Positions 1-64,000 of a stretch of 64,000 nt of DNA are shown here, piece by piece. Numbering within the stretch: position 1 is the first letter of the stretch; each line of letters opens with the position of its first letter. The notes beneath the pieces are model-generated. The model saw only the letters and a list, made by a program, of their open reading frames with translations. It ran no database searches and was not told where the DNA came from. The translations under genes and the position numbers were made by a program. Where the stretch lies: the sequence record PP886230.1; one strand, 5' to 3'.

Positions 1-848
1 CAAAGATACATACATTCTTAAATCAATGTCACCTATTACCGTGTTTCCTGAGAACCTATTCACTACATTAAAGAATAGTTTTATTGTGGGTGATATTGAT
101 GCATTCAAGTATTTTGACAAAGGTGCAAAACATTTTGAAATTCAATGTCTTAGTACTGCACTATGTGAACTCATTAAAATTTACATAAAAGAGTATTTGG
201 GTATTGACAATGTACGTGTACCAGAGTATACTTTTTCTATTGAATTCGATTGTGAATCAATCAAAGAGTTTGGAATTCTTTTCAATAAACAAATAGAACT
301 TGCAATTCAAAACGAAATCAAGTACTATACTACTAACATTTAATCAGAGGAAATTATCATGCAAATTATCATTCTTATCGTTGGCATCATGCTGGGTGTT
401 TACGGTCACTCCTGGATGAACGAGAAGTTTCCTAATACGCGTCCTGAGTATTGCAGTACTAATGTATTCCAGAATGGTGAGAAACCAAAGGAAAGCATTG
501 GTAAAAAGCTGGATAAAGTACTTGATGTGATCAATGAATAAGGGCCATAAAATGTTTAAACCGAATTCCAATGTTGGTAAGAAAGTTCAATTACTTGAAG
601 ATGTATCCACCATGAGTGGAATTTTCCCAAGAGGTCACATCATGACTATTATTGCCGAAACATCCCGTGGGTGGGATTTGGAAGATGCTGATGGTAATCG
701 CATCCTTGAGGCTGGATTCTATGGTCATCGTGAATATAAAATCGTTGATTAAGGATACAACATGACTTTAGAGATTGTCTTTGGTATTGTTAGCTTAGTC
801 GTCTGTGTGGGTTGGTTTGGGTATCTGATGATTTTTGGTGATTAATAC

Positions 849-876
849 TTGACATAAGATATCAGTACTGTATAAT
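849..876 (+). promoter_or_regulatory. sigma70 promoter TTGACA-16-TATAAT with AGTACT in the spacer
   Basis: Exact consensus hexamers at 849-854 and 871-876. The same design recurs at 5163, 15492 and 44259 and many times after 45.5 kb. Confidence 0.85.
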
Positions 877-1627
877 GTTTATATCAAACGAAATCCACTT
901 TAACAAATGATAGGAAATATTATGTCTTTTTCTAAAGAAGAACGTGACCTTATTAAAAAAGCAATTTGGTTTTATGCTAATGAAGGGAAGTGCGATGAAG
1001 AAAAAGCACGTGAACTGTGTAATATTCTTGAGAAGAAACAAGAACTGAAAGTGTATCGTATCCGTGATTTGGATGAAGGAGATCGTATTGTCCTAGCTGA
1101 AACAAAAGAAGAAGCAGAACAAATCTTCACTGATAAAAACGAAAATCCACATTGGATGGAAGAAGTCTGTGATGTTAAAAAAGGTACTTATATCGATTGA
1201 CAGTACTGAATAATAGCAGTATTATGTTTTATATAAAAGGGAATGCAGTGAAAGGAAAGACAGCATAATCGTACTCGTCACTGCGTTCCCGCCCTTTTAA
1301 ATTAAATGAGGAATTAACTATGTTTCAAACTAACACTCAAGGTTTTGTAATCATCGATTTGAATCAAAACAGCGGTCATTGGATGAAACCTACTGACGCA
1401 TGTATGCAGTTTGATTTCTTAGGTTACAAAATTAGTGTAAGTACTGGTGCTTCTGTACTGAGAGGTGGTTGTATCGTTGAACATCTGGTAACTGATCCAG
1501 AAGGTCGTGAGTATGAAATCGCAGGTTCAGTACAAGATGCCATTATGTTTGTATGTCAGCGTGAAATGAATGGTTCGAATTCAAATGCACTGACTCATGC
1601 TCTTTCTCAAGAAGTGGAGGTTCGTTA

Positions 1628-1873
1628 ATGAAATACATTGTAGCAGTACTCGTCGCATTTCTACTCACTGCATGTGATGCTTCTACCAAAGAACGTACAA
1701 GTGATTTTGTTCTACCTGCTGAATTAAAAGAAGCAGGGTGTAAGATTTATCGTATGCAACAAGATGGTGCTGGTGCGACTTTATACACTGTGTACTGTCC
1801 TAATGCAAATACAAGTACTGGATACACTAGCGGTAAAACACGAATCAACACTTCCGTAATTCATGGAGAATAA
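1628..1873 (+). CDS. Small lipoprotein
   Basis: Signal peptide with lipobox LTAC. Confidence 0.7.
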   Translation: MKYIVAVLVAFLLTACDASTKERTSDFVLPAELKEAGCKIYRMQQDGAGATLYTVYCPNANTSTGYTSGKTRINTSVIHGE

Positions 1874-2240
1874 CAATGAGCCTTGATACAACACGTGCAG
1901 CAGATTTATTAACTCGTCTGAATGATGAAGAATATCTTGCTGAGATAAAGTACAAGCTTGACAAACTTGTTCGAAGTGCTGAAGTAATTGAAGTTGAAGG
2001 TCACTTACCGATGGATCAATACCATAGGTTCAAGGAAGATATGGTTTATTATCCTAATGAAATTTGGATTGAGTGGCAACATTGGACTAACAAAACTCTT
2101 CGCATTGAAGGGTATTGTGTGAAGTATGAAAGTTCACCTGGTGATGTTACAAAAACTCTATCAATTTGGTGTACAAAAACAAATGAACTCGTTGAGGTGA
2201 ATTTGAATTATATGAATGGATTCCGTTGGGGTGATGTTAA

Positions 2241-2516
2241 ATGATTAAAAAACTCTTGACTGGAATCATTGTGTGCAGTACAATGTTTCTTACAGCATGT
2301 AATGATGACGGCAGGTTTAGTGCAAAAGACTTAGTTCGTCAGGATTGTACATTCACAGGTAAGTCTTTTATTAACGAGTATGAAATATGTACACAATCAG
2401 GTCGTATCTGTGGTGGTTGGGAAAAACGACAGGAGCGATTGTATGTATATGAATGCCCTGGACATCACAACAAAGTACTAAGCACACACAAACTTGTTTA
2501 TGATAAGGTTGAATAA
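2241..2516 (+). CDS. Small lipoprotein, Cys-rich
   Basis: Signal peptide with lipobox LTAC. Confidence 0.7.
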   Translation: MIKKLLTGIIVCSTMFLTACNDDGRFSAKDLVRQDCTFTGKSFINEYEICTQSGRICGGWEKRQERLYVYECPGHHNKVLSTHKLVYDKVE

Positions 2517-4358
2517 TGACTACCAATGAAATGATGCAGGTTATTTGGGATAAAGGTTGTGATATTAAAATCACTAGTACTGATGTTCGTGTATTCAAAA
2601 CTGAATATATGGAGTACTTGGACCTTGATACTTATAATAATATTGTATCAATTGAACACAAAGGTGCAGTACTGGAAACCATTGACGTAGTACTCAAGAA
2701 AGCTACCGACCTATTAGGAGTGGCAGTGTGAATAACAAAGAGTGGGAAGATTACCGCAAGAAGTGCAGGGAGTTTGATAAAGAACTTACTGGTACAGTGA
2801 ATGCAGTAATGTGGGTATCTGTAATTATTGCAGTTCTTGCGTTGGGTGCTATTATTATTAATAAATTATTCTAAGGCGAATATCATGTTTACTTTATATC
2901 TCGCAGTAGTTCTCACCAATGGTGAAATCACTCGTACTATTGGTGAAGGTGTATATAAAACACCAGACCAGTGCTACTCTGCCACTCATTGGCCTCGCGA
3001 TAGTGGGGATGAAACTCGCACTGAATTCAAATGCATGAAAGTAAAAGGTGATTTTGTTAACCTTAAGGTTATCGAGGCGAAATAATGGATATTAATGAGT
3101 TGTTGAAATTAGTGTTTAATCGTGAACGCCGCGATACAAGACCAATTGAATATCAAGATGTGATACGCATTGAAACTGATTTCTGTTATGGTAAAACAAC
3201 TCATGACCTTTTGAATCTCTCTGGAAAACGCTATGCTGATGTTTGTTTTTCAGAGAGAAGTGATGGTTCAGAAATAACGAGTACTGATATTGTTTGTTAC
3301 GCACGCAGTGCTGATAAATCTTATGAAATAGAACTTATATATTCCCCTAGTTCTAAAACAAATCATCACCGCCATATTTTATATGATGTTTATACACCAC
3401 CTGGTATTGCTGAATATTTTGTTATTGATTATAGTACTGAAGAAAATGTGTTTCAACAAAGTTTGATTCATAACTTTGAGGTGAATGATCCATTAGTACC
3501 AAAGTTGTTCAAACTACTTGACACCATAGATGTTGATTTTGAATTTGTTATGTGCATTAGAACTTCTTTATTCAATGAATTCATGGAACTTTTTAATATA
3601 TGAATAGATACTATGTTGTGTATGAACACGTCTCTGAATTTAATAACATACGCGGGTTTTCCAGAGTAGTCACCAAGATGGATGTATTCATTCGTGCTCT
3701 TAGTGAAGTAGATGCACTGTTTAAATTGTTTGATGAAATTACAAAGTATAACACACCTAAAACACACCGCTATGTGGAAACTGTACATAGCATTATGCTA
3801 ACTGAAAGTGATGAGGAATGATAAATGAATTTATATCTAGTTGAAGGTTTAGTACAAGTCTATAAACCAGAAGGTGAAGGTCAACGTTTTTCACACGTAG
3901 AAGAATTTAAGTACGTTGTACAGGCTGATGGTCAGTACGATGCGGAAATTCAAGTAGATGAATCATTCCGTAAGAAAAATGAAATTGGTAAATTTCAATA
4001 CCAGAACTTACAATATAAAGTATGGCCTAGTATAAATGACTAAGATGTGGTGGTGTCATGGTGTATATAACGTGTATGTAAATGGTAGATATAAAATGTC
4101 TAGTACCTATGCAAGACGTGTTAATGCGAACAACCAAGTTGATGCTGCTTGTGAGATCATTGAGTGGTATGCTGAGTTCAATGCACCTGACTATATGTAC
4201 GAAATAGTTACAATAAATGTTGTACAAATCGATACATCTTTGATACAATAACCACATCAAAAAAATTGCATCTGAGGATACTTATGTTAGTTAATCTTAA
4301 TTTCATCACTTCACCTGACTGGGCATTACGTGGAGTTTCTTTAAACTTCAAGGAAACT

Positions 4359-4946
4359 ATGTTTGACTACATTGGTGAGTGTACATTGGTAAATGCAACT
4401 TTTGATCCAAATCATCCGTTTTGGGCTGAAATTCATGATCCAAATGTAAACAACAATACATCTGTTATGACTATTGTCCAGACTAAACATGCAGGTATCC
4501 TTGCAGGTTATCGACCTGCACATGCAATTGAACACTTCACTGATTACGATGTCGTGGATGAATACCCAATGATCCATGAAGATGGAAGTCTATACACATC
4601 TGAAGACTTCCGTGCTATCTTTAATAGTACTGATGATATTCTACCAAGTGGACGTCCACGTCCTGAGTCTTATCTTATGCATCCATCTTATGGTGTAGCA
4701 GATACGCTTGAACAGATTATGAATAAGTACAAGAACCTAATTGAAGGTCCAGAAGAAATTGTCCTGTGCTATCACCCAGTACTGAAGTCTGAACAACCAA
4801 AGGATGGTGGATGGCGTTGGCATAAGAATGGTGAGTATATCGGTACTAAACGAAGTAAAGAACGTTTTGAGTACTTGTATGATGAGCCAGATGTTGATGT
4901 GGTTTTGTGTTATAATTTTATTAAGGTGAAAAAGAAATGTATCTAG
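4359..4946 (+). CDS. Conserved phage hypothetical protein (GGWRWHKxGxYIG motif)
   Basis: AGGA RBS before ATG 4359. Motif recognised from other phage proteins; function unknown. Confidence 0.65.
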   Translation: MFDYIGECTLVNATFDPNHPFWAEIHDPNVNNNTSVMTIVQTKHAGILAGYRPAHAIEHFTDYDVVDEYPMIHEDGSLYTSEDFRAIFNSTDDILPSGRPRPESYLMHPSYGVADTLEQIMNKYKNLIEGPEEIVLCYHPVLKSEQPKDGGWRWHKNGEYIGTKRSKERFEYLYDEPDVDVVLCYNFIKVKKKCI

Positions 4947-6391
4947 TACTAAGTTTTGTTGTTGCACTATTGTTTATGTTCTATCCTACACTAGTGGCAT
5001 TAGCCACTAGGCGAACGATGGTAGATCTCACTACTGTATTCTTGCTAAACGTGGCATTAGTACTGGTGTCTATTATCATTCCAGTGAGCTTTACAGTTAT
5101 TGATATTATTTCGGTATTACTCTTCGTGTTAAGTTATCTTATGCTTATTGAAGAAACAAATGTTGACAAACGTTCGTAGTACTGTATAATGGTTCCTGTA
5201 GTCTGAAACTTAACACTTAAACTTGAGGTAAAAAAATATGCTATCAGTACTAATTTCAATTCCGTCTTTAATTCTGATTTGGCTTCTGGTTTACGAATGC
5301 TTTATTACTGATGATAATGATAAAAAAGAGTTCTCTGAGTTGTTTATGCTTGATTCACCGATTGTGCGTATTTTCTATACAGTCGTTGTGGTTTCAGTAA
5401 TTGTATGGATTTTGAGTTTTATCTTCCCACTCGGTGCAGTAGTTAAAACTTTGGATTTAGTTGAGAACTTTGTTGCAATTATGTGGCTAATCAAAGCACT
5501 ATTTGCAGGAAATGTTAAAATTTGGATTGATATTATCAAATTCAAGTTCACGAATAAGATGTAACAGTGAAAATATCTCTATAGTATTAAATACTTCTGT
5601 ACATATATATAGTACAGAAGTATTTCTCGTTAGAGGTTTGTTATGAAGAGTTATATAAAATTAATAGCACTTGTGTGTGCATTATTTTCATGTTTTAGTT
5701 ATGGTGCAGCAGCAGAAACATATTGTCGTAGTACTAAGGGAACGTGGCATGTATTGACTAACGACCCTAGAAATGGTAAAAATATAGTTGTTGATGGTGT
5801 GATTTATCGTTTTAAAGTAGAAAGTATTATCGGTAATAAAAAAATCTCGACTTATAGAGATGATTCTGGTACATTAGCAAACGTAATATTAATTGTAGAC
5901 CCAAGAACTGGTAATGGTGATATCTATATAGTAATTTACTTGGACTCATCGGTACGCCGTGACCTAGATATAGATAAATTGAACTTACACTGTGAAATAT
6001 AGGACTTAAAAAAATGGTAAACACTATTTTACTTTTGTTGTTGAATATTCCAATTATTCTGTCTTTTTTAATTTCTATTTTTATGGCAGGATATTGTTTA
6101 GTTGCAGTAATTCATTTCATTTTAACAAACAAATATGTCCTAATTTCTAAGCTTGATTCTATTTTTGCTTGCGATTCGATTGCTTATAACTTGTGGTTAA
6201 TTTGTTCTTGCATTATGGGAGTAACTTTCCTTCTGTATGTATTTGATGTCCTTGACCAAAAGTTCGTATACATCAGTACTGGATTGGCTCTTTATCCTGC
6301 TACGTGGTACTTGATTTACGTTGGTGATATATGGTATAGTACTTATAAAGAATATCAGTACAAGAAATCACTTAACGTTGGAGGAAAATAA
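4937..6391 (+). other. Hydrophobic membrane-protein ORFs 4937-5179, 5238-5564, 6014-6391
   Basis: Multiple long hydrophobic stretches; RBS present. Confidence 0.7.
5643..6002 (+). CDS. Exported protein with signal peptide
   Basis: MKS start, hydrophobic core, AxA-type site; similar to 6394-6744. Confidence 0.7.
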   Translation: MKSYIKLIALVCALFSCFSYGAAAETYCRSTKGTWHVLTNDPRNGKNIVVDGVIYRFKVESIIGNKKISTYRDDSGTLANVILIVDPRTGNGDIYIVIYLDSSVRRDLDIDKLNLHCEI

Positions 6392-6393
6392 TC

Positions 6394-6744
6394 ATGAAAA
6401 TTATTTTATTTTTTGTATGTATGTTAATGTGTGGATTGTCATATGCTGAACCATTGGAAGGTTTAGTTTGTACAGATGGTAATATTAAACATATCTATCA
6501 AGGTGATAGTGACGATCGAGATATTGTATATATTGATGGACAATCATATACGTTTGTTAAAGAGCATACAGTAGGCGACATTAGCTTCACTGAGTTTTCT
6601 AACGACACAGACCCTAACTTCTTAGCGTTTATTGAAGTAGATGTATATGAAGATAGTAATGGCACACAATATGCTAAATTAGTTATGATGCGTCGTGGTG
6701 CTAAAGAAACTAGTTTTGGTGGCTTGTGTAAATATAAGGATTGA
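6394..6744 (+). CDS. Exported protein with signal peptide
   Basis: MKIILFF...SYA signal; GGAGG RBS. Confidence 0.7.
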   Translation: MKIILFFVCMLMCGLSYAEPLEGLVCTDGNIKHIYQGDSDDRDIVYIDGQSYTFVKEHTVGDISFTEFSNDTDPNFLAFIEVDVYEDSNGTQYAKLVMMRRGAKETSFGGLCKYKD

Positions 6745-6933
6745 TATTATGTTGATTTATCAAAGTGATAATATTCGTGTTATGCAGCATCCCTACTTAC
6801 AAATCTTTGATGTGCAGCAGTATATGGAAGGTGATGACCCAAGAACCTATGGTCGTAAGTATGATTACTTCACTGTAAAGCAGTGTAAAAATATTAACGA
6901 AGTACGACAATTAGTTCAAGAACTTCAAAACAA

Positions 6934-6966
6934 AGGTTGACTTCGGTCAGCCTTTTTTGTTATAAT
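6934..6966 (+). terminator. Intrinsic terminator (GGTTGAC-TTCG-GTCAGCC + U tract) whose stem carries the -35 of the next promoter
   Basis: 12 copies: ~6934, 10176, 10361, 11702, 12763, 17050, 18332, 20590, 53232, 57269, 60260, 62520. Confidence 0.85.
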
Positions 6967-6994
6967 TCTCTTAATAAATTAGAGGATTTTAATT

Positions 6995-9670
6995 ATGTAT
7001 GTATATCGTTTTGAACTTAAATTTAGTTACATTGAACCTAACTTAGATCCTGCACGAACTGTAGGTCCGTTTGCACGGTATTCAACTAGATACAGTACTA
7101 AAAATGGATTTGACCGTTTGCTTATGACTACACCTTCTCAATTCCAACCTGAACCAACTGAGGATGGGATCTATTCAATCAAAAGTGGATGGGTATTTGG
7201 CTGTCAAAGTTTGAAAGATTTGTTCAGATTCTTCACTATGGACTTGGGTAAATTGCATCGTGCTGGGTTTGCTATATCTGTATATGAAGTTCCAGACCAC
7301 CATGTAGACATTGGTCGTAATCAGGTTCAGTACTATTGCGGTAGTGCTAAATTAGTTCGTATCATGTCAGTTAAGGAAGCAAAGGATGAGTTCCGACAAA
7401 GTAAAAGAGAAACACATGAGGTAATATATGGATAAAACTCAAATAGAATTAAAGAAATTTGTTTCATTCTATTTTCCTGATGACCCACGTAATTCACAAA
7501 AAGATATTGAATATTATAATATCCTATCTAAACAGTTAATGAGAAAGTTTCAACAGTGTTTAACTATATTCAATACAGATGGAAGACGTAGATACCGAAT
7601 CGTTTCAATGAATGATGAAAACGCAAATTTCTTTGATTACGATGTAGTTTTTAGAGCATATAATGATGATCGTATAAAATTAAATTATGATCAAATTATA
7701 CTTGACCTGAATGTTATATGTGTTATAATCACTCACGTAGCCGAACTTAATGGTTTTAAAGAATGGTATTGAATAGAGGATAACATATGAAGCTTAAATT
7801 ACAATATAATGGATTTACTTTACGTAATGATACTGAATTTATTAATCGTTCTCCTGGTGCTGAACTGTTTTTACGAGAGATGAACATTCCTTTCATCATT
7901 ACTACAGTGGGCGACCGTGAAGTTCTACAATATGCAGAGCATCCGATTATTGATGTTCCTTGGTACTCTGAGCATATGTACATGGATATGGCACGTCGCT
8001 ACAACTGTAAGTTCGTAGTTGAAGGTGATAAAATTACAGTCGAATTTAAATAAGGTAAATTAAAAATGATCAGTACTTCAGTTAATGAAAGCATCGTCGC
8101 TGACGTAGAAATGGTTAAAGAATGTGCAGATGAAACTCTTCGTGATATGTACATTAATGATTTAATTACTGAATACGGTAGTCGTGGTGTACACGAATTT
8201 ATTCGTTTAAGTGGAGAGTTGATGAAAAATCGAATTCGTATGAAGCTTAACGTACATCCAAAAGCATGGGCATTTACATTAAAATACGCAGAAGATATTG
8301 TGAATTTGCGTCGAACTGAAGTATATGAACGTTTGCACAATGGTATGTTAGATAAATGATTGTAAAAAAGGAATTCTTAAATGAATTCCTTTTTGTTTAT
8401 AAGGTATAGTAATGAAATATATAGTACTTGTACTGATATTATTCAGTACTGTTGTAAGTGCTAAACAAAAAGAATATGTTAAATGTATAAATTATGAAGA
8501 GAAATATGTTGAAACATATAAAAAAAGTATAATTAAAAACGTTTCGATTACTAACAGAGCAACAATCATTGTACTTAAAAATGGGTTAATTATGCTATAT
8601 AAACCACACGTTAAATGTGAAATTATTAATTGAGGAAATTATGAATCGTAAAGGTCGTTTTAAAGTATCAAAAAAGAACAAAAGTTCTAGGTTTAAACCT
8701 ATTGTTTTAACAGTTAAATCTAACAAAGAATTAACTGCACTTAGTAAAAAGATAATTTCATCTAAGATTGAAGTATCATACGTAAATTCATTAAAATATA
8801 TGAATGTCAAACCACTGGACCAACTCATTTCACTTATATTTGAACGTAATGATTTTGAGATATCAGTAGATGATTATAGAGCCTATAATGCTGGTTTCAT
8901 TAATGTTACTTGTAATAAAAAACTAACTGAGTTGGAAAATTTGTCATGTATAATAAATCTAGATAAAGGTGTTGTGAAGTACCATTTTGTACATTTCACT
9001 AATATCAATAATGGAATGGGTGTACAATCCAGACCTATAGTGCCTACGTGTGATGTTACTAAATTAGCAAAGCTCAATGATGAAGAATATTTTCAAGAAA
9101 GCATTGTAACTGAGCATTTAGATGATATAATAGCTACTTACAAAGAATGCATATGGGTGTTGAATGCTATAAAACCTAAATTGTGTTTAATGAATATTGT
9201 TCGTGATTTATGAATGGGGAATCGTAATGAGTTGGGTAAATGTTAATAGTATTGAACTTAACGAACAAGATATTTTTGCATTTGTAAATTTAACTAATAA
9301 CACAGTACTAAAAGGGCGTTTGTTCAGTGCTAGTGATGGGTACAAATGGATCTCTTTGATGGATGATAGTGGTGTGATTTATAATGTAATGCAATTACCC
9401 CAATGGGTATATAGTAACACTGCTGACGATGTTCTTACCGCAGTTATGCGTGAGTTTGAAAAACTCCCAGGTGGTGATATCAAAAACAAAGTTTTTAATG
9501 CAGAACGTAAAAATTATACAGCACAGCAGTTGGAATCCCTTGCCATTGCTGCTTATCAAGCTGCTATTAAGAAGCCAGAGTGCGTTATTCTTAAGTATGT
9601 ACCAGACTTAAAACTTACGTTGGAAGACATGGATGCATTCATTTTTACATCTGAACTTGATCAGTACTAA
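6995..9670 (+). other. Hypothetical ORFs 6995-7435, 7428-7772, 7787-8053, 8066-8359, 8412-8633, 8641-9213, 9227-9670
   Basis: Co-oriented with RBS; no confident family. Confidence 0.7.
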
Positions 9671-9741
9671 TTTAACTTTGGGACAACCATTCTTATTATG
9701 ATATAATGTTTTATGTCATTCGATATAAATGACAACGGAAC

Positions 9742-9749
9742 TATAAATA
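9742..9749 (+). promoter_or_regulatory. T4-type late promoter TATAAATA
   Basis: Exact match upstream of ORF 9786; second exact copy at 10391-10398 upstream of ORF 10415. Confidence 0.65.
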
Positions 9750-9785
9750 TTATAGTAAAATTTATCTCTTATAGGAGTTATAAAA

Positions 9786-10169
9786 ATGGTTGATAAATGG
9801 AATAAGAAAGATCCATCACATGATGTTGATATTTCTGGTCTAGACAATGCACATAAGCACAAGTATCTAGATTCACTAGGTCTTCTAAAACCAGACCAAA
9901 GTCTTGCACATGATCGTCCATCCCGTGAAAAAGCATTTAGCCTAGAATCACTAGGTCATGAGCTTAATCGTGTGTTTGAGGATCACCCAATCTATGTACG
10001 TGATATTATCGAGAAACTTAAAGTAACTCCTAAAGAGCACTTTAAAGCAACTGTACACTCTGCATTCCGTGCATTACATGAATCTCTAAAGAAAACTCAC
10101 AATCTTCGTAAAATTCATGATGAAATCGTGAATGCAATCGAAAGTGAAAAACATAAGTTCAAGAAGTAA
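9786..10169 (+). CDS. Late protein, candidate internal head protein (paralog of 10415-11692)
   Basis: Late promoter; shares Y[LV]xSLGLL and a helical block with the next large ORF; FSLES motif. Confidence 0.55.
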   Translation: MVDKWNKKDPSHDVDISGLDNAHKHKYLDSLGLLKPDQSLAHDRPSREKAFSLESLGHELNRVFEDHPIYVRDIIEKLKVTPKEHFKATVHSAFRALHESLKKTHNLRKIHDEIVNAIESEKHKFKK

Positions 10170-10238
10170 TAAAAAGGGGTTGACTAAGGTCAGCCCTTTG
10201 TTGTATCATAAATTCTCAATATAACTGAGGTATCATAT

Positions 10239-10352
10239 ATGCAAGGTTTGAAATTTGTAGTTGCTGCACTCATCGCCGCAGTACTGGTTGGTGGTGTATT
10301 CTATGTAGTGGATCAAAAAGTAAATCCACCTGCACAAGAACAATCTAAGTAA
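10239..10352 (+). CDS. 37-aa single-pass membrane peptide (not in ORF track)
   Basis: GAGG RBS; MQGLKFVVAALIAAVLVGGVFYVVDQK... Confidence 0.6.
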   Translation: MQGLKFVVAALIAAVLVGGVFYVVDQKVNPPAQEQSK

Positions 10353-10414
10353 CAAAATAAGGTTGACTTCGGTCAGCCTTTTCTTTATACTATAAATATA
10401 GACATAGAGAAAAA

Positions 10415-11692
10415 ATGAAATCTATGGAGAGAAATCAAATGCCAAGTAATTTTACTGATAAAAATGGTGGTAACATGGCTGGTCACTCTGATAAATGGAG
10501 TGAACGCAACCGCCGTCCAAATAGTTATCAAGCAGGTCAAGGTTCACGTGGATCACGTAACCAAGGAACTGGTCTAGCTGGTAAAGCAAACGCAGAAGCA
10601 GGTGAAGTTAAGAGTACTGAGAACATGACTGAGCTAGAAAAGCTACGTTATGTTAATTCATTGGGACTTCTTAATGCTACACAAAAACAACGCCTAGCTG
10701 ATATGGAACGTGAAGAAAAAGAAAAATCTGCTCCTGCTAAAGAAGAACCAAAACAAGAAGCACCAAAGGCGGTTAACCCTGTCAAAGAACTGTCGGATAA
10801 GTTAGGTAAGATTTTTGCTAATAAACCACAACTTATCCAAGGTATTGTGAAAGAATTGCAATCTGTACCTAAAGAAGAATTAAAAGTCAAAGCACAAGCT
10901 GTGCTTGATGCAATGAGTGGAAATACCAGTACTGAACCAACTGAAGTATTCAGTACTATAATGCGTGCACTTGAAGGTACGCAACAAGGTGATGTGCCTG
11001 CACAAGAGGAAGTAAGTCTTGAAAGCGTACTTAAAACATTTGATAGTATTGGTAAAGAAGACCGTGCTAATGCTCAACAAGTTAAGAATGTACTAGCTAA
11101 GTTAGAAAACCGTCTGGAAGGTAAAGACGATAAGATTAAATTAGTATCTGATGCAGTTAACGATGCACTTAAATCTTATGTACAAGGTGAAAAGAGTCGT
11201 TTTGTAACTGCAATGGATGCTGCATTCAATACTATGAAAAAGTATGAAGCTGATCATGGTGAGAAGGTTACACGAGATGGTTATCTGATGCGTGATGATG
11301 AAGAAGGTGCAGTAGAACAGAACGATGTTCATTCAGACGAAGAAATTGATGACATGGAAGCTGAACTGTCACAAGACCGCCAAATGACTGAAAAATCCCA
11401 TAACGAACTACAGAAATTAATGCAATGGGTTGCAGATGTTGGTGAAAAAGCTGGTGCTGATAAGAAGAGTATAAACCGAAATCTTAGTTGGATTAAAGAT
11501 AAAGTTGGTAACAACGCTCGTAAACTACAAAAAGCGTGGACTGATGTAGTGAATGGTGCTGTTGACATTGATGTTGAATCCGGTGAGGCATATGATTATG
11601 CATTGACTACACTTGATGACTCTTTCCGTGATTACGAAAATGGAAATGTAACTCCTTGGGAAAAGGACATCATGAGCAAATACGGTAAATGA
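10415..11692 (+). CDS. Late charged helical protein, candidate internal head/ejection protein (start may be 10475)
   Basis: Late promoter at 10391; VSLES motif; low-complexity N-terminus. Confidence 0.55.
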   Translation: MKSMERNQMPSNFTDKNGGNMAGHSDKWSERNRRPNSYQAGQGSRGSRNQGTGLAGKANAEAGEVKSTENMTELEKLRYVNSLGLLNATQKQRLADMEREEKEKSAPAKEEPKQEAPKAVNPVKELSDKLGKIFANKPQLIQGIVKELQSVPKEELKVKAQAVLDAMSGNTSTEPTEVFSTIMRALEGTQQGDVPAQEEVSLESVLKTFDSIGKEDRANAQQVKNVLAKLENRLEGKDDKIKLVSDAVNDALKSYVQGEKSRFVTAMDAAFNTMKKYEADHGEKVTRDGYLMRDDEEGAVEQNDVHSDEEIDDMEAELSQDRQMTEKSHNELQKLMQWVADVGEKAGADKKSINRNLSWIKDKVGNNARKLQKAWTDVVNGAVDIDVESGEAYDYALTTLDDSFRDYENGNVTPWEKDIMSKYGK

Positions 11693-11763
11693 TAAAACAA
11701 AAGGTTGACTTCGGTCAGCCTTTTTTTGTAAATACAAAAGAGGAATTAAGAAGAGGGATTACA

Positions 11764-12325
11764 ATGAAAAAATATATTATATTTGGAATTGTATTATTTT
11801 CCAGTACTGCTTATGGTGCAGATTATCATTGCTCCGTAGCAAGGCAGGATTTCAGAAATGGGGAGTTCTATACTACCTCATACACAAAAGGAATAATACA
11901 CGACACCGACAGAACTATTGGATTTAATGCGTTTGACAACAAAGATTCATATACTTCAGGTATACTATCTGAGCGTAAGACTGATGTAATGGGAATAGAA
12001 AAAGAGTTCCGGTGATTCAGTAGCAATGTGCAATGGCATTGAAAGTACTAAAACAATTTATTATAATAATGAACGTAACTATCGTTTTCATAATTTAACC
12101 ACAAATAAAAGTTTACTATTTTACAATTGTAAAGAAGTAATACTCCCATCAGACAATAGCTGTACTCCAACTAATCAACCCCCAGCACAATGTAATACTC
12201 CCTCTGAACCTGATAAAAATAAAAAAGACAAAAAACCTTTAAAAGATAAAAAGAAAGATAAAAAACCTAATCCGTTTAAAAATAATAAACAAGCACAACC
12301 CGATATGACGTGTAAAATAAAATAA
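11764..12325 (+). pseudogene. Exported protein split by a single extra C at 12010
   Basis: Removing one C in GAGTTCCGGTGAT reads KEFGDSVAMCN and joins both ORFs into 186 aa. Confidence 0.7.
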
Positions 12326-12334
12326 GGATATATA

Positions 12335-12754
12335 ATGAAAAAGATTTTTTTAAGTATTATTTTAGTACTTTTTAGTTTTAATGTATATGCAGCAGATGCT
12401 AAACAGGTTGCAAATACAGTAAAAGATGTTATAGTAGATAATGCTCCTACATTAGAGGAAATTGGGGTAAAAACTTGTGATATAGTAATATATAATTTAG
12501 TTAATGATGAACGAGTTATGTTGAATACGTATGAACAAGTAGTCCCATTGGTTGAATCTGGTGATGCTTTTAGCTTTACATATAAAGTTAAATTAACAGG
12601 AGGGGTTGAAGTTAATCTTGACATTGATACCGCTTCAGTACTAAAAGATAAACTAGGATATGTGTTCAATCGTATTCGTGAAGAAGGTCATCTTAAGTAT
12701 GTTTATGAAAGTAAAATACTAAAACGTGCAATAGTTATAGAAAACTGTAAATGA
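12335..12754 (+). CDS. Exported protein with signal peptide
   Basis: MKKIFLSIILVLFSFNVYA. Confidence 0.7.
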   Translation: MKKIFLSIILVLFSFNVYAADAKQVANTVKDVIVDNAPTLEEIGVKTCDIVIYNLVNDERVMLNTYEQVVPLVESGDAFSFTYKVKLTGGVEVNLDIDTASVLKDKLGYVFNRIREEGHLKYVYESKILKRAIVIENCK

Positions 12755-12823
12755 TAATAAAAGGGTTGACTTCGGTCAGCCTTTTTTGTTATGATGTTGG
12801 TATTAACTACAGAGGATAAAGTA

Positions 12824-13465
12824 ATGACTAAGCAAGACATATTCAAAACTTTAATTGACATTTTGCGTCCATCAAAAACTCGTTGTGCGATGGAGTTTGA
12901 TATTCCTTATGCTGAACGCGTAATCTTTCCACAAGTTAAAGCTGCTGGACTTACTTTGCTTGGAATGGGGATGTACTCTGTAGTAGTTGAACATAAAAAC
13001 TATCCTGGGCGTGCATTTAAAGTAACCACTTCACGCTGGGATGGTTTTCGTGCTTATGCAAAGTACTGCATTGAAAACGCAGGAACCAAGTTTCTTCCAG
13101 TGATCTACAGTGCAAACGAACAAGGAAACTTTGGATGGTATGAGATGGACAAGTACTATCCTATAATTAAACAAAAAAATAATTATGATGACTTTGTTAG
13201 TACTAAAATTGGAGATTTATATTCTTATGCACATGCTGGTCAGTACGCTACTTCAGTGAATGATATGCGTGGAAATTCTGAAGAGATTGCTATTGCGACG
13301 GTCGCTGCTAACATCATGAAAGAGTTTCACGGGCGTTTTGTACCAGACATTCATTCCAGTAATGTCATGATGGATAAAGATGGCAATGTATTCATTACTG
13401 ATCCTCTTTCGTGTGATGTACGTAGAGAAATACCAGTTACTGAAGAAGATCCAGTTTTTTATTGA
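12824..13465 (+). CDS. Ser/Thr protein kinase-like protein
   Basis: Gly-loop LGMGMYSVV, AFKV lysine, catalytic DIHSSN, ITDP at the DFG position; GAGG RBS. Confidence 0.8.
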   Translation: MTKQDIFKTLIDILRPSKTRCAMEFDIPYAERVIFPQVKAAGLTLLGMGMYSVVVEHKNYPGRAFKVTTSRWDGFRAYAKYCIENAGTKFLPVIYSANEQGNFGWYEMDKYYPIIKQKNNYDDFVSTKIGDLYSYAHAGQYATSVNDMRGNSEEIAIATVAANIMKEFHGRFVPDIHSSNVMMDKDGNVFITDPLSCDVRREIPVTEEDPVFY

Positions 13466-13526
13466 CAGAACTGATGTTCTGGTGTATTCTTAATAAACCA
13501 TAAAAATTGCGGTAAAGGATAAAATC

Positions 13527-13808
13527 ATGCGTTCATTTGAAAACTTAATAGGTAAGCATCTTTTATCTGAAATTGATGCAGACGTTAAAGAATTATCCAA
13601 ATCAAAAAGTTACATTCATTTGGATGAACTGTTTATTAAGTACGGTGAGATTGGTTTTAAGTCATTATTTGTTTTTACTATGAAAGTACATAGTTTAAAG
13701 TACTTCGATTTGAGTGCTAAAGATGGTGAACCGAATCTATATTACATGTATTACCTTAAGAACAAAGATGAAGCTAATACATTACTCTCTGAATATATAT
13801 TGGGGTAA
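13527..13808 (+). CDS. Hypothetical protein
   Basis: Promoter at 13462 and AGGA RBS. Confidence 0.65.
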   Translation: MRSFENLIGKHLLSEIDADVKELSKSKSYIHLDELFIKYGEIGFKSLFVFTMKVHSLKYFDLSAKDGEPNLYYMYYLKNKDEANTLLSEYILG

Positions 13809-13810
13809 AA

Positions 13811-14149
13811 ATGGAACAATATTTTGAATTAATAAACAAAGTATCATTTTATGTAGTATCTTTGGTTTGGGTGTATTATATGTTTTGCTACATTATTGCA
13901 TTCTTCCGATACACTACTTTATATGAACGTATCTATTATGATGCCCCAATTTCATTCTTGATGTTTTGTGCATGTACGTGGGGAATATTAGAAGTACTGA
14001 TATGTGGGTATAGTACTGATGAATTAAATCTGGTATCGGTCTTGACTGGGTTTTCATTTGTTGTTATGATAGCTGCCGTTCCAGTATGGTTGTTCTTTGG
14101 ACTAGTTCATCGCATTGATATATGGCGTTCTAATATCCCTGAAAAGTAA
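13811..14149 (+). CDS. 3-TM membrane protein family, copy 1
   Basis: Three hydrophobic helices; C-term WRSNIPEK. Confidence 0.75.
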   Translation: MEQYFELINKVSFYVVSLVWVYYMFCYIIAFFRYTTLYERIYYDAPISFLMFCACTWGILEVLICGYSTDELNLVSVLTGFSFVVMIAAVPVWLFFGLVHRIDIWRSNIPEK

Positions 14150-14152
14150 GGA

Positions 14153-14500
14153 TTGGTAATGATTTATTACACTAACATGTTTGCCTATGCTGTTGCTTGC
14201 ATTTACATTGTGTACTTCTTATTCGGTGGAGTACTGTGCTTCTTTAAGTACAAAACGTTGTTCAACCGAATGTACCCAAATCATCCAATTGTGGTTGTAC
14301 TTTTGATTCTTTCAGTTTCTCAAATAATAGTTGAAACTACAATGGGTATCAGTAGTGTACATTATAGTTTTGGTACTATAGTAATTATTACTATGCTTAT
14401 TGCATACATTTTAGTACTTGGATATGGTATCTTTGGTAATATTGGTATGAAAATGTATCATCGAATTAAAACATTACGTGATAATCTACCGGAGCGTTGA
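14153..14500 (+). CDS. 3-TM membrane protein family, copy 2
   Basis: C-term LRDNLPER. Confidence 0.75.
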   Translation: MVMIYYTNMFAYAVACIYIVYFLFGGVLCFFKYKTLFNRMYPNHPIVVVLLILSVSQIIVETTMGISSVHYSFGTIVIITMLIAYILVLGYGIFGNIGMKMYHRIKTLRDNLPER

Positions 14501-14501
14501 T

Positions 14502-14846
14502 ATGTATAATTTGAACCTAATCTCATATATTATAACAACACTGTTTACATTCTATGCCTTTGTTGGTATAATCCTACTGTACTTTAAATTTTATAAAGTG
14601 TTTAACCGTTTCTATCCTTCAATGGAGAATGAGTTTTTCTTTGTGTTGTACGTAGGTTACACATTAATGGCTACATGTTTCACTGTAGCCGATGGTGTCA
14701 TCGGCATTAAAACTGATTCCCCAAATGGTAGTACGCTGGTTGCATTTATTCTTACTGGATTCCTTGCAACTTATATTGCCTTCATTACAACATGGTCAGT
14801 GGTTGAATTTCTCTTGCGACTACGAAAGAATATGCCGAATCGATAG
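14502..14846 (+). CDS. 3-TM membrane protein family, copy 3
   Basis: C-term LRKNMPNR. Confidence 0.75.
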   Translation: MYNLNLISYIITTLFTFYAFVGIILLYFKFYKVFNRFYPSMENEFFFVLYVGYTLMATCFTVADGVIGIKTDSPNGSTLVAFILTGFLATYIAFITTWSVVEFLLRLRKNMPNR

Positions 14847-14855
14847 GAGACATAT

Positions 14856-16309
14856 ATGTTTGCGTTGCGTAATAAAAACACTAAAGAATTATTATGTATT
14901 GATACCGTATGGGATTGTGCGGGGTCAACTACAGTTCTTGAAGAAGGAACTGGATATTGCGTGTTTGTTGTACATGATAGGAATGAACTCGAATTATTAC
15001 TTGCTGAGTTCAATGCTGGTGGTAATCCTAACAGTACTGAATACCCTGAGATTATCAATCCAGCACCACCAGGCTCTTATGAAATTCTACAACTGTGGGA
15101 GTTGAAGTAATGCGTCAAATGCACAAAGTAACCGAGCTAAACAAGCGTCTGGTTAAACAATCAATGTTCGAGGATAAAGAGTCTTATTATAACTTTAAAC
15201 GTGCTGTAGAGGCTGCTATCCACATTCAGAAGCTTAAAGAACGTGGTTGTATTATTCTGGAAAATGGGTCGGAAGTTGTAACGGATGACTTTAGTGTAGC
15301 GTTTGATGTTTCACCTGACGGGACGCTATCAATGCCCCGCTTAGGAACTGGAAACATGACTGTTTGGGTTGGCTTCACTATGGGGAATGTACCTGGTACT
15401 GTGTACGTAGATGATGCGGAATTGAAAGACAGTTTCAAAAACTTATCTTATCTTGAACCACAATACGCACATGAAATGAATTTATTTTGAGTTGACAAAC
15501 ACATTCAGTACTGTATAATGCTTATCAAGGGGATGAACTTCTCATCCCTACAATCGAGGAACTACCATGATTACTTTTAAGAAAACTGCTAACCACATCC
15601 ATGAAATCTACATTAACGGTCACAAAGCTGGCCTTCTTCGTTTACTCGCCCATCATCCTGATGTTACCGTATCTGATAATGAACCTAAAGATTGGCGTGT
15701 ATTTTTCTTTGGAAAGTACAGTGATTTTCAAGTATCAAACCTGAAGAACATTCGTTCAGTATGCACGTTAACTGAAATTAAAGAAAAGTTAGAAAAAGCA
15801 TTGAAAACTAATCCAGATGGTGTTCTTCCACCTGATAACTTTGTAGAGAAAGGTTATGCATTAGCTCATTTCAAAGATGGTACTATTCAATCTATCAGTA
15901 CTGAATATGAATATCAATGGACTGAGTACTTCACTTATGGATCGCGTAATACATTGATGGCTTCACGTAGTAAATTGGAAGAAGTACTGACTCGTATGAA
16001 TGAACGCGAGCGTCAATTTTATGACAAACCAGAAATGTGGAGTTCAACTTACATTGACCGTATTGACTATGTTATTATGACTCCAATCTTTGACACTGCT
16101 TACTATGATTCTTTGAAATAAGGATAACTTATATGAAACTACGTACTCGTAATCGACTGATGGATGCACTGTACCATGAACAGCTTTCACTGAATGAAGT
16201 GAAGCGTCAGTTAATGTACACATATCTGTTACCCGCTCGCATTGCAAAACAACGTGCTAAAGAATTGCTGAAAGAAGCAATCGAGTACTGGGAATCTGAT
16301 TCGTACTAA
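14856..16309 (+). other. Hypothetical ORFs 14856-15110, 15110-15490, 15567-16121, 16133-16309
   Basis: RBS and coupled junctions; promoter at 15492 with hairpin GGGATGA/TCATCCC. Confidence 0.7.
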
Positions 16310-16313
16310 TATT

Positions 16314-16685
16314 ATGAATATAGATTTGAAAGGTGCAACACGAACTGTTATCCTTATTGGGGATTATGCTATCAAGATTCCAACCTTCAAAAGCTGGAAG
16401 TTATTCTTGACAGGAATGATAGCTAACCTCAATGAACGTTCGTGGATGCAGTACTCCAATCGTAGTGATAGTAGTATCTGTCCTACGTTGTGGTCATCAT
16501 GTACTGGACTAGTAACTGTACAGAAACGTTGTAAGCCAGTGCAACATAGGGGTTTATTTTGGGTGGAGTTGTGTGCTTTAGCATTGAATTCAGAGTTAAG
16601 TACTGACTTCTTCTATTCAGATGCGAAGCCAGAAAACTTTGGGTATCTGTGTGGTAAGTTGGTTAAACTTGATTATGGAGATTAA
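16314..16685 (+). CDS. Minimal kinase-like protein
   Basis: KGATRTV, YAIKIP, DAKPEN and DYG motifs in only 123 aa. Confidence 0.7.
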   Translation: MNIDLKGATRTVILIGDYAIKIPTFKSWKLFLTGMIANLNERSWMQYSNRSDSSICPTLWSSCTGLVTVQKRCKPVQHRGLFWVELCALALNSELSTDFFYSDAKPENFGYLCGKLVKLDYGD

Positions 16686-16686
16686 T

Positions 16687-16956
16687 ATGTACGCACTGTA
16701 TAATAAAGAAAAGAAACGATTTGCTAAGGTTGAAATTTCGATTGATACATTTGACATGTTGGAGTACTGTATTGTAACGGACCTATATGCTAACTTGTAT
16801 TACGTTCTTGATGACGTATCAGTACTGCAACGATTGCTTGAGAATTCCAAAAGCCAATGCCAGGGCATCTATGATGGTTCATCTTATGAAACACCTGAGT
16901 GTTCCTACGGCTATCTGGACGGGTATGAGATTGTGAAGTTGGGGATTGTTGAATAA
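16687..16956 (+). CDS. Hypothetical protein
   Basis: GGAG RBS; coupled to the kinase-like gene. Confidence 0.65.
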   Translation: MYALYNKEKKRFAKVEISIDTFDMLEYCIVTDLYANLYYVLDDVSVLQRLLENSKSQCQGIYDGSSYETPECSYGYLDGYEIVKLGIVE

Positions 16957-16968
16957 ATGGATTAAACA

Positions 16969-17040
16969 ATGAAGAAGTGTATGATTCTTTGTTCTAATCA
17001 CCATCGCATGGTACATTCTGGTAGACTATGTTTGATTGAA
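16969..17040 (+). pseudogene. C-terminal remnant of an HNH endonuclease
   Basis: Reads KKCMILCSNHHRMVHSG, matching the C..LCxNCHxxxH end of HNH nucleases. Confidence 0.5.
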
Positions 17041-17110
17041 AGAAAAAAAGGGTTGACTTCAGTCGGCCCTTTTTGCTATAATCATTTCATCGAAACGAGA
17101 GGATGAATAC

Positions 17111-17626
17111 ATGACACGCATTAACTTAGTACACGTTAAAGAACTTGCTGACCAACATCTGATGGCTGAATATCGTGAACTCCCACGTGTATTTGGTGCT
17201 GTACAAAAACACGTTCAAGCACGTAAGCGTGTACGTGATTTCAAAATTAACAGTACTTATCTGTTAGGTTCAGGTCATGTAACATTTTTCTACGACAAGT
17301 TACTGTACTTACAGAAGCGTCATATTGATATTGTCAACGAATGTCTGCGTCGTGGTATGAAGATTCAAAACACTGAAGTAAACGACATTAGCGGCTTCCC
17401 TGCTGAGTTTTGTAATGACTATGTACCATCGGAGTCAGAGATTAAAATGTCTCGTGATCGTTTGATTGAGAAGCTCCAGATGAAGCCTACGTGGTATAAG
17501 TTTACTGATGTTGAATGTCCACAGTACGTTAAAGATATGCAGAACGTAAGTAGTAAGAACGAATCTAGTACTGATATGTTCGACGAAATTGAAGAACAAA
17601 TCAAAGATGAAATGAATAATTATTAA
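17111..17626 (+). CDS. denV: Pyrimidine-dimer DNA glycosylase / endonuclease V
   Basis: [23 protein letters not shown] and LGxGHVxFFYDKL signature of T4 endonuclease V. Confidence 0.93.
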
Positions 17627-17664
17627 AGGAAAGGATTGACTTCGGTTACACAAAGGAACATAAC

Positions 17665-18630
17665 ATGTTATTAGTATATTCAAAGCGTTTCTGGATTTCT
17701 TTTATTGTACTATCGCTAATCGGCTTCGGTTTGAGTATACTCTTTTCGTGGGATGAATTGGGTACATGGTATTATGAAGTACCGTGGTACATGAAGATAG
17801 CTCCTTGTTATGCGGCATTGTTCGTGTCATTCCTTATTGTTGTCTTCAGCGAGGATTAGTTGATGTAGTATGTGCTACACCAAAGTATTTGGATATTTGA
17901 GATATAAACATTGACACCTGTTCTATCTTTCTGTATTATGTACATCACCAAATGAGGAATACAACATGGCATCTTTAAGTGAAATCGCGGAATACAACCC
18001 ACTAACAATCTCAACAATTCAACGTACAAAAACTTTTTATTTCCGTCCTGCTGATGGATGGAAACGTGGAATGAATGGTGACTATCGAGTACTGGAAGAT
18101 TCGCTCATCGAGCGTATCAACTCTGAACTACAGAAGTATGAAGGTGTTAAAGTTGTGCGTTCAACTTCTCGTTATTTTGAGTACTACATTGAGTCTTCAA
18201 CTGTAAATGAAAACTCATCATTCTCGGTGGACAACACTGATATTCTTCGTAATGCAGTTGGTCTGTTATGCAACATTGCAGAAGAAATGGGCTTAACTAT
18301 TACTACTATGAGTGAATTAGAATAACATAAAGGGTTGACTTCGGTCAGCCCTTTTTGCTATAATTATTTTATCGAAACGAGAGGTAATACATGAAACTAT
18401 CTTTTATACGTTTAGCAGAATTCTTCGGTACTGATATTATTACTTTACAACAAATTGCAGACAATACTTCATTAAGTACACAAGAAGTACTTGACTTAGA
18501 TGTAATTCAGTGCGATAATACTTCCATTGATTTCAAAGAAGGTCTTGTCGAAAAAGATAAGATTCAAGCTAAGATTAATGGTGCTGGACGGGTTCAGTAC
18601 TGGAAAGGAGTTTTAAGTAATGCCAGCTAA
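17665..18630 (+). other. Hypothetical ORFs 17665-17859 (2-TM), 17966-18325, 18391-18630
   Basis: RBS; promoters at 17921 and 18335. Confidence 0.7.
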
Positions 18631-20583
18631 ATTAACCCCTAAACAAGCAAAAGAAAAATTCAACAATAAAGTATTAGAACATAACGTTCCAATTGAAGCT
18701 GATTATAGTAAGTATGAAAATGCCAAATTAAAAAACATCCAAGTAGTTTGCAATGATGTATTAAAACACAAATCAGGCATATCACAAGTATATCTTATGG
18801 ATCACGCAAACCTCACACACCCATCTAAAAAATTTGGTTGTCCTGAATGTGAAGACTGGTATAATGGTCATGCTAAAAGTTTAGATATTTTAATTGTTAG
18901 GGAAAGAATTAATTCTTGGATTAGTACTTATGGTGGCATAATTGATACAGTTAGTGGTGAAGTTGAAGTTTATAAAAATAATTCAACAAAAATACCATAT
19001 ATTTGTAAAAATGGAACTAAAAAAACGCTTACTATTTCTACACTGGGTGATGAAATCGGTTGTAATTGTTCTAAATGTAAATCTGAATTAATATCAGAAA
19101 TCGAAGATAACAATGAATATACATCCATGACTACTGATGATGATTGTGTTACAATTTCCCATTTTATATTTGGGGATGATGTTGCATTCTCGTGGATTTC
19201 ACCATTGGAAATGAAAAAACATGGTTACGGTCTTGCCGAAAAAATGAAAGAAAAAGCATTGTCGGTTGGTAAAAATATTATTGGATATGCAATATCATCT
19301 CTTAGTGAATGGAAAAATGAAAAAACTCCTGTAATAACGGAACACGAAGGAGTATTATATCGTATTTCCAGAGCATCATATTTGATCAATAATAATATAG
19401 TACATAGACCACATTATACAAAAAATAATTTTTTATATTATTTTTACAAATGTTCACCTAACAATCAACTTATTACACCAATCCTAATACCTGATGATGT
19501 TGGTACAAAAAAGAAAATTAAAGTATGTTATAAATCATGTGGGTGTGAATACGATATATCTGTGGACGTTATAATGAACAGAAATTTAAAAACTTGTGGA
19601 AACTGTAAAAATATAGATACTAAAACATTTATAGAAAAGTGCTTGGAGTTCAAATCAAGTGGAGAATATATCTATAATAGAGTAAACTATATAAATCAAA
19701 GTACACCTGTAACTATAGTTCATAAAATTTACGGAGAATTCAAAAGTACACCACAAAATCACTTAACACATTTAAAAAACAGTTTGAAATATGATACAGC
19801 TAACTTTAAAATAAAAAATCTAACTCAATTTAAAATTAAAGCAAATGAAGTTCATAATAACTTATATAATTATGATAAAGTTGATTATGTAAATTCTTCA
19901 ACGAATTTAAAATTAAAGCAAATGAAGTTCATAATAACTTATATAATTATGATAAAGTTGATTATGTAAATTCTTCAACGAAAGTATTAATAACTCATCC
20001 AGTGTATGGAGACTTTTGGCAAACTCCAAATGGGCATTTGGCAGGTAAAGGACACCCGAAAGTCAAAGGTGGTGTTCCTTATACATGTGATGAATTTAAA
20101 ATTAAAGCAAATGAAGTTCATAATAACTTATATAATTATGATAAAGTTGATTATGTAAATTCTTCAACGAAAGTATTAATAACTCATCCAGTGTATGGAG
20201 ACTTTTGGCAAACTCCAGCAAGTCACCTTTGTGGGTCTGGTCATCCACTTGCGGCTGGTCATTCTCAGCAATATGCATATATTCATAATATTTTGGATGG
20301 TGATTTATCTGTAGCATTGAAATATGGTATTGAAAAGCAGAAAGGTAAGAGGGTTATGCAGCAAAATAAAAAATCATTATTTAAAATTGAATCGTTACAT
20401 ACGTATTTTTTCACATCTGTGTTTGAGTGTAAGGAAGCTGAAAAAGAATGTAAAAAACTATTTGGTAAAGGCGTTTTAACTAAACAAGAAATGCCAGATG
20501 GTTATACTGAAACTACTACACCAAACAACATAGATAAAATTATTGCAATCTATGAAAAATGGGGTGGGGTGAAAAAAAACTAA
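18620..20583 (+). pseudogene. Zn-knuckle/DUF723-repeat protein with C-terminal GIY-YIG-like nuclease (homing-endonuclease-like), frameshifted by a 77-bp tandem duplication
   Basis: Repeats F.IKA..VH...Y.Y.KV.Y.NS..KV.I.HP.YG.F.QTP..HL.G.G.P; C-term YAYI...KYGI...R..QQN. 1964-77=1887 nt gives one 628-aa ORF. Confidence 0.7.
19827..20217 (+). repeat. Exact intragenic repeats starting at 19827, 19904 and 20093
   Basis: Periods of 77 nt (out of frame) and 189 nt (in frame). Confidence 0.9.
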
Positions 20584-20650
20584 ACAAAAGGGTTGACTTC
20601 GGTCAGCCCTTTTTGCTATAATTATTTCATCAACTGATGAGGATAACGAA

Positions 20651-21421
20651 ATGACCAGAGAAGCACGTAGCATTCAAATCCAGAAAAACTTCAACTCCAT
20701 GATGGTTGCTCTTGAGTGTTTGCTCGACGATAGCAGTACTGTAAAAAGTATGGTTGTCAGTGGTGCTCCTGGTGTTGGTAAGACTTACACCCTGTCTAAA
20801 CGCCTCCAGAAAGCTCATGACGCAGCAGAATGGAACGTAGCTACCATCAGTGGTAAAATGACTACTCTGGCTCTGTACGAAGTTCTGTACAAGAATCGTC
20901 ACAGCACTAACGTATTAGTACTGGATGATATGGACAGCATCTTTGATTCAGAAGACGGTATGAACCTGCTCAAAGCAGTACTGGACAGTGGTAAACGTAC
21001 TGTGTCTTACATGACTAGCTCTAAGTACTTAACCACTAACGGTATCCCTAACAGCTTTGATTTTAACGGTCGTATCGTATTCATCACTAACAAAGATTTA
21101 GCATTAGATGCTAAAGCTAAAACGAAAATGTCTGCTCACTATGCTGCTCTTATGTCTCGTTCTGTATACGTTGACTTACAGATTCAGACCAAAAGCGATA
21201 TCATGATTCACATTGAGAACGTGATGAATCAGACTAACATTTTAGAATCTAAGGGTATTAACCGTAATGGTAGTAAAGCAATTCTGAACTGGATGTTGAA
21301 GCACGAAGATTCTCTTCGTTCACCTTCACTGCGTATGCCACTGTTGATTTCGGCAGTATATAACAACAACCCATACGATTGGGAAGAGCAGTGCGAAAAC
21401 TTGTTCCTTGAGAAAATTTAA
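20651..21421 (+). CDS. AAA+ family ATPase
   Basis: Walker A GAPGVGKT, Walker B VLVLDD, sensor FITN, SR arginine-finger-like motif. Confidence 0.85.
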   Translation: MTREARSIQIQKNFNSMMVALECLLDDSSTVKSMVVSGAPGVGKTYTLSKRLQKAHDAAEWNVATISGKMTTLALYEVLYKNRHSTNVLVLDDMDSIFDSEDGMNLLKAVLDSGKRTVSYMTSSKYLTTNGIPNSFDFNGRIVFITNKDLALDAKAKTKMSAHYAALMSRSVYVDLQIQTKSDIMIHIENVMNQTNILESKGINRNGSKAILNWMLKHEDSLRSPSLRMPLLISAVYNNNPYDWEEQCENLFLEKI

Positions 21422-21486
21422 TTCCATATTGACAGTACTACCATAGTGTAGTACTATAACTTAATATTCACCACCGGAGATACGAT

Positions 21487-21825
21487 ATGCTTGAGTTTTT
21501 TAATTCAGATACAATGATTAGTATTACTTTGATTTATCTGTTTGGTTTTTTCTTTTATCATGCACTGGTTGTAGTACTGTGGTATTTTAAAAAGAAAATT
21601 GTTTTTAAACTGTATCCAGTAAGGAATTCATCACTAGTTCTTTACACACTAGTTCAAGGTTTGTTTGCAATTGTTGGTCTTATGGCACACTTAATTTATT
21701 GTGCTAATCCTCATTTGAACTCAATCTCACAATATATTGTATTCTTTGGGTTGTTCATTTGGTTAGTTGTATACTTAATCCATCTCATTATTCATGGTAG
21801 AGATAAAATTCGCGGAGACTTCTAA
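21487..21825 (+). CDS. 3-TM membrane protein family, copy 4
   Basis: WYFKKK..FKLY after TM1. Confidence 0.75.
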   Translation: MLEFFNSDTMISITLIYLFGFFFYHALVVVLWYFKKKIVFKLYPVRNSSLVLYTLVQGLFAIVGLMAHLIYCANPHLNSISQYIVFFGLFIWLVVYLIHLIIHGRDKIRGDF

Positions 21826-22172
21826 TGTTTGAAGCTTATCTTGAGTTTTTAAGGAGTAGTCCAGTTGCACATTCACTTGCAGGGATTATTCTAACAACTT
21901 ATGTATCATTTTGGGTAGTTATGTTTCTAGGATGGTATTTTAAACGACAATTCTATAAACGTAATGGTGAAGATTTTATAAATTCTGCCATTAATCAATC
22001 GTTGTTTGCATCAACATTGATTGCATGTATTGTAGCAACACTCACAGGAAAGGTACTACCAGCTTTTTCCGCAGTTTACGGCACACTTGGGATGATATGT
22101 TTAACTTTTATATTGACCATTAAAATTTGTTGTGTTATGATTGAACTTCGAAATAAGATACCGGAGGAATGA
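21825..22172 (+). CDS. 3-TM membrane protein family, copy 5
   Basis: WYFKRQFY; C-term LRNKIPEE. Confidence 0.75.
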   Translation: MFEAYLEFLRSSPVAHSLAGIILTTYVSFWVVMFLGWYFKRQFYKRNGEDFINSAINQSLFASTLIACIVATLTGKVLPAFSAVYGTLGMICLTFILTIKICCVMIELRNKIPEE

Positions 22173-22507
22173 TGGAGTACTTTATTGATTTACTGCCGTG
22201 GTATATGAAAGTTAGTACCATGTACTATATTATTAGTGCTGGATTCTACTTTCTGATGTGGTTCTTTAAACGACCAATTTCAGTATTCATCGCTGATAAC
22301 ATGCTGCAATTAAAATTACACGCATGGTTTGGTATGGCGATGATTATGCCTATTATTCACTACTCAATGATTAGTAGAGGTTTCCGTTCTAATGGTGAAC
22401 CAATTGTATTAGTATTCTATTGGGGTTCAACTATTGCATATGTAAGTTTGTTGTTGTTCCCAGTCGTTCATAAGTTACGTGCTAAAGTTCCTGATGCGAG
22501 GTACTAA
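22169..22507 (+). CDS. 3-TM membrane protein family, copy 6
   Basis: WFFKRP; C-term LRAKVPD. Confidence 0.75.
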   Translation: MMEYFIDLLPWYMKVSTMYYIISAGFYFLMWFFKRPISVFIADNMLQLKLHAWFGMAMIMPIIHYSMISRGFRSNGEPIVLVFYWGSTIAYVSLLLFPVVHKLRAKVPDARY

Positions 22508-22821
22508 TGGATATAGTAACATTGATTTACACGTTGTATTCATTCTATTTCATTATGTGTTGGGTTGGATTTTTATTTGTACTCAAGATGTTTGATTATG
22601 TTGAAAAACAGATAAAAGAATTTTGTATTCCTTTTATCGGTTCAACCATTATTAGTGTTTCTTGTGTGTATTTTTTGGTTTTTGATCCACCAGATAACAC
22701 TGCAATGATTGACTTGATGTTACTACCAACAACTGTTACTTTTTTATGTAGTCTGATGCCGCCGATTAGCCGTGGACTATCAGAATTTAGACGCAATCAA
22801 AAGCGTAAACGAGGGATGTAA
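22507..22821 (+). CDS. 3-TM membrane protein family, copy 7
   Basis: Three hydrophobic helices; basic C-term. Confidence 0.7.
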   Translation: MDIVTLIYTLYSFYFIMCWVGFLFVLKMFDYVEKQIKEFCIPFIGSTIISVSCVYFLVFDPPDNTAMIDLMLLPTTVTFLCSLMPPISRGLSEFRRNQKRKRGM

Positions 22822-23189
22822 TGGAAATTGCTCTTATTATCTTAACTGCTATGCTGTTTATTAGTACTGTGGTTATAATTGGTAAATTCTTTTGTGTATC
22901 ATTTTTAGAAACGGTATACGATGAAATTGCTGATGATTATGAATTACAAGCCGGATTTTTCATTACGTATTGGCTTAGTTTATTTTGTCTAGTCATTGCT
23001 TGGATTTTACATATCTTTAAATGGGGTATGGTAGACGGTGATCCTATTATGGCAATTATTGTTCTAGTGTTTGGTATCCTTGGTGGTGCAGTGCATAATC
23101 TAATGGTTATCTGGCAAACTGTTCAATATGTTTTGGTTCCCTATTTCGAAAAGATGCACAGTACAATTAAAAAACGTAAACGAGGTTAG
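22821..23189 (+). CDS. 3-TM membrane protein family, copy 8
   Basis: IGKFF after TM1; C-term KKRKRG as in copy 7. Confidence 0.7.
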   Translation: MEIALIILTAMLFISTVVIIGKFFCVSFLETVYDEIADDYELQAGFFITYWLSLFCLVIAWILHIFKWGMVDGDPIMAIIVLVFGILGGAVHNLMVIWQTVQYVLVPYFEKMHSTIKKRKRG

Positions 23190-23190
23190 T

Positions 23191-23553
23191 ATGAATGGGA
23201 TAGAATTATCTTTCGTTGGTCAATTACTAGTAATGGCGTATACATTTATCTTCTCACTGAATGCATTCGTGTGCATTGGGAAGTACTTCCATAAGCGACC
23301 ATTATCAAATATATATGATGTAATCCAAAAGAGATATAGTCCAGCATATACTGTGTTGGGTACAGTATTCAATTTTGGTTTTATTGTATTAATAATTGGA
23401 CTGTTCACATCCTCTTTGAATACAATAACCTTCGGTCTTATGATATGTTCATTGGTATTAGCCGTAATTATATGTTGTTTAGTACTGCACCTTGTGGTAC
23501 TATTATATATAAAGATCTCTGAAATCCACCAACGTTTGGGTATGAGGAAATAA
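23191..23553 (+). CDS. 3-TM membrane protein family, copy 9
   Basis: IGKYFHKRP...IY. Confidence 0.7.
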   Translation: MNGIELSFVGQLLVMAYTFIFSLNAFVCIGKYFHKRPLSNIYDVIQKRYSPAYTVLGTVFNFGFIVLIIGLFTSSLNTITFGLMICSLVLAVIICCLVLHLVVLLYIKISEIHQRLGMRK

Positions 23554-23554
23554 T

Positions 23555-23926
23555 ATGAGTTACCGTGAGATATTTTCCATTATTTCAATTATTATGTTCA
23601 GTACTGGAACACTGGCATGGTTATTATACTTCTTCTGTATTAATCCAGTGTATAATATGTTATGTAATATTAAATCAAGTGCCGGATATATCACTTTTAT
23701 GGTCTTTATGGGATATTATTGTCTAAGCATTTTAGGTGTTGTTTTGGTTGTTATATTTGATGTGGGACCAAATAGTGATGGTATGGAAATACATGAATTA
23801 ATAACCATGTTTGGATGTATGATACCAACAGCACTACTGTTTGTAGCTACTGGTAGTGGATTGATAAAATTATATAATTATTTAAAATCCATTCATAATT
23901 CCATTCATAATAAGCGTATGTCATAA
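23555..23926 (+). CDS. 3-TM membrane protein family, copy 10
   Basis: LYFF..NPVY; three helices. Confidence 0.7.
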   Translation: MSYREIFSIISIIMFSTGTLAWLLYFFCINPVYNMLCNIKSSAGYITFMVFMGYYCLSILGVVLVVIFDVGPNSDGMEIHELITMFGCMIPTALLFVATGSGLIKLYNYLKSIHNSIHNKRMS

Positions 23927-23967
23927 TAAAAATCCAGTACTTGATAGTACTGGATTAATAAGGAGTT

Positions 23968-24630
23968 ATGATGAAAACAAAATTAGGTTTGTTTTATAAA
24001 AATTATTTCGTTAAACAGCGTAAATTTATAAAAAAATATTTCTCTGGTGAGAAGTCTAGTCCTATAATTTTTAAAAGACCAAGTTATAATACTTACTTAG
24101 CGGGTGCTAAACAGTCTAAGAAATTTATTACTCTTTTAAATAAAAACAAAATTAAAGCTTCTTATGTTGAAACGAGAAGAAACTCATCAATAACTCCTGG
24201 TGATTTTATTGAGTACGGATGTTTCAATATTAAGTATAATGATAATACATACTTTATGGATATTGATTGTAATACATCCAATCTTTTTAACATTGTAGTA
24301 AATCCATTAAAACAATATAATGTTTATGGTGATGCTATTATCAAATTAATCAAAAACAAAGATGGCTTTGATTTTGAAATAAATGTTTTAGATGATAATT
24401 TTGACGAAGTACCCGTAAACCCTGAAATCTGTGATATTTTAAACAGTTTAAAAGGTAGTACCTACAATATATCATCTGATTTAATGTTTCAGTACTCATT
24501 AATCCATAAAGATATTGAAAAGTATATTGAATGTTCCAAAATTTTGAATTATCTTTACGATGAATTTAAAAAGAGTTCTAAAATAACCGCATACACTTTG
24601 TACAATATTCCTAAAATGGTGAATCTTTGA
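23968..24630 (+). CDS. Hypothetical protein
   Basis: GGAG RBS; preceded by the hairpin CCAGTACT-TGAT-AGTACTGG. Confidence 0.7.
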   Translation: MMKTKLGLFYKNYFVKQRKFIKKYFSGEKSSPIIFKRPSYNTYLAGAKQSKKFITLLNKNKIKASYVETRRNSSITPGDFIEYGCFNIKYNDNTYFMDIDCNTSNLFNIVVNPLKQYNVYGDAIIKLIKNKDGFDFEINVLDDNFDEVPVNPEICDILNSLKGSTYNISSDLMFQYSLIHKDIEKYIECSKILNYLYDEFKKSSKITAYTLYNIPKMVNL

Positions 24631-25763
24631 CAAATACAGTACTGGCAACTCCACCGTCTGTAATATATTGTCCAGTACTGTAAATTTGTATACCATCGGT
24701 TAAGTAAGTTCTGTATAAAGTTGCTGTAACATATACGTTATTCATATTCATCTCTATTGGTAGTACACATTTGGTATAGGCCGACACATCTGTTTGTGTA
24801 CCTATACCCAATTGACCTGCGTTATCGCCTGTGTTATAACCAGTTGCGTAAACACCTAATGAAGTTATAATATGATTAGAAAAATATGAATAACCCACAC
24901 TGCTTCTTATTATATCACCTGGTGCTTGTGTTGTTTGTCTTAACGAAATATATGTTTGTGATGTAGAACCATTTGCTAACTGACCAAAGTATTGTCCACC
25001 ACCATGATATGCAAATAATTTATTAGTACTATTATTACTTGCTATAGCAAAAGCGAAGTAACTTGAGTTTGTTGTATAATCTTTCACCGTATAGGTATTA
25101 GTTATTTGAGAACATAACGTGTACTTTGAATATAACGTCATGTCGGTTGTACCTACGCCTGATATTGCACCAGTATAATACAATCTCCCATCGGTTCCAA
25201 TAAATCCTTGCATAAGAAAATTTGCCAGTATTTTGGATGGTGTTACTCCAGTAGGTACTGTTCCTTGTACAAATGATGAAAGTGAATCGGTACTTCTACC
25301 ATTTCCCAGTTGTCCATAACTACCATAACCCGTATTCCATATCGTGTTGTCTGTACATAATACGCTTAATGCACCTGCACTAACTGCAATTTGTTTTATT
25401 GTTTTTCCAAGTGCTGTTATTCTATCAAACACTATCTTTGCAGAAGCCCACGTTGTTGACTTATCAGTTGATAAACCGAATGATGCACCATTTCCAGCAT
25501 ACCACATCGTATTATCTTTCTTTTTAATTAATGTTGACTCATACCCGAACCCATAGATCTTCTACGTTTGTATTGCACAAAACCCATTTGGTTTGTGTTA
25601 TAATATTACCTATACCCATTTGCCCAAACTCTTGAGAGCCTCTACTGTACAACGTACCATCTGACATAAGGGCAAAAACTGTTGTATCAGATGAAGCTAT
25701 TTTTGTTACAGAAGGTTGTATGTTCTTTTTTGATGATGTGATAATTCTTCCAAAGGGTAGCAT
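24611..25763 (-). pseudogene. RCC1/BLIP-II-like propeller paralog 12, frameshifted by one extra base at 25547
   Basis: Starts MLPFGRI. Deleting G25547 reads DLWVGYESTL and gives 383 aa. Confidence 0.75.
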
Positions 25764-25835
25764 TGTATCCTCCAAATGTAAATCGTTATTATATTTAGGA
25801 CAAAAAAATGCCAGTACAAGGCACTGGCATAAAAT

Positions 25836-27005
25836 CTAAGCAGAAGGCATATCCTTCATTTTAATAAATGAAAATTGTGTACCAGTATTTGTGGTTTGAT
25901 CAGTAAAATATGAATTACTACCAGCCCAGTACAATTCATTATTAACTATACAATATATAACAGAACTCGAACTCTGTGAATACACACGACTTATATTTGA
26001 TGGTTCCACTCCAGTACTGAACTGAACCGAACCCAACTGTGAACTTGGTATCACATCAGTTGGTCTACCTAAACCATTAACACCAGCCCCACCACCACAT
26101 GTATATACCCCAGTACTATCAGTTGATATATTAACATAACCATTTCCGGCATTTTCAAATAGTATTTCACTGGGAACAACACCAAATCCTGTAAGATCTA
26201 TTTTCCTGAATGTAGTGTAAACAGTAGAACCACCAACACCTCTTCCACCATAATCATTAGAACCAGCCATATAGATACTATATCCAGAACTTCCTAAACA
26301 TAATAACTGTACGTTGTCATATAATATTTGCATAGATATAACGTTATCAGGAATACTCAATACCGTAAAAGTAGTTAAAGAAGAACTTCCAATATTACTA
26401 CCAACCGATGTTCCACATCTGTAGTACTTACCGCCTTTTATATAATGGAACGATGAACCGCCTAACTTATGTGCTCCTATTGCACTTACCCCAGTATCTA
26501 TAAGAATGGGAGATACAACTTTGTTATTAACACCTAACTCAGATCTACTGTTCATACCGAACCCATATAAACGACCATCTAACATCAATATTAGTGTACT
26601 ACCGGAAGTACCCGCTGACGTAAATTCTATATTCTTTATTTGCGACACGTCAATACCTACAAATAATGAAGTTACTTCAGTCCAGTTAACATATGAACCA
26701 CTAGCCCCAAAATATCCACCCATGTATAGACCTGCACAATATAACTTATTATCAACAGTCTTTATTAATGTACCGGATACACACGCCCAAAAATCATCAA
26801 CTTCATAGGGTACATGTACCCAACCACCTAATACATCACTAGCATCCCCTGTACCTAATTTATAGTTCGAACCAGAACCACGCATGTACATATTCCCTGT
26901 ACTATAAAGTAATCCGACATGTAATTGACTACCATCCAATTTCTTTATTTCAGGAAGAGTTGGTTTAATATTTCCGTACTTTAACATTCTTCCAAAAGGT
27001 AACAT
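25836..27005 (-). CDS. RCC1/BLIP-II-like beta-propeller paralog 11
   Basis: MLPFGRMLKYGN leader; G.N..GxLG repeats. Confidence 0.85.
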   Translation of the reverse strand: MLPFGRMLKYGNIKPTLPEIKKLDGSQLHVGLLYSTGNMYMRGSGSNYKLGTGDASDVLGGWVHVPYEVDDFWACVSGTLIKTVDNKLYCAGLYMGGYFGASGSYVNWTEVTSLFVGIDVSQIKNIEFTSAGTSGSTLILMLDGRLYGFGMNSRSELGVNNKVVSPILIDTGVSAIGAHKLGGSSFHYIKGGKYYRCGTSVGSNIGSSSLTTFTVLSIPDNVISMQILYDNVQLLCLGSSGYSIYMAGSNDYGGRGVGGSTVYTTFRKIDLTGFGVVPSEILFENAGNGYVNISTDSTGVYTCGGGAGVNGLGRPTDVIPSSQLGSVQFSTGVEPSNISRVYSQSSSSVIYCIVNNELYWAGSNSYFTDQTTNTGTQFSFIKMKDMPSA

Positions 27006-27013
27006 ATTCCCTC

Positions 27014-28189
27014 CTATTCTGGTAAAATCATTTTCTTCATTTTAACTTGTTGTGTACCCGGACTCTGTTCCTGAAACATAGACCCATTACCACACCAGTA
27101 CACCTCATTAGTCCCCACTAACGCGTATAACACACCAGAACCACCTTGTACTGCAAATGCATTAACATCTGGAGCAATATCCATATCCTCATATTGTACT
27201 TGGTGGTAAGAAGATCTTTCTGATGCACTAGAAGGAGGCCAACCCAGAGGAACACCACTACCACATGTATAAAGTTTACCATTCTGTGTCATTGCCATTA
27301 TAAAATAATTCAAACTGTGGTTATTCATCGAAGCAGCATCTGGTATAATCCCACTAATTGCGGGAGTAGCACTAAATGGACTCATGATAATCGTAGTGTC
27401 TCCATACCCTATTCCTAAACAATAATCAGTGTTTTTTCCAGCCGTATATACTGTAATATTACCATTATTCGATGTAAGTACTGAAGTCGTTTCAGTAGTA
27501 CATGAAATACCAATAACTGTTCCTGATATATCAGTACTTACTGTAAATGTGGATAGTTTAGATGAACTTGTACCTAGGTTATAACTTGCATTATTACCAC
27601 ATCTGTAATATTGTCCATTTTTTACAAAATGGAAAGCACCACCCGACTGTGTTCCTGCGATTAAAGTAACACCCGTGTTAATCAAAATAGGTGTTGATTG
27701 TATTCCAGTAACACCCAATTCACCCCCAGCATTACGGCCTATCCCATATAAGTTACCATCACTTAACAGAATTAATAAAGAACCATTAAATGCGGTAGTT
27801 TCGGTAGAAGCTATATCTTGAACTGTAGTAAGGCTTGGAATTGTAGACAATATAGATGTAATATTAGTCCATCCAGGAACAGGTGATGCAGATACACCGA
27901 GATAGTTCATTTGCCCTGCTAAGTAAAATTCTCCGTCAGTCGTAAGTATAATTGTCCCTGCGAATAAACACCAAACATTAGAAACTTTATATGGACAAAG
28001 TACCCACCCATTTTGTACATACTCAGTACTATTATTTCCTAGCATATAATATGCACCACGCCCACGTAGATATAAGTTACCACTATCAAATAACATACCC
28101 ATATGTGTTACAGATGTACTAATCTTTAATACACCCGAAGGTGCAGGTTTAATATTCCCATACTTAACCATTCTTGCAAAAGGTAACAT
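27014..28189 (-). CDS. RCC1/BLIP-II-like beta-propeller paralog 10
   Basis: MLPFARMVKYGN; GRNAGGELG. Confidence 0.85.
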   Translation of the reverse strand: MLPFARMVKYGNIKPAPSGVLKISTSVTHMGMLFDSGNLYLRGRGAYYMLGNNSTEYVQNGWVLCPYKVSNVWCLFAGTIILTTDGEFYLAGQMNYLGVSASPVPGWTNITSILSTIPSLTTVQDIASTETTAFNGSLLILLSDGNLYGIGRNAGGELGVTGIQSTPILINTGVTLIAGTQSGGAFHFVKNGQYYRCGNNASYNLGTSSSKLSTFTVSTDISGTVIGISCTTETTSVLTSNNGNITVYTAGKNTDYCLGIGYGDTTIIMSPFSATPAISGIIPDAASMNNHSLNYFIMAMTQNGKLYTCGSGVPLGWPPSSASERSSYHQVQYEDMDIAPDVNAFAVQGGSGVLYALVGTNEVYWCGNGSMFQEQSPGTQQVKMKKMILPE

Positions 28190-28260
28190 ACTTCCCTCCT
28201 TTATTCATTATACTATATTTAATCAAAAAGAAATGCCAGTACTCAAGTACTGGCATTATT
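28153..28260 (-). repeat. ~107-bp cassette repeat: terminator GCCAGTAC-N-GTACTGGC + T tract, TATTAAATATAGTATAAT promoter, GGAGG RBS and first 12 codons
   Basis: Intergenic copies 28190-28260, 29404-29474, 30213-30283, 31475-31545, 32695-32765, 33906-33975, 36297-36367, 37547-37615; variant at 25764-25835; lengths 69-72 bp. Confidence 0.92.
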
Positions 28261-29403
28261 TCAATAAACATCCCAAGGTAATGGGGTCTTCCTAAATCCA
28301 TACCTGGTTGTGCTCGCACCATCTCCAGCAATGTATCGACCGATGCCACATTGGTATAACTCTGTACTACTACATATAGCACCACCAATAGTACCACTAC
28401 CCCACTGAATTATATTAGAATATGTTATTGGTAAATCACTACATTTAGTATATACACCAACGGTAGCAGCACCACTAATACCACCAAACATGCTTCGGTT
28501 AGCACCAGTGTAATATATACCATCTGGACTCATAAATGCAGAGGTGTACGTTGTACTACAATCCACTGGACTTCTTATAGTATTAAGATCGCCAGGGTAT
28601 GTTCTAGCAGCATATACGTAAACATTACCATCAGTAGTAATACCATTACCCAACTGACCACTGTTCTGACCACCACACGTAACTAACGATGCAGAACCAG
28701 AAACAATTGCAGTAGCATTATACGAAGTACCCATTGCAATAGAAGCACCAGACAATAGTTTTGGTGTAACGATAGCTGTTGTATTACCCTGGCCTAATTC
28801 ACCATTTGTGTTTCGTCCCCATGCGTATATAGAAGTCGTATCCAATCGACATAGTACTGAACCATAACTAAACGTATATCGCATGTCATTTACAGCAGAA
28901 GGCAAATTAACCTTAGTTGCAACACTAATAACACCACCAGTAACACCACTGTTTGCGTTCATGTTACGACCATATGCATATAAAGAACCATCTGAAGTTT
29001 TAATATGCATCATACCATCTGTGCAATATAATGCATCGATGCTATCCACCGCAACCGGACCCATACTGGCAGTTATATCGGTCCATCCAAGAGTAGTAGT
29101 ACTAGAAATTAAGTTATTTCCTGCGTAAAGGATTCTATTATTATTAGTAACTACCACTGTATATCTAGCAGTAACTCCAATTAATCGAACATCAGTATAT
29201 ATCTTAGACCACGCACCTAGTGAATTGGTATTTGCATCCAAAAAGCCTAACTGCCCATCTGTATTGTATCCAATACCCCATGCATCACCTGCACTGTCCA
29301 ATAACACTTCATGTGAAAAGCCAATCTTAAAATCTTTTATTGTAGGAACTACCGGAACTGGTGCAATATTCCCGTACTTAACCATTCTTCCAAAAGGTAA
29401 CAT
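28261..29403 (-). CDS. RCC1/BLIP-II-like beta-propeller paralog 9
   Basis: MLPFGRMVKYGN; GYNTDGQLG, GRNTNGELG. Confidence 0.85.
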   Translation of the reverse strand: MLPFGRMVKYGNIAPVPVVPTIKDFKIGFSHEVLLDSAGDAWGIGYNTDGQLGFLDANTNSLGAWSKIYTDVRLIGVTARYTVVVTNNNRILYAGNNLISSTTTLGWTDITASMGPVAVDSIDALYCTDGMMHIKTSDGSLYAYGRNMNANSGVTGGVISVATKVNLPSAVNDMRYTFSYGSVLCRLDTTSIYAWGRNTNGELGQGNTTAIVTPKLLSGASIAMGTSYNATAIVSGSASLVTCGGQNSGQLGNGITTDGNVYVYAARTYPGDLNTIRSPVDCSTTYTSAFMSPDGIYYTGANRSMFGGISGAATVGVYTKCSDLPITYSNIIQWGSGTIGGAICSSTELYQCGIGRYIAGDGASTTRYGFRKTPLPWDVY

Positions 29404-29474
29404 AATTCCCTCCTTATTCATTATACTATATTTAATACAAATAAGAAAGCCAGTATCAAGTACTGGCCTATATT

Positions 29475-30212
29475 TTAGACTGAATTGTTAGGATAATATC
29501 TCCCACGTCCCCATATTATTCGCACAGCACCACCACCAGCAGCCGTATAAGAAAAATTATCCCATATACTACCACCACCACCATACATCTTACCAGCACC
29601 ACCACTACCAGCACCACCATTATATGAACCATCGTATCTACCGCCAATACCATTAGCACCTTGAACAATGATACCAGTACCACCACCCGTACCAATGAAC
29701 GAGGTATTATAGAATGCACCACCACCACCGCCGCCGCCAGCACCATTTTCACCAGTGATTGCATCTCCGTTACCACCTTTACCAGTGTAGCCACCAGCAC
29801 CACCACCAATGACTGCACCACCACTTACACCAGCGTTGCCCCCATTACCACCACCATCATTAATAGCGTTAGCAGCTTTCCCACCTAGTCCACCAACCCT
29901 ATATTCACCAGTGAAGCTAACACATAGTTTTTCAGTTCCACGATATAAACCGTTTTCAACTGCTGTAGTAGTGTTGGGATGTGTAAGAGAAACACTTAAG
30001 TACTCACCACCAGAAACCGGAATATTATTACGCCACGATAAGCCGCCACCAGCACCACGTTGACCACCCGGCGAAATAACACATACTGATATTTCGGTAA
30101 CGCCAGCAGGAACTGTAAATTGTGTTGTTCCTATTGTCGTGATTAATTGTTCACCATGTGGCTTATATTCAATTTTATTCCCGTACTTAACCATTCTTCC
30201 AAAAGGTAACAT
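29475..30212 (-). CDS. Glycine-rich fibre/adhesin-like protein carrying the same MLPF leader (paralog 8)
   Basis: MLPFGRMVKYGN then FTVPAGVTEISVCVISPGG and GGGGG runs typical of phage Gly-rich domains. Confidence 0.8.
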   Translation of the reverse strand: MLPFGRMVKYGNKIEYKPHGEQLITTIGTTQFTVPAGVTEISVCVISPGGQRGAGGGLSWRNNIPVSGGEYLSVSLTHPNTTTAVENGLYRGTEKLCVSFTGEYRVGGLGGKAANAINDGGGNGGNAGVSGGAVIGGGAGGYTGKGGNGDAITGENGAGGGGGGGAFYNTSFIGTGGGTGIIVQGANGIGGRYDGSYNGGAGSGGAGKMYGGGGSIWDNFSYTAAGGGAVRIIWGRGRYYPNNSV

Positions 30213-30283
30213 ACTTCCTCCTTTATTCATTATACTATATTTAATACAAATAAGAAAGCCAGTACAAAGTACTGGCTAAATTA

Positions 30284-31474
30284 TTACAATTGTCTAGGTG
30301 TATCCAGAACATATCTATTTGTACTAGGACCACCATCATCATACGTTCCGGTTGAATATATATTTTTCATATCAGCAGTTAGAAAAGTACGATACGAACC
30401 GCGATATATTTTTATTTTATCATACATAGAATATGATATTTCTGCTGGCATTGGACATATAGTAAATCTACCAATAGTAACATTAGAACCAACACCCAAC
30501 GAACCAGCATAACTACTCGCATTTAAACCAGTTGCATATACACCAGTACTCGTAACTAGTATACTAGATTGTGTTGGGTATCCTGTATGAATTGAATACA
30601 AAGTTCCAGTTGGTAATGTCGTACTATTGCTCCCTAATACAGCAATTGCCGAACTGGTTGTGGTATTGTTACCCCATGCACCATTACTCGCTAAACCACC
30701 AACTAGAAACTGACGTGCACCAGTACTTGGATTCTCAACCAAAGCACTGACTGCACCACTTGAGCATCCAGTGTATTGTAACGTTTTTGTGTATGTTGTA
30801 CTTGGTTTATATAAAGTATATTCATTAAATGGTGTCCATGTGGTACTGGTACTTATACCTGACGTACCACCACCAATATATAAATTATTTTGTGTATCAA
30901 AAAACATTACACAGTTATTTGTTGACAGTATTTGTGCAATATCAACATTAGGCGTGACAGCTTTTACAAATGATCCATCTGTTATTTGTTGAGTACTACC
31001 AGTACCATCAGCGAATTGTCTAGCCCCACTCCAACCAGTACTCCATATTGTATTATTATCCATTAATACCGTAAACCACGTAGTACCTCCATACATCTGT
31101 TTAATTGAAGTACTTGAACTTTGCGTGTACAAATTTTCAATATATTGGTTATAACTTAAAAACGTAGTAGTACTAGTTGGTAAACCAACATGATCACCAT
31201 ATCCACAATAAAAATAATTTGAGTCATTATCTTTTACTAATAAAGTTCCTTGTGTAACCCAGCAATCGTTAACGTTTTCTCTAATTAATGTCCATGATTT
31301 TAATGCAGTGTTGTTTCCCCTACCAAATTTCCCAAAACTATTATTCCCACGTGCATATAGTTGACCATCCGTATACAGAACAACAACATCTAAATCAGTT
31401 GGGATTATTTTCTTAATTTGAAGTGGTACTGGGGCAATATTCCCATAATTCATCATTCTTGCAAAAGGTAACAT
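30284..31474 (-). CDS. RCC1/BLIP-II-like beta-propeller paralog 7
   Basis: MLPFARMMNYGN; GNNSFGKFG. Confidence 0.85.
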   Translation of the reverse strand: MLPFARMMNYGNIAPVPLQIKKIIPTDLDVVVLYTDGQLYARGNNSFGKFGRGNNTALKSWTLIRENVNDCWVTQGTLLVKDNDSNYFYCGYGDHVGLPTSTTTFLSYNQYIENLYTQSSSTSIKQMYGGTTWFTVLMDNNTIWSTGWSGARQFADGTGSTQQITDGSFVKAVTPNVDIAQILSTNNCVMFFDTQNNLYIGGGTSGISTSTTWTPFNEYTLYKPSTTYTKTLQYTGCSSGAVSALVENPSTGARQFLVGGLASNGAWGNNTTTSSAIAVLGSNSTTLPTGTLYSIHTGYPTQSSILVTSTGVYATGLNASSYAGSLGVGSNVTIGRFTICPMPAEISYSMYDKIKIYRGSYRTFLTADMKNIYSTGTYDDGGPSTNRYVLDTPRQL

Positions 31475-31545
31475 AAATTCCTCCTTTATTCATTATACTA
31501 TATTTAATACAAATAAGAAAGCCAGTACAGTGTACTGGCATTAAA

Positions 31546-32694
31546 TCATTGTATAAATGACATATCAACTTCTGTATAACTAAGAATGTTTTGTCCAGCA
31601 ATTCCCCCCATTACTACCATAGCATACCCACAATAATATAATTTCTCAGTGTCCGTAAGTATAAGTGAACCAGATGGAGTGCGTACCAAATTACACGAAC
31701 TATTAAACGAAGTATACGAAGGAGTATATGAGTACTGATTAATATTATTACCAACACCTAATTGACCAAATCCATTCGACCCAGATGCGTATAGAACTTC
31801 ATCACCTTTAGCTATATGTGATGCCATGTTACTAACACACGTATATAGAGTATAAACTCCCGAACTCAATAATGTCGGAGTTTTGTATTGTATATCGGTG
31901 GATGAAGAAGTACCACCTGTGCCAAATTCGTTCCCGTATTGTGCACCGAACTGTTTACCACAAGCGTACAAATTATTATCCGATTTAATAAAAAATGTAC
32001 TTTGATAACTTACATCAAAATCTATAACATCCGAAGAAATCATCGTCACCCCAGTAATAGAAGTTTGATTACCTGTACCTAACTGATAGTAATAGTTAAA
32101 ACCACAACCCCATAAAGTATTATCTTCTTTTAGGTATATGTTACCAACTGCCTTTTTAACCGAAGTTATAGTATCTACCCTTTTGAATGTGTTAAAAGAA
32201 TTAATGTTTGTACCATCACCAAATGATGATAGGTTCGAGTTATTGTTAACTCCACAACAATACAACGTACCATCGTTTGTTATCAAATTCACCTTCATAT
32301 CATTAAAACTACTCATGTATTTTATATCAGAAACATTAATACCACCTGATGTTATCCACGTAGTACAGTCCGTCCACAAAGTTTTTGTATCAGTTACACC
32401 AGTGAATGCCTTCGTGTTACCCGTGATAAAAACTTTTCCAGTACCTTTCTCTTCATACAATTGACAACTACTACTGTTATCTTCCAATAGAACTCGTTTA
32501 ACATTCTCTGCACAAAGAATAAATTTACTCGATGCTACACCTGTTCCAGTACCCCAATTCGTCGCAGAAGATGCATACAACTTATTAGTATAAGTATCAT
32601 GGAGATACATAGAATCACTTGAATATATTTTAAAACGCCTATCCTTACCAGGGGCAATATTCCCATAATTCATCATTCTTGCAAAAGGTAACAT
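31546..32694 (-). CDS. RCC1/BLIP-II-like beta-propeller paralog 6
   Basis: MLPFARMMNYGN; GSNGFGQLGVG. Confidence 0.85.
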   Translation of the reverse strand: MLPFARMMNYGNIAPGKDRRFKIYSSDSMYLHDTYTNKLYASSATNWGTGTGVASSKFILCAENVKRVLLEDNSSSCQLYEEKGTGKVFITGNTKAFTGVTDTKTLWTDCTTWITSGGINVSDIKYMSSFNDMKVNLITNDGTLYCCGVNNNSNLSSFGDGTNINSFNTFKRVDTITSVKKAVGNIYLKEDNTLWGCGFNYYYQLGTGNQTSITGVTMISSDVIDFDVSYQSTFFIKSDNNLYACGKQFGAQYGNEFGTGGTSSSTDIQYKTPTLLSSGVYTLYTCVSNMASHIAKGDEVLYASGSNGFGQLGVGNNINQYSYTPSYTSFNSSCNLVRTPSGSLILTDTEKLYYCGYAMVVMGGIAGQNILSYTEVDMSFIQ

Positions 32695-32765
32695 ATTTCC
32701 CTCCTTTATTCATTATACTATATTTAATACAAATAAGAAAGCCAGTACAGTGTACTGGCATTATA

Positions 32766-33905
32766 TTATTTCCACGGTAGAAGTGAATCAGGAACCCTTG
32801 TTGGTACAGTAGTTGAAGACATTCCAGTAAGATTGGGTACACCACATGTGTATAAATTATTATATTCGTCAACTAACATCGTATAAGAATAGCTCTTACA
32901 AAAACTACTAAGATTACTACCTTCTAATGCAGTAAGATCCATTTCAGCGAATGATGTTATATACATATCAGTTGTACCAATACCACATTGACCATTTGAA
33001 TTAAGGCCACATGAAAATAACTTATTATTATTATTAATTATACAGGATGGTCCGGTAAGGTTTGTCCCAAGCTCACCCACCAACTCCACTTCTCCTTGGA
33101 ATGATAAATTTGGAATTAATGTACTCATTGGGGCTACTGACCTATTTCCTGTACCTGCTTGTCCATAGTCGTTAATAGATGCAACTTTAACATTACCATC
33201 ATTAAGAAATATATAAGAAGTTTCATTTGTATTGACTGCTTTAATTGCATTACTAATCGAAGTATCTTGTGTAAATGTGAGCAAGTTTTGTGTCGTCGTT
33301 CCTGATACAAACGTTCTACCTGCATACCAATATGAACCATCATTTAGTACTAATCCAGTACTATATATTGCACAACCAGCACTGATAACATTTTCTATTG
33401 TACTATAGGTGAATCGTGAAACGCTTGAAGTTGATCCATTCCCAAAAACACCACCAGTACCAGCACCACAGTAGAACCACTTTCCATTTTTTAAAAATAC
33501 ACGCATACACGAAGATATCACAACACTATCAATATCATCTGCACTGACACCGAAATCAGTAAAGTTCTGTGTTATATCAACCCAAACGCCGTTAGTGTTT
33601 GAAGATAGTATTGGAATAACAGTACGTCTACCAGTGTACCAAATAGTACCATCTTTCTTTATAGCAATTGTTCCTTGTACCCCACCCCAATATCGTGTAA
33701 CATTTGAGTTGACAAGAGTCCATTCAGTTGAAGAGTCCAATGAACCATTACCACTTTGTCCATATGCTGAAGAACCAAACCAATATAGATTGCCATTTGT
33801 GTGTAAATAAAATTTGGCATCAGCAGAACATTGTAACCTGTTTTTAGGTAGAATCAGTTCAGGTGCGATATTCCCGTACTTAACCATTCTTGCAAAAGGT
33901 AACAT
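32766..33905 (-). CDS. RCC1/BLIP-II-like beta-propeller paralog 5
   Basis: MLPFARMVKYGN; GLNSNGQCGIG; true start after GGAGG. Confidence 0.85.
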   Translation of the reverse strand: MLPFARMVKYGNIAPELILPKNRLQCSADAKFYLHTNGNLYWFGSSAYGQSGNGSLDSSTEWTLVNSNVTRYWGGVQGTIAIKKDGTIWYTGRRTVIPILSSNTNGVWVDITQNFTDFGVSADDIDSVVISSCMRVFLKNGKWFYCGAGTGGVFGNGSTSSVSRFTYSTIENVISAGCAIYSTGLVLNDGSYWYAGRTFVSGTTTQNLLTFTQDTSISNAIKAVNTNETSYIFLNDGNVKVASINDYGQAGTGNRSVAPMSTLIPNLSFQGEVELVGELGTNLTGPSCIINNNNKLFSCGLNSNGQCGIGTTDMYITSFAEMDLTALEGSNLSSFCKSYSYTMLVDEYNNLYTCGVPNLTGMSSTTVPTRVPDSLLPWK

Positions 33906-33975
33906 ATTCCCTCCTTTATTTGTTATACTATATTTAATACAAATAAGAAAGCCAGTACAGTGTACTGGCATTATG

Positions 33976-35085
33976 TTATTTTGGTAAATCAATTTTAGTA
34001 AAGACTGCAACATCCTCGATTGCACCTGGAATGGCGTAATACGATCCAGTACTATACACATCTCCATTTTTGGTTAATATCGATGTCAAACCATCACTAA
34101 AAAGAACATCCCTAATCTCACTAACTTCAACGGGTAATTGTAAATTGGTAGCACTATATATAGCACCAGTTTGAGAATTGTTTAATCCCAAACCACGGTT
34201 CGCCCCAACACCCTTCTGATATGTACTAGTAATTACCATTTGTGTAGCAGTATTTAAGGCAGGTGAATTCGTCATAAACAATGGAGAACTATTAGGCAAA
34301 GTACTTACAGGAACTGCACGGAATGTAGTCGTACCTGAACTAAGAAAGTTTGGAGTTTGACCACATACGAAATATGATGTACCATTATAGTAATTTAATG
34401 CATTACCACCAATGGCTGCATCGATTACACCAGAACTACGCAATCCCCAAGTGTTAATTTGTGTTTGGTTCCCCGTACCATGCTGCCCACTACTATTCCA
34501 TCCAGAACTATATAGCTTATTATCTAATGTAAGATACATACTATCATTCGCATTGGTCATTACTTTACGAACGTTCGTAGCACATTGAGTTAATGTGTAA
34601 ATTGATGAGGAACCAATACCCAAAGAACCACGATATCCATTATCTCCTGCACCATAGAGTACTGAATTAGTGCTAAGTACAAATATTAAACCATTTGTAC
34701 ATACAATATTAGCAATTTCACTTACTGGTATAGCATTGGTAAACCAATTAGTTCTTTCAACTAATACAGTACTGTAAGAAGTAGTTGTAGAAGATGAGAA
34801 CCAGTACGTTTGACCTGATGTCCATATCGTATTATCATTTTTAATAATAACAAGTGTACGATCACCCACGAAAAAATTAGAAACATCTGCACTTACTAAT
34901 GTCCACGAAGACACCGTGTTGGTATTACCATTTCCAGATTCACCACCTTGATTTCTACCTATGTAATATAAATCATGTGAATCAGTCAATAAGAATTGGC
35001 CTTGGGTAGAAGCACCAACTTTAATTATTTTTTTAGGACCAGGGACAATATTTCCATACCTAATCATTCTTCCAAAAGGTAACAT
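33976..35085 (-). CDS. RCC1/BLIP-II-like beta-propeller paralog 4
   Basis: MLPFGRMIRYGN; GWNSSGQHGTG. Confidence 0.85.
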   Translation of the reverse strand: MLPFGRMIRYGNIVPGPKKIIKVGASTQGQFLLTDSHDLYYIGRNQGGESGNGNTNTVSSWTLVSADVSNFFVGDRTLVIIKNDNTIWTSGQTYWFSSSTTTSYSTVLVERTNWFTNAIPVSEIANIVCTNGLIFVLSTNSVLYGAGDNGYRGSLGIGSSSIYTLTQCATNVRKVMTNANDSMYLTLDNKLYSSGWNSSGQHGTGNQTQINTWGLRSSGVIDAAIGGNALNYYNGTSYFVCGQTPNFLSSGTTTFRAVPVSTLPNSSPLFMTNSPALNTATQMVITSTYQKGVGANRGLGLNNSQTGAIYSATNLQLPVEVSEIRDVLFSDGLTSILTKNGDVYSTGSYYAIPGAIEDVAVFTKIDLPK

Positions 35086-35093
35086 ATTCCCTC

Positions 35094-36296
35094 CTATTGT
35101 TGCCATAACTGCGTTGGCATTAATGTTAGTGTAGTAATACTATAAGTGCCATCTGGCAATCTACCACCATTTCCATTCCAGCCACCACATGCATATAATT
35201 TATAATCTTTAGTAATTATTATGGTTCTGCTCCAATCTTTAGATGCCATAAGAACATTGTCATAACCACCACTTATTGCACTAAGATTAAAAATATTCCA
35301 AGTTCTAACTAATGTATTAGTTCCATTACCTTCTTGACCATATGAGTTAGCACCACTACTTCTAACATATGGTGCGTATTGTGCCATAGGTGCACCAATT
35401 GATGCATTTCCCATATTACTTGGACAAATAAAAGTACTGTACTTACTTACATCAACCGTGACCGATGTGTTCCTAATTGGTGTTAGCTGATTTACCGATG
35501 TAGTCGTACCATTACCAGCTTGTCCAGAACTGTTAGCCCCGCTATAATATACAGACCCACCAGTAGTAAACCACCAAGTAACATCGTATGTAGTACTAAT
35601 ATGTTCTACATTACTAATCACGAATTTGTTCAAATATACAACAGAACTACCACCACATCCACTTTCACCAAAGTTATCCTTACCACAAAACCATGCATCT
35701 TTATTTGATTTGATATAGTGCGTTCCTTGTAATGAACATGCCATATGTGTAACTTCACCCATATTAGTCATAACTGTGAGTGTAGGGATGGAATTTTTAT
35801 TCCCAGAGCCACATTCACCATTAGTATTTCTTCCACACGCAATTACTCTACCATCGGTTAATAATATTCTAGTACTTTCACCTATATATACACTCTTGAT
35901 CATATTAGCCATAACACCTATTTTATTAAATGCAACAGTAACATCAGTCCATGTTGTCAAATAACCATTAACAGGTGTTGCATCTCCATAATCAGAAAAT
36001 GCACCCACAGACCCAGTGTAGTATATTTTATTATCCAAATCAATCATCAATGAACCTTGAACACCAAGCCAAAAGGCTGCACAGTTCCTTGCAAGTACTG
36101 TAAATGACGAAACTGCTGCTGAATTCCCAAGACCAAATTGATAAAAGTTATTACTACCATAACCATATAAAGTATTAGTTGGGTTATGGAGATACATACA
36201 GTTTGTATAATGTTGTTGTAAAACATCTGAGAACTCTACAGGTTCTGGACCTGGTGCAATATTTGCGTACTTAACCATTCTTCCAAAAGGTAACAT
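35094..36296 (-). CDS. RCC1/BLIP-II-like beta-propeller paralog 3
   Basis: MLPFGRMVKYAN; GRNTNGECGSG. Confidence 0.85.
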   Translation of the reverse strand: MLPFGRMVKYANIAPGPEPVEFSDVLQQHYTNCMYLHNPTNTLYGYGSNNFYQFGLGNSAAVSSFTVLARNCAAFWLGVQGSLMIDLDNKIYYTGSVGAFSDYGDATPVNGYLTTWTDVTVAFNKIGVMANMIKSVYIGESTRILLTDGRVIACGRNTNGECGSGNKNSIPTLTVMTNMGEVTHMACSLQGTHYIKSNKDAWFCGKDNFGESGCGGSSVVYLNKFVISNVEHISTTYDVTWWFTTGGSVYYSGANSSGQAGNGTTTSVNQLTPIRNTSVTVDVSKYSTFICPSNMGNASIGAPMAQYAPYVRSSGANSYGQEGNGTNTLVRTWNIFNLSAISGGYDNVLMASKDWSRTIIITKDYKLYACGGWNGNGGRLPDGTYSITTLTLMPTQLWQQ

Positions 36297-36367
36297 ATTT
36301 CCCTCCTTTATTCATTATACTATATTTAATACAAAAAGAAATGCCAGTATCAAGTACTGGCATAATA

Positions 36368-37546
36368 TTATCGGTTAAATTTAAAATCTGTTATGTGTGT
36401 CCATGTATGATTTAATGGGGTACTCATTGGTGTAAAGCCAGCAGGGTCTGACAAAGCTGTACCACGTGCGTACATAAATTGATTGCCAGTACAATCCATT
36501 ATAGCATAAGAACGTGTTGCTGTGCCACATTTGAACCCAACTGCACTACTTGGGGTCGGTAATACTTCAAATGTAGGTGCATTTGAACTACCACCCCCAT
36601 CTTTTGTTCCAGCTATGTACAGAACTCCATTAGTATCAATGATTAAGTTAGTCCAATATGCTTGTTCTCGACCAGCATAAAAATATGTTAAATCACCGGG
36701 TACAAATGGTAACGTTCCTTTATATATTGTAGTATTAACATTCACTGGTGCACCAGCTACACCCCATGAACTCATATAGTTTCTCCCACTTGAGTAGAAT
36801 GTAGTTCCTTTACCGTAAAGTATTAATGTTGCTTGACTTGTTCGCATTGCATTATATTCAAACTCAGGATCATCAGTAGCGTCCTTAAAAATCTGTGTCC
36901 ATGTTGTTATATTACCAGTAGTCGTAACACCCATTTGATAATAATAATTATCACCAGTAGCATAGAATTCTTTAGGGCCAGTTTGTACAATTGCATTCCC
37001 ATTAGTTAACCAAAAATCTAATGTATTAGTCTTGATCTTGGTTGGTGTGTAATTCGCCACGGTATTTCCTTTTCCGAAATAACCATTAGCGTTATTTCCA
37101 TGACCCCATAAATCACCATTAGTTGTGCGTAGGAATAATGTACCAGTATTGAATCCAACTTTTTCTATAGTACTTATGTCAATACCAACAGTCGTGTACT
37201 TCGTTGTAAAATCTTGAAAAGTACTCCAATAATTAGATGAACCATTAAACATGGTTTGTCTACCAGTGTACTTCACTTTATTATCGTTAGTGATAAGTAA
37301 TGTCCCCCACACTGACGCGAACATTAACTTAACATTTTCCATAACAAAGTATGGCTTACCGTATGCTGACGCGGTAGTGTTTAAACCTAATAGTTGTCCA
37401 TCATTACTACAACCCCATACTTCGCCGTTATCCAAAAGCATCAACATAGTAGGTTTGCCGGATGATACATCCAAAAAGAAATCTTTTGGTGTTGGTACGC
37501 CCGGTGCTTCATTTCCATAATTCAACATTCTTCCAAAAGGTAACAT
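36368..37546 (-). CDS. RCC1/BLIP-II-like beta-propeller paralog 2
   Basis: MLPFGRMLNYGN; GNNANGYFGKG. Confidence 0.85.
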   Translation of the reverse strand: MLPFGRMLNYGNEAPGVPTPKDFFLDVSSGKPTMLMLLDNGEVWGCSNDGQLLGLNTTASAYGKPYFVMENVKLMFASVWGTLLITNDNKVKYTGRQTMFNGSSNYWSTFQDFTTKYTTVGIDISTIEKVGFNTGTLFLRTTNGDLWGHGNNANGYFGKGNTVANYTPTKIKTNTLDFWLTNGNAIVQTGPKEFYATGDNYYYQMGVTTTGNITTWTQIFKDATDDPEFEYNAMRTSQATLILYGKGTTFYSSGRNYMSSWGVAGAPVNVNTTIYKGTLPFVPGDLTYFYAGREQAYWTNLIIDTNGVLYIAGTKDGGGSSNAPTFEVLPTPSSAVGFKCGTATRSYAIMDCTGNQFMYARGTALSDPAGFTPMSTPLNHTWTHITDFKFNR

Positions 37547-37615
37547 AGTTCCTCCTTTATCATTATACTATATTTAATACAAATAAGAAAGCCAGTATCA
37601 AGTACTGGCATCGTA

Positions 37616-38725
37616 TTACTTGGGTAATGGAATTGTGGTCCATCTATTTGCGGCAACGTCACCTGGTACATATGTAGGACTACCACTTACAGCAATAGTT
37701 TCATTACCATCATATACAACACTGAAGTTTGTGCACGTATACAACGCTGCGGCATCTGGATTGTAATTTTCAAGTGTTAGTGTATTGGTGAACAAATTCA
37801 ATGCAGTAGTTGAGCCGTTTTTACCATATGCACCTGTAGTATATATCTTTCCTTCTGTTGTTGAGTACATATTAACATATGACCCAGATGATGATTTAGC
37901 AATTTTATCTATCTTGCTATCTATTGTTTTAGAGTTAAATTGAAATGGATATACCTGTACGTTAGTATCTAAACCATTTCCCAGTTCCCCATTTAACTGC
38001 CACCCTGTGTGGTACATTCCCGCATTTGTATATGCAAGCGTACTATACGCATTACCACCCATTATTTTAGTGCCAGATAATTTTAAACCAAACGATGTCC
38101 ACTTACCAGTTTCATTTCCTATGGAACCATAAGCACTTGTACCACACGCACGAAGCTCGCCATTTGACGTTAGAAGCACTGTATTATTAACGTTACCAAA
38201 TATATCAATAACCTGATTAGTGCCATTATTCAGTACTGAAGTAAAAGTACTCTGTGAGTAAGTACTACCTGAACCAACAGAACCATTTGTGTTCATACCT
38301 CTTCCATATACAATTTTACCATCAGCACTAACATAGTGCATTGAATCAAAACCAATGGATATCATTTTAATATCAGATATATCTGGAAATGAAGAAGTTA
38401 CATCTACTCCACCTAGTGGAATTGTATTATTTCCTAAACCTAATGAGACATTAGTTCCGTGCATTATAAATTTATCTTCTTTAAAATATAAAATATTATA
38501 TCCACCAGCCCATGCATTATTAACGCCATTTGTAATCAGTACCCATTTATTTTGTGTAGTAGTTCCAGTAATATTTAACTGTTGATAGTTATTGATTCCA
38601 CAACCATATAGCGATCCATCACCATATAGTACATATAAATTATCATATCCTGCAATAACTTTCTTTATTTTTTTGGGTACAGGTGCTACATTCCCATACT
38701 TTAACATTCTTCCAAAAGGTAACAT
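37616..38725 (-). CDS. RCC1/BLIP-II-like beta-propeller paralog 1
   Basis: MLPFGRMLKYGN; GWQLNGELGNG. Confidence 0.85.
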   Translation of the reverse strand: MLPFGRMLKYGNVAPVPKKIKKVIAGYDNLYVLYGDGSLYGCGINNYQQLNITGTTTQNKWVLITNGVNNAWAGGYNILYFKEDKFIMHGTNVSLGLGNNTIPLGGVDVTSSFPDISDIKMISIGFDSMHYVSADGKIVYGRGMNTNGSVGSGSTYSQSTFTSVLNNGTNQVIDIFGNVNNTVLLTSNGELRACGTSAYGSIGNETGKWTSFGLKLSGTKIMGGNAYSTLAYTNAGMYHTGWQLNGELGNGLDTNVQVYPFQFNSKTIDSKIDKIAKSSSGSYVNMYSTTEGKIYTTGAYGKNGSTTALNLFTNTLTLENYNPDAAALYTCTNFSVVYDGNETIAVSGSPTYVPGDVAANRWTTIPLPK

Positions 38726-38774
38726 TATTTTCTCCTTTATTCATTATATCATATTTACCTCCTAACGAAAACCC

Positions 38775-38803
38775 TTGACATTCTTTCAGTACTGGTGTAC
38801 TAT
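38775..38803 (+). promoter_or_regulatory. sigma70 promoter for the minigene array (TTGACA-17-TACTAT)
   Basis: Only clear promoter seen in 38.7-43.6 kb; divergent from the RCC1 array. Confidence 0.7.
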
Positions 38804-38828
38804 AGAAGGAATATAAGGAGAACTACAC

Positions 38829-39056
38829 ATGACAAATACTCTTAAGTACTACCTCAATACTCTAAATGAACTAGAGTACGGGGAATTTCTCGCGGATAGT
38901 TCGTGGCTAATTGAGCTAAAAAATTATAATAGTCCAGGATGCACCCTTATGATGAACAATGCAATTGATACCCTCATTGTGAGTATTTTACACAGCAACA
39001 TCTGCGGGGATAGCAATAAACAATTATCAAAAATCTTAGTACTGCTATCTATATGA
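38829..39056 (+). CDS. Minigene array unit 1
   Basis: KYY start, ILVLLSI end; most divergent unit. Confidence 0.65.
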   Translation: MTNTLKYYLNTLNELEYGEFLADSSWLIELKNYNSPGCTLMMNNAIDTLIVSILHSNICGDSNKQLSKILVLLSI

Positions 39057-39256
39057 ATATCGAACAGTACTACATCGATGCACTACCAACAAAAGGTCTA
39101 CGTGAAAGCCTACTGCATACACAAACTAATTTCAAACACCTCAAACGTAGCCCTAAACTCCTGAACTCGTACAGGAATAATAACATAAGAAATGCTTTAC
39201 AAGGGGTAGAATGTATGCAATACTATTACATCCTTACCCTATTAATCGAGTACTAA
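39053..39256 (+). CDS. Minigene array unit 2
   Basis: MNIEQYY...YYILTLLIEY. Confidence 0.8.
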   Translation: MNIEQYYIDALPTKGLRESLLHTQTNFKHLKRSPKLLNSYRNNNIRNALQGVECMQYYYILTLLIEY

Positions 39257-39257
39257 T

Positions 39258-39467
39258 ATGAATACTGAACATAAAGAATTCTACACCAAATACCTTAGCA
39301 ACGAAGAACAATTGTTTCTAAGGAGTGTATCACCTGTAAGTACCAATACTCAATTCGGTAGAGATTGCTTTAATAATTGTATACGTAGTACTCTAGAAGC
39401 AATCGAATGCAATAACAAAAATATTATGTACTCAGGTTTAATAGGACTAATATATTTCTATGAATAA
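39258..39467 (+). CDS. Minigene array unit 3
   Basis: MNTEHKEFY...FNNCI; close paralog of unit 18. Confidence 0.8.
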   Translation: MNTEHKEFYTKYLSNEEQLFLRSVSPVSTNTQFGRDCFNNCIRSTLEAIECNNKNIMYSGLIGLIYFYE

Positions 39468-39654
39468 TCATAAAGATTTCTATTGTAGTAAACTACCCAA
39501 ACAAGAACAGCTATCATTCTCTTTAGCACCACCTATGAGAAAGGATAATCTGTATTATAATTACGATTTCAGGATGGTGACACGTTATGCAATAGAACAT
39601 CAGTTCCCTGAAACTAAGTACCGCTCTATCCTGAACCTCATCTTTAAGTTCTAA
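39460..39654 (+). CDS. Minigene array unit 4
   Basis: MNNHKDFY...YRSILNLIFKF. Confidence 0.8.
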   Translation: MNNHKDFYCSKLPKQEQLSFSLAPPMRKDNLYYNYDFRMVTRYAIEHQFPETKYRSILNLIFKF

Positions 39655-39706
39655 AAGGTACACCAGGGACCGAGTACTTTAATATAGTAAGGCTAATTAC
39701 ATTATA
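39655..39706 (+). pseudogene. Deleted minigene remnant
   Basis: Retains only the family C-terminus TEYFNIVRLITL-stop. Confidence 0.5.
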
Positions 39707-39892
39707 ATGAATCATATAAGCTACTACTACCAACAACTATCCGACAGAGACAAGTACAGTCACAACTCCCATGTGTGGTACTACAAACGCGGCAGTATAA
39801 GAGACAAACAACATTACTTCTGTATTTCTATTAAAGAAGCACTGACAACTAAGTACACGTACCGAGCAGTACTTAAACTTATTGAAATGTAA
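39707..39892 (+). CDS. Minigene array unit 5
   Basis: YRAVLKLIEM end. Confidence 0.8.
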   Translation: MNHISYYYQQLSDRDKYSHNSHVWYYKRGSIRDKQHYFCISIKEALTTKYTYRAVLKLIEM

Positions 39893-39902
39893 AGAGAATA
39901 CT

Positions 39903-40085
39903 ATGAACATTGAATTGTACTTAAGTAAATTACAGCCTGGCGATAGATTCATCTACAATAAGTTCGAATTCAACTACAAGAACGGGAGCAACAAATATCG
40001 TCGAGGATACCTATATACAAGCACAAGAGATGCACAAAACGAAAAGTACACATACAGAGAAGTACTTAAACTAATCTCTATTTGA
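39903..40085 (+). CDS. Minigene array unit 6
   Basis: YREVLKLISI end. Confidence 0.8.
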   Translation: MNIELYLSKLQPGDRFIYNKFEFNYKNGSNKYRRGYLYTSTRDAQNEKYTYREVLKLISI

Positions 40086-40093
40086 GGTAATAT

Positions 40094-40279
40094 ATGAATA
40101 CATTTGAGTACTATACCAATAAACTATCTATGCCTGAAAGATCTCATCTCTATGTGTGGAGAAATGCGTATAAAAGCGGCAATAAACTTATACAAAGAAA
40201 TTCCCTTACAGTGTGTACAAATTTAATTAAAGCAGAGTACCGCACATATATTGAAGTACTCAAACTGATAGCAATATAA
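40094..40279 (+). CDS. Minigene array unit 7
   Basis: MNTFEYY...YIEVLKLIAI. Confidence 0.8.
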   Translation: MNTFEYYTNKLSMPERSHLYVWRNAYKSGNKLIQRNSLTVCTNLIKAEYRTYIEVLKLIAI

Positions 40280-40287
40280 GGTACTCT

Positions 40288-40467
40288 ATGCAAGAATTCT
40301 ATATCTATAACCTCCAGCACAAAGATAGATACAACTATAATAAATTCCAAAGGTACTACACAGTCGGGAACAAAAGAGATAAAAAACGTTATCTACTCTC
40401 GTGTACAGTAGAAGCACAAAACGAAAAGTACACGTACAGAGAAGTACTTAAACTAATCTCAATCTAA
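40288..40467 (+). CDS. Minigene array unit 8 (59 aa, not in track)
   Basis: MQEFY...YREVLKLISI. Confidence 0.8.
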   Translation: MQEFYIYNLQHKDRYNYNKFQRYYTVGNKRDKKRYLLSCTVEAQNEKYTYREVLKLISI

Positions 40468-40474
40468 GGTAGAC

Positions 40475-40663
40475 ATGAACACTTTTGAGTACTACTTCAA
40501 TAAACTAAACCACATAGAACAAAGTATGCACCACACATTTATTCAGAACCATCAATCATCTTCACCTCTAATTAAAAACATATCGATTGAGATTATCACT
40601 ACCCGTGTACAGTCATCTGAACGTTATATGTATATTGATGTACTGAAACTCATCTCTATGTAA
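40475..40663 (+). CDS. Minigene array unit 9
   Basis: MNTFEYY...YIDVLKLISM. Confidence 0.8.
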   Translation: MNTFEYYFNKLNHIEQSMHHTFIQNHQSSSPLIKNISIEIITTRVQSSERYMYIDVLKLISM

Positions 40664-40671
40664 GGAATACT

Positions 40672-40851
40672 ATGCAACAATTCTATAGAGAACACATAAG
40701 CATTAAAGACCGTTTCATGTACGACACCTTCGTGAAGTACTACAAACTAGGAACAAAAAGTACTAAAAATATTAATCTCAATAGCTGCATTTATGCTGTA
40801 CTAACACAAGATAATCCCTACAGGGAAATCATTGCCCTGGCATCTATATAA
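40672..40851 (+). CDS. Minigene array unit 10 (59 aa, not in track)
   Basis: MQQFY...SCI...YREIIALASI. Confidence 0.8.
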   Translation: MQQFYREHISIKDRFMYDTFVKYYKLGTKSTKNINLNSCIYAVLTQDNPYREIIALASI

Positions 40852-40861
40852 AGGAAACCAA

Positions 40862-41521
40862 ATGAAACTTAATCCACACAGCAAACAATACCTTAAGCAC
40901 TTTAAATACCTCAACAGTATTCAAGCAGAATCTTTTACACCAGCATATACGTATCACCCAAATGTACTAAAGAAACGAAATAAAAAGAAAAAATCCAGAA
41001 ATGTTCTCGTATCTAAGAACCTCAAATCGTACTTGAAGAAAAATAATATAGCTCTTGCTTTTATTAATATCTATAATACTGATTTAAAAGTATTGAGTAC
41101 TAATACCAGCACAAAAGCACTAAAGAATGCATCTATCTATATACACATGGATAATATCCCGTGCACTATAATTCTATCTTTCGGGAATGTATACTTCTTC
41201 GGGAATTGTAATAGCACCCATGATATCAGTACTGCACAATTCCAAATCGGCGATATGTACTGCATGGGTTCAGAAAAAATACACGATAACATGCACTTCT
41301 TCCAAAAGCAACGTACTAACGAAACTGATACAGTACTGCAATTCCTAAAAGAACTACAAAACAAAGAATTAACACCAGAAGAAGAATTCATGTACAGTAC
41401 TGTAATCGATAATCCAGAACTCTATAAAAACGCGTACAATCTAACAAAACATGTACAGGAACTTATCAGTACTGATAAGAAATTTCATCACCTCATTACG
41501 TATATTTCAAACTATGTATAA
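40862..41521 (+). CDS. Unrelated 219-aa hypothetical protein inserted in the minigene array
   Basis: AGGA RBS; C-terminal EEEFMYS motif. Confidence 0.75.
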   Translation: MKLNPHSKQYLKHFKYLNSIQAESFTPAYTYHPNVLKKRNKKKKSRNVLVSKNLKSYLKKNNIALAFINIYNTDLKVLSTNTSTKALKNASIYIHMDNIPCTIILSFGNVYFFGNCNSTHDISTAQFQIGDMYCMGSEKIHDNMHFFQKQRTNETDTVLQFLKELQNKELTPEEEFMYSTVIDNPELYKNAYNLTKHVQELISTDKKFHHLITYISNYV

Positions 41522-41696
41522 AGAATACTACAAAGATAAAATCCCAATGCATCTACAACACCATATACCAAACGTTGCATTGGGTATCAAAGATCACGCA
41601 AAGATAATGTTCCAACAATGTACTAAGTACACGCTCATATACGATGATAATCCATATATGCTGTACTACGTAGTAATGCTAACATTCAGGTACTAA
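41514..41696 (+). CDS. Minigene array unit 11
   Basis: MYKEYY...FQQCT...TFRY. Confidence 0.8.
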   Translation: MYKEYYKDKIPMHLQHHIPNVALGIKDHAKIMFQQCTKYTLIYDDNPYMLYYVVMLTFRY

Positions 41697-41697
41697 T

Positions 41698-41877
41698 ATG
41701 AATACTTATAAAGAATTCTACCTCTCGTACCTTAATTCCGATATAGTAACATCCAATACATTCAGTACTAAAATTATCTATAATGAATTAATGAAAGAAT
41801 GTATTAAAGGTGCTATTAACCCTAAAGATACGTATGACTTGTACTATGCAGTACTAACCCTTGTTTTCACGAAATAA
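41698..41877 (+). CDS. Minigene array unit 12 (59 aa, not in track)
   Basis: MNTYKEFY...ECI...YYAVLTLVF. Confidence 0.8.
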   Translation: MNTYKEFYLSYLNSDIVTSNTFSTKIIYNELMKECIKGAINPKDTYDLYYAVLTLVFTK

Positions 41878-41885
41878 CACATAAT

Positions 41886-42077
41886 ATGAATAACCACATA
41901 GAATACTACATAGAGAAACTCCCAATGTATCTCCAACACCTTGTACCAACAGTACCATTGGGTATAGAAAAAAACTACGAAAAAGACTACTTCATTCAGT
42001 GCACTAAATCCTCGATATATATTGAAGACTATAATCGAGTACTGTATCACATCCTTTTACTAATATATAGGTACTAA
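41886..42077 (+). CDS. Minigene array unit 13
   Basis: FIQCT...LLLIYRY. Confidence 0.8.
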   Translation: MNNHIEYYIEKLPMYLQHLVPTVPLGIEKNYEKDYFIQCTKSSIYIEDYNRVLYHILLLIYRY

Positions 42078-42078
42078 T

Positions 42079-42261
42079 ATGCACAAAGAATACTACACAC
42101 AATTTCTCCCCAGCATTTTTGAACACTACGCCAGATACAAAGTCCCTATGGATAACGATTTGGCAGTACTGGGATTCAATAACTGCATAGAACGAAGTAT
42201 AGAAAATAGTAGTAGTTATGACCAGCTATATAACACTATCCTACTTATATTCAGGTACTAA
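42079..42261 (+). CDS. Minigene array unit 14
   Basis: MHKEYY...FNNCI...LLIFRY. Confidence 0.8.
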   Translation: MHKEYYTQFLPSIFEHYARYKVPMDNDLAVLGFNNCIERSIENSSSYDQLYNTILLIFRY

Positions 42262-42262
42262 T

Positions 42263-42451
42263 ATGCATAAAGAATACTACACAAAATATTTCCCAATGTA
42301 CCTCAGTACTAATCTATTAGATAAACCTCGCGGTATCAATGCACAAAACGATAAAGTGTACTTTACTATGTGCACTAAAGCATGTATACTAGATTTTGAC
42401 AGCTATCATCGAGTACTGTATCATACCCTGTACCTAGCTTTCGTATTCTAA
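42263..42451 (+). CDS. Minigene array unit 15
   Basis: MHKEYY...FTMCT. Confidence 0.8.
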   Translation: MHKEYYTKYFPMYLSTNLLDKPRGINAQNDKVYFTMCTKACILDFDSYHRVLYHTLYLAFVF

Positions 42452-42460
42452 AAGAACAAT

Positions 42461-42646
42461 ATGCATAAAGAATTCTACTTAAGCCATCTCGATCTAAACT
42501 CCCAAATGCTTATACCACTAATCCCAATAGATATCAAGGATAAGAAAAATACCGAACAATTCATTTACCATACACAGTGTGCGATCACCCCAAATTACAT
42601 TCCATATGAATTGTACTACATTATCGCCCTAATATATAGGTACTAA
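42461..42646 (+). CDS. Minigene array unit 16
   Basis: MHKEFY...LIYRY. Confidence 0.8.
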   Translation: MHKEFYLSHLDLNSQMLIPLIPIDIKDKKNTEQFIYHTQCAITPNYIPYELYYIIALIYRY

Positions 42647-42647
42647 T

Positions 42648-42833
42648 ATGCATAGAGAATACTACACACAATTTGTTAAAGGGAACTACAAATGTGCCGT
42701 ACCCAGAACCCCTTTAAATTCTCATGACCCAAGTACTATATTCTTGTTTAATGACGCAATACGTACAGTACTCAATACTAAAGATGAAGATGTGCAGTAC
42801 GTATTCTTACTATTACTTATATACAGACACTAA
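42648..42833 (+). CDS. Minigene array unit 17
   Basis: MHREYY...LIYRH. Confidence 0.8.
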   Translation: MHREYYTQFVKGNYKCAVPRTPLNSHDPSTIFLFNDAIRTVLNTKDEDVQYVFLLLLIYRH

Positions 42834-42838
42834 CTAAT

Positions 42839-43048
42839 ATGAATAAAGAACATAAAGAATTCTACTCCAAATACATAAGCCCCTCAGAACAAATGTTTCT
42901 AAGGACTACTCCACCTTTAAGTACTAATACATTTTTCGGCAGAGTATGCTACAATAATTGTATTCAAATGACTTTAAACGCAAATGAAGATGGTAACAGT
43001 ACTAACCTGTACTCCGGCATCATAGGTATACTATTCCTGTATGAATAA
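42839..43048 (+). CDS. Minigene array unit 18
   Basis: MNKEHKEFY...YNNCI; close paralog of unit 3. Confidence 0.8.
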   Translation: MNKEHKEFYSKYISPSEQMFLRTTPPLSTNTFFGRVCYNNCIQMTLNANEDGNSTNLYSGIIGILFLYE

Positions 43049-43229
43049 TTACAAAGACTTCTATTTGAATACACTACCTACTGTACTTTCTCTAAGTGCT
43101 CAATGTAAAATCCCCCTGGATAATGCTTACGCCAGATATAGCTATTCCATAACTGTTAATCGATGTATAGAGAATCATTGCAGTACTAACCAGTACTATA
43201 ACATAATCCTACTTATATTCAGGTACTAA
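43041..43229 (+). CDS. Minigene array unit 19
   Basis: MNNYKDFY...LLIFRY. Confidence 0.8.
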   Translation: MNNYKDFYLNTLPTVLSLSAQCKIPLDNAYARYSYSITVNRCIENHCSTNQYYNIILLIFRY

Positions 43230-43230
43230 T

Positions 43231-43413
43231 ATGAATAAAGAACATAAAGAATTCTATATACGAAAACTAACATTCGTCCCCGTAAGAATATATAAAGAAT
43301 GCGACCCAAGATTATACCTATGGCACTTCAATGAGTGCATAAAAGATTCTATATACCATAAGAACTATAAAGAACAATTGTGCTCAGTACTAACACTAGT
43401 ACTATCATATTAA
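43231..43413 (+). CDS. Minigene array unit 20
   Basis: MNKEHKEFY...FNECI. Confidence 0.8.
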   Translation: MNKEHKEFYIRKLTFVPVRIYKECDPRLYLWHFNECIKDSIYHKNYKEQLCSVLTLVLSY

Positions 43414-43428
43414 TTAATAGAGAATACT

Positions 43429-43620
43429 ATGTATAAAAACTTCTATATAAGTAAACTAAAAGAAAATGAACAAGTATGGATTAGATCTATAATTCCACTG
43501 GCATTTAATAGATATGCATTTAACAGATGTACCGAGATTGCTATAGACCCTTATAATATTAAAGAGAATGTACAGTATAATCAGTACTACTATATCTTAA
43601 TGCTTATATATAGAAAGTAA
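43429..43620 (+). CDS. Minigene array unit 21
   Basis: MYKNFY...FNRCT...LIYRK. Confidence 0.8.
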   Translation: MYKNFYISKLKENEQVWIRSIIPLAFNRYAFNRCTEIAIDPYNIKENVQYNQYYYILMLIYRK

Positions 43621-43637
43621 TTAAACACATAGAGACA

Positions 43638-43727
43638 GGGGAAGCTCCTAGTGAACAACCTTTATGTACAGGCGAATTGTTAAAATTCAGCCTGGACAAA
43701 TGCGATCACTAGGATTCTCCCCAGGCT
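43638..43727 (+). ncRNA. Candidate structured RNA downstream of the minigene array
   Basis: Nested stems GGGGA/TCCCC, TCCTAGTGA/TCACTAGGA, AGGC-GAATT/AATTC-GCCT. Confidence 0.4.
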
Positions 43728-44030
43728 AAACCCCGTAATCATAGGTAGTCATAAGTAATCATATATAAACATTTATATGAGCACCGTAGAATCACAGAAT
43801 GATTATATATGATTCAGTACTGATTAGTATAGACAAGATTGCTCAAGAATGCACGGAAATGTGTGTGAATGATTCAGTACTGATATGCCACTAAGTAGGC
43901 AGAGGAAGTCTGCCGTACTTTGTAGTTTCCAAGCTCCTTTTCCATTTTGTAAATTACATCAAATGTAATCAAAAGTAATCACGCAATGATTAGTACTGAA
44001 TTATTACTTTCACCTTAATTACAATTACCC

Positions 44031-44050
44031 TTTTACCCTTCGGGGTAAAA
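44031..44050. terminator. Perfect hairpin TTTTACCC-TTCG-GGGTAAAA
   Basis: 8-bp stem with cUUCGg loop; role uncertain. Confidence 0.5.
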
Positions 44051-44258
44051 TTCAATTACCCCTTGAGGCTCCAGCAAAAAGTTGGTTAGTACTCCATCCT
44101 AAATCTCGATCCTAAAAATTTTGGAGTACCTATGAAATAAAAGTTGGATCTTCGAAAGTTGAAATTTACGTTGGGACGTTTATGATTTGTGGGATATAAT
44201 GATGTTTGTAGACGGGTAGTTCTCAAGAATATCAGTACTGAATGGTGAAAGAAAGTTA

Positions 44259-44390
44259 TTGACATTATGATTCAGTACTGTATAATGTTTTACATAGAGA
44301 GATGAGTTGCCGCAAACAATTCATTCACTCTACCTCCTGTCGTGAGACAGTACAGAAAGATAGTTCCTCCAATGGGTGGTACATCTTTTT
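44259..44390 (+). ncRNA. Promoter-driven ORF-less ~100-nt RNA with three hairpins
   Basis: TTGACA-16-TATAAT; ATGAGTTG/CAATTCAT; CTGTC-GTGA-GACAG (GNRA); terminal stem plus TTTTT. Confidence 0.5.
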
Positions 44391-44691
44391 GAACCTCATA
44401 TGAAAATTGTAATAACAGTACTGATATTAACAGAATGGTGTCAGTACTGATTTTAATCTAAAGCATTATGCCACCAGCACAAGCTGGTGGATTCCCTCTA
44501 ACAGTATTCAGTACTACATGATAGTCTTCATCCTCCTAGGGTAACATAGTGAGGGCTATGATGGCAGTACTGAATACTCCCTTTCAAAAGATAGATCTAT
44601 GGTATAGTACTGACGGATTTTGGGCGTAGTTACCCTGGATGGATTTTGGACGTAGATATGTCTAGCCCTCCAGAAGTCTGGAAGTAAAGAT

Positions 44692-44794
44692 GGCTATCCA
44701 TCTAGACGGCTAAACGGCTAGATTTCTGGATGGCTAGACGTTTGGACGGCTAAACGGCTAGATGGGTACACGTCTGGAAGTATAGACGGCTAAA
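44692..44794. repeat. Iteron-like repeats GACGGCTAAA(CGGCTAGAT) at 44705, 44745, 44785
   Basis: Exact 40-nt phasing; seven GGCTA cores in ~100 nt. Confidence 0.8.
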
Positions 44795-44965
44795 TCAAAA
44801 TTTTATTTTGTTTTTCCAATAGTTCCCCTACCGCGTGGGGATAGTTTCCCCGCAGTATCTGAAGTTAGATTTTTCTGAATCTGGAATCATTATCTTATAA
44901 ACTGGGGGCAATGTCAACGGCCTGGCCGGATATTTTTAAAAATTTTTTCAGTACTGAATTTTGGG

Positions 44966-45232
44966 CGTAACTATGCACCCGATGGGCTTGAGTCTTTCTC
45001 GACTTGATGGAACTATTATACAGTACTGAAAAAATAAAGCAATACCCTGGAAGCAAAAAAGTTTTAATTAATTTGCTTGCTATCCTGGGCCGGACTATGG
45101 TACTATATTTCAGTACTGAGAAAGTGCGTTTACCTGCTAGGGTGCGGGAGTCTATCCTTTTTTTATATCTTGAATTTTGGACGGATCTTCCCACCCCCTG
45201 GGGTATCCGCTTTCTCGCGTCTATGTAGTAAT
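44966..45232. ncRNA. sRNA family B copies 1-3 (minus 44966-45009, plus 45110-45160, minus 45180-45232)
   Basis: Each follows its own promoter; core CCC-NNN-GGGTG; copies 2 and 3 are variants. Confidence 0.5.
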
Positions 45233-45410
45233 TATACGCTTTTTCAGGATCAAGTCAATACCTAAAAACAAAATAATTGAAAATAATTTAACGCGTTTAA
45301 ACGGCCCGTAACGCCCTGGATTGTTGGGAGTGGTGCAAATGTATAGCTTAGGTGTATTAATGCGTTAGAATGCGTCTGAGGCCGTTTTATGGGGTGTAGT
45401 AGTGATTTGG

Positions 45411-45503
45411 TTGATTCAGTACTGAATAATAGTACTCCTATATAGAAAGATAGTTCCCCTGGATTGATTCAGTACTGAATAATAGTACTCCTATATAGAA
45501 AGA
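45411..45503 (+). repeat. Exact 40-bp direct repeat (45411-45450, 45464-45503), each copy with two AGTACT
   Basis: TTGATTCAGTACTGAATAATAGTACTCCTATATAGAAAGA x2. Confidence 0.9.
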
Positions 45504-47054
45504 AAACTATTTTAAAAGTATTTGTAGAAAGTACTTGCACCGTACTGATAAAAGCGTATAATGTTTTACATCGAGAGCGGGAACACTTCCCGCTACACTT
45601 TAAGAGAGATTAATACGATGGCAACTCAAATCACCAAAATTATTGCTAACCTGGTTAACTTCCGCGACGAGATGAAAGATCTTCCGGCGGCGACGGTTAA
45701 AACTCACATTGACGCATACCGCGAACTGATTAAAATGCTGCCGCTTAAGCGTGAACAATACGCCGCTACCGTGATGCTTGATGCGATGATCCATAAGATG
45801 ATCGCCAGTGATTTGACGATGGTTTATCAGTATATGGGCGAAAATTTCGCGGTGTGTAGTAAGCCAGTACCAGGGATGGCAACAACTGAGGAATTGCACG
45901 GCTTAAACTTAAAACAAGATGCATGGGATAATATGCCTCGTTTCCTGGTATGGGCTGACAGTGGCAAAATTTACAAATAAGTTTAATAAAGTACTTGCAA
46001 ACTATGTTTAATGGCGTATAATGTTTTACATCAGGTGGGGAATAGTTCCCCACTATATAAGAGGATTAAAAAAAAATGGCTAAATCAAAAATGTTCTTAG
46101 GTCACAAAAACAAAACTCATTGGAATGTAAGCCTGTGGATTAATAACGATGAGGGATTGTATCGGTTGGCCCTGGACTTTATTGCCGCCAATACTAATCG
46201 CAATGATGCGGCCCGTCATATGATGTTATTTTTAGAACAGACTGGACAAGATAAAACACCGGACGGATTCAAATATAGCACTACTGCGATCCGTGCGGCG
46301 ATGGTTGGAATGTAATAGAATAGAATTTATTTAAAGTACTATTGCACGGGGATAGTACTTTATAATAGTGTTTTATTCATACACCAACGATAAGGGCAAC
46401 AGCATGAATATTAAGTATTTTGCGACGCGTGAACAAGCTCGGATCGCCGCTCGCCAGGACGGGGCAACGTTTAAAGATATGGGCGTACAATCGGAACGTG
46501 GTAAACGTTGGGCCATTGTAAAGCGTAGTACCGCCAGATCATTACAGTACTGGTTAGCGGCCTTAAAAAGTCCCGATAGTGTATCGCGTCGAGTGGTAGA
46601 AATAAAGCTCGACCGAAAGGGCAACCGCGTGACCGTGTACCGTACTAAAAAGATTGCAGTACTTGAATAAAAAGTACTTGCAAACTATGTTTAAAGGCGT
46701 ATAATGTTTTACATCGAGAGCGGGAACTCTTCCCGCCTATAACCTGGAGTAATAAAAATGACTAATATGTATATGACTGAAGTTAAAACCGTAAAAGATA
46801 CTACCACGAATAAAACTACTTACTTACAGCGGATCTGTGGTGTATGGCAACGTATCAGCAAATCAAAGTACTTTAAATTAACATCATATGCAAACCGTTC
46901 TGATTCATTCAGTACTGAAATAAAAGGTAATAAAGTACACCAATACGGCACTTATTATTATTACAGCCTGGACGCGATTGCAGTATAAGCAGTTTACAAA
47001 TCTTTACAATTGCCGGTATTGACTTATTTTGTCAGTACTGGCATAATGTATTCA

Positions 47055-47160
47055 TTGGCAGATAAGCCGTAGCCCATAGGGTGCGGGAGTGTATCTATAG
47101 AAAAATTAGTTTAGTATAGTTACAATTGTGCACCCGGTGGGTTAGCTGTTGTCATGGGGT
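47055..47160. ncRNA. sRNA family B copies 4 (+) and 5 (-), convergent
   Basis: Cores at 47071-47084 and 47130-47143; promoters at 47019-47047 (+) and 47163-47191 (-). Confidence 0.6.
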
Positions 47161-47272
47161 ATATTATGCCAGTACTTGATAATGCTGTCAATACTTTTTT
47201 TTACTATCCAGTACAGAAAACTATTTTTAAAAAGTACTTGCAAACTATGTTTAAAGGCGTATAATGTTTTAC

Positions 47273-47348
47273 ATCAGGACGGGGGAACGAAATAAGTAAC
47301 TTCCCGTTAAGTAGCCCAGGAGTAAGGCACACGAAAAACTCCCCTGAT
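47273..47348 (+). ncRNA. Structured RNA family A copy 1
   Basis: ATCAGG/CCTGAT closing stem, two inner stems, no ORF, followed directly by the next promoter. Confidence 0.6.
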
Positions 47349-47416
47349 AAAATAGTTTGACAAATGTTTTTAAAAGCGTATAATACTTACATCAACTACT
47401 GAATGAGGGTTACAAA

Positions 47417-48028
47417 ATGAAAACTATCACTACTACTACTTTCGTTATGGATTTTTCTGAATTGAACGCAGAACAAAAAACGTCAGCTATCGAACTGGTT
47501 CGGGAACGTGAAAAAAACTCAAACGACAATTATTTTTCTGAAAGTGAAATTGAATACTATAAAGAAACAGTACTACCGGAATATGGCATTAATGACGCTG
47601 AAATACAATTCAGTGGCTTTTGGTCCCAGGGTGACGGTGCATCAATCAGTACTGACCACGTTGACGCAGTGAAGTTTTTACGCAAGGTAAGAGCATTAAC
47701 TAAGTATCGCTCAATCCGTCACTTGCTGAATGAAGATGATTTGGCGATGAGTGTAAAGCGTTCGCACTCCCACTACTCGCATGAGAATACTGTAAGCGGG
47801 TACATTGAATCGGCTTACACTGATTTAACCGCAAAACAAGAAACGTTAGTTAATGAGCTTGAGGAACTACTCACTGATACTATTCGTGAATTGTCCCGCA
47901 AGTTGTACCGTGATTTAGAGAATGCATATGAGGATCAATTCACTACTGAAAACATTACGGCACTGATTGAGGGTAACGAGTATCAATTCAATGTTATTGA
48001 TGGCGTAGTGGAATCAATCGAATATTAA
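47417..48028 (+). CDS. Conserved phage/plasmid protein with FSGFWSQGDGA motif
   Basis: Family recalled as often auto-labelled antitoxin of a TA stability system; the label is unverified. Confidence 0.55.
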   Translation: MKTITTTTFVMDFSELNAEQKTSAIELVREREKNSNDNYFSESEIEYYKETVLPEYGINDAEIQFSGFWSQGDGASISTDHVDAVKFLRKVRALTKYRSIRHLLNEDDLAMSVKRSHSHYSHENTVSGYIESAYTDLTAKQETLVNELEELLTDTIRELSRKLYRDLENAYEDQFTTENITALIEGNEYQFNVIDGVVESIEY

Positions 48029-48647
48029 TTTAAAAAGTACTTGCAAACTAAGTTTAAAAGCGTATAATACTTTATATCGAGAGCGGGAATAGTTCCCGCT
48101 ACTAATGAGGAATACTACAAATGAATACTTTTACCTTCGCTCAATTGAACGCCCTGGATGTATTGTCTGATGCTTTGCGGGATGCAACTGAAAGCGGTTT
48201 ATTTGACAATGTTGACATTCACCCTGATGTAATTAATAATTTTTGTGATGCTATCGCAGAAGTACTGGAAGATCTAAAAAAATAATAGAAAGTACTTGCA
48301 ATTAGTTTTTAGTACTGTATAATGTTTTACATAGAGGGGAGAAATGGTTCTCCCTGGTAATGAGGAAAATACAATGGCTAATATCACTACTCTTTCCCAA
48401 CTGGAAGCACTGGTTAAATCTATGCGGGAACATGCCGACAATATCGGCGTAAAAGATCCAGCCGTTTGCTTCTGCGACGAATTGAATGATGATACCCTGG
48501 TAATAGCAGAAGTCCAGGACGTTTCTAACTATTCCTCGCGTTACACTGGCGGCGTAGCAAATAAAGGTGACTTCTGTTTATACCTTACCAAATAACAACG
48601 CGGGGAGATAATAACTCCCCGTTACTTTTTCAGTACTGAATCATTTA

Positions 48648-48700
48648 ATAGACGGATCTCGGCACCCGGTGGGTTAGTGACTGTTTCGTCTTGATGTAGT
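48648..48700 (-). ncRNA. sRNA family B copy 6
   Basis: TTGACA-17-CATAAT on the minus strand; AGACG...AACCC-ACC-GGGTGC...CGTCT. Confidence 0.6.
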
Positions 48701-49718
48701 AATTATGCCAGTACTGGATGCACTTGTCAACAACTATTTTTCAAATACTTTTTATTAAAATACTTGCTAATAGTTTTTAAACGCGTATAATGTTTTGCAT
48801 AGGGGGAGCGGTTCCCCTGGTAACTAAGGAATAATAAAATGCTTGAACAAATCAAATCAACGTCTGCGAATGTAACGGGAACGGTTGTACACTTTACTAG
48901 TGATGAATCGCGGGGCGTTCCCTATTGTGCTGTACATGTAAACACTGATGGCAACTACTGGTTTACGGTTTACGGATCATATTCATTTGGACGACCAGGG
49001 CATCAAAAAATTCTGGATAAAGTACAGCCAACGGGTAAAAATATCACGGCTGAAATGTTTTATAAAAAATCATAAAGTACTTGATAATAGTTTTTAGTAC
49101 TGTATAATATTTTACATCGCAAGGGGGTAATGGTTCCCCCTGGTAACTAAGGATAATCAAATGAAAGTTGCATTCATCGCCCTGGCTTTATCTGTTTCCT
49201 CTTTTGCTGTTAATGCGTCGTTAGATGTAAGTAGTGAAAAATTCATTCAGTGCACTGTAGCAATGACAGATGAAAGTACTGGCGAGATTGTATTAAAGGA
49301 TCTGGAGATTCAGCCGGAAGCATTTAAAAACGGCCCGTTCCATGAAGAAGACGAAAACGGTAGCACAACAATTTATTATGATGCCAGTACTAAACGCGGG
49401 TCGGTCACTGTTATGGATACTGAGAAAGTAACTCATACTGGCGTTATTAATTGCCGTTGATAGATACTACGGGGTAACATCATGACTAAGCGAATTGTTT
49501 TACTTAACGAAAGCAGTACTACACAACTACTTAACGCCGTGCATTATGATATTGAAACGAGCGTTAATCTTATCAGTACTGTAGTACTGTTGGACACTGG
49601 AAAGGTCGCCAATGATAAAGCGATTGCAGGTATACTAACGGATCTTGAGCCTGGTAGCAGTGCACCAATAACGTTAAATGGTAAAGTGTTTAATATTTTA
49701 CTCACTGATTAAGTACAT

Positions 49719-49742
49719 AGCCCACCTGGTGGGCTTTTTTGT
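49719..49742 (+). terminator. Terminator TAGCCCAC-loop-GTGGGCT-T tract (also ~50447 and ~54609)
   Basis: Hairpin plus U tract after a stop codon. Confidence 0.8.
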
Positions 49743-49829
49743 TTTTGTAGTATCGTAGTACTGAGATACTTTGAAAATAGTTTTAAAAAAGTAGTTGACA
49801 TTACCGCAGAAAAGCGTAGAATGTATTAC

Positions 49830-49902
49830 ATCAAGACGGGGAGCACTAAGTAGACCGCCAGTAAGTCGAACGAAAAACTGGACACGTCGAGAAAACTTTG
49901 AT
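49830..49902 (+). ncRNA. Structured RNA family A copy 3, leader of the H-NS-like gene
   Basis: Shares TAAGTAG and stem-AAG-N4-ACGAAAA-stem with covarying stem. Confidence 0.5.
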
Positions 49903-49943
49903 ACACTAATAAACGTAAACTAAACTTTAATTGAGGATTTATA

Positions 49944-50426
49944 ATGGCTAATGTAAAATCATTCATCAAAGCACTGGTAGCAAATGAAACTAACGTCGCG
50001 GCTGAGATCCTGGCTGAACTGGATAACGATACCATGAAAGCGGTACGCAATAATTTTAACATCGCGTACAGTACTGCGAAAGAACTACAAGCAAATAAAG
50101 CGGCAGAAATTGAAGCGGCAAAGGCGGCCCGTGAAGCAGAACTACAAGCAACAATCGAAAGTATCCAGGCGGCGGTGTCTGGATTGGATCTGGAAGTGGT
50201 TGTGGAAATGGCACATAAAGCCCTGGCGGTTAAGTATGGTGAAGATAAGCCAGAATCTAAACCCAAAAAATGGATTCAGGAACGCGTAGCGGTAGTACTG
50301 GACAACGGGGAAGAATATCTGATTCCGGTGCGTGGTAACTGTATTGCGGTAGTACTGGACGCTATCAAAGAAAGCGGTATGACTCGCGAGGAATGGATCG
50401 AAGCTCATCGCAAAGTTGAAGCATAA
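49944..50426 (+). CDS. H-NS/StpA-like nucleoid protein with degenerate DNA-binding motif
   Basis: Coiled-coil N-terminus and basic linker. C-term VVLDNGEEYLIPVRGNCIAVVLDAIKESGMTREEW aligns by eye with H-NS [35 protein letters not shown]. Confidence 0.7.
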   Translation: MANVKSFIKALVANETNVAAEILAELDNDTMKAVRNNFNIAYSTAKELQANKAAEIEAAKAAREAELQATIESIQAAVSGLDLEVVVEMAHKALAVKYGEDKPESKPKKWIQERVAVVLDNGEEYLIPVRGNCIAVVLDAIKESGMTREEWIEAHRKVEA

Positions 50427-50710
50427 CAATTAAAGTACTGAATCACTAGCCCACTGTATAAGTGGGCTTTTTTGTGTTTATCGTTTACCAGGCCACCAGC
50501 ACCGCCTAGAAACGATTCTAACGCATTAAACGGATTATCTGATGCATTGCCCTAGCTGGTGGCGTTAAGGCTGTAAGAACGCGATTGAGAGCGTTTAAAG
50601 TATTTTGCAAAAAGTAATAAAAAGTACTTGAACGATTAAGAGATTAGCGTATAATGTTTTACATCGAGAGGGGGAAACGGTTCTCCTTCCAAATCAAAGG
50701 AATCAAAACA

Positions 50711-53700
50711 ATGGCTATTATCATTACTCGCGTATCTGGTACTACTGGCAACGAACAAGTAGTTGCAGTCATTACGAACAAGGCAGGTGCGGAATTGCAA
50801 AATGCAATGAATACCTGGGCCGTTAATGAGTTCGGTCAGTGGGCAAGTGTAGCATACATTGAAACCTATCAAGTGCCGTCGATTAGTTTAACTGATTTGG
50901 GCGTTGAGCGTATCCTTTGCCTTGATGAATTAAATTAAAAAAGTACTTGCAAAGTAAATCGAATAAAGTATAATACATTACATCAAGGGGAGAAATGGTT
51001 CTCCCCACTACAAGGAAACTAAAATGGCTATCATTACTAAAATCAAAGTTAGTAAATCACTGGTTAAACTTGAAGAAGTGAAAGAAGGTTATAAAGTATC
51101 TTGGTGCGGTATGTATCGGACGTTCGCAGATATAGATGATGCGATCAATTATTACACTGACACGGTTAAAAACTTTGTTCGTGCTGATGTGGTTATGGCA
51201 GTGGCAACATATAAAGCATCAAAAGAAAGTAAGTAAAAATATTATCACAGTACTATTGACATAGTTTGATAGTACTGGCATAATAACTTTTATCAAGACA
51301 ACTAAGAGGAAATTAAAATGGCTAACATCAATACTATAGCAGCACAAAATATCAACCTGTCTTCTGTTGAAGTTGTACATATTGCCGCTCGGCGTTGGTT
51401 CCAGGCTTCATATGGTAACACTTATTTCTCTTTAAGTGTAGACGTAGAAATTGATGGTAATTTTATTGAAGTAGTAAACGTGCCGTTCCAATATGGATAC
51501 GGGGATCATTTTGACACTGTAGCAATGGAAGAATTTAGCAAGGTTATTAATATGGAAGGTAAAGAGTTTTTACGCGGTTCTTATCTTTCCCGTTTTTGCC
51601 GTGATAATAATATCACTGTTTATAGTTCTGTTAGTGATGTTAAACGCAAAAAAGATCTTTAATTAGCTTTACTTTATGCAGATACTTTGATATAGTGTCT
51701 GCATAGGGGAAAGAAATTAAATTAACTTAAGAGGATAGTATAATGAAAAATATCAGTACTTTAATCGATGCAGGTACTCATGTTCGTCGGTCTATGGTTG
51801 CAACCAGTACTACAAAACAAGTAGCGAGCGGTTATCTTGTATTTGTGCACGATGGTAAACTCCTGGAACGTTCAATCAATTTTGATGTTAAAAACAATTG
51901 CCGTTTTATTATCTTTAAGCGTGAGCAATATAAAATTGATTTACCAGCAAAGCCCATTAGTGGGGCGTACAACGTGCAATCATTGTTTGAACGTCAACCA
52001 TACACCTATTAATCAAAACATCGTTAGCGGTCGATTCAGGCCGCTTATATTGGGGATTATACCATGAACGTTAATCAAGTACTGAATGAGATCGAAAGCA
52101 TCATTAAACCGATGAAGCGTACTGATGCTATGTTAACACCGGAAGAATGCCGCCTTTATGAGCGTTACAGCGTCGAACAAGTCCAGGCAATGGCTATGGC
52201 TACCCCAGCCGTTAAACCGCCTGAGAATGCGTTACAGGACGTTACAGGGGATTATATCATCAATCCAGTACTAGGGAAGATGGCTGCAATCACCGAAGAT
52301 CAACAAGACTACTTAAGCCAGTACTTAAAAGGTTAATTAATATGCTTACTGTACAGGATAAGATCGACATCTTAAAGGTTAATATGTATGTGATTGATGC
52401 AGAACCTGGTAAAGTATTTGCATACGATGATAGTACTGTAAGCGATTTCTACTATAGCCAGGCCGTGGGGGATCTTTCTGTACAGTCGGTTATTGAAAAC
52501 GTAGTTAATGCAGCGTATGAGCATTTACTTTCAAATAGTACTTGCAATTAGTTTTTAAACGCGTATAATGTTTTACATCGAGAGCGGGAATAGTTCCCGC
52601 CTCACTTTTAAGGAATATGAAATGAAAGCATCAAAAAAGAGTACTAACAAGAAAGCACGTTCAACCTTAGATGGGGTATTCCCTTTACGTTTCGTTGATG
52701 AAGTGGTTTCCTACCCGCCTGGCCTTACTCCTGAGATGGTAGAAAGTTTGCGTAAATCTAAAAAATAGTACTTGCAATTAGTTTTTAGTACTGTATAATG
52801 TTTTACATGAAGGGGAGAAATGATTCTCCCCAATAACAGGAGAAACAAAATGAAACAATACAACGCTCGGTTTGATGTTACTATCGGTAACGGCAAAGGT
52901 CAATTCTCTTTCAGTACTCGCCGCAGTTATACAGAAAACTTCCTGCGTAATTGTGCATTGACCGCCGCTCAAATTAAACATTATTTTCAGGCTAAAAAAT
53001 GAGATCATTAGCTTATTACAGTTCGGCCCTGGTCGGTGCATTGATCGCGGCGTTGTTAGTAACCTATCTATTCTTTATGGTGATTTAAATGAATCCTAAC
53101 GGTATAATTTACAGTACTCCTAAAACGAAAGCAGACAAGGTAAACGCTAAAAAAGCGAAAGTAAAGGAGTACATCAAACAAGGAATGACACGAAAGGCGG
53201 CGATTCTAAAAGCTAAAAATAAATGAAAAAGTGGTTGACTTCGGTCAGCCATTTTGCTATTATATATTCATTGAGAGATAGCTCACTAGCCCACAGGGTG
53301 CAGGAGTGTATCTATTGTATAATGTTTGAGTACTGAAAACTATTTTAAAGTATTTGATAAAAAGTACTTGCAAACTATCTCAATAAGCGTATAATGTTTT
53401 ACATCGCAAGGGGAAACGGTTTCCCCTAGTAATAAGGAAACGAATCATGACTATCTCAATTGCTCAATCTAACTTTGAAAATGAAATCATCGCCCAGGCA
53501 CTGCGTTTAAATGATGGTCGGGCCGAAATCAATTACGGTTTCAATTCAGGCGGTTGTGAAAAATATCAGTACTTTGTAACGGCTGATGGCGGTGTACTGG
53601 GCATCAATACAGTTATTGTAAACATACAGAAAATTAATTTCAATGATCCAGACGATAGCCAGTTTTACATCACTGGCGTAGACGTGAACTATGAGGATGA

Positions 53701-54905
53701 CTCACTAACTGATGACCACACTGGCGAGAAGTTAGAAAGTGCATACGGTGAAGATGATTATCAGTCCGGTCCAGAAGATTTCGAATAATATTAAAAAATA
53801 GTTTGACAATAGATTATAGTACTGTATAATAGTTTACATCAAGGGGAGAAAAACTTCTCCCCACTAACAGAGAGAGAAAACAAAATGGCTAATATCCGGT
53901 CGAAATTAAAAAATGCAAAACAAGTTTTATTTTCAGATCATGAATACTTTAATAAAGATATTACAGGAGTTACAAGTATCAAGGAAGTAAAAGAAAAAAC
54001 CGGCGTTTTGTGTGATGTGCGATTAGTTGGGACATTTGGGAATAACGTGCTATATCGCTGTGGTGATTACAATTTTACACTGACTATCATTAACTAAAAA
54101 TATTATCACAGTACTATTGACATAGTTTGATAGTACTGACATAATAACTTTTATCAACTACACTACTAAGGAATTAAAAATGGCTATCATCGCAAAAACT
54201 GAAATCATCGGCCTGGATTCTATCATCATGACGTTTGAAGATCAAAAAGGTATGTATGTGGTTTCCTATGGTGATTATGTTCGGGAGTATGAAACGGTAG
54301 ACGAAGCCTTTGAAAGTTACATTCGCCAGGTGAATAAAGCATACGACGACTACCGCTAAAATATATTACCAGTACTATTAAAGATATTGACAACGTTTGA
54401 TAGTACTGTATAATAAGTTTTATAAACAGTAGTTAACTTAACCTAAGAGAGAAATAAAATGATCGCACTGGATTCATTCATCGACGCAGTACTGGCAAAA
54501 ACTGGCGAGGATCTGACCGCAGAACAATACGCGATGATCGAACAATGTCAACAGGACGGTAAATCGGTGAAAGATACTGTTAAGATTATCCGCAAGATGT
54601 AAGATTATAGCCCACTGGTTAACGCTGGTGGGCTTTAATTCATTACCCTATACAATGCCAGTACTAAACCGTTTATCTCGTTAGAATGCGTTACAGGACG
54701 TTTACCAATGATTAGCATGAAATCAGTACAAAAACAAATAGAAACATTATCAAAAATTAAACGTAAACAGTACTCCTTAGAATATACAATCAATGGTAAC
54801 TATCATCTAATGAAAGAAAATAATTTTATAGTCATTGATGAATCATTGCAAATCATTAGTATAGTACTGAAAGCATTAATCAATGACAGAAAAAAATTAA
54901 AATAA
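50711..54905 (+). other. Early small ORFs 50711-50938, 51024-51236, 51318-51662, 51743-52012, 52064-52336, 52342-52551, 52622-52768, 52850-53002, 53447-53788, 53885-54097, 54180-54359, 54708-54905
   Basis: Promoter cassettes and RBS; no confident function. Confidence 0.7.
53270..53315 (+). ncRNA. sRNA family B copy 7
   Basis: AGATA-GCTC...AGCCC-ACA-GGGTGC...GAGT-G-TATCT after a terminator-promoter. Confidence 0.6.
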
Positions 54906-54944
54906 ACTATTGACAATATCATCCAGCACTGGCATAATACTTAC

Positions 54945-54992
54945 ACCAAGACGAGAACGTCACTAACCCATAGGGTGCACAAATGTAACTGT
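54945..54992 (+). ncRNA. sRNA family B copy 8
   Basis: TTGACA-17-CATAAT at 54910; core AACCC-ATA-GGGTGC. Confidence 0.55.
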
Positions 54993-55236
54993 ATAATATT
55001 GATCAAAAAATGATCTGATCAATACTTGATCAATTTGCGTAAAGTAGTATAATTCTATGCAGTTGGTTAGACGAAAGGTTATGATTAGTAGTGCAAGTGT
55101 ATAAAAATTTTCATGGTGTATCGTTCCGCACATATGGGGATGAATATGTGGTATCATGTGGATTGGAAAAAGTAAGAACAAGTAATATTATTGTCGCATT
55201 ACAGTACTATAGTATTTTTATAATGAGGTTAAAATA

Positions 55237-55494
55237 ATGGCTGTAGGATTCGCGAAAGATGGGGCCGAGCAAGACGAGATTAACGCAGTGATTCAGGCCG
55301 CCGTTAACCACGCTAGAAAGCAAATTAACGCACAAATAGAATCACTGATACATTGCCTCGACTGCGGCGATATAATCCCTGAGAAACGACGCCAGGCCGT
55401 TAAGGGATGTAAGTACTGCATAACTTGCCAGGAGGATCATGATAGTACTTTTAAACGTCCCCCGCGTAATTGTTGGCATAGATCTATGAGATAA
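55237..55494 (+). CDS. TraR/DksA-family C4 zinc-finger protein (YbiI-like)
   Basis: G[FW]AxD N-terminus; CxxCGxxIPExRRxAVxGCxxCxxCQ. Confidence 0.9.
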   Translation: MAVGFAKDGAEQDEINAVIQAAVNHARKQINAQIESLIHCLDCGDIIPEKRRQAVKGCKYCITCQEDHDSTFKRPPRNCWHRSMR

Positions 55495-55557
55495 AAAGTA
55501 TTGACAGTACTGAAAGATAGTGTATAATGTTTTATATCTTAACTGAGGATAGTAATC

Positions 55558-55914
55558 ATGGGAATACAACATATCACGCGTACTACTGACAATGGCGAGA
55601 TCACTGGCTATCAAGTACAGGGCAAAGTAGCACAATTGCAGTACTGGTTTGTGAAACGTGGAATCATTGCACCGGATCTTGATTATGACCGTGTAGCGTT
55701 TATTGATTCTCTTTATGTTGATCCTGATAGTCGGGGCAATGGTGAAGGTAACGAATTAATGAATGCCTTTATTGATGCCGCCGATGATTCAGATTGTATC
55801 ATTTTAGAATGCGATACGGGAGAAGATAACGCCTTTAATCTTAAAGAATGGTACGAAGGTTTCGGATTCGAGGTACTGATCGATAGTGAATATCCTATCA
55901 TGATTTTATCATAG
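55558..55914 (+). CDS. GNAT-family acetyltransferase
   Basis: IDSLYVDPDSRGNGEGNELM (motif A) and WYEGFGF (motif B). Confidence 0.85.
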   Translation: MGIQHITRTTDNGEITGYQVQGKVAQLQYWFVKRGIIAPDLDYDRVAFIDSLYVDPDSRGNGEGNELMNAFIDAADDSDCIILECDTGEDNAFNLKEWYEGFGFEVLIDSEYPIMILS

Positions 55915-57307
55915 TACTTGCATTTAGTTTTCAGTACTGTTATAGTACTTGCATCAAGGGGAAACATCTTCCCCTACTAAGAGGAAATAAAAATGGAAAA
56001 CTTATCAAGTATTTTAGTACAAGATGATTTCGGTAATCCTGGAAGTGCTATCATTGTTCGGGGTAATAAAGCAACGTTTGTTATTGCTGGTGGACCAGTA
56101 CAGCGTAGCATTAAAAATAATGCTGTTACCATTAATAATGTACGCTATCGCTTAGATAAAGAATTGATTCATAAACTGTAATATTAATTTAATAGAGGAT
56201 AACAATAAATGTACATTCATACTACTATCACAAAGGAAGTCCGTTGCCAGTTCGAAAGTATTCCGGGCGTATGTTTCATCACTGGTACGTTTTCCCCTGG
56301 TGATCGTGATAATCCAGTACTGTTACAATTACGCCATCCATCATGGGATAAAGCATTTGATCTACCGTTGAATGAATTCGCAACTACTGCTGAAAAGTAC
56401 ATTAAAAATATTCGCGAGAATGATCGACTATTCATTAATGCTTTTAGTGATTCCGCGTTAAGCGAGATCCACGGCGTATTGGTTGCAATCATGGAATCAA
56501 TGCAGAAAACTAAATTCAAACAAGGTGAATAAAAACTATTGACAATGCAACCCAGTACTGTATAATAGTTTACATGAAGGGGAGAAATGATTCTCCCCAC
56601 TGAGAGGAAAGAAAAATGCAAGGTCAACTAATCGTTCGTAAATGGTCTGATACTAACGAAAAACCGTGGGATGTACAATACATCGGACCGGATGGGGTAT
56701 CACGTTATCAGCCTGGCGTAACGCATAGTACTGAGCAATATGCCGCCGCTCACCGCGAACGCCTGTTAGAATCCATGAAACAGGGATTCTGTGAAAAATT
56801 CATTCAAGATCATTGGCTGAAAGATTAATAGAAGGAGTACAGCTTATGCAAATGAATCCGATGATTATTGTTTTAGCTGTACTTATGATCATTCATGCAA
56901 TTGTAGAAGTATTAACGCAATCAGGAGTAATAAAATGATTCAAGTAGAATTATCAGTACTGAAAGATCTGTTTTATCGGTTAGGTACTACTGGAGAGTAT
57001 CCTAAAAGTGATACCGCAAAACTTTTTGTATCACTCGACTTATGGCAACGCGAACAATTAGTAATGTCCTGGCGTAAAGGTAAAGCAGATCGCGAGGTGA
57101 AAGCATGAAAGAATTCTTATTCGAAGTAGTGTTTCAAGGTGTCGGTAGTAACCAACTGATTCGCTCAAGTGGTTACAATGTTAACCAGGCATGGAATAAC
57201 ATTAAACAAATGTACCCGAACGCTATCACCTATCGCAACCCGAAAGAAGTTTAAAAATATTTGAAAAAGGGATTGACTCCGGTCAGTCCCTTTGCTATTA
57301 TATACGC

Positions 57308-57350
57308 ATAGAAACAATTCAGCCCACCGGGTGCATAAATGTATCTATTA
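57308..57350 (+). ncRNA. sRNA family B copy 9
   Basis: ATAGA...AGCCC-ACC-GGGTGC...TCTAT. Confidence 0.6.
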
Positions 57351-57426
57351 TATGCTGGTGGCTAGTACTGAAAACTATTTTTAAAAAGTACTTGCATTGT
57401 ATTTAGAATCAAGTATAATGTTTTAC

Positions 57427-57499
57427 ATCAGGACGGGGAACGAAACAAGTAACCCCGTTAAGTAGTCCAGGAGTAAGACATACGAAAACCTCCCCTGAT
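57427..57499 (+). ncRNA. Structured RNA family A copy 2
   Basis: Near-copy of 47273-47348; substitutions keep the stems paired. Confidence 0.6.
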
Positions 57500-59659
57500 A
57501 AAATAGTTTGACAATAGAAATTAAACGAGTATAATACTTACATCAACCACTGATAAGGAAACATAAAATGCGGATTCTACTGACAGCTAACGAAATCGAA
57601 CAAGTACTGACTACTAACCTGGAAGACTGGAAACGTGAAGCAGATATCCAGGCGGTTCAATGGTTAAATGATAAGTTAACGCCGGATGACTTAAGCAAGA
57701 TTGTAGATCCTCAATTCTACGAAGATATCCACGACACCGCGTTAAGCGTCGAGGATGTACTAGATAAGCACTTTATTGATACTGATTTGCAGGTTTACGG
57801 TCGTAAAAACTTTATCACTATTCACGACATTTACAATAATTAAGTATTGACAAAGTATCTTAGTACTGTATAATAGTTTACATCAAGCGAGGGGAATGGT
57901 TCCCCTCCTAACTAAAAGAGAGAAATAAAAATGGCTAAGTGCACTATCTGCAAGAAAGAAATAGTATTAGTTCCAAGTGCCCGTGAACGTGCCGCTCGGT
58001 TCGGTGGCAAAGCGTCAGACTATACAAAAATGTTTACTACCCATACAGCTTGCCAGGTAGCAAAACGTTCACAAGAAAGCGTAGAATTAATGCGTAAACT
58101 TTCCAAAAAATAAGTATTGACAAAGTATCTTAGTACTGTATAATAGTTTACATCAAGTGAGGGGAAACGGTTCCCCTCCTAACAAAGAGAGAGAAATAAA
58201 AATGGCTATGATCCTTGCCCAGAAAGTAGAATTGAAAATTGTAACCTCCTTTGACATTAACGTTAATCGGTGGACTGATTCACACGGCAATACTTACCAC
58301 TCTTGCTACGTGTCTGCGTTAATTGGCGACCGCTGGGAAGACCTGGGACACGAAACCTTTACATACGGTTACGGTACACAAGGCGAATACACGGGCTTGG
58401 AGATCATTAAAGAAACCGTTATAGGTTTCAACCCGAAAGAAAAAGTTATTCACCGCATCGAGGAAGAGATCAACAAAGAAATAACAGTTCGCTACCACGA
58501 TGTAAAACGTAAGAAAGACATGTAATAGAATCCATTTAAAGTACTATTTGACATTGCCCAGATAGTACTTTATAATAGACTCTAACTTGTAGTACTAACT
58601 TAACTAATAGGATGTATACCATGATTACTAAATTCTACGCTACCCGTGAAGCTGCCCGTATTGTTGCACGCGAGGAAGGCGAAACATTTAAAGACATGGG
58701 CAAAGATGCACCGAAAGGTCAACGCTGGGCCGTACAGTTCAAAGAGATCTCTGATATTGTGAATTCACCGGAGCCAGTACTAACAGCAGCAGAACTAAAA
58801 CGAGCGGATTTACTGGCGTCAATACTTGATGCACAAGATGAGTTTATCGCTGATTCTGATATCAAAGTACAGACAAACCACACCGCTTGGACTCACGCGG
58901 ATCACCTGGCAAACCTTAAGCGTCCAAGTGAACTGATTCGCAACCAGAAAGAGATCCGACACGACCGTAAGGGTAATCGTGTAACAGTATACAGTAAACG
59001 CCGCCAGGTTATCTAATAACTTGCAGTACTAACAACACGGCGGGATCAGTTCCCGCCTTTTTTATAGGACAAACAAAATGATTAAGGTTCAACTATATAA
59101 AGATAACATCTTACGGGTACACTATAAAGCACCTCAGAGAATCATCACAAAGGCCGTACAGCTTGCTAATGAGTTTATTAATGGTAACCTATTACCAAGG
59201 AAGTTAAGCAACGGGAAACTGCGTGTAATCGATGTGGACACTAACAACAGAATAGTAATAGAGAACACAGGAAAAATAAACCTATATGAACACCAACAAT
59301 ATAATAAGAAAATAAAACTAATATCACGTTGACAGTACTCAAATGTTTTAGTACTATATGTACATACCAACACGGGGGAAACAAAATGATTACTTTAGAA
59401 AAACGTATCAAAGAAACTACATCGCTGGTGGAACTGTTAACAGTACTCAAATGTAAAACAACACCATTCAGCACGCCGGACTTTATTAATATGGTTGATG
59501 TTAATGGTCGCTATCGTATCACGGTCGAACAAGGAGCGGCGAAAGTATTCAGTACTAAAAACACGAAGGAAGTGATCCACGCCGTTAATGTTAAAAAAGT
59601 AGTTGCCATTGATAGTAAAGTACTGTAAGATAGTTACATTAACTCAAGGAGAACATGCA

Positions 59660-60244
59660 ATGCGTAATTATACTAAATTCATCCGTACACTGTCAGAAAT
59701 GGAAACCAACAAAGAGATCCTTTCAGCTTGTCGGTTAGCTGGCCTGGAGATCATCGGTGCTGGTTCTTCCCGTATAGTATTCGCTTTAAATGATCGGTTA
59801 GTGATTAAGGTCGCGAATTGTGATGCGGGTGTAGAACAAAATGAAACTGAATGTAAGGTATGGAATTTTTTAGACTATGACCGCCCTCAGTTGAAACAGT
59901 ACTTTGCAAAGGTGCATATGCATTTATGCGATCCTGATAATATGTTTATCGTTATGGATCGGTTGAGTACTGCAAGCAAAGGCAGCGTAAAGCACGTTAA
60001 CGCGTGCAACGAATTAAAGTATAATATTAAACGTAATGCCATTGAACGCCAGCACCGCTTTGCTGATGCACTACAACACGTTGATGATACATTATCAACA
60101 CTAACGATAAGAGATATCAGAAAACAGAATATCGGCCAGGATCGTAATGGACTTATTAAAGTACTTGATTACGGTTTAACCCGCAATATCTGGAATCAGT
60201 ACTATAAAAAGCGTGATGTAGAAGCAAGTAAGGTAACACGATAA
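59660..60244 (+). CDS. Ser/Thr protein kinase-like protein
   Basis: IGAGSSRIV, VIKVA, DIRKQN, LDYG; GGAG RBS. Confidence 0.8.
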   Translation: MRNYTKFIRTLSEMETNKEILSACRLAGLEIIGAGSSRIVFALNDRLVIKVANCDAGVEQNETECKVWNFLDYDRPQLKQYFAKVHMHLCDPDNMFIVMDRLSTASKGSVKHVNACNELKYNIKRNAIERQHRFADALQHVDDTLSTLTIRDIRKQNIGQDRNGLIKVLDYGLTRNIWNQYYKKRDVEASKVTR

Positions 60245-60297
60245 AAAAAGATTAAAAAAGGGATTGACTCCGGTCAGTCCCTTTGCTATTATATATT

Positions 60298-60345
60298 CAT
60301 TGAGAGATAACTCACTGACCCATAGGGTGCGGAAGTGTATCTATT
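60298..60345 (+). ncRNA. sRNA family B copy 10
   Basis: AGATA...GACCC-ATA-GGGTGC...TATCT. Confidence 0.6.
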
Positions 60346-62557
60346 ATATAAGTATTCAGTACTGAAAACTATTTTTAAAAAGTACTTGCATTGTACTTAG
60401 AATCAAGTATAATGTTTTATATCGAGAGGGGAAATGGTTCTCCCTCAAAGAACAAGGAATAAAATCATGACTACAATGACTTGCATTCACGCTTCAAACC
60501 TGCTTAATGATGCGGCCTTTAATGTTGAAACAGAATATCAATGTTATCGGGATGAAAATAAAAAAGTTTTTGTAGTTGATAATAATGGTTTCCATATTGA
60601 ATTGCAATCCGGCTTCACTGGCGTTGATGGTAAATCAGTATGGGGCGTACAGGATGATAAAGGCACATATCATTTTAAACGTAATTAAGTATTGACAAAG
60701 TATATCAGTACTGTATAATAGTTTACATCAAGGGGAGAATAGTTCTCCCCACACCAATAAAAGGAAACATAATTATGTCTAGCTACTCCGCTACTATGAT
60801 CATTAAAGATATGAACGGTAATCCTACTTCTGCTGGTGGATCATTTGGAAACATTAATTTAGATGGTCGGTTATCCATGCAATCAGCAATCGATGCAGCG
60901 AAAGAAGTTTTTAAGAATGAATGTACTGTTAGTAAGCTGGATTATATGGGATTTGCTATCGAAAAAACTAATCGTTTTGTGGACTACAAAAAACCACTGA
61001 TGATTGATACTAACCTGAAAGCAAACGAAGTGGAGTACTTATTATGACAGTTGAAGAAGTAAAAAAAGTACTGGCAGTACTACGCTATCATAATCATTGT
61101 AAGGTGAAGAATGATCCTGATTATCTTGATTCATCCCTGGAAGAGGATACACTACAAGCAATAAGCCATATGCAAAAAATGCTTAAGCGTATGACCGAAA
61201 AGAACAGGCCAGACTATATCGGAAATAAAATTTAAAAAGTACTTGCATTGTAGTTAGATTAACGTATAATGTTTTACATAGAGCGGGGGAATAGTTCTCC
61301 CGCCAGTCCAGGAGATACACCATGAACACTATCGAAATCACTATCAATGCACACGTATACGACAACGTAGTACTGCAAACTACTATGACCGCTAATGATA
61401 CCAGTACTTTGCGGAATACTGTTATTAGTGCCGTATGTGCCGCTATCGGTGATGTCGCCCTGGAAAATGCAAAACACGTAAACGATGGTTTCACTATGTG
61501 CAAACGTGATAACGCAAAACATATCATCGTGGAAGGTTACGGCGGTGTAGAATTTAATGTTTATATGAAAAAAGTACTTGCATAATAACTAAAACAAAGT
61601 ATAATGTTTTGCATAGGGGGAGATATCCTCCCCCACTAAAAGGAGTACTAAAATGGCTAACTTTGATGAACTGATGCGGGAAGTAGCTAACCTGGCAGAA
61701 GAGAAGAAATCATTCGATTCTATCTATAACACCGCTCATCGTGATTCAGTACTGGCATGTAACCAGGATCAAAAAGATGAACTAATCGCCACCTATCATG
61801 AAGCATGGAAGTACTACCGACAATGGGAGAAAGAAGAAAGCGAGTCTACCATCAACGGCATCAATAATCTAATCTAAAAGTTTTATTTCAGTACTATTGA
61901 CATAGCTTGATAGTACTGATGTAATAACTTTACTAACTACAAGGGGAAACATAATGGAACAGTTCACACAATATCGGGTAAATCCTCAAGCTATGGCCTA
62001 CGTAGAAGACCATAAAACGTTACCAGTACTGCAACCAGTTAAAGGCCATATCTATCGTGCAATGTCGTGGTGTGCGGCCCAGGATGGCTATAAAACCGTA
62101 GCCGTGGGTATGTACTGCGGTAATGGTGAATGGTTTGATCCAAATAATCCGGTAGCCATTGACAGTACTGAAAAAATGAAATGGGCCGACTACATCGAAG
62201 ATATTTCATAAAAACTATTTGACAGTACTAACCAGTAATGTATAATGTTTTACATAGAGCGGGGGAATAGTTCTCCCGCCAATAGTTTGGAGTTAAACAT
62301 TATGTCTATCGCTATCTCCCTGGTTGAAGTACTGAAAGAAGCTAAAGCCAACCAGATCGACGTAAAGATCCAGGAACTACAAAACGGCTTAATCGGCTGT
62401 ACTTGTACCGCTGGTGGAGCGGCAGACTATCGAGAACACGAATCACTCGAATCACTGGTTCGGTATCTTTCCATGATCGTTGATGATTGGAGAATCATCT
62501 AACAAAAAAGAATAAAAAAGGGATTGACTCCGGTCAGTCCCTTTGCTATTATATACG

Positions 62558-62598
62558 CATAGACAAAAACTAGCCCACAGGGTGCATAGGTGTATCCA
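62558..62598 (+). ncRNA. sRNA family B copy 11
   Basis: Core AGCCC-ACA-GGGTGC after the terminator-promoter at 62520. Confidence 0.55.
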
Positions 62599-63595
62599 AA
62601 ATATATAGTTAATAACGGTGAGTAACTATCTGCTGGTGGAACTAAAACTATTAATAAAAAAGTATTGACAAAGTATATCAGTACTGCGATAATGTATCTC
62701 GTAGGGCGGCAATGGTGCGACGGCCCACAAAGTTAGGAGATTCAAAATGACTACTTCAATCGCTATCGTTAAAGCTTTCATCCGTACTAATGTTTCCTCT
62801 GTATTCATCGACGGCCTCGACCGTAACGTAGAATACTCAATCATTATCGCACAAACGGCAAACGGTTCTCGGTACATCCTGAATGATAGTGAAGCAAATC
62901 ACTACTACTTCACTAAAGCCACTGGCTTTAAACGCATCGATGCTGATGTAGTATACGCTAAGATGAATAAGCTGGTAGATAAGATTAACGCTAAAGGTAC
63001 TATAGATTTACAGTACTGGACCGAAACCGATCCAGAGTATGGATCTCACCGCTACCTGAATCCAGGTATCAAAATGTAAAAAGTACTTGCATAGTACTTA
63101 GATTCATGTATAATGTTTTACATAGAGAGGGGGAAATGGTTCTCCCTCCTAAATTAAGGAGTTTTATCATGACCTTCTCAATCAATTCCTTCGCTGACGT
63201 TTTAGTACTGGCCCGGACTTTTGGTAAAGATGCACTGGAGTACGCTGTAAGTAATGGCACTATCCAACCGGAACAGTGCCGCATCATTGGAAACTGCAAA
63301 CGTTGGGCGGTATCCAATACTATTGCACTGGAAAACTTCCACGATGGCAACAATGAATATTCTGTTGATGTAGTATTCGAAGCCGTTGATCTCGGCGGTA
63401 TCTATAATACTAACCTGAATGATGTGCGTATCGTTCGCACGGGGTTCGGTGCTTATGATGTATCTATCCGTGAAGCTATGAACACCGGATACATTAGCAA
63501 GGACTTACTTGCTCACATCATGCAGCTGTGTACGGAACGTAACGAAGCACGTACTATCTTAGGGCTGTAAGCAATACACATCACCAAACATCATA

Positions 63596-63613
63596 GGCCG
63601 CTCTCTAGCGGCC
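63596..63613 (+). terminator. Hairpin GGCCGCT-CTCT-AGCGGCC
   Basis: 7-bp GC stem after the stop of 63169-63570; weak U tract. Confidence 0.55.
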
Positions 63614-64000
63614 TTAACTATATCAGGAGTACATACATATGTTCTATACAGTATACAGCGTTCTAGGCACTATTGCAGGCGTACATGATAACGTCAATGA
63701 TGCTATGCGTACAGTACTGCAACAGGTTCCACTAAAGCCTAAGACCATTAAGCAGATGACAGCACGACTAACCAGGGCGACGGCTGGCGTGGAAGTATGG
63801 CAGGACTATGGGGATACACAGATAATCGTAAGCGTAACGAAGGATTAATGCGTAAAGGGATTTAGTACTGATTCAGAAAAAAGTCAAGGCGTTTTTAAAA
63901 TTATGCGTTAAAAAAATGCATAGGTAATCCCTTGACTTTTTTGAAATAAAAGGGATTGGACTATGGCAAAATGCGTAGGGGGCTAAAGGGCGGGTAACCT

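Follow-up and report, generated by a model that had tools for sequence, protein, structure and literature searches.

The data indicate, almost beyond doubt, that three related sequences at the right end of an Asteriusvirus-type jumbo phage of E. coli share a real RNA fold, in which a closing or long-range helix surrounds a single-stranded UAAGUA and an H-type pseudoknot, and that T7, T3 and about 490 of their relatives carry this core in their A1 leader. It is plausible, at somewhat below even odds, that these RNAs represent an undescribed class of double-pseudoknot "early leader elements," which would be horizontally exchanged among T7-like phages, Asteriusvirus-type jumbo phages and some V5-like and phi92-like phages, stand at the front of the first host-transcribed RNAs, and serve either as a factor-independent effector of RNA polymerase (RNAP) unrelated to put or as a decoy against a conserved host protein or defence.

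Three units follow early promoters in the window

The window analyzed here, 64,000 nt of record PP886230.1, covers the right end of the phage genome including its terminal repeat of about 20 kb. It contains exactly three units of this family (Family A), all on the + strand, at positions 47273–47348 (unit 1), 49830–49902 (copy 3) and 57427–57499 (unit 2), which confirms the three copies listed in a preliminary description of this DNA. The 30-nt pattern TAAGTAG-NN-C-NNN-AGTAAG-N4-ACGAAAA matched three times in 64 kb, versus 0.00 matches expected from 100 shuffles. The covariance model of the 44-nt core found the three units alone, at 55.8, 54.7 and 53.1 bits, the next-best match in the window being one of 15 bits within a coding region. 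Family A occurs as single units 2.5–7.6 kb apart, without a tandem array, with three copies per genome located in the terminal repeat.

For each unit in the window, the first base coincides with the predicted +1 of a strong early promoter of the sigma70 type, and copies of the element start at or near such a +1 without exception. The promoter of unit 1 (P1; 47238–47265, + strand; TTGCAA, 16-nt spacer, TATAAT) has its predicted +1 at A47273, which was set by analogy with the spacing of T7 A1. The corresponding promoters of copy 3 (49795–49822, + strand; TTGACA, 16-nt spacer, TAGAAT) and unit 2 (57392–57419, + strand; TTGCAT, 16-nt spacer, TATAAT) have predicted starts at A49830 and A57427. A second promoter (P2; 47357–47384, + strand; perfect TTGACA, 16-nt spacer, TATAAT) is located 8 nt past unit 1 and drives a gene for a 203-aa protein (47417–48028, + strand; phrog_5162), while the P2 after unit 2 (57508–57535, + strand; perfect consensus) drives a 91-aa gene (57568–57843; phrog_14947). 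Near copy 3 there is a weak promoter-like site (49898–49926), followed by a 160-aa gene (49944–50426; phrog_27871). The same P1-unit-P2-gene module is present in phage muut, and most copies of the element have a second promoter at a variable distance of 3–42 nt downstream, L032 and Pipis being exceptions. No terminator was ever found after a unit.

The units had been described as free of ORFs, and in substance this holds. The short ORFs that overlap them, 47149–47295 and 49795–49923, which are annotated as hypothetical CDS in PP886230, look like spurious calls because they span the promoters. The genes downstream of the three units are mutually unrelated and have no assigned function. This fact, together with the position of the element before gene 0.3 in T7-like phages, speaks against a gene-specific regulator. 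The gene after copy 3, previously considered H-NS-like, gave Pfam matches below threshold, belongs to a PHROG without assigned function, and showed no H-NS signal. Elsewhere in the window, a GC-rich 5′ hairpin (families D1, D3, D7 and D12) comes directly after about 25 early promoters. The first transcribed base of units 1 and 2 is already inside the closing helix, and the P2 transcripts of the unit-bearing genes have no 5′ hairpin. The search with ARAGORN returned 0 tRNA or tmRNA genes in the window, and the RNA-library contigs matched to it were uninformative and probably derive from DNA.

The fold is defined by covariation

In all three units the UAAGUAG sequence is followed by a small H-type pseudoknot, both inside the closing helix. 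The hairpin of the pseudoknot has a 4–5 bp stem (S2) and a 14–17 nt loop, UAAG-N4-ACGAAAA, which pairs back through G-N-C/G-N′-C with the 3 nt after UAAGUA (helix S1), while UAAGUA itself is single-stranded in the fold model. The core consensus reads UAAGUAG, G-N-C, 2 nt, a 4-bp stem, (A)UAA, G-N′-C, NN-A-C/U-GAA-A/C-AA and the 3′ strand of the stem. The pseudoknot consists of S1, a 2-nt L1, the 4-bp S2, an L2 of 3–4 nt and a 6-nt A-rich L3 (GAAAAA).

In unit 1 (all on the + strand) the closing helix pairs 47273–47278 with 47343–47348, and it is followed by arm 1 (HP1, 47279–47307), UAAGUAG (47308–47314), S1 (47314–47316 with 47326–47328, possibly extended by 47311–47312 with 47331–47332) and S2 (47319–47322 with 47339–47342). 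Unit 2 (+ strand) has the same order, with the closing helix at 57427–57432 and 57494–57499, arm 1 at 57433–57458, UAAGUAG at 57459–57465, S1 at 57465–57467 and 57477–57479 (GUC/GAC versus GCC/GGC in unit 1), and S2 at 57470–57473 and 57490–57493. Copy 3 (+ strand) is without arm 1. Its UAAGUAG is at 49847–49853, S1 pairs 49853–49855 with 49865–49867, S2 pairs 49858–49861 with 49878–49881, and its closing helix is formed by 49835–49838 with 49885–49888 plus 49830–49834 with 49898–49902. The enclosing helices are AUCAGG/CCUGAU in units 1 and 2, and GACG/CGUC plus AUCAA/UUGAU in copy 3.

The stems noticed initially in units 1 and 2 are present there, as the ATCAGG/CCTGAT closing stem and the ACGGGG/CCCCGT and GGAG(T)/(A)CTCC arms, and were recovered by minimum free energy (MFE) folding, and copy 3 indeed keeps TAAGTAG and the loop with its stem changed to CCAG(T)/(A)CTGG. 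The proposed recurrence of AAGUA and ACGAAA twice per unit was seen in units 1 and 2, but the occurrence in the arm 1 loop is not kept in A73, 121Q and EJP2, which suggests that this second copy is probably not essential. In sarcin-ricin/loop-E motifs, AGUA faces GAA between Watson–Crick pairs, with a bulged G and a trans U·A pair. Here AGUA and GAA are invariant, but the covariation and wobbles fit a model in which the G of AGUA pairs with the C of ACGAA (G-C/G·U) and its U with the A (U-A).

The MFE z-scores of the units were weak (−1.4, −2.5 and −0.15); as judged from the aligned sequences, the structural support is covariation and not folding energy. The 23 distinct sequences compared, drawn from four phage groups, had 100% pairing in both S1 and S2. 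Across these sequences three of the four S2 pairs were compensatory, the middle pair of S1 was AU, CG or UA, and 0 of 500 shuffles reached the observed score. The fourth type of this S1 pair, GC, was seen in L074. All four Watson–Crick types were seen in the hairpin stem and the pseudoknot pair, and the G·U wobbles were consistent with the + strand only. In T7-like phages there is a further helix, K, in which the loop of hairpin 1 pairs with 5 nt just 3′ of hairpin 2. It was 99.3% paired in 29 T7-like elements, with compensatory changes in five of five pairs, and in slid controls the pairing collapsed to 23–33%. The 24-nt insertion in KE18 falls exactly within loop 2 of the pseudoknot. About 20 unpaired or tertiary positions are invariant, and the junction and loop nucleotides are highly conserved. 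Hence, covariation extends well beyond the copies in the window, and the early view of a novel structured ncRNA or protein-binding leader is well supported by stems that covary across unrelated phage groups, from the additional pseudoknot, and from the result that Rfam gave no match to the element, even at E ≤ 10.

The element in the A1 leader of T7-like phages and its distribution

The covariance model scored T7 at 62 bits and T3 at 67 bits, compared to 53–56 bits for the window copies, all three of which align to the T7-like core consensus. In T7 and T3 it is located downstream of the annotated A1 start and upstream of the −35 of A2, a region where the promoters are annotated and no RNA feature is. 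The core is the same, with UAAGUAG and a pseudoknotted hairpin with the loop (A)UAAG-N4-ACGAAAA, and, as for Family A, the first strong early promoter, used by host RNAP, directs its transcription. On the other hand, the enclosing helix of T7-likes pairs the loop of hairpin 1 with 5–6 nt after hairpin 2, whereas that of Family A uses the first six bases of the transcript, and this different placement of the 5′ strand makes the two architectural variants. The T7-likes also have a separate 5′ hairpin before the element, unlike Family A, and one copy per genome. In T7 and T3 the 3′ strand of the enclosing helix is, as RNA, the −35 hexamer of A2, and in T7 the A-tract of the loop is located at about −49 to −43 of A2.

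The element of T7-likes is upstream of gene 0.3, and the T3 record has the RNase III site R0.3 annotated between the leader and this gene. Cleavage at R0.3 would free the leader from the 0.3 mRNA, which favors a co-transcriptional or trans role over one as an mRNA feature in T7 and T3.

The same core was found in other jumbo phages (Munch and Hallingskeid) and in some V5-like (Vequintavirinae) and phi92-like (Justusliebigvirus) coliphages, where it has 87–93% identity with the Asteriusvirus copies. It was not found in rV5, phi92, T5 and SP6, and no copy was found in host genomes. The element is accessory, as these absences indicate, which would fit an anti-defence or decoy role equally well. 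Its distribution is patchy and, from the sequence comparisons, suggestive of horizontal transfer, and overall it seems to be an RNA element that is widespread in phages. No paper describing it was found in the literature searched.

Possible functions of the element

The leading explanation, though less likely than not, is that the element is a nascent-RNA element that acts on host RNAP, as the put RNAs of phage HK022 do. The putL RNA is about 70 nt long, starts at +2 of the PL transcript, and contains two stem–loops and a triplex; it acts alone on RNAP and is active without tethering (PMC9378689). Units 1 and 2, with 73–76 nt, two arms and a start at the predicted +1, have a put-like size and placement, and further likenesses to putL and putR are the tertiary compaction and the use of host RNAP. 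The put elements also occur in E. coli phages and are not tied to a particular gene. The element differs from put in having an H-type pseudoknot instead of the triplex. Put RNAs bind the beta′ zinc-binding domain of RNAP, and they suppress pausing and termination with no need of protein factors. The best match of the core covariance model in the whole HK022 genome was 7.9 bits (E 1.5), outside the put regions, and homology to HK022 put was ruled out by the lack of sequence and model similarity.

Family A represents the jumbo-phage version of a conserved RNA with several pseudoknots, which takes up the first ∼60–100 nt of host sigma70 RNAP transcripts started at strong early promoters in virulent phages of enterobacteria. 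In this explanation it would work co-transcriptionally, after emerging from the exit channel, when the polymerase would usually be sitting on the next tandem promoter. The folded RNA could then contact either the elongation complex itself or one of its bound factors and alter pausing or termination for the rest of the early operon, like the put RNA. The unrelated downstream genes, and the location before gene 0.3 in T7-likes, are consistent with a function that is not gene-specific. Early transcribed sequences, those linked to T7 A1 included, reportedly alter downstream termination, as described in 1989 in J Mol Biol by Telesnitsky and Chamberlin and by Goliger et al. The A2 and A3 transcripts of T7 are without the element, yet the early operon is expressed, and the jumbo-phage units are without conspicuous downstream terminators that would need to be overridden.

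A somewhat less likely explanation is that the leader, once released, accumulates very early as a trans-acting decoy or sponge, which titrates a conserved host RNA-binding protein or defence component. In T7-likes, RNase III could release it at R0.3; in the myoviruses, RNase E could do so within the A/U-rich stretch ahead of P2. Accessory early or anti-defence cargo typically shows such a patchy, seemingly transferred distribution, and the dedicated strong promoter, the three copies per genome in the terminal repeat and the independence of the downstream gene agree with such a role, as does the fully paired 5′ end, which with the compact fold would give a stable RNA. However, no discrete small RNA is encoded, given that a terminator never follows the unit, no partner is known, and no signatures of Hfq, CsrA or ProQ type are kept across the groups, the GGA of Family A being CCUG in T7-likes. 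A decoy for a toxin, as had been suggested earlier, finds no counterpart in toxin genes or repeat arrays like those of type III toxin–antitoxin systems. It is rather unlikely that the element protects P1 transcripts against RppH and RNase E through its paired 5′ end, or insulates the folding of the leader, as an elaborate version of the simple hairpins on the other early transcripts of this phage. Although those hairpins, the start of Family A transcripts within the closing helix and the bare P2 transcripts fit this role, a plain hairpin would suffice for it, and about 20 invariant unpaired or tertiary positions and two pseudoknots, kept in unrelated phages, far exceed the need. Moreover, the T7-like element is not 5′-terminal, and R0.3 separates it from gene 0.3.

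The topology and loop lengths, which resemble small pseudoknot aptamers such as preQ1-I, and the strongly conserved junction and loops could also suggest a riboswitch-like aptamer, whose pseudoknot with the A-rich third loop would bind a small molecule or ion reporting the host state and tune early transcription. This seems improbable, because neither a terminator nor Shine–Dalgarno sequestration follows the element as an expression platform, no Rfam riboswitch matched at E ≤ 10, and there is no association with metabolic genes. Even less credible is a self-cleaving ribozyme that trims the P1 leader, with pistol-like pairing between the hairpin loop and downstream sequence and a UAAGUAG linker. 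While the complex pseudoknotted fold, the invariant junction bases, the phage context and a loose likeness to the pistol architecture point in that direction, no Rfam ribozyme model matched, and decades of in vitro transcription on T7 A1 templates have brought no known report of cleavage. The already disfavored explanation that the element acts only as DNA, serving the downstream promoter as an UP element or spacer or being left over from promoter duplication, has the lowest probability. It would account for the promoter that follows most copies and for the A-tract upstream of T7 A2, but not for compensatory changes in three helices, strand-specific G·U pairs, the variable distance to the next promoter, or the copies that have none.

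Because three to four unrelated lineages share only their hosts and the use of host sigma70 RNAP, a host-directed function in the first minute of infection is suggested; the element might control how processive the polymerase is, or capture a host factor or a defence component. Few phages have been studied as thoroughly as T7, whose A1 promoter region serves as a standard template for transcription. A conserved RNA with a double pseudoknot within the A1 leader, for which neither an annotation nor an Rfam family was found, nor a paper in the literature searched, would be a notable gap. The element may affect results obtained with T7A1-derived templates that contain the first ∼100 transcribed bases. 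With its small size of 45–75 nt and with helices that covariation resolves down to single base pairs, it lends itself directly to the design of disruptive and compensatory mutants.

Comparison with other known RNA elements

The preQ1-I riboswitch is a small H-type pseudoknot in which L1 is short, the second stem has 4 bp and the third loop is rich in A. The element differs from it in its conserved bases and in having neither a queuosine gene context nor an expression platform, and identity with preQ1-I was rejected, as there was no Rfam PreQ1 match at E ≤ 10 and the downstream genes are unrelated. In the pistol ribozyme, which is often phage-associated, the 6-nt loop of a 5′ hairpin forms a 5–6 bp pseudoknot downstream, with an A-rich linker. 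The strand order of the element is different, with helix K closing after the second, pseudoknotted hairpin, and the known self-cleaving ribozymes (pistol, twister, hammerhead, HDV-like and hatchet) were set aside because none of their Rfam models matched. A type III antitoxin of the ToxI kind was likewise rejected, since there is no tandem repeat array and the neighboring genes gave no toxin family above threshold.

The element is also similar to the boxA-boxB signals of lambda nut and rrn in being a leader RNA signal, although those serve processive antitermination; in contrast to these, its hairpin loop has 14–17 nt and is not a GNRA-like pentaloop, and no N-like protein is implied. A boxA (GCUCUUUAACAA) adjoining a hairpin was not found near the window units, and boxA-like matches in the window as a whole were at chance level. 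The sole perfect boxA in the window is on the other strand, at 6554–6565, in a probably coding region without promoter or leader features. T7 has a perfect boxA some 220 nt past the element, and one is present in GAP227 and in L032 as well.

The Family A element and the T7 A1 leader belong to one widespread RNA family

The preliminary description placed three copies of the Family A RNA in the window, and their positions proved correct: unit 1 (47273-47348), copy 49830 (49830-49902), and unit 2 (57427-57499). A shared 30-nt pattern matched the window three times versus zero expected, while a covariance model of the core, which consists of UAAGUAG and an H-type pseudoknot, returned exactly the three Family A copies with scores of 53-56 bits; the next-best match, located within a gene, scored 15 bits. 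Each copy starts where the +1 of a promoter, P1, is predicted (A47273, A49830, and A57427), with the +1 position set 7 nt past the -10 hexamer, following T7 A1. No more than 8 nt past units 1 and 2 there is another promoter, P2, of perfect consensus, which precedes a gene, and copy 49830 has a weak promoter-like site downstream. Two short ORFs annotated as "hypothetical protein" in the GenBank record PP886230, CDS0011 (3256-3402; window 47149-47295) and CDS0019 (5902-6030; window 49795-49923), extend across the P1 promoters into the 5′ portion of the RNA units, and do not look like credible gene calls.

The comparison with other phages showed Family A to be part of a far larger RNA family, of which the leader of the T7 A1 transcript is also a member. 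Matches to the core of copy 49830 were found in T7-like Yersinia phages, and in Munch, 7t3, fENko-Kae01, Hallingskeid, and LTH01. In T7 the core is located at 551-586, between the annotated starts of A1 (498) and A2 (626), and ends 3 nt upstream of the A2 -35 box, while in T3 it is located at 532-576 and overlaps into the annotated A2 -35. A BLAST search with a 57-nt T7 segment matched 490 phage records, in a single copy each, from Escherichia, Klebsiella, Salmonella, Yersinia, Enterobacter, Citrobacter, Shigella, Serratia, Cronobacter, and other hosts; in these records the segment is either unannotated or labelled "promoter". Another 33 stretches from IMG/VR and 30 from metagenomes were added by pattern scans, and are mostly T7-like contigs of 37-45 kb. 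The element was not found in the genomes of SP6, T5, rV5, and phi92.

A BLAST search with unit 1 itself gave matches of 87%-93% identity in unrelated myoviruses of ~140-146 kb, namely the Justusliebigvirus phages muut, outra, and EmilieFrey, and the Vequintavirinae phages A73, W70, A7_1, and A5-4. These matches are always unannotated, and always occur in the order promoter, unit, promoter, gene. The element is accessory and appears to be exchanged horizontally among myoviruses. The whole module of P1, unit, P2, and a gene of 91 aa (MRILLTANEIEQ...) is common to muut (L011 3001-3438) and to window 57385-57843, but the pseudoknot of the muut unit is of the GCC/GGC type found in window unit 47273. 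The muut sequence is therefore a mosaic of the 57385-57843 module with a 47273-type pseudoknot, which implies recombination between units. Contigs from wastewater and other RNA libraries were fragmented at repeats, carried no direction, and were probably DNA carry-over; their apparent double variant at unit 1 (47315 C>T and 47327 G>A) is most simply explained by the paralogous unit 57427 mapped onto unit 1.

A pattern scan of the genomes of 185,579 species gave three matches. Two of them lacked stem pairing, and the third (L050), from an uncultured-bacterium MAG, was a leader of the T7-like type, probably on a phage contig. The element is therefore not chromosomal in the hosts, and host origin or mimicry was rejected.

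The fold of the element is supported by covariation across phage groups

The proposal that the copies form a structured RNA is strongly supported, since the stems covary across phage groups well beyond the three copies in the window. The stem of the hairpin, S2, was 100% paired in 25 cores drawn from all groups, with the variants CCUG/CAGG, CUUG/CAAG, CCAG/CUGG, and GGAG/CUCC, and with compensatory changes at three of its four pairs. The pseudoknot helix S1 is formed by G-N-C after UAAGUA and G-N′-C after the loop UAA, where N-N′ was A-U, C-G, or U-A without a mismatch in the 25 cores. The observed covariation was reached in none of 500 shuffles, and pairing fell to 33%-35% when the partner was shifted by one column. 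A fourth type of the middle pair, G-C, was present in a metagenomic T7-like contig. The strand order of S1 5′, S2 5′, S1 3′, S2 3′ defines an H-type pseudoknot, with loops L1 of 2 nt, L2 of 3-4 nt, and an A-rich L3, GAAAAA. S1 is probably extended by G-C and U-A pairs between GU of UAAGUA and AC of ACGAA; the C is replaced by U, giving a wobble, in three of the sequences aligned and in several other contigs, and by A only in LTH01. In Salmonella phage KE18 (L086 ~390-414) a 24-nt insertion is located exactly in L2, with the other conserved positions kept. This insert is itself a small hairpin, and it constitutes a natural test of which loop can accept insertions.

An additional enclosing helix, K, was observed in 29 T7-like elements, in which the 5-6 nt that directly follow S2 on its 3′ side are paired with the loop of the hairpin ahead of it. 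This helix was 99.3% paired, with three or four pair types at all five pairs (variants GUCAA/UUGAC, GUCAUC/GAUGAC, GUCGGU/ACCGAC, GAUUAG/CUAAUC, GCUAA/UUAGC, GUGAA/UUCAC, and GUCAC/GUGAC). Its enclosing counterpart in the myovirus versions is a closing helix, which begins at the first transcribed base or close to it. G·U pairs arise only in a + strand reading, and hence the strand that folds has the transcript sense. Judged from these alignments, the fold of the element is defined by covariation. Family A proper varies little, with covariation limited to the S1 middle pair. The second AAGUA/ACGAAA noted previously in each unit is indeed present, in the loop of arm 1, the extra hairpin of units 1 and 2; however, since this loop is variable within Family A, the repeat is probably dispensable.

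The position of the element could suggest a role during transcription

The element did not correspond to a known RNA class. Rfam searches gave nothing relevant, either at gathering thresholds in the whole window, or at E<=10 for T7, LTH01, unit 1, and the T7 leader, and ARAGORN detected neither tRNA nor tmRNA. A full-text literature search, with older subscription literature outside its scope, gave no description of the element; two papers only reproduce the T7 sequence. Readings of the conserved bases as a three-frame stop signal, an SD mimic (UAAGUAG vs UAAGGAG), or a T-loop were discarded, since they depend on bases that are not conserved. A σ70-dependent pause element inside the unit was also discarded, because UAAGUA has no T at position 6 of the -10 and lies at anything from 18 to 58 nt from +1.

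The lineages carrying the element have in common only enterobacterial hosts and the use of host σ70 RNA polymerase. The element is made by this polymerase within the initial ~100 nt of the earliest RNAs, and is independent of the downstream gene. In most cases, although not in all, another promoter lies 3-42 nt further on. Functionally, the nearest precedent is putL of HK022, an RNA of ~70 nt that has two hairpins and a triplex and starts at +2 of the PL transcript. Without the aid of any protein, this RNA binds the polymerase during transcription and suppresses both pausing and termination (PMC9378689). Homology to put was rejected, because none was found in HK022, and no boxA was found beside the window units. 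A perfect rrn/nut-type boxA (CGCTCTTTAACAA) is present in T7-like early leaders 20-220 nt downstream of the element (T7, L014, 808-820, ~220 nt past the element; GAP227, L081, ~436-448; L032, ~4160-4175), and is unannotated in the T7 RefSeq record. The precedent of putL, together with the constraints on function, places a co-transcriptional, polymerase-directed role first among the explanations considered, although we propose it only tentatively. Conjecturally, folding would be complete when the polymerase sits on the -35/-10 of the next promoter, where retained σ70 could pause it and give the RNA time to engage; alternatively, this pause could be the one that the RNA relieves.

The patchy, mobile distribution of the element would also fit a released decoy or sponge RNA, which we regard as rather unlikely. 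A more specific form of this idea, a decoy for a toxin or for the regulator of an H-NS-like gene, found no support, as the three downstream proteins are mutually unrelated and carry no H-NS or toxin signal. An elaborate protector of the 5′ end appears somewhat less likely than a decoy. In the T3 record an RNase III site (R0.3) is annotated after the leader and ahead of gene 0.3, and cleavage there would separate the element from the mRNA, so the T7-like element cannot be an mRNA stabilizer or translational operator. A small-molecule aptamer is improbable, and a ribozyme very improbable. A purely DNA-level promoter element would agree least with the data, being contradicted by the covariation, and its probability is slight.

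Family A is embedded in the early region of the terminal repeat

Over 47000-50500 the window shares 99.9% identity with Escherichia phage vB_EcoM_E9.1 (PP886230, 367,851 bp), and 92%-97% with PBECO4, 121Q, and other Asteriusvirus-type coliphages of ~350-385 kb. In PP886230 each motif occurs twice with a spacing of 347,744 bp, once per direct terminal repeat of ~20.1 kb; for example, window 47308 corresponds to positions 3415 and 351159. The match of window 43894-64000 (20,107 bases) to PP886230 1-20107 and 347745-367851 indicates that the window end is the physical right end of the genome. The repeat is a dense early region with ~25 near-consensus σ70 promoters, each followed by a short + strand gene, and with an initial transcribed sequence similar to that of T7 A1, in which AUCGAGAG is followed by a GC-rich hairpin in the window.

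The early promoters form a repeat family of 26 copies at window 44252-63136 (e.g., 45528-45584, 46671-46727, and 52535-52591) with the layout AAAGTACTTGCA/TTGACA, N16, TATAATGTTTTACAT. Nearly all of them have AUCGAGAG-like bases at +1, as in the T7 A1 initial transcribed sequence, and a GC-rich 5′ hairpin, GGGGAGAAnnnnTTCTCCCC or GCGGGAAnnnTTCCCGC, between these bases and the SD. In another arrangement a 12-bp hairpin, AAAGGGATTGAC TCCG GTCAGTCCCTTT, contains a TTGAC -35 box inside its stem, and has a T-run and a TATTAT/TATAAT -10 behind it, which suggests that one sequence would terminate one transcript and start the next. Such terminator-promoter fusions are located at 53226-53281, 57264-57319, 60255-60310, and 62515-62570, with further sites at 6928, 10171, 10354, 11696, 12756, 17043, 18325, and 20583. 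Small hairpins with the core GCCCACCGGGTGC (window 57318-57345 and 47125-47150) are located directly after terminator-promoter fusions and directly upstream of the Family A promoters.

Follow-up and report, generated by a model that had tools for sequence, protein, structure and literature searches.

Our analysis supports the assignment of a 160-amino acid phage protein (labelled P0001 and encoded at 49944..50426 of the window) to the H-NS/MvaT superfamily of nucleoid-associated proteins, as a full-length and very diverged member. The phage probably uses this H-NS-like protein to control who coats its AT-rich DNA, and the reading as a whole, namely that a diverged protein of the H-NS/MvaT type acts early and influences the coating of the phage DNA, is one that we hold with moderate confidence. 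The window, which is the whole 64,000-nt stretch of record PP886230.1 that was analysed, is 100% identical to Escherichia phage vB_EcoM_E9.1, a 368-kb jumbo phage of the PBECO4/121Q type in the genus Asteriusvirus with a genome GC content of 36%. All features described here lie on the + strand. The open reading frame begins with ATG, and the coding sequence is documented by the ORF list, its translation, its dN/dS ratio and a match to phrog_27871 (E 6e-83), where the function is listed as unknown. Among five Asteriusvirus orthologues the gene is under purifying selection (dN/dS 0.14 overall), with the strongest constraint on the C-terminal domain (dN/dS 0.10).

The E9.1 record contains two copies of the gene, one at about 6.1 kb from its left end and the other at about 14 kb from its right end, and since 49.9 kb precede the gene in the window, the window holds the right-hand copy. 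The related phage fEgEco12, whose orthologue is 95.6% identical at the protein level, has a 20,993-bp direct terminal repeat that was proven by restriction digests (PMC13070987). Together with the two copies and their positions in E9.1, this repeat places the gene, as judged from the sequence records, about 6 kb inside the approximately 21-kb direct terminal repeat of a PBECO4/121Q-type jumbo coliphage, and therefore in two copies per genome.

Pfam searches with the protein returned no H-NS model even at E-values up to 10, only sub-threshold noise (DUF3846 and Tox-PL-2), and searches of the PDB sequences with phmmer and a profile HMM found no H-NS, the matches to ApeA (E 0.015) and to coiled coils looking like chance. 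A word search recovered close relatives only, and a full HMMER profile search found 46 proteins among 1.84 billion representatives, of which 40 were aligned as a family. Three giant repeat proteins among the 46 (P0087, P0095 and P0097) were set aside as spurious low-complexity matches. When the 40-member family was compared by hhalign to 63 enterobacterial H-NS/StpA sequences, it matched H-NS residues 51-135 at 92.5% (E 4.8e-7), and the comparison to a diverse set of Pseudomonadota H-NS proteins gave 68.5% (E 4.6e-5), against 0.3% for a reversed-template control. The register of these alignments is constant, with LIPVRGN opposite TWTGQGR and G-L-D-L-E opposite the G-I-D-P-N-E of dimerisation site 2. 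Residues 1-78, aligned alone by hhalign to H-NS residues 1-65, gave no significant match.

In addition, when 1,777 six-frame ORFs were scored with an HMM built from the C-terminal domain alone, H-NS proteins came right behind the family members at about 10 bits, a result that counts as one match because those H-NS sequences are nearly identical. The Klebsiella orthologue (P0023, 36% identical) reaches 25.5 bits with the Pfam model Histone_HNS_N (PF22470), for which the cut-off is 24.5. This model is above its cut-off only in the Klebsiella-type member or members, with one member at E 2e-4; PF00816 (Histone_HNS) is matched by none of the 40. The MvaT model PF22055 matched no family member at E-values up to 0.01, and a search for it (MvaT_DBD) in 151 genomes found nothing. 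Furthermore, the GenBank record of Klebsiella phage Muenster carries a third-party HHpred match of 97.2% to NP_417155.1, which was confirmed to be StpA. The ESM Atlas provided an H-NS_N cluster at 0.75, to be taken as a lead only, and returned no match for the C-terminal part.

The AlphaFold2 model of the protein, computed with the family alignment, has a mean pLDDT of 92.1. Residues 4-98 (49953..50237) form a helical N-terminal and central part with helices at 4-12, 16-23, 28-77 and 83-98 (pLDDT 92-97), which mirror the four helices of H-NS and include the site-2 region within the hhalign match. The G-L-D-L-E turn corresponds to residues 80-84, a part in which hhalign covers H-NS residues 51-83; G80 is found in at least 90% of the 40 members, and D82 is invariant only in a 16-member alignment. 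This helical part is followed by a flexible Lys-rich linker (residues 99-113, 50238..50282; block-mean pLDDT about 70), which has no secondary structure and aligns with the H-NS linker, and then by a C-terminal domain of the DNA-binding type (residues 114-155, 50283..50408), with strands at 114-118 and 124-128 and helices at 135-144 and 148-155. The order of helices, linker, strands and helices is the order of the elements in H-NS structures. The H-NS-like layout that the sequence-only reading had described is borne out by the model.

Comparisons of the whole model by Foldseek and VIA-align were dominated by the long helix, yet the C-terminal domain of Salmonella H-NS (2l93) was ranked second by Foldseek. 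Only the model of the C-terminal domain folded alone (pLDDT 82.8) was informative. With this model, VIA-align found four matches with Z of at least 2 among 48,161 PDB representatives; the best is 2mxf, the MvaT C-terminal domain with DNA (Z 3.4, rmsd 2.9 Å, 44 of 47 residues), and the third is 2lev, Ler with DNA (Z 2.1). Foldseek ranked 2l93 second and 2lev seventh for the lone domain. Such values (Z 3.4; Foldseek E about 1) are weak on an absolute scale, which is to be expected when a domain has only about 45 residues. The C-terminal strand-strand-helix-helix fold of the H-NS family is present in the models. AlphaFold, which had been proposed as a check, returned an H-NS-like order of elements for the whole protein at a pLDDT of 92 and, for the C-terminal domain folded alone, a model nearest to the MvaT-DNA complex.

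It might still be argued that the protein has no relation to H-NS and is a helical phage protein whose small strand-helix domain resembles H-NS and MvaT by chance, an explanation with which the lack of Pfam or PDB sequence matches to the protein itself, the structural Z of only 3.4 and the ESM Atlas value of 0.75 would agree. However, profile-profile alignment, HMM ranking, the Pfam match of the orthologue, HHpred and AlphaFold2 are independent lines that give the same register and architecture. The appearance of three H-NS-family C-terminal domains among the very few best structural matches, moreover, would be hard to obtain by chance, and we regard a chance resemblance as extremely improbable.

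The replacement of the TWTGQGR hook by LIPVRGN, which the sequence-only reading had put forward, stands in part. The two heptapeptides are aligned opposite each other (residues 126-132 of the phage protein) and the QGR is changed; no Q/R-G-R motif follows strand 2, where the loop reads R-G-N. The hook codons CGT GGT AAC (R130-G131-N132, 50331..50339) face H-NS Q112-G113-R114 in the hhalign alignment. The hook itself is retained and not lost, given that the glycine is invariant (G131 in 40 of 40 members) and the asparagine nearly so (N132 in 38 of 40). An arginine occupies the last position in only one of the 40, and residue 130 varies across them (R in 10, T in 10, K in 9 and S in 6).

MvaT bonds to minor-groove bases through the G99-N100 backbone and the side chain of the Asn, and these form half of an equivalent of the Q/R-G-R hook, the other half of this "AT-pincer" being Arg80 (PMC4466236). 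G131-N132 is located three residues past strand 2, as is G99-N100 in MvaT, and the ranges of the structural alignment (model 12-60 against 2mxf chain 79-123) hold the two pairs in register; the alignment offsets suggest that these residues correspond to each other. In hooks of the Lsr2 type, which read R-G-R, an Arg is found at the place matching R130. The phage loop can therefore be described as a hybrid, with R at the Q/R position as in R-G-R hooks and N last as in MvaT. The counterpart of Arg80 is less clear-cut: R114 (R in 30 of 40 members and K in three more) opens strand 1 instead of preceding it by three residues as Arg80 does in MvaT, and the column that would face R80 holds K or R in 13 of 40. 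Pseudomonas MvaT (PDB 2mxf, PF22055, R80 plus G99-N100) is the best structural match and shares the G-N pair, but it has no residue at the Q/R position where the phage protein has R130. Its lysine network is only partly present in the phage protein, where the likely equivalent of K105 is a Leu in the Asteriusvirus lineage, and the helical part of the phage protein resembles enterobacterial H-NS and not MvaT.

With H-NS and StpA (PF22470 plus PF00816), the modelled protein shares the order of two short helices, a long helix, the G-[LI]-D turn, a fourth helix, a basic linker and the strand-strand-helix-helix domain, together with the profile match to residues 51-135, the hook Gly and a similar C-terminal motif, G-x-[ST]-[RL]-x-[ED]-[FW]-[IL]. 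In contrast to these proteins, the phage protein is only 20-27% identical, over aligned stretches only, has R-G-N in place of Q-G-R and lacks the T-W-T before the hook; its first 78 residues are without demonstrable homology, and it is encoded by a lytic jumbo phage. Its C-terminal half is acidic as well, with a net charge of -3 for residues 98-160 as compared to +5 for H-NS residues 80-137. At position 138, K or R is found in 37 of the 40 members, and Leu in the protein studied here and its Asteriusvirus lineage. DNA binding is likely but perhaps weak, since the acidic C-terminal half and L138 may lower the affinity. A natural fusion supports the view of the C-terminal domain as a DNA-targeting module: the C-terminal half of the H-NS-like family is joined to a DNA-methyltransferase-like domain (phrog_799, E 1e-13) in P0092, a protein from a metagenome contig.

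The same acidic half could be taken to mean that the C-terminal domain binds DNA poorly or not at all, and that the protein is a dominant-negative antagonist whose helical part co-oligomerises with host H-NS/StpA and poisons their filaments. The model for such a protein is the logic of H-NST with the anti-silencing outcome of Ler. The family is closest to enterobacterial H-NS, including the site-2 region (92.5% versus 68.5% for diverse H-NS), the canonical QGR is absent, the C-terminal half carries a charge of -3 and the conserved Lys after the hook is a Leu in the Asteriusvirus lineage, all of which would suit an antagonist of this kind. Nevertheless, the C-terminal domain is the most conserved part, with G131 invariant and a dN/dS of 0.10, which would be unexpected for a functionless domain, and it is this domain that is fused to the DNA-methyltransferase-like domain in P0092. 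Furthermore, residues 1-78 have no detectable similarity to H-NS site 1. We therefore consider a purely dominant-negative role unlikely.

Two further claims concerned repeated DNA and the hexamer AGTACT. The peptide AVVLD does occur twice, at residues 116-120 and 135-139, as had been noticed, each time from an exact 15-nt direct repeat, GCGGTAGTACTGGAC. The two copies, 50289..50303 (in strand 1, with AGTACT at 50294-50299) and 50346..50360 (at the start of the helix after the hook, with AGTACT at 50351-50356), are in frame and 57 nt apart. Copy 1 differs in all four other Asteriusvirus genes, and AGTACT is absent there in two of them, while the core of copy 2, GTAGTACTGGA, is invariant in the five Asteriusvirus genes; the CTG codon of L138 lies within the invariant AGTACT of this copy. 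The 15-nt repeat was rejected as a functional element, given that copy 1 is not conserved, and it is a lineage-specific coincidence. As judged from these alignments, it is a by-product of two V-V-L peptides that are written GTA GTA CTG in an AGTACT-rich genome.

AGTACT is found 291 times in the window as compared to 21.9 expected, which corresponds to an approximately 13-fold enrichment, with frequent extension to CAGTACTG. The word also forms part of early promoters that read AGTAC-TTGCAA, 16 nt, TATAATGT, of which there are at least 19 between 45.5 and 63 kb. Enrichment of the word is 9- to 21-fold in every contig with a family member, and these carriers comprise phages of E. coli, Klebsiella, Salmonella, Yersinia and Xanthomonas as well as four metagenome contigs. 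In the Pseudomonas phage PA5oct, which is without the gene, AGTACT is depleted (0.3-fold). Among the 64 hexamers of the form W-S-W-W-S-W (W = A/T, S = G/C), AGTACT is the only one that is strongly enriched (13.5-fold, the next being at 2.9-fold); TGTACA is at 2.2-fold, ACTAGT at 0.6, AGATCT at 0.7 and TCTAGA at 0.2.

These observations bear on the suggestion that the protein is a candidate reader of AGTACT. In its full form, the R-G-N domain would be the reader, or part of the reader, of about 1,000 AGTACT words in RaK2-like phages and would mark the phage DNA as self. The word is enriched in all gene carriers, and both gene and enrichment are absent in PA5oct; the G-N loop of MvaT leaves room for a G-C pair (PMC4466236), and a fusion of the domain with a DNA-methyltransferase-like domain occurs in one metagenome phage. 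On the other hand, many clade-specific genes show the same co-occurrence, and because all carriers belong to one clade, the association amounts to roughly one event. With only AGTACT enriched, such a reader would also need to discriminate A/T and G/C at each position. Base-by-base discrimination is typical of major-groove dimers and not of minor-groove hooks, and we know of no such readout by a minor-groove hook of the H-NS/MvaT type. Moreover, lineages with the same word differ in the residue that precedes G-N (R, T, K or S). The claim of an AGTACT reader is thus not supported by the hexamer counts, the clade-level co-occurrence and the variable hook residue, and we regard it as improbable. 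If it were true, the specificity of a silencer fold would have shifted from plain AT-richness to a hexamer that the host seldom has, and the phage could form its own chromatin as early as the first minute of infection, by which self and host could be told apart. The reasons that speak against this candidate help to narrow down what the AGTACT reader may be.

The organisation of the gene suggests an early product. An intrinsic terminator of the upstream gene (49719..49743; a 7-pair stem with 5 G-C pairs, followed by a T run) is kept in six aligned Asteriusvirus phages and isolates the H-NS-like gene as a separate transcription unit. It is followed by a promoter of the sigma-70 type at 49795..49822 (TTGACA, 16 nt, TAGAAT; 11 of 12 consensus matches), the hexamers of which are invariant in the six phages. 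The 5' leader of about 115 nt (49829..49943) is nearly invariant among relatives in the six-phage alignment and ends with a GAGG ribosome-binding site (49933-49936), 7 nt before the ATG. Its minimum-free-energy folding is no better than that of shuffled sequences (z +1.1), and Rfam found no family at threshold in it. Downstream, an intrinsic terminator with an 8-pair stem and a T run (50448..50476) closes the gene; Rfam matches around it were below threshold and terminator-like only. Metatranscriptome contigs span the whole region, in which RNA and DNA, start and strand are not distinguishable. The position in the terminal repeat, the gene's own sigma-70 promoter, its strong ribosome-binding site and its own terminator lead us to infer that the host RNA polymerase would make the protein right after DNA entry.

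The promoter of the gene is preceded by AGTAG, and the neighbouring early promoters are flanked by AGTAC (the AGTAC-TTGCAA class). This arrangement would be compatible with a silencer or timer of the phage's own, which would coat DNA in the manner of H-NS and repress either host genes, as part of the shut-off, or the AGTAC-flanked early promoters at the early-to-middle switch. H-NS forms filaments with the same full-length architecture, the gene is surrounded in the repeat by at least 19 early promoters of a single class, and the promoter of the gene itself belongs to another variant, which lacks the AGTAC flank and is invariant among relatives. The acidic C-terminal half, however, argues against strong unspecific coating, and nothing ties the protein specifically to the AGTAC-flanked promoters, which makes such a role, in our estimate, quite unlikely.

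An early anti-silencer role, as the sequence-only reading had proposed, is plausible, and the terminal-repeat position, the sigma-70 promoter and the 36% GC genome fit with it. By position, host-type promoter and AT-rich genome, an immediate-early role against host H-NS/StpA would be the most economical reading. The helical N-terminal and central part would serve in oligomerisation, with a turn, G-L-D-L-E, that resembles site 2 of H-NS, and the flexible Lys-rich linker would join it to the small strand-strand-helix-helix domain that presents the R-G-N loop. The protein may act by itself or in concert with host H-NS/StpA, in the latter case by way of the site-2-like region, where its resemblance to enterobacterial H-NS is greatest. 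In this way, the phage could control which proteins cover its 36% GC genome and prevent silencing of its promoters by host H-NS, either by competition for the phage DNA or by co-polymerisation with H-NS via the site-2-like region.

Several known systems are comparable to the proposed early anti-silencer. Ler and H-NST are variants of H-NS that were acquired by horizontal transfer, have a changed hook or domain and relieve silencing, and Sfh of plasmid R27 and the H-NS of phage EPV1 are full-length H-NS homologues on incoming AT-rich DNA (PMC7074111). The DNA-bound C-terminal domain of Ler (PDB 2lev) is among the four structural matches and ranks seventh in Foldseek, but Ler has retained V-G-R as its hook and is part of a pathogenicity island, and H-NST differs in being without a DNA-binding domain. 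Sfh and the EPV1 protein are recognisable H-NS proteins with standard hooks, whereas the phage family is far more diverged, occurs only in RaK2-like jumbo phages and is encoded among the first genes of the terminal repeat. Early phage proteins that act against H-NS or MvaT on AT-rich DNA include T7 gp5.5, T4 Arn, T4 MotB and LUZ24 Mip (PMC8501957, PMC7827196, PMC6070864). These differ in that none is an H-NS homologue; they are unrelated folds that bind H-NS/MvaT or DNA.

The family is confined to RaK2-like jumbo phages and is split into two PHROG families, 27871 and 20181. Their phages include Asteriusvirus, Alcyoneusvirus (RaK2, K64-1 and Muenster), Munch-type Salmonella phages and fENko-Kae01, and further CBB, GAP32, the Yersinia phages fHe-Yen9-03/04, Serratia phage BF, Erwinia phages and Xanthomonas phage XbC2. 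Where a RaK2-like phage record begins at the physical end, the distance from the left end to the gene is 1-6 kb; in fHe-Yen9-03 and XbC2, no annotated gene precedes it. The family profile finds one gene per genome in five control records (5/5), and with these positive controls at 5/5 it found no family gene at E-values up to 1 in PA5oct, a more distant Pseudomonas relative. The Muenster and K64-1 records name the product as a (putative) DNA-binding protein, and no published description of the P0001 protein was found in the literature. Both PHROG families are listed with function unknown, so that a secure annotation would close a gap in all RaK2-like genomes.

What has been known so far are unrelated phage inhibitors of silencing and a few mobile elements with ordinary H-NS copies. 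In the present case, a deeply diverged homologue of the silencer has been retained throughout a clade of lytic phages with 350-kb genomes, among the first genes of the terminal repeat. The combination of an oligomerisation region that resembles enterobacterial H-NS with an MvaT-like G-N loop would offer a natural experiment on hook residues and DNA preference, and the protein is a compact, testable candidate for how giant AT-rich genomes may escape or reuse host chromatin.

The hexamer AGTACT is the most over-represented in the window (positions 1-64000), occurring 291 times against 21.9 expected, and is the only one of the 64 W-S-W-W-S-W hexamers to be strongly enriched there; CAGTACTG is a frequent longer form of it across the same positions. 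The density of AGTACT rises about twofold from about 40 kb on, a part of the window that comprises the early region and the terminal repeat. At least 19 near-identical early promoters lie on the + strand between 45530 and 63116 and follow the pattern AAAA-AGTAC-TTGCAA, 16 nt, (G)TATAATGT, and the spacer of many of them carries another AGTACT directly 5' of the -10 box. The promoter in front of the H-NS-like gene (49944-50426) is another variant, AGTAG-TTGACA ... TAGAAT.

This promoter and the 115-nt leader that follows it (49775-49943) are almost invariant across six Asteriusvirus phages, whereas dS is about 0.7 in the coding part of the gene. Folding of the leader gives an unremarkable minimum free energy (z +1.1), and comparison of 49775-49943 with Rfam found no family that fits the promoter and leader. 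In a small soil metatranscriptome run (X4), contigs are found almost only at 49813-50063, which covers the leader and the 5' half of the gene, and one of them starts close to where transcription is predicted to begin, at position 49813 of the window. Such contigs are no proof of a transcript.

Within the coding sequence, the last ~85 nt (50340-50426) hardly vary among five phages, synonymous sites included, which suggests that either the DNA or RNA itself is constrained or the phages have recombined recently. Besides the 15-nt repeat encoding AVVLD twice (50289-50303 and 50346-50360), the gene contains another exact direct repeat, 14 nt long (50081-50094 and 50138-50151), which encodes E-L-Q-A twice and has the same 57-nt spacing as the AVVLD repeat.

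No member of the H-NS-like family was found in the whole record of the Pseudomonas relative PA5oct, and AGTACT is depleted in the terminal repeat of that phage (4 observed versus 13.5 expected in bases 1-40000 of L134). One metagenomic jumbo-phage contig (L008) encodes two family paralogues ~6 kb apart, at 10001-10618 and about 16329-16847. Furthermore, the 386-aa metagenome protein P0092 (L090:588-1748) joins an N-terminal DNA-methyltransferase-like domain (phrog_799, E 1e-13; phrog_5172), of which no homologue was found in E9.1, the 121Q-like phage G001, Muenster or Munch, to the C-terminal half of the H-NS-like family, and AGTACT is enriched 9.5-fold on its contig.
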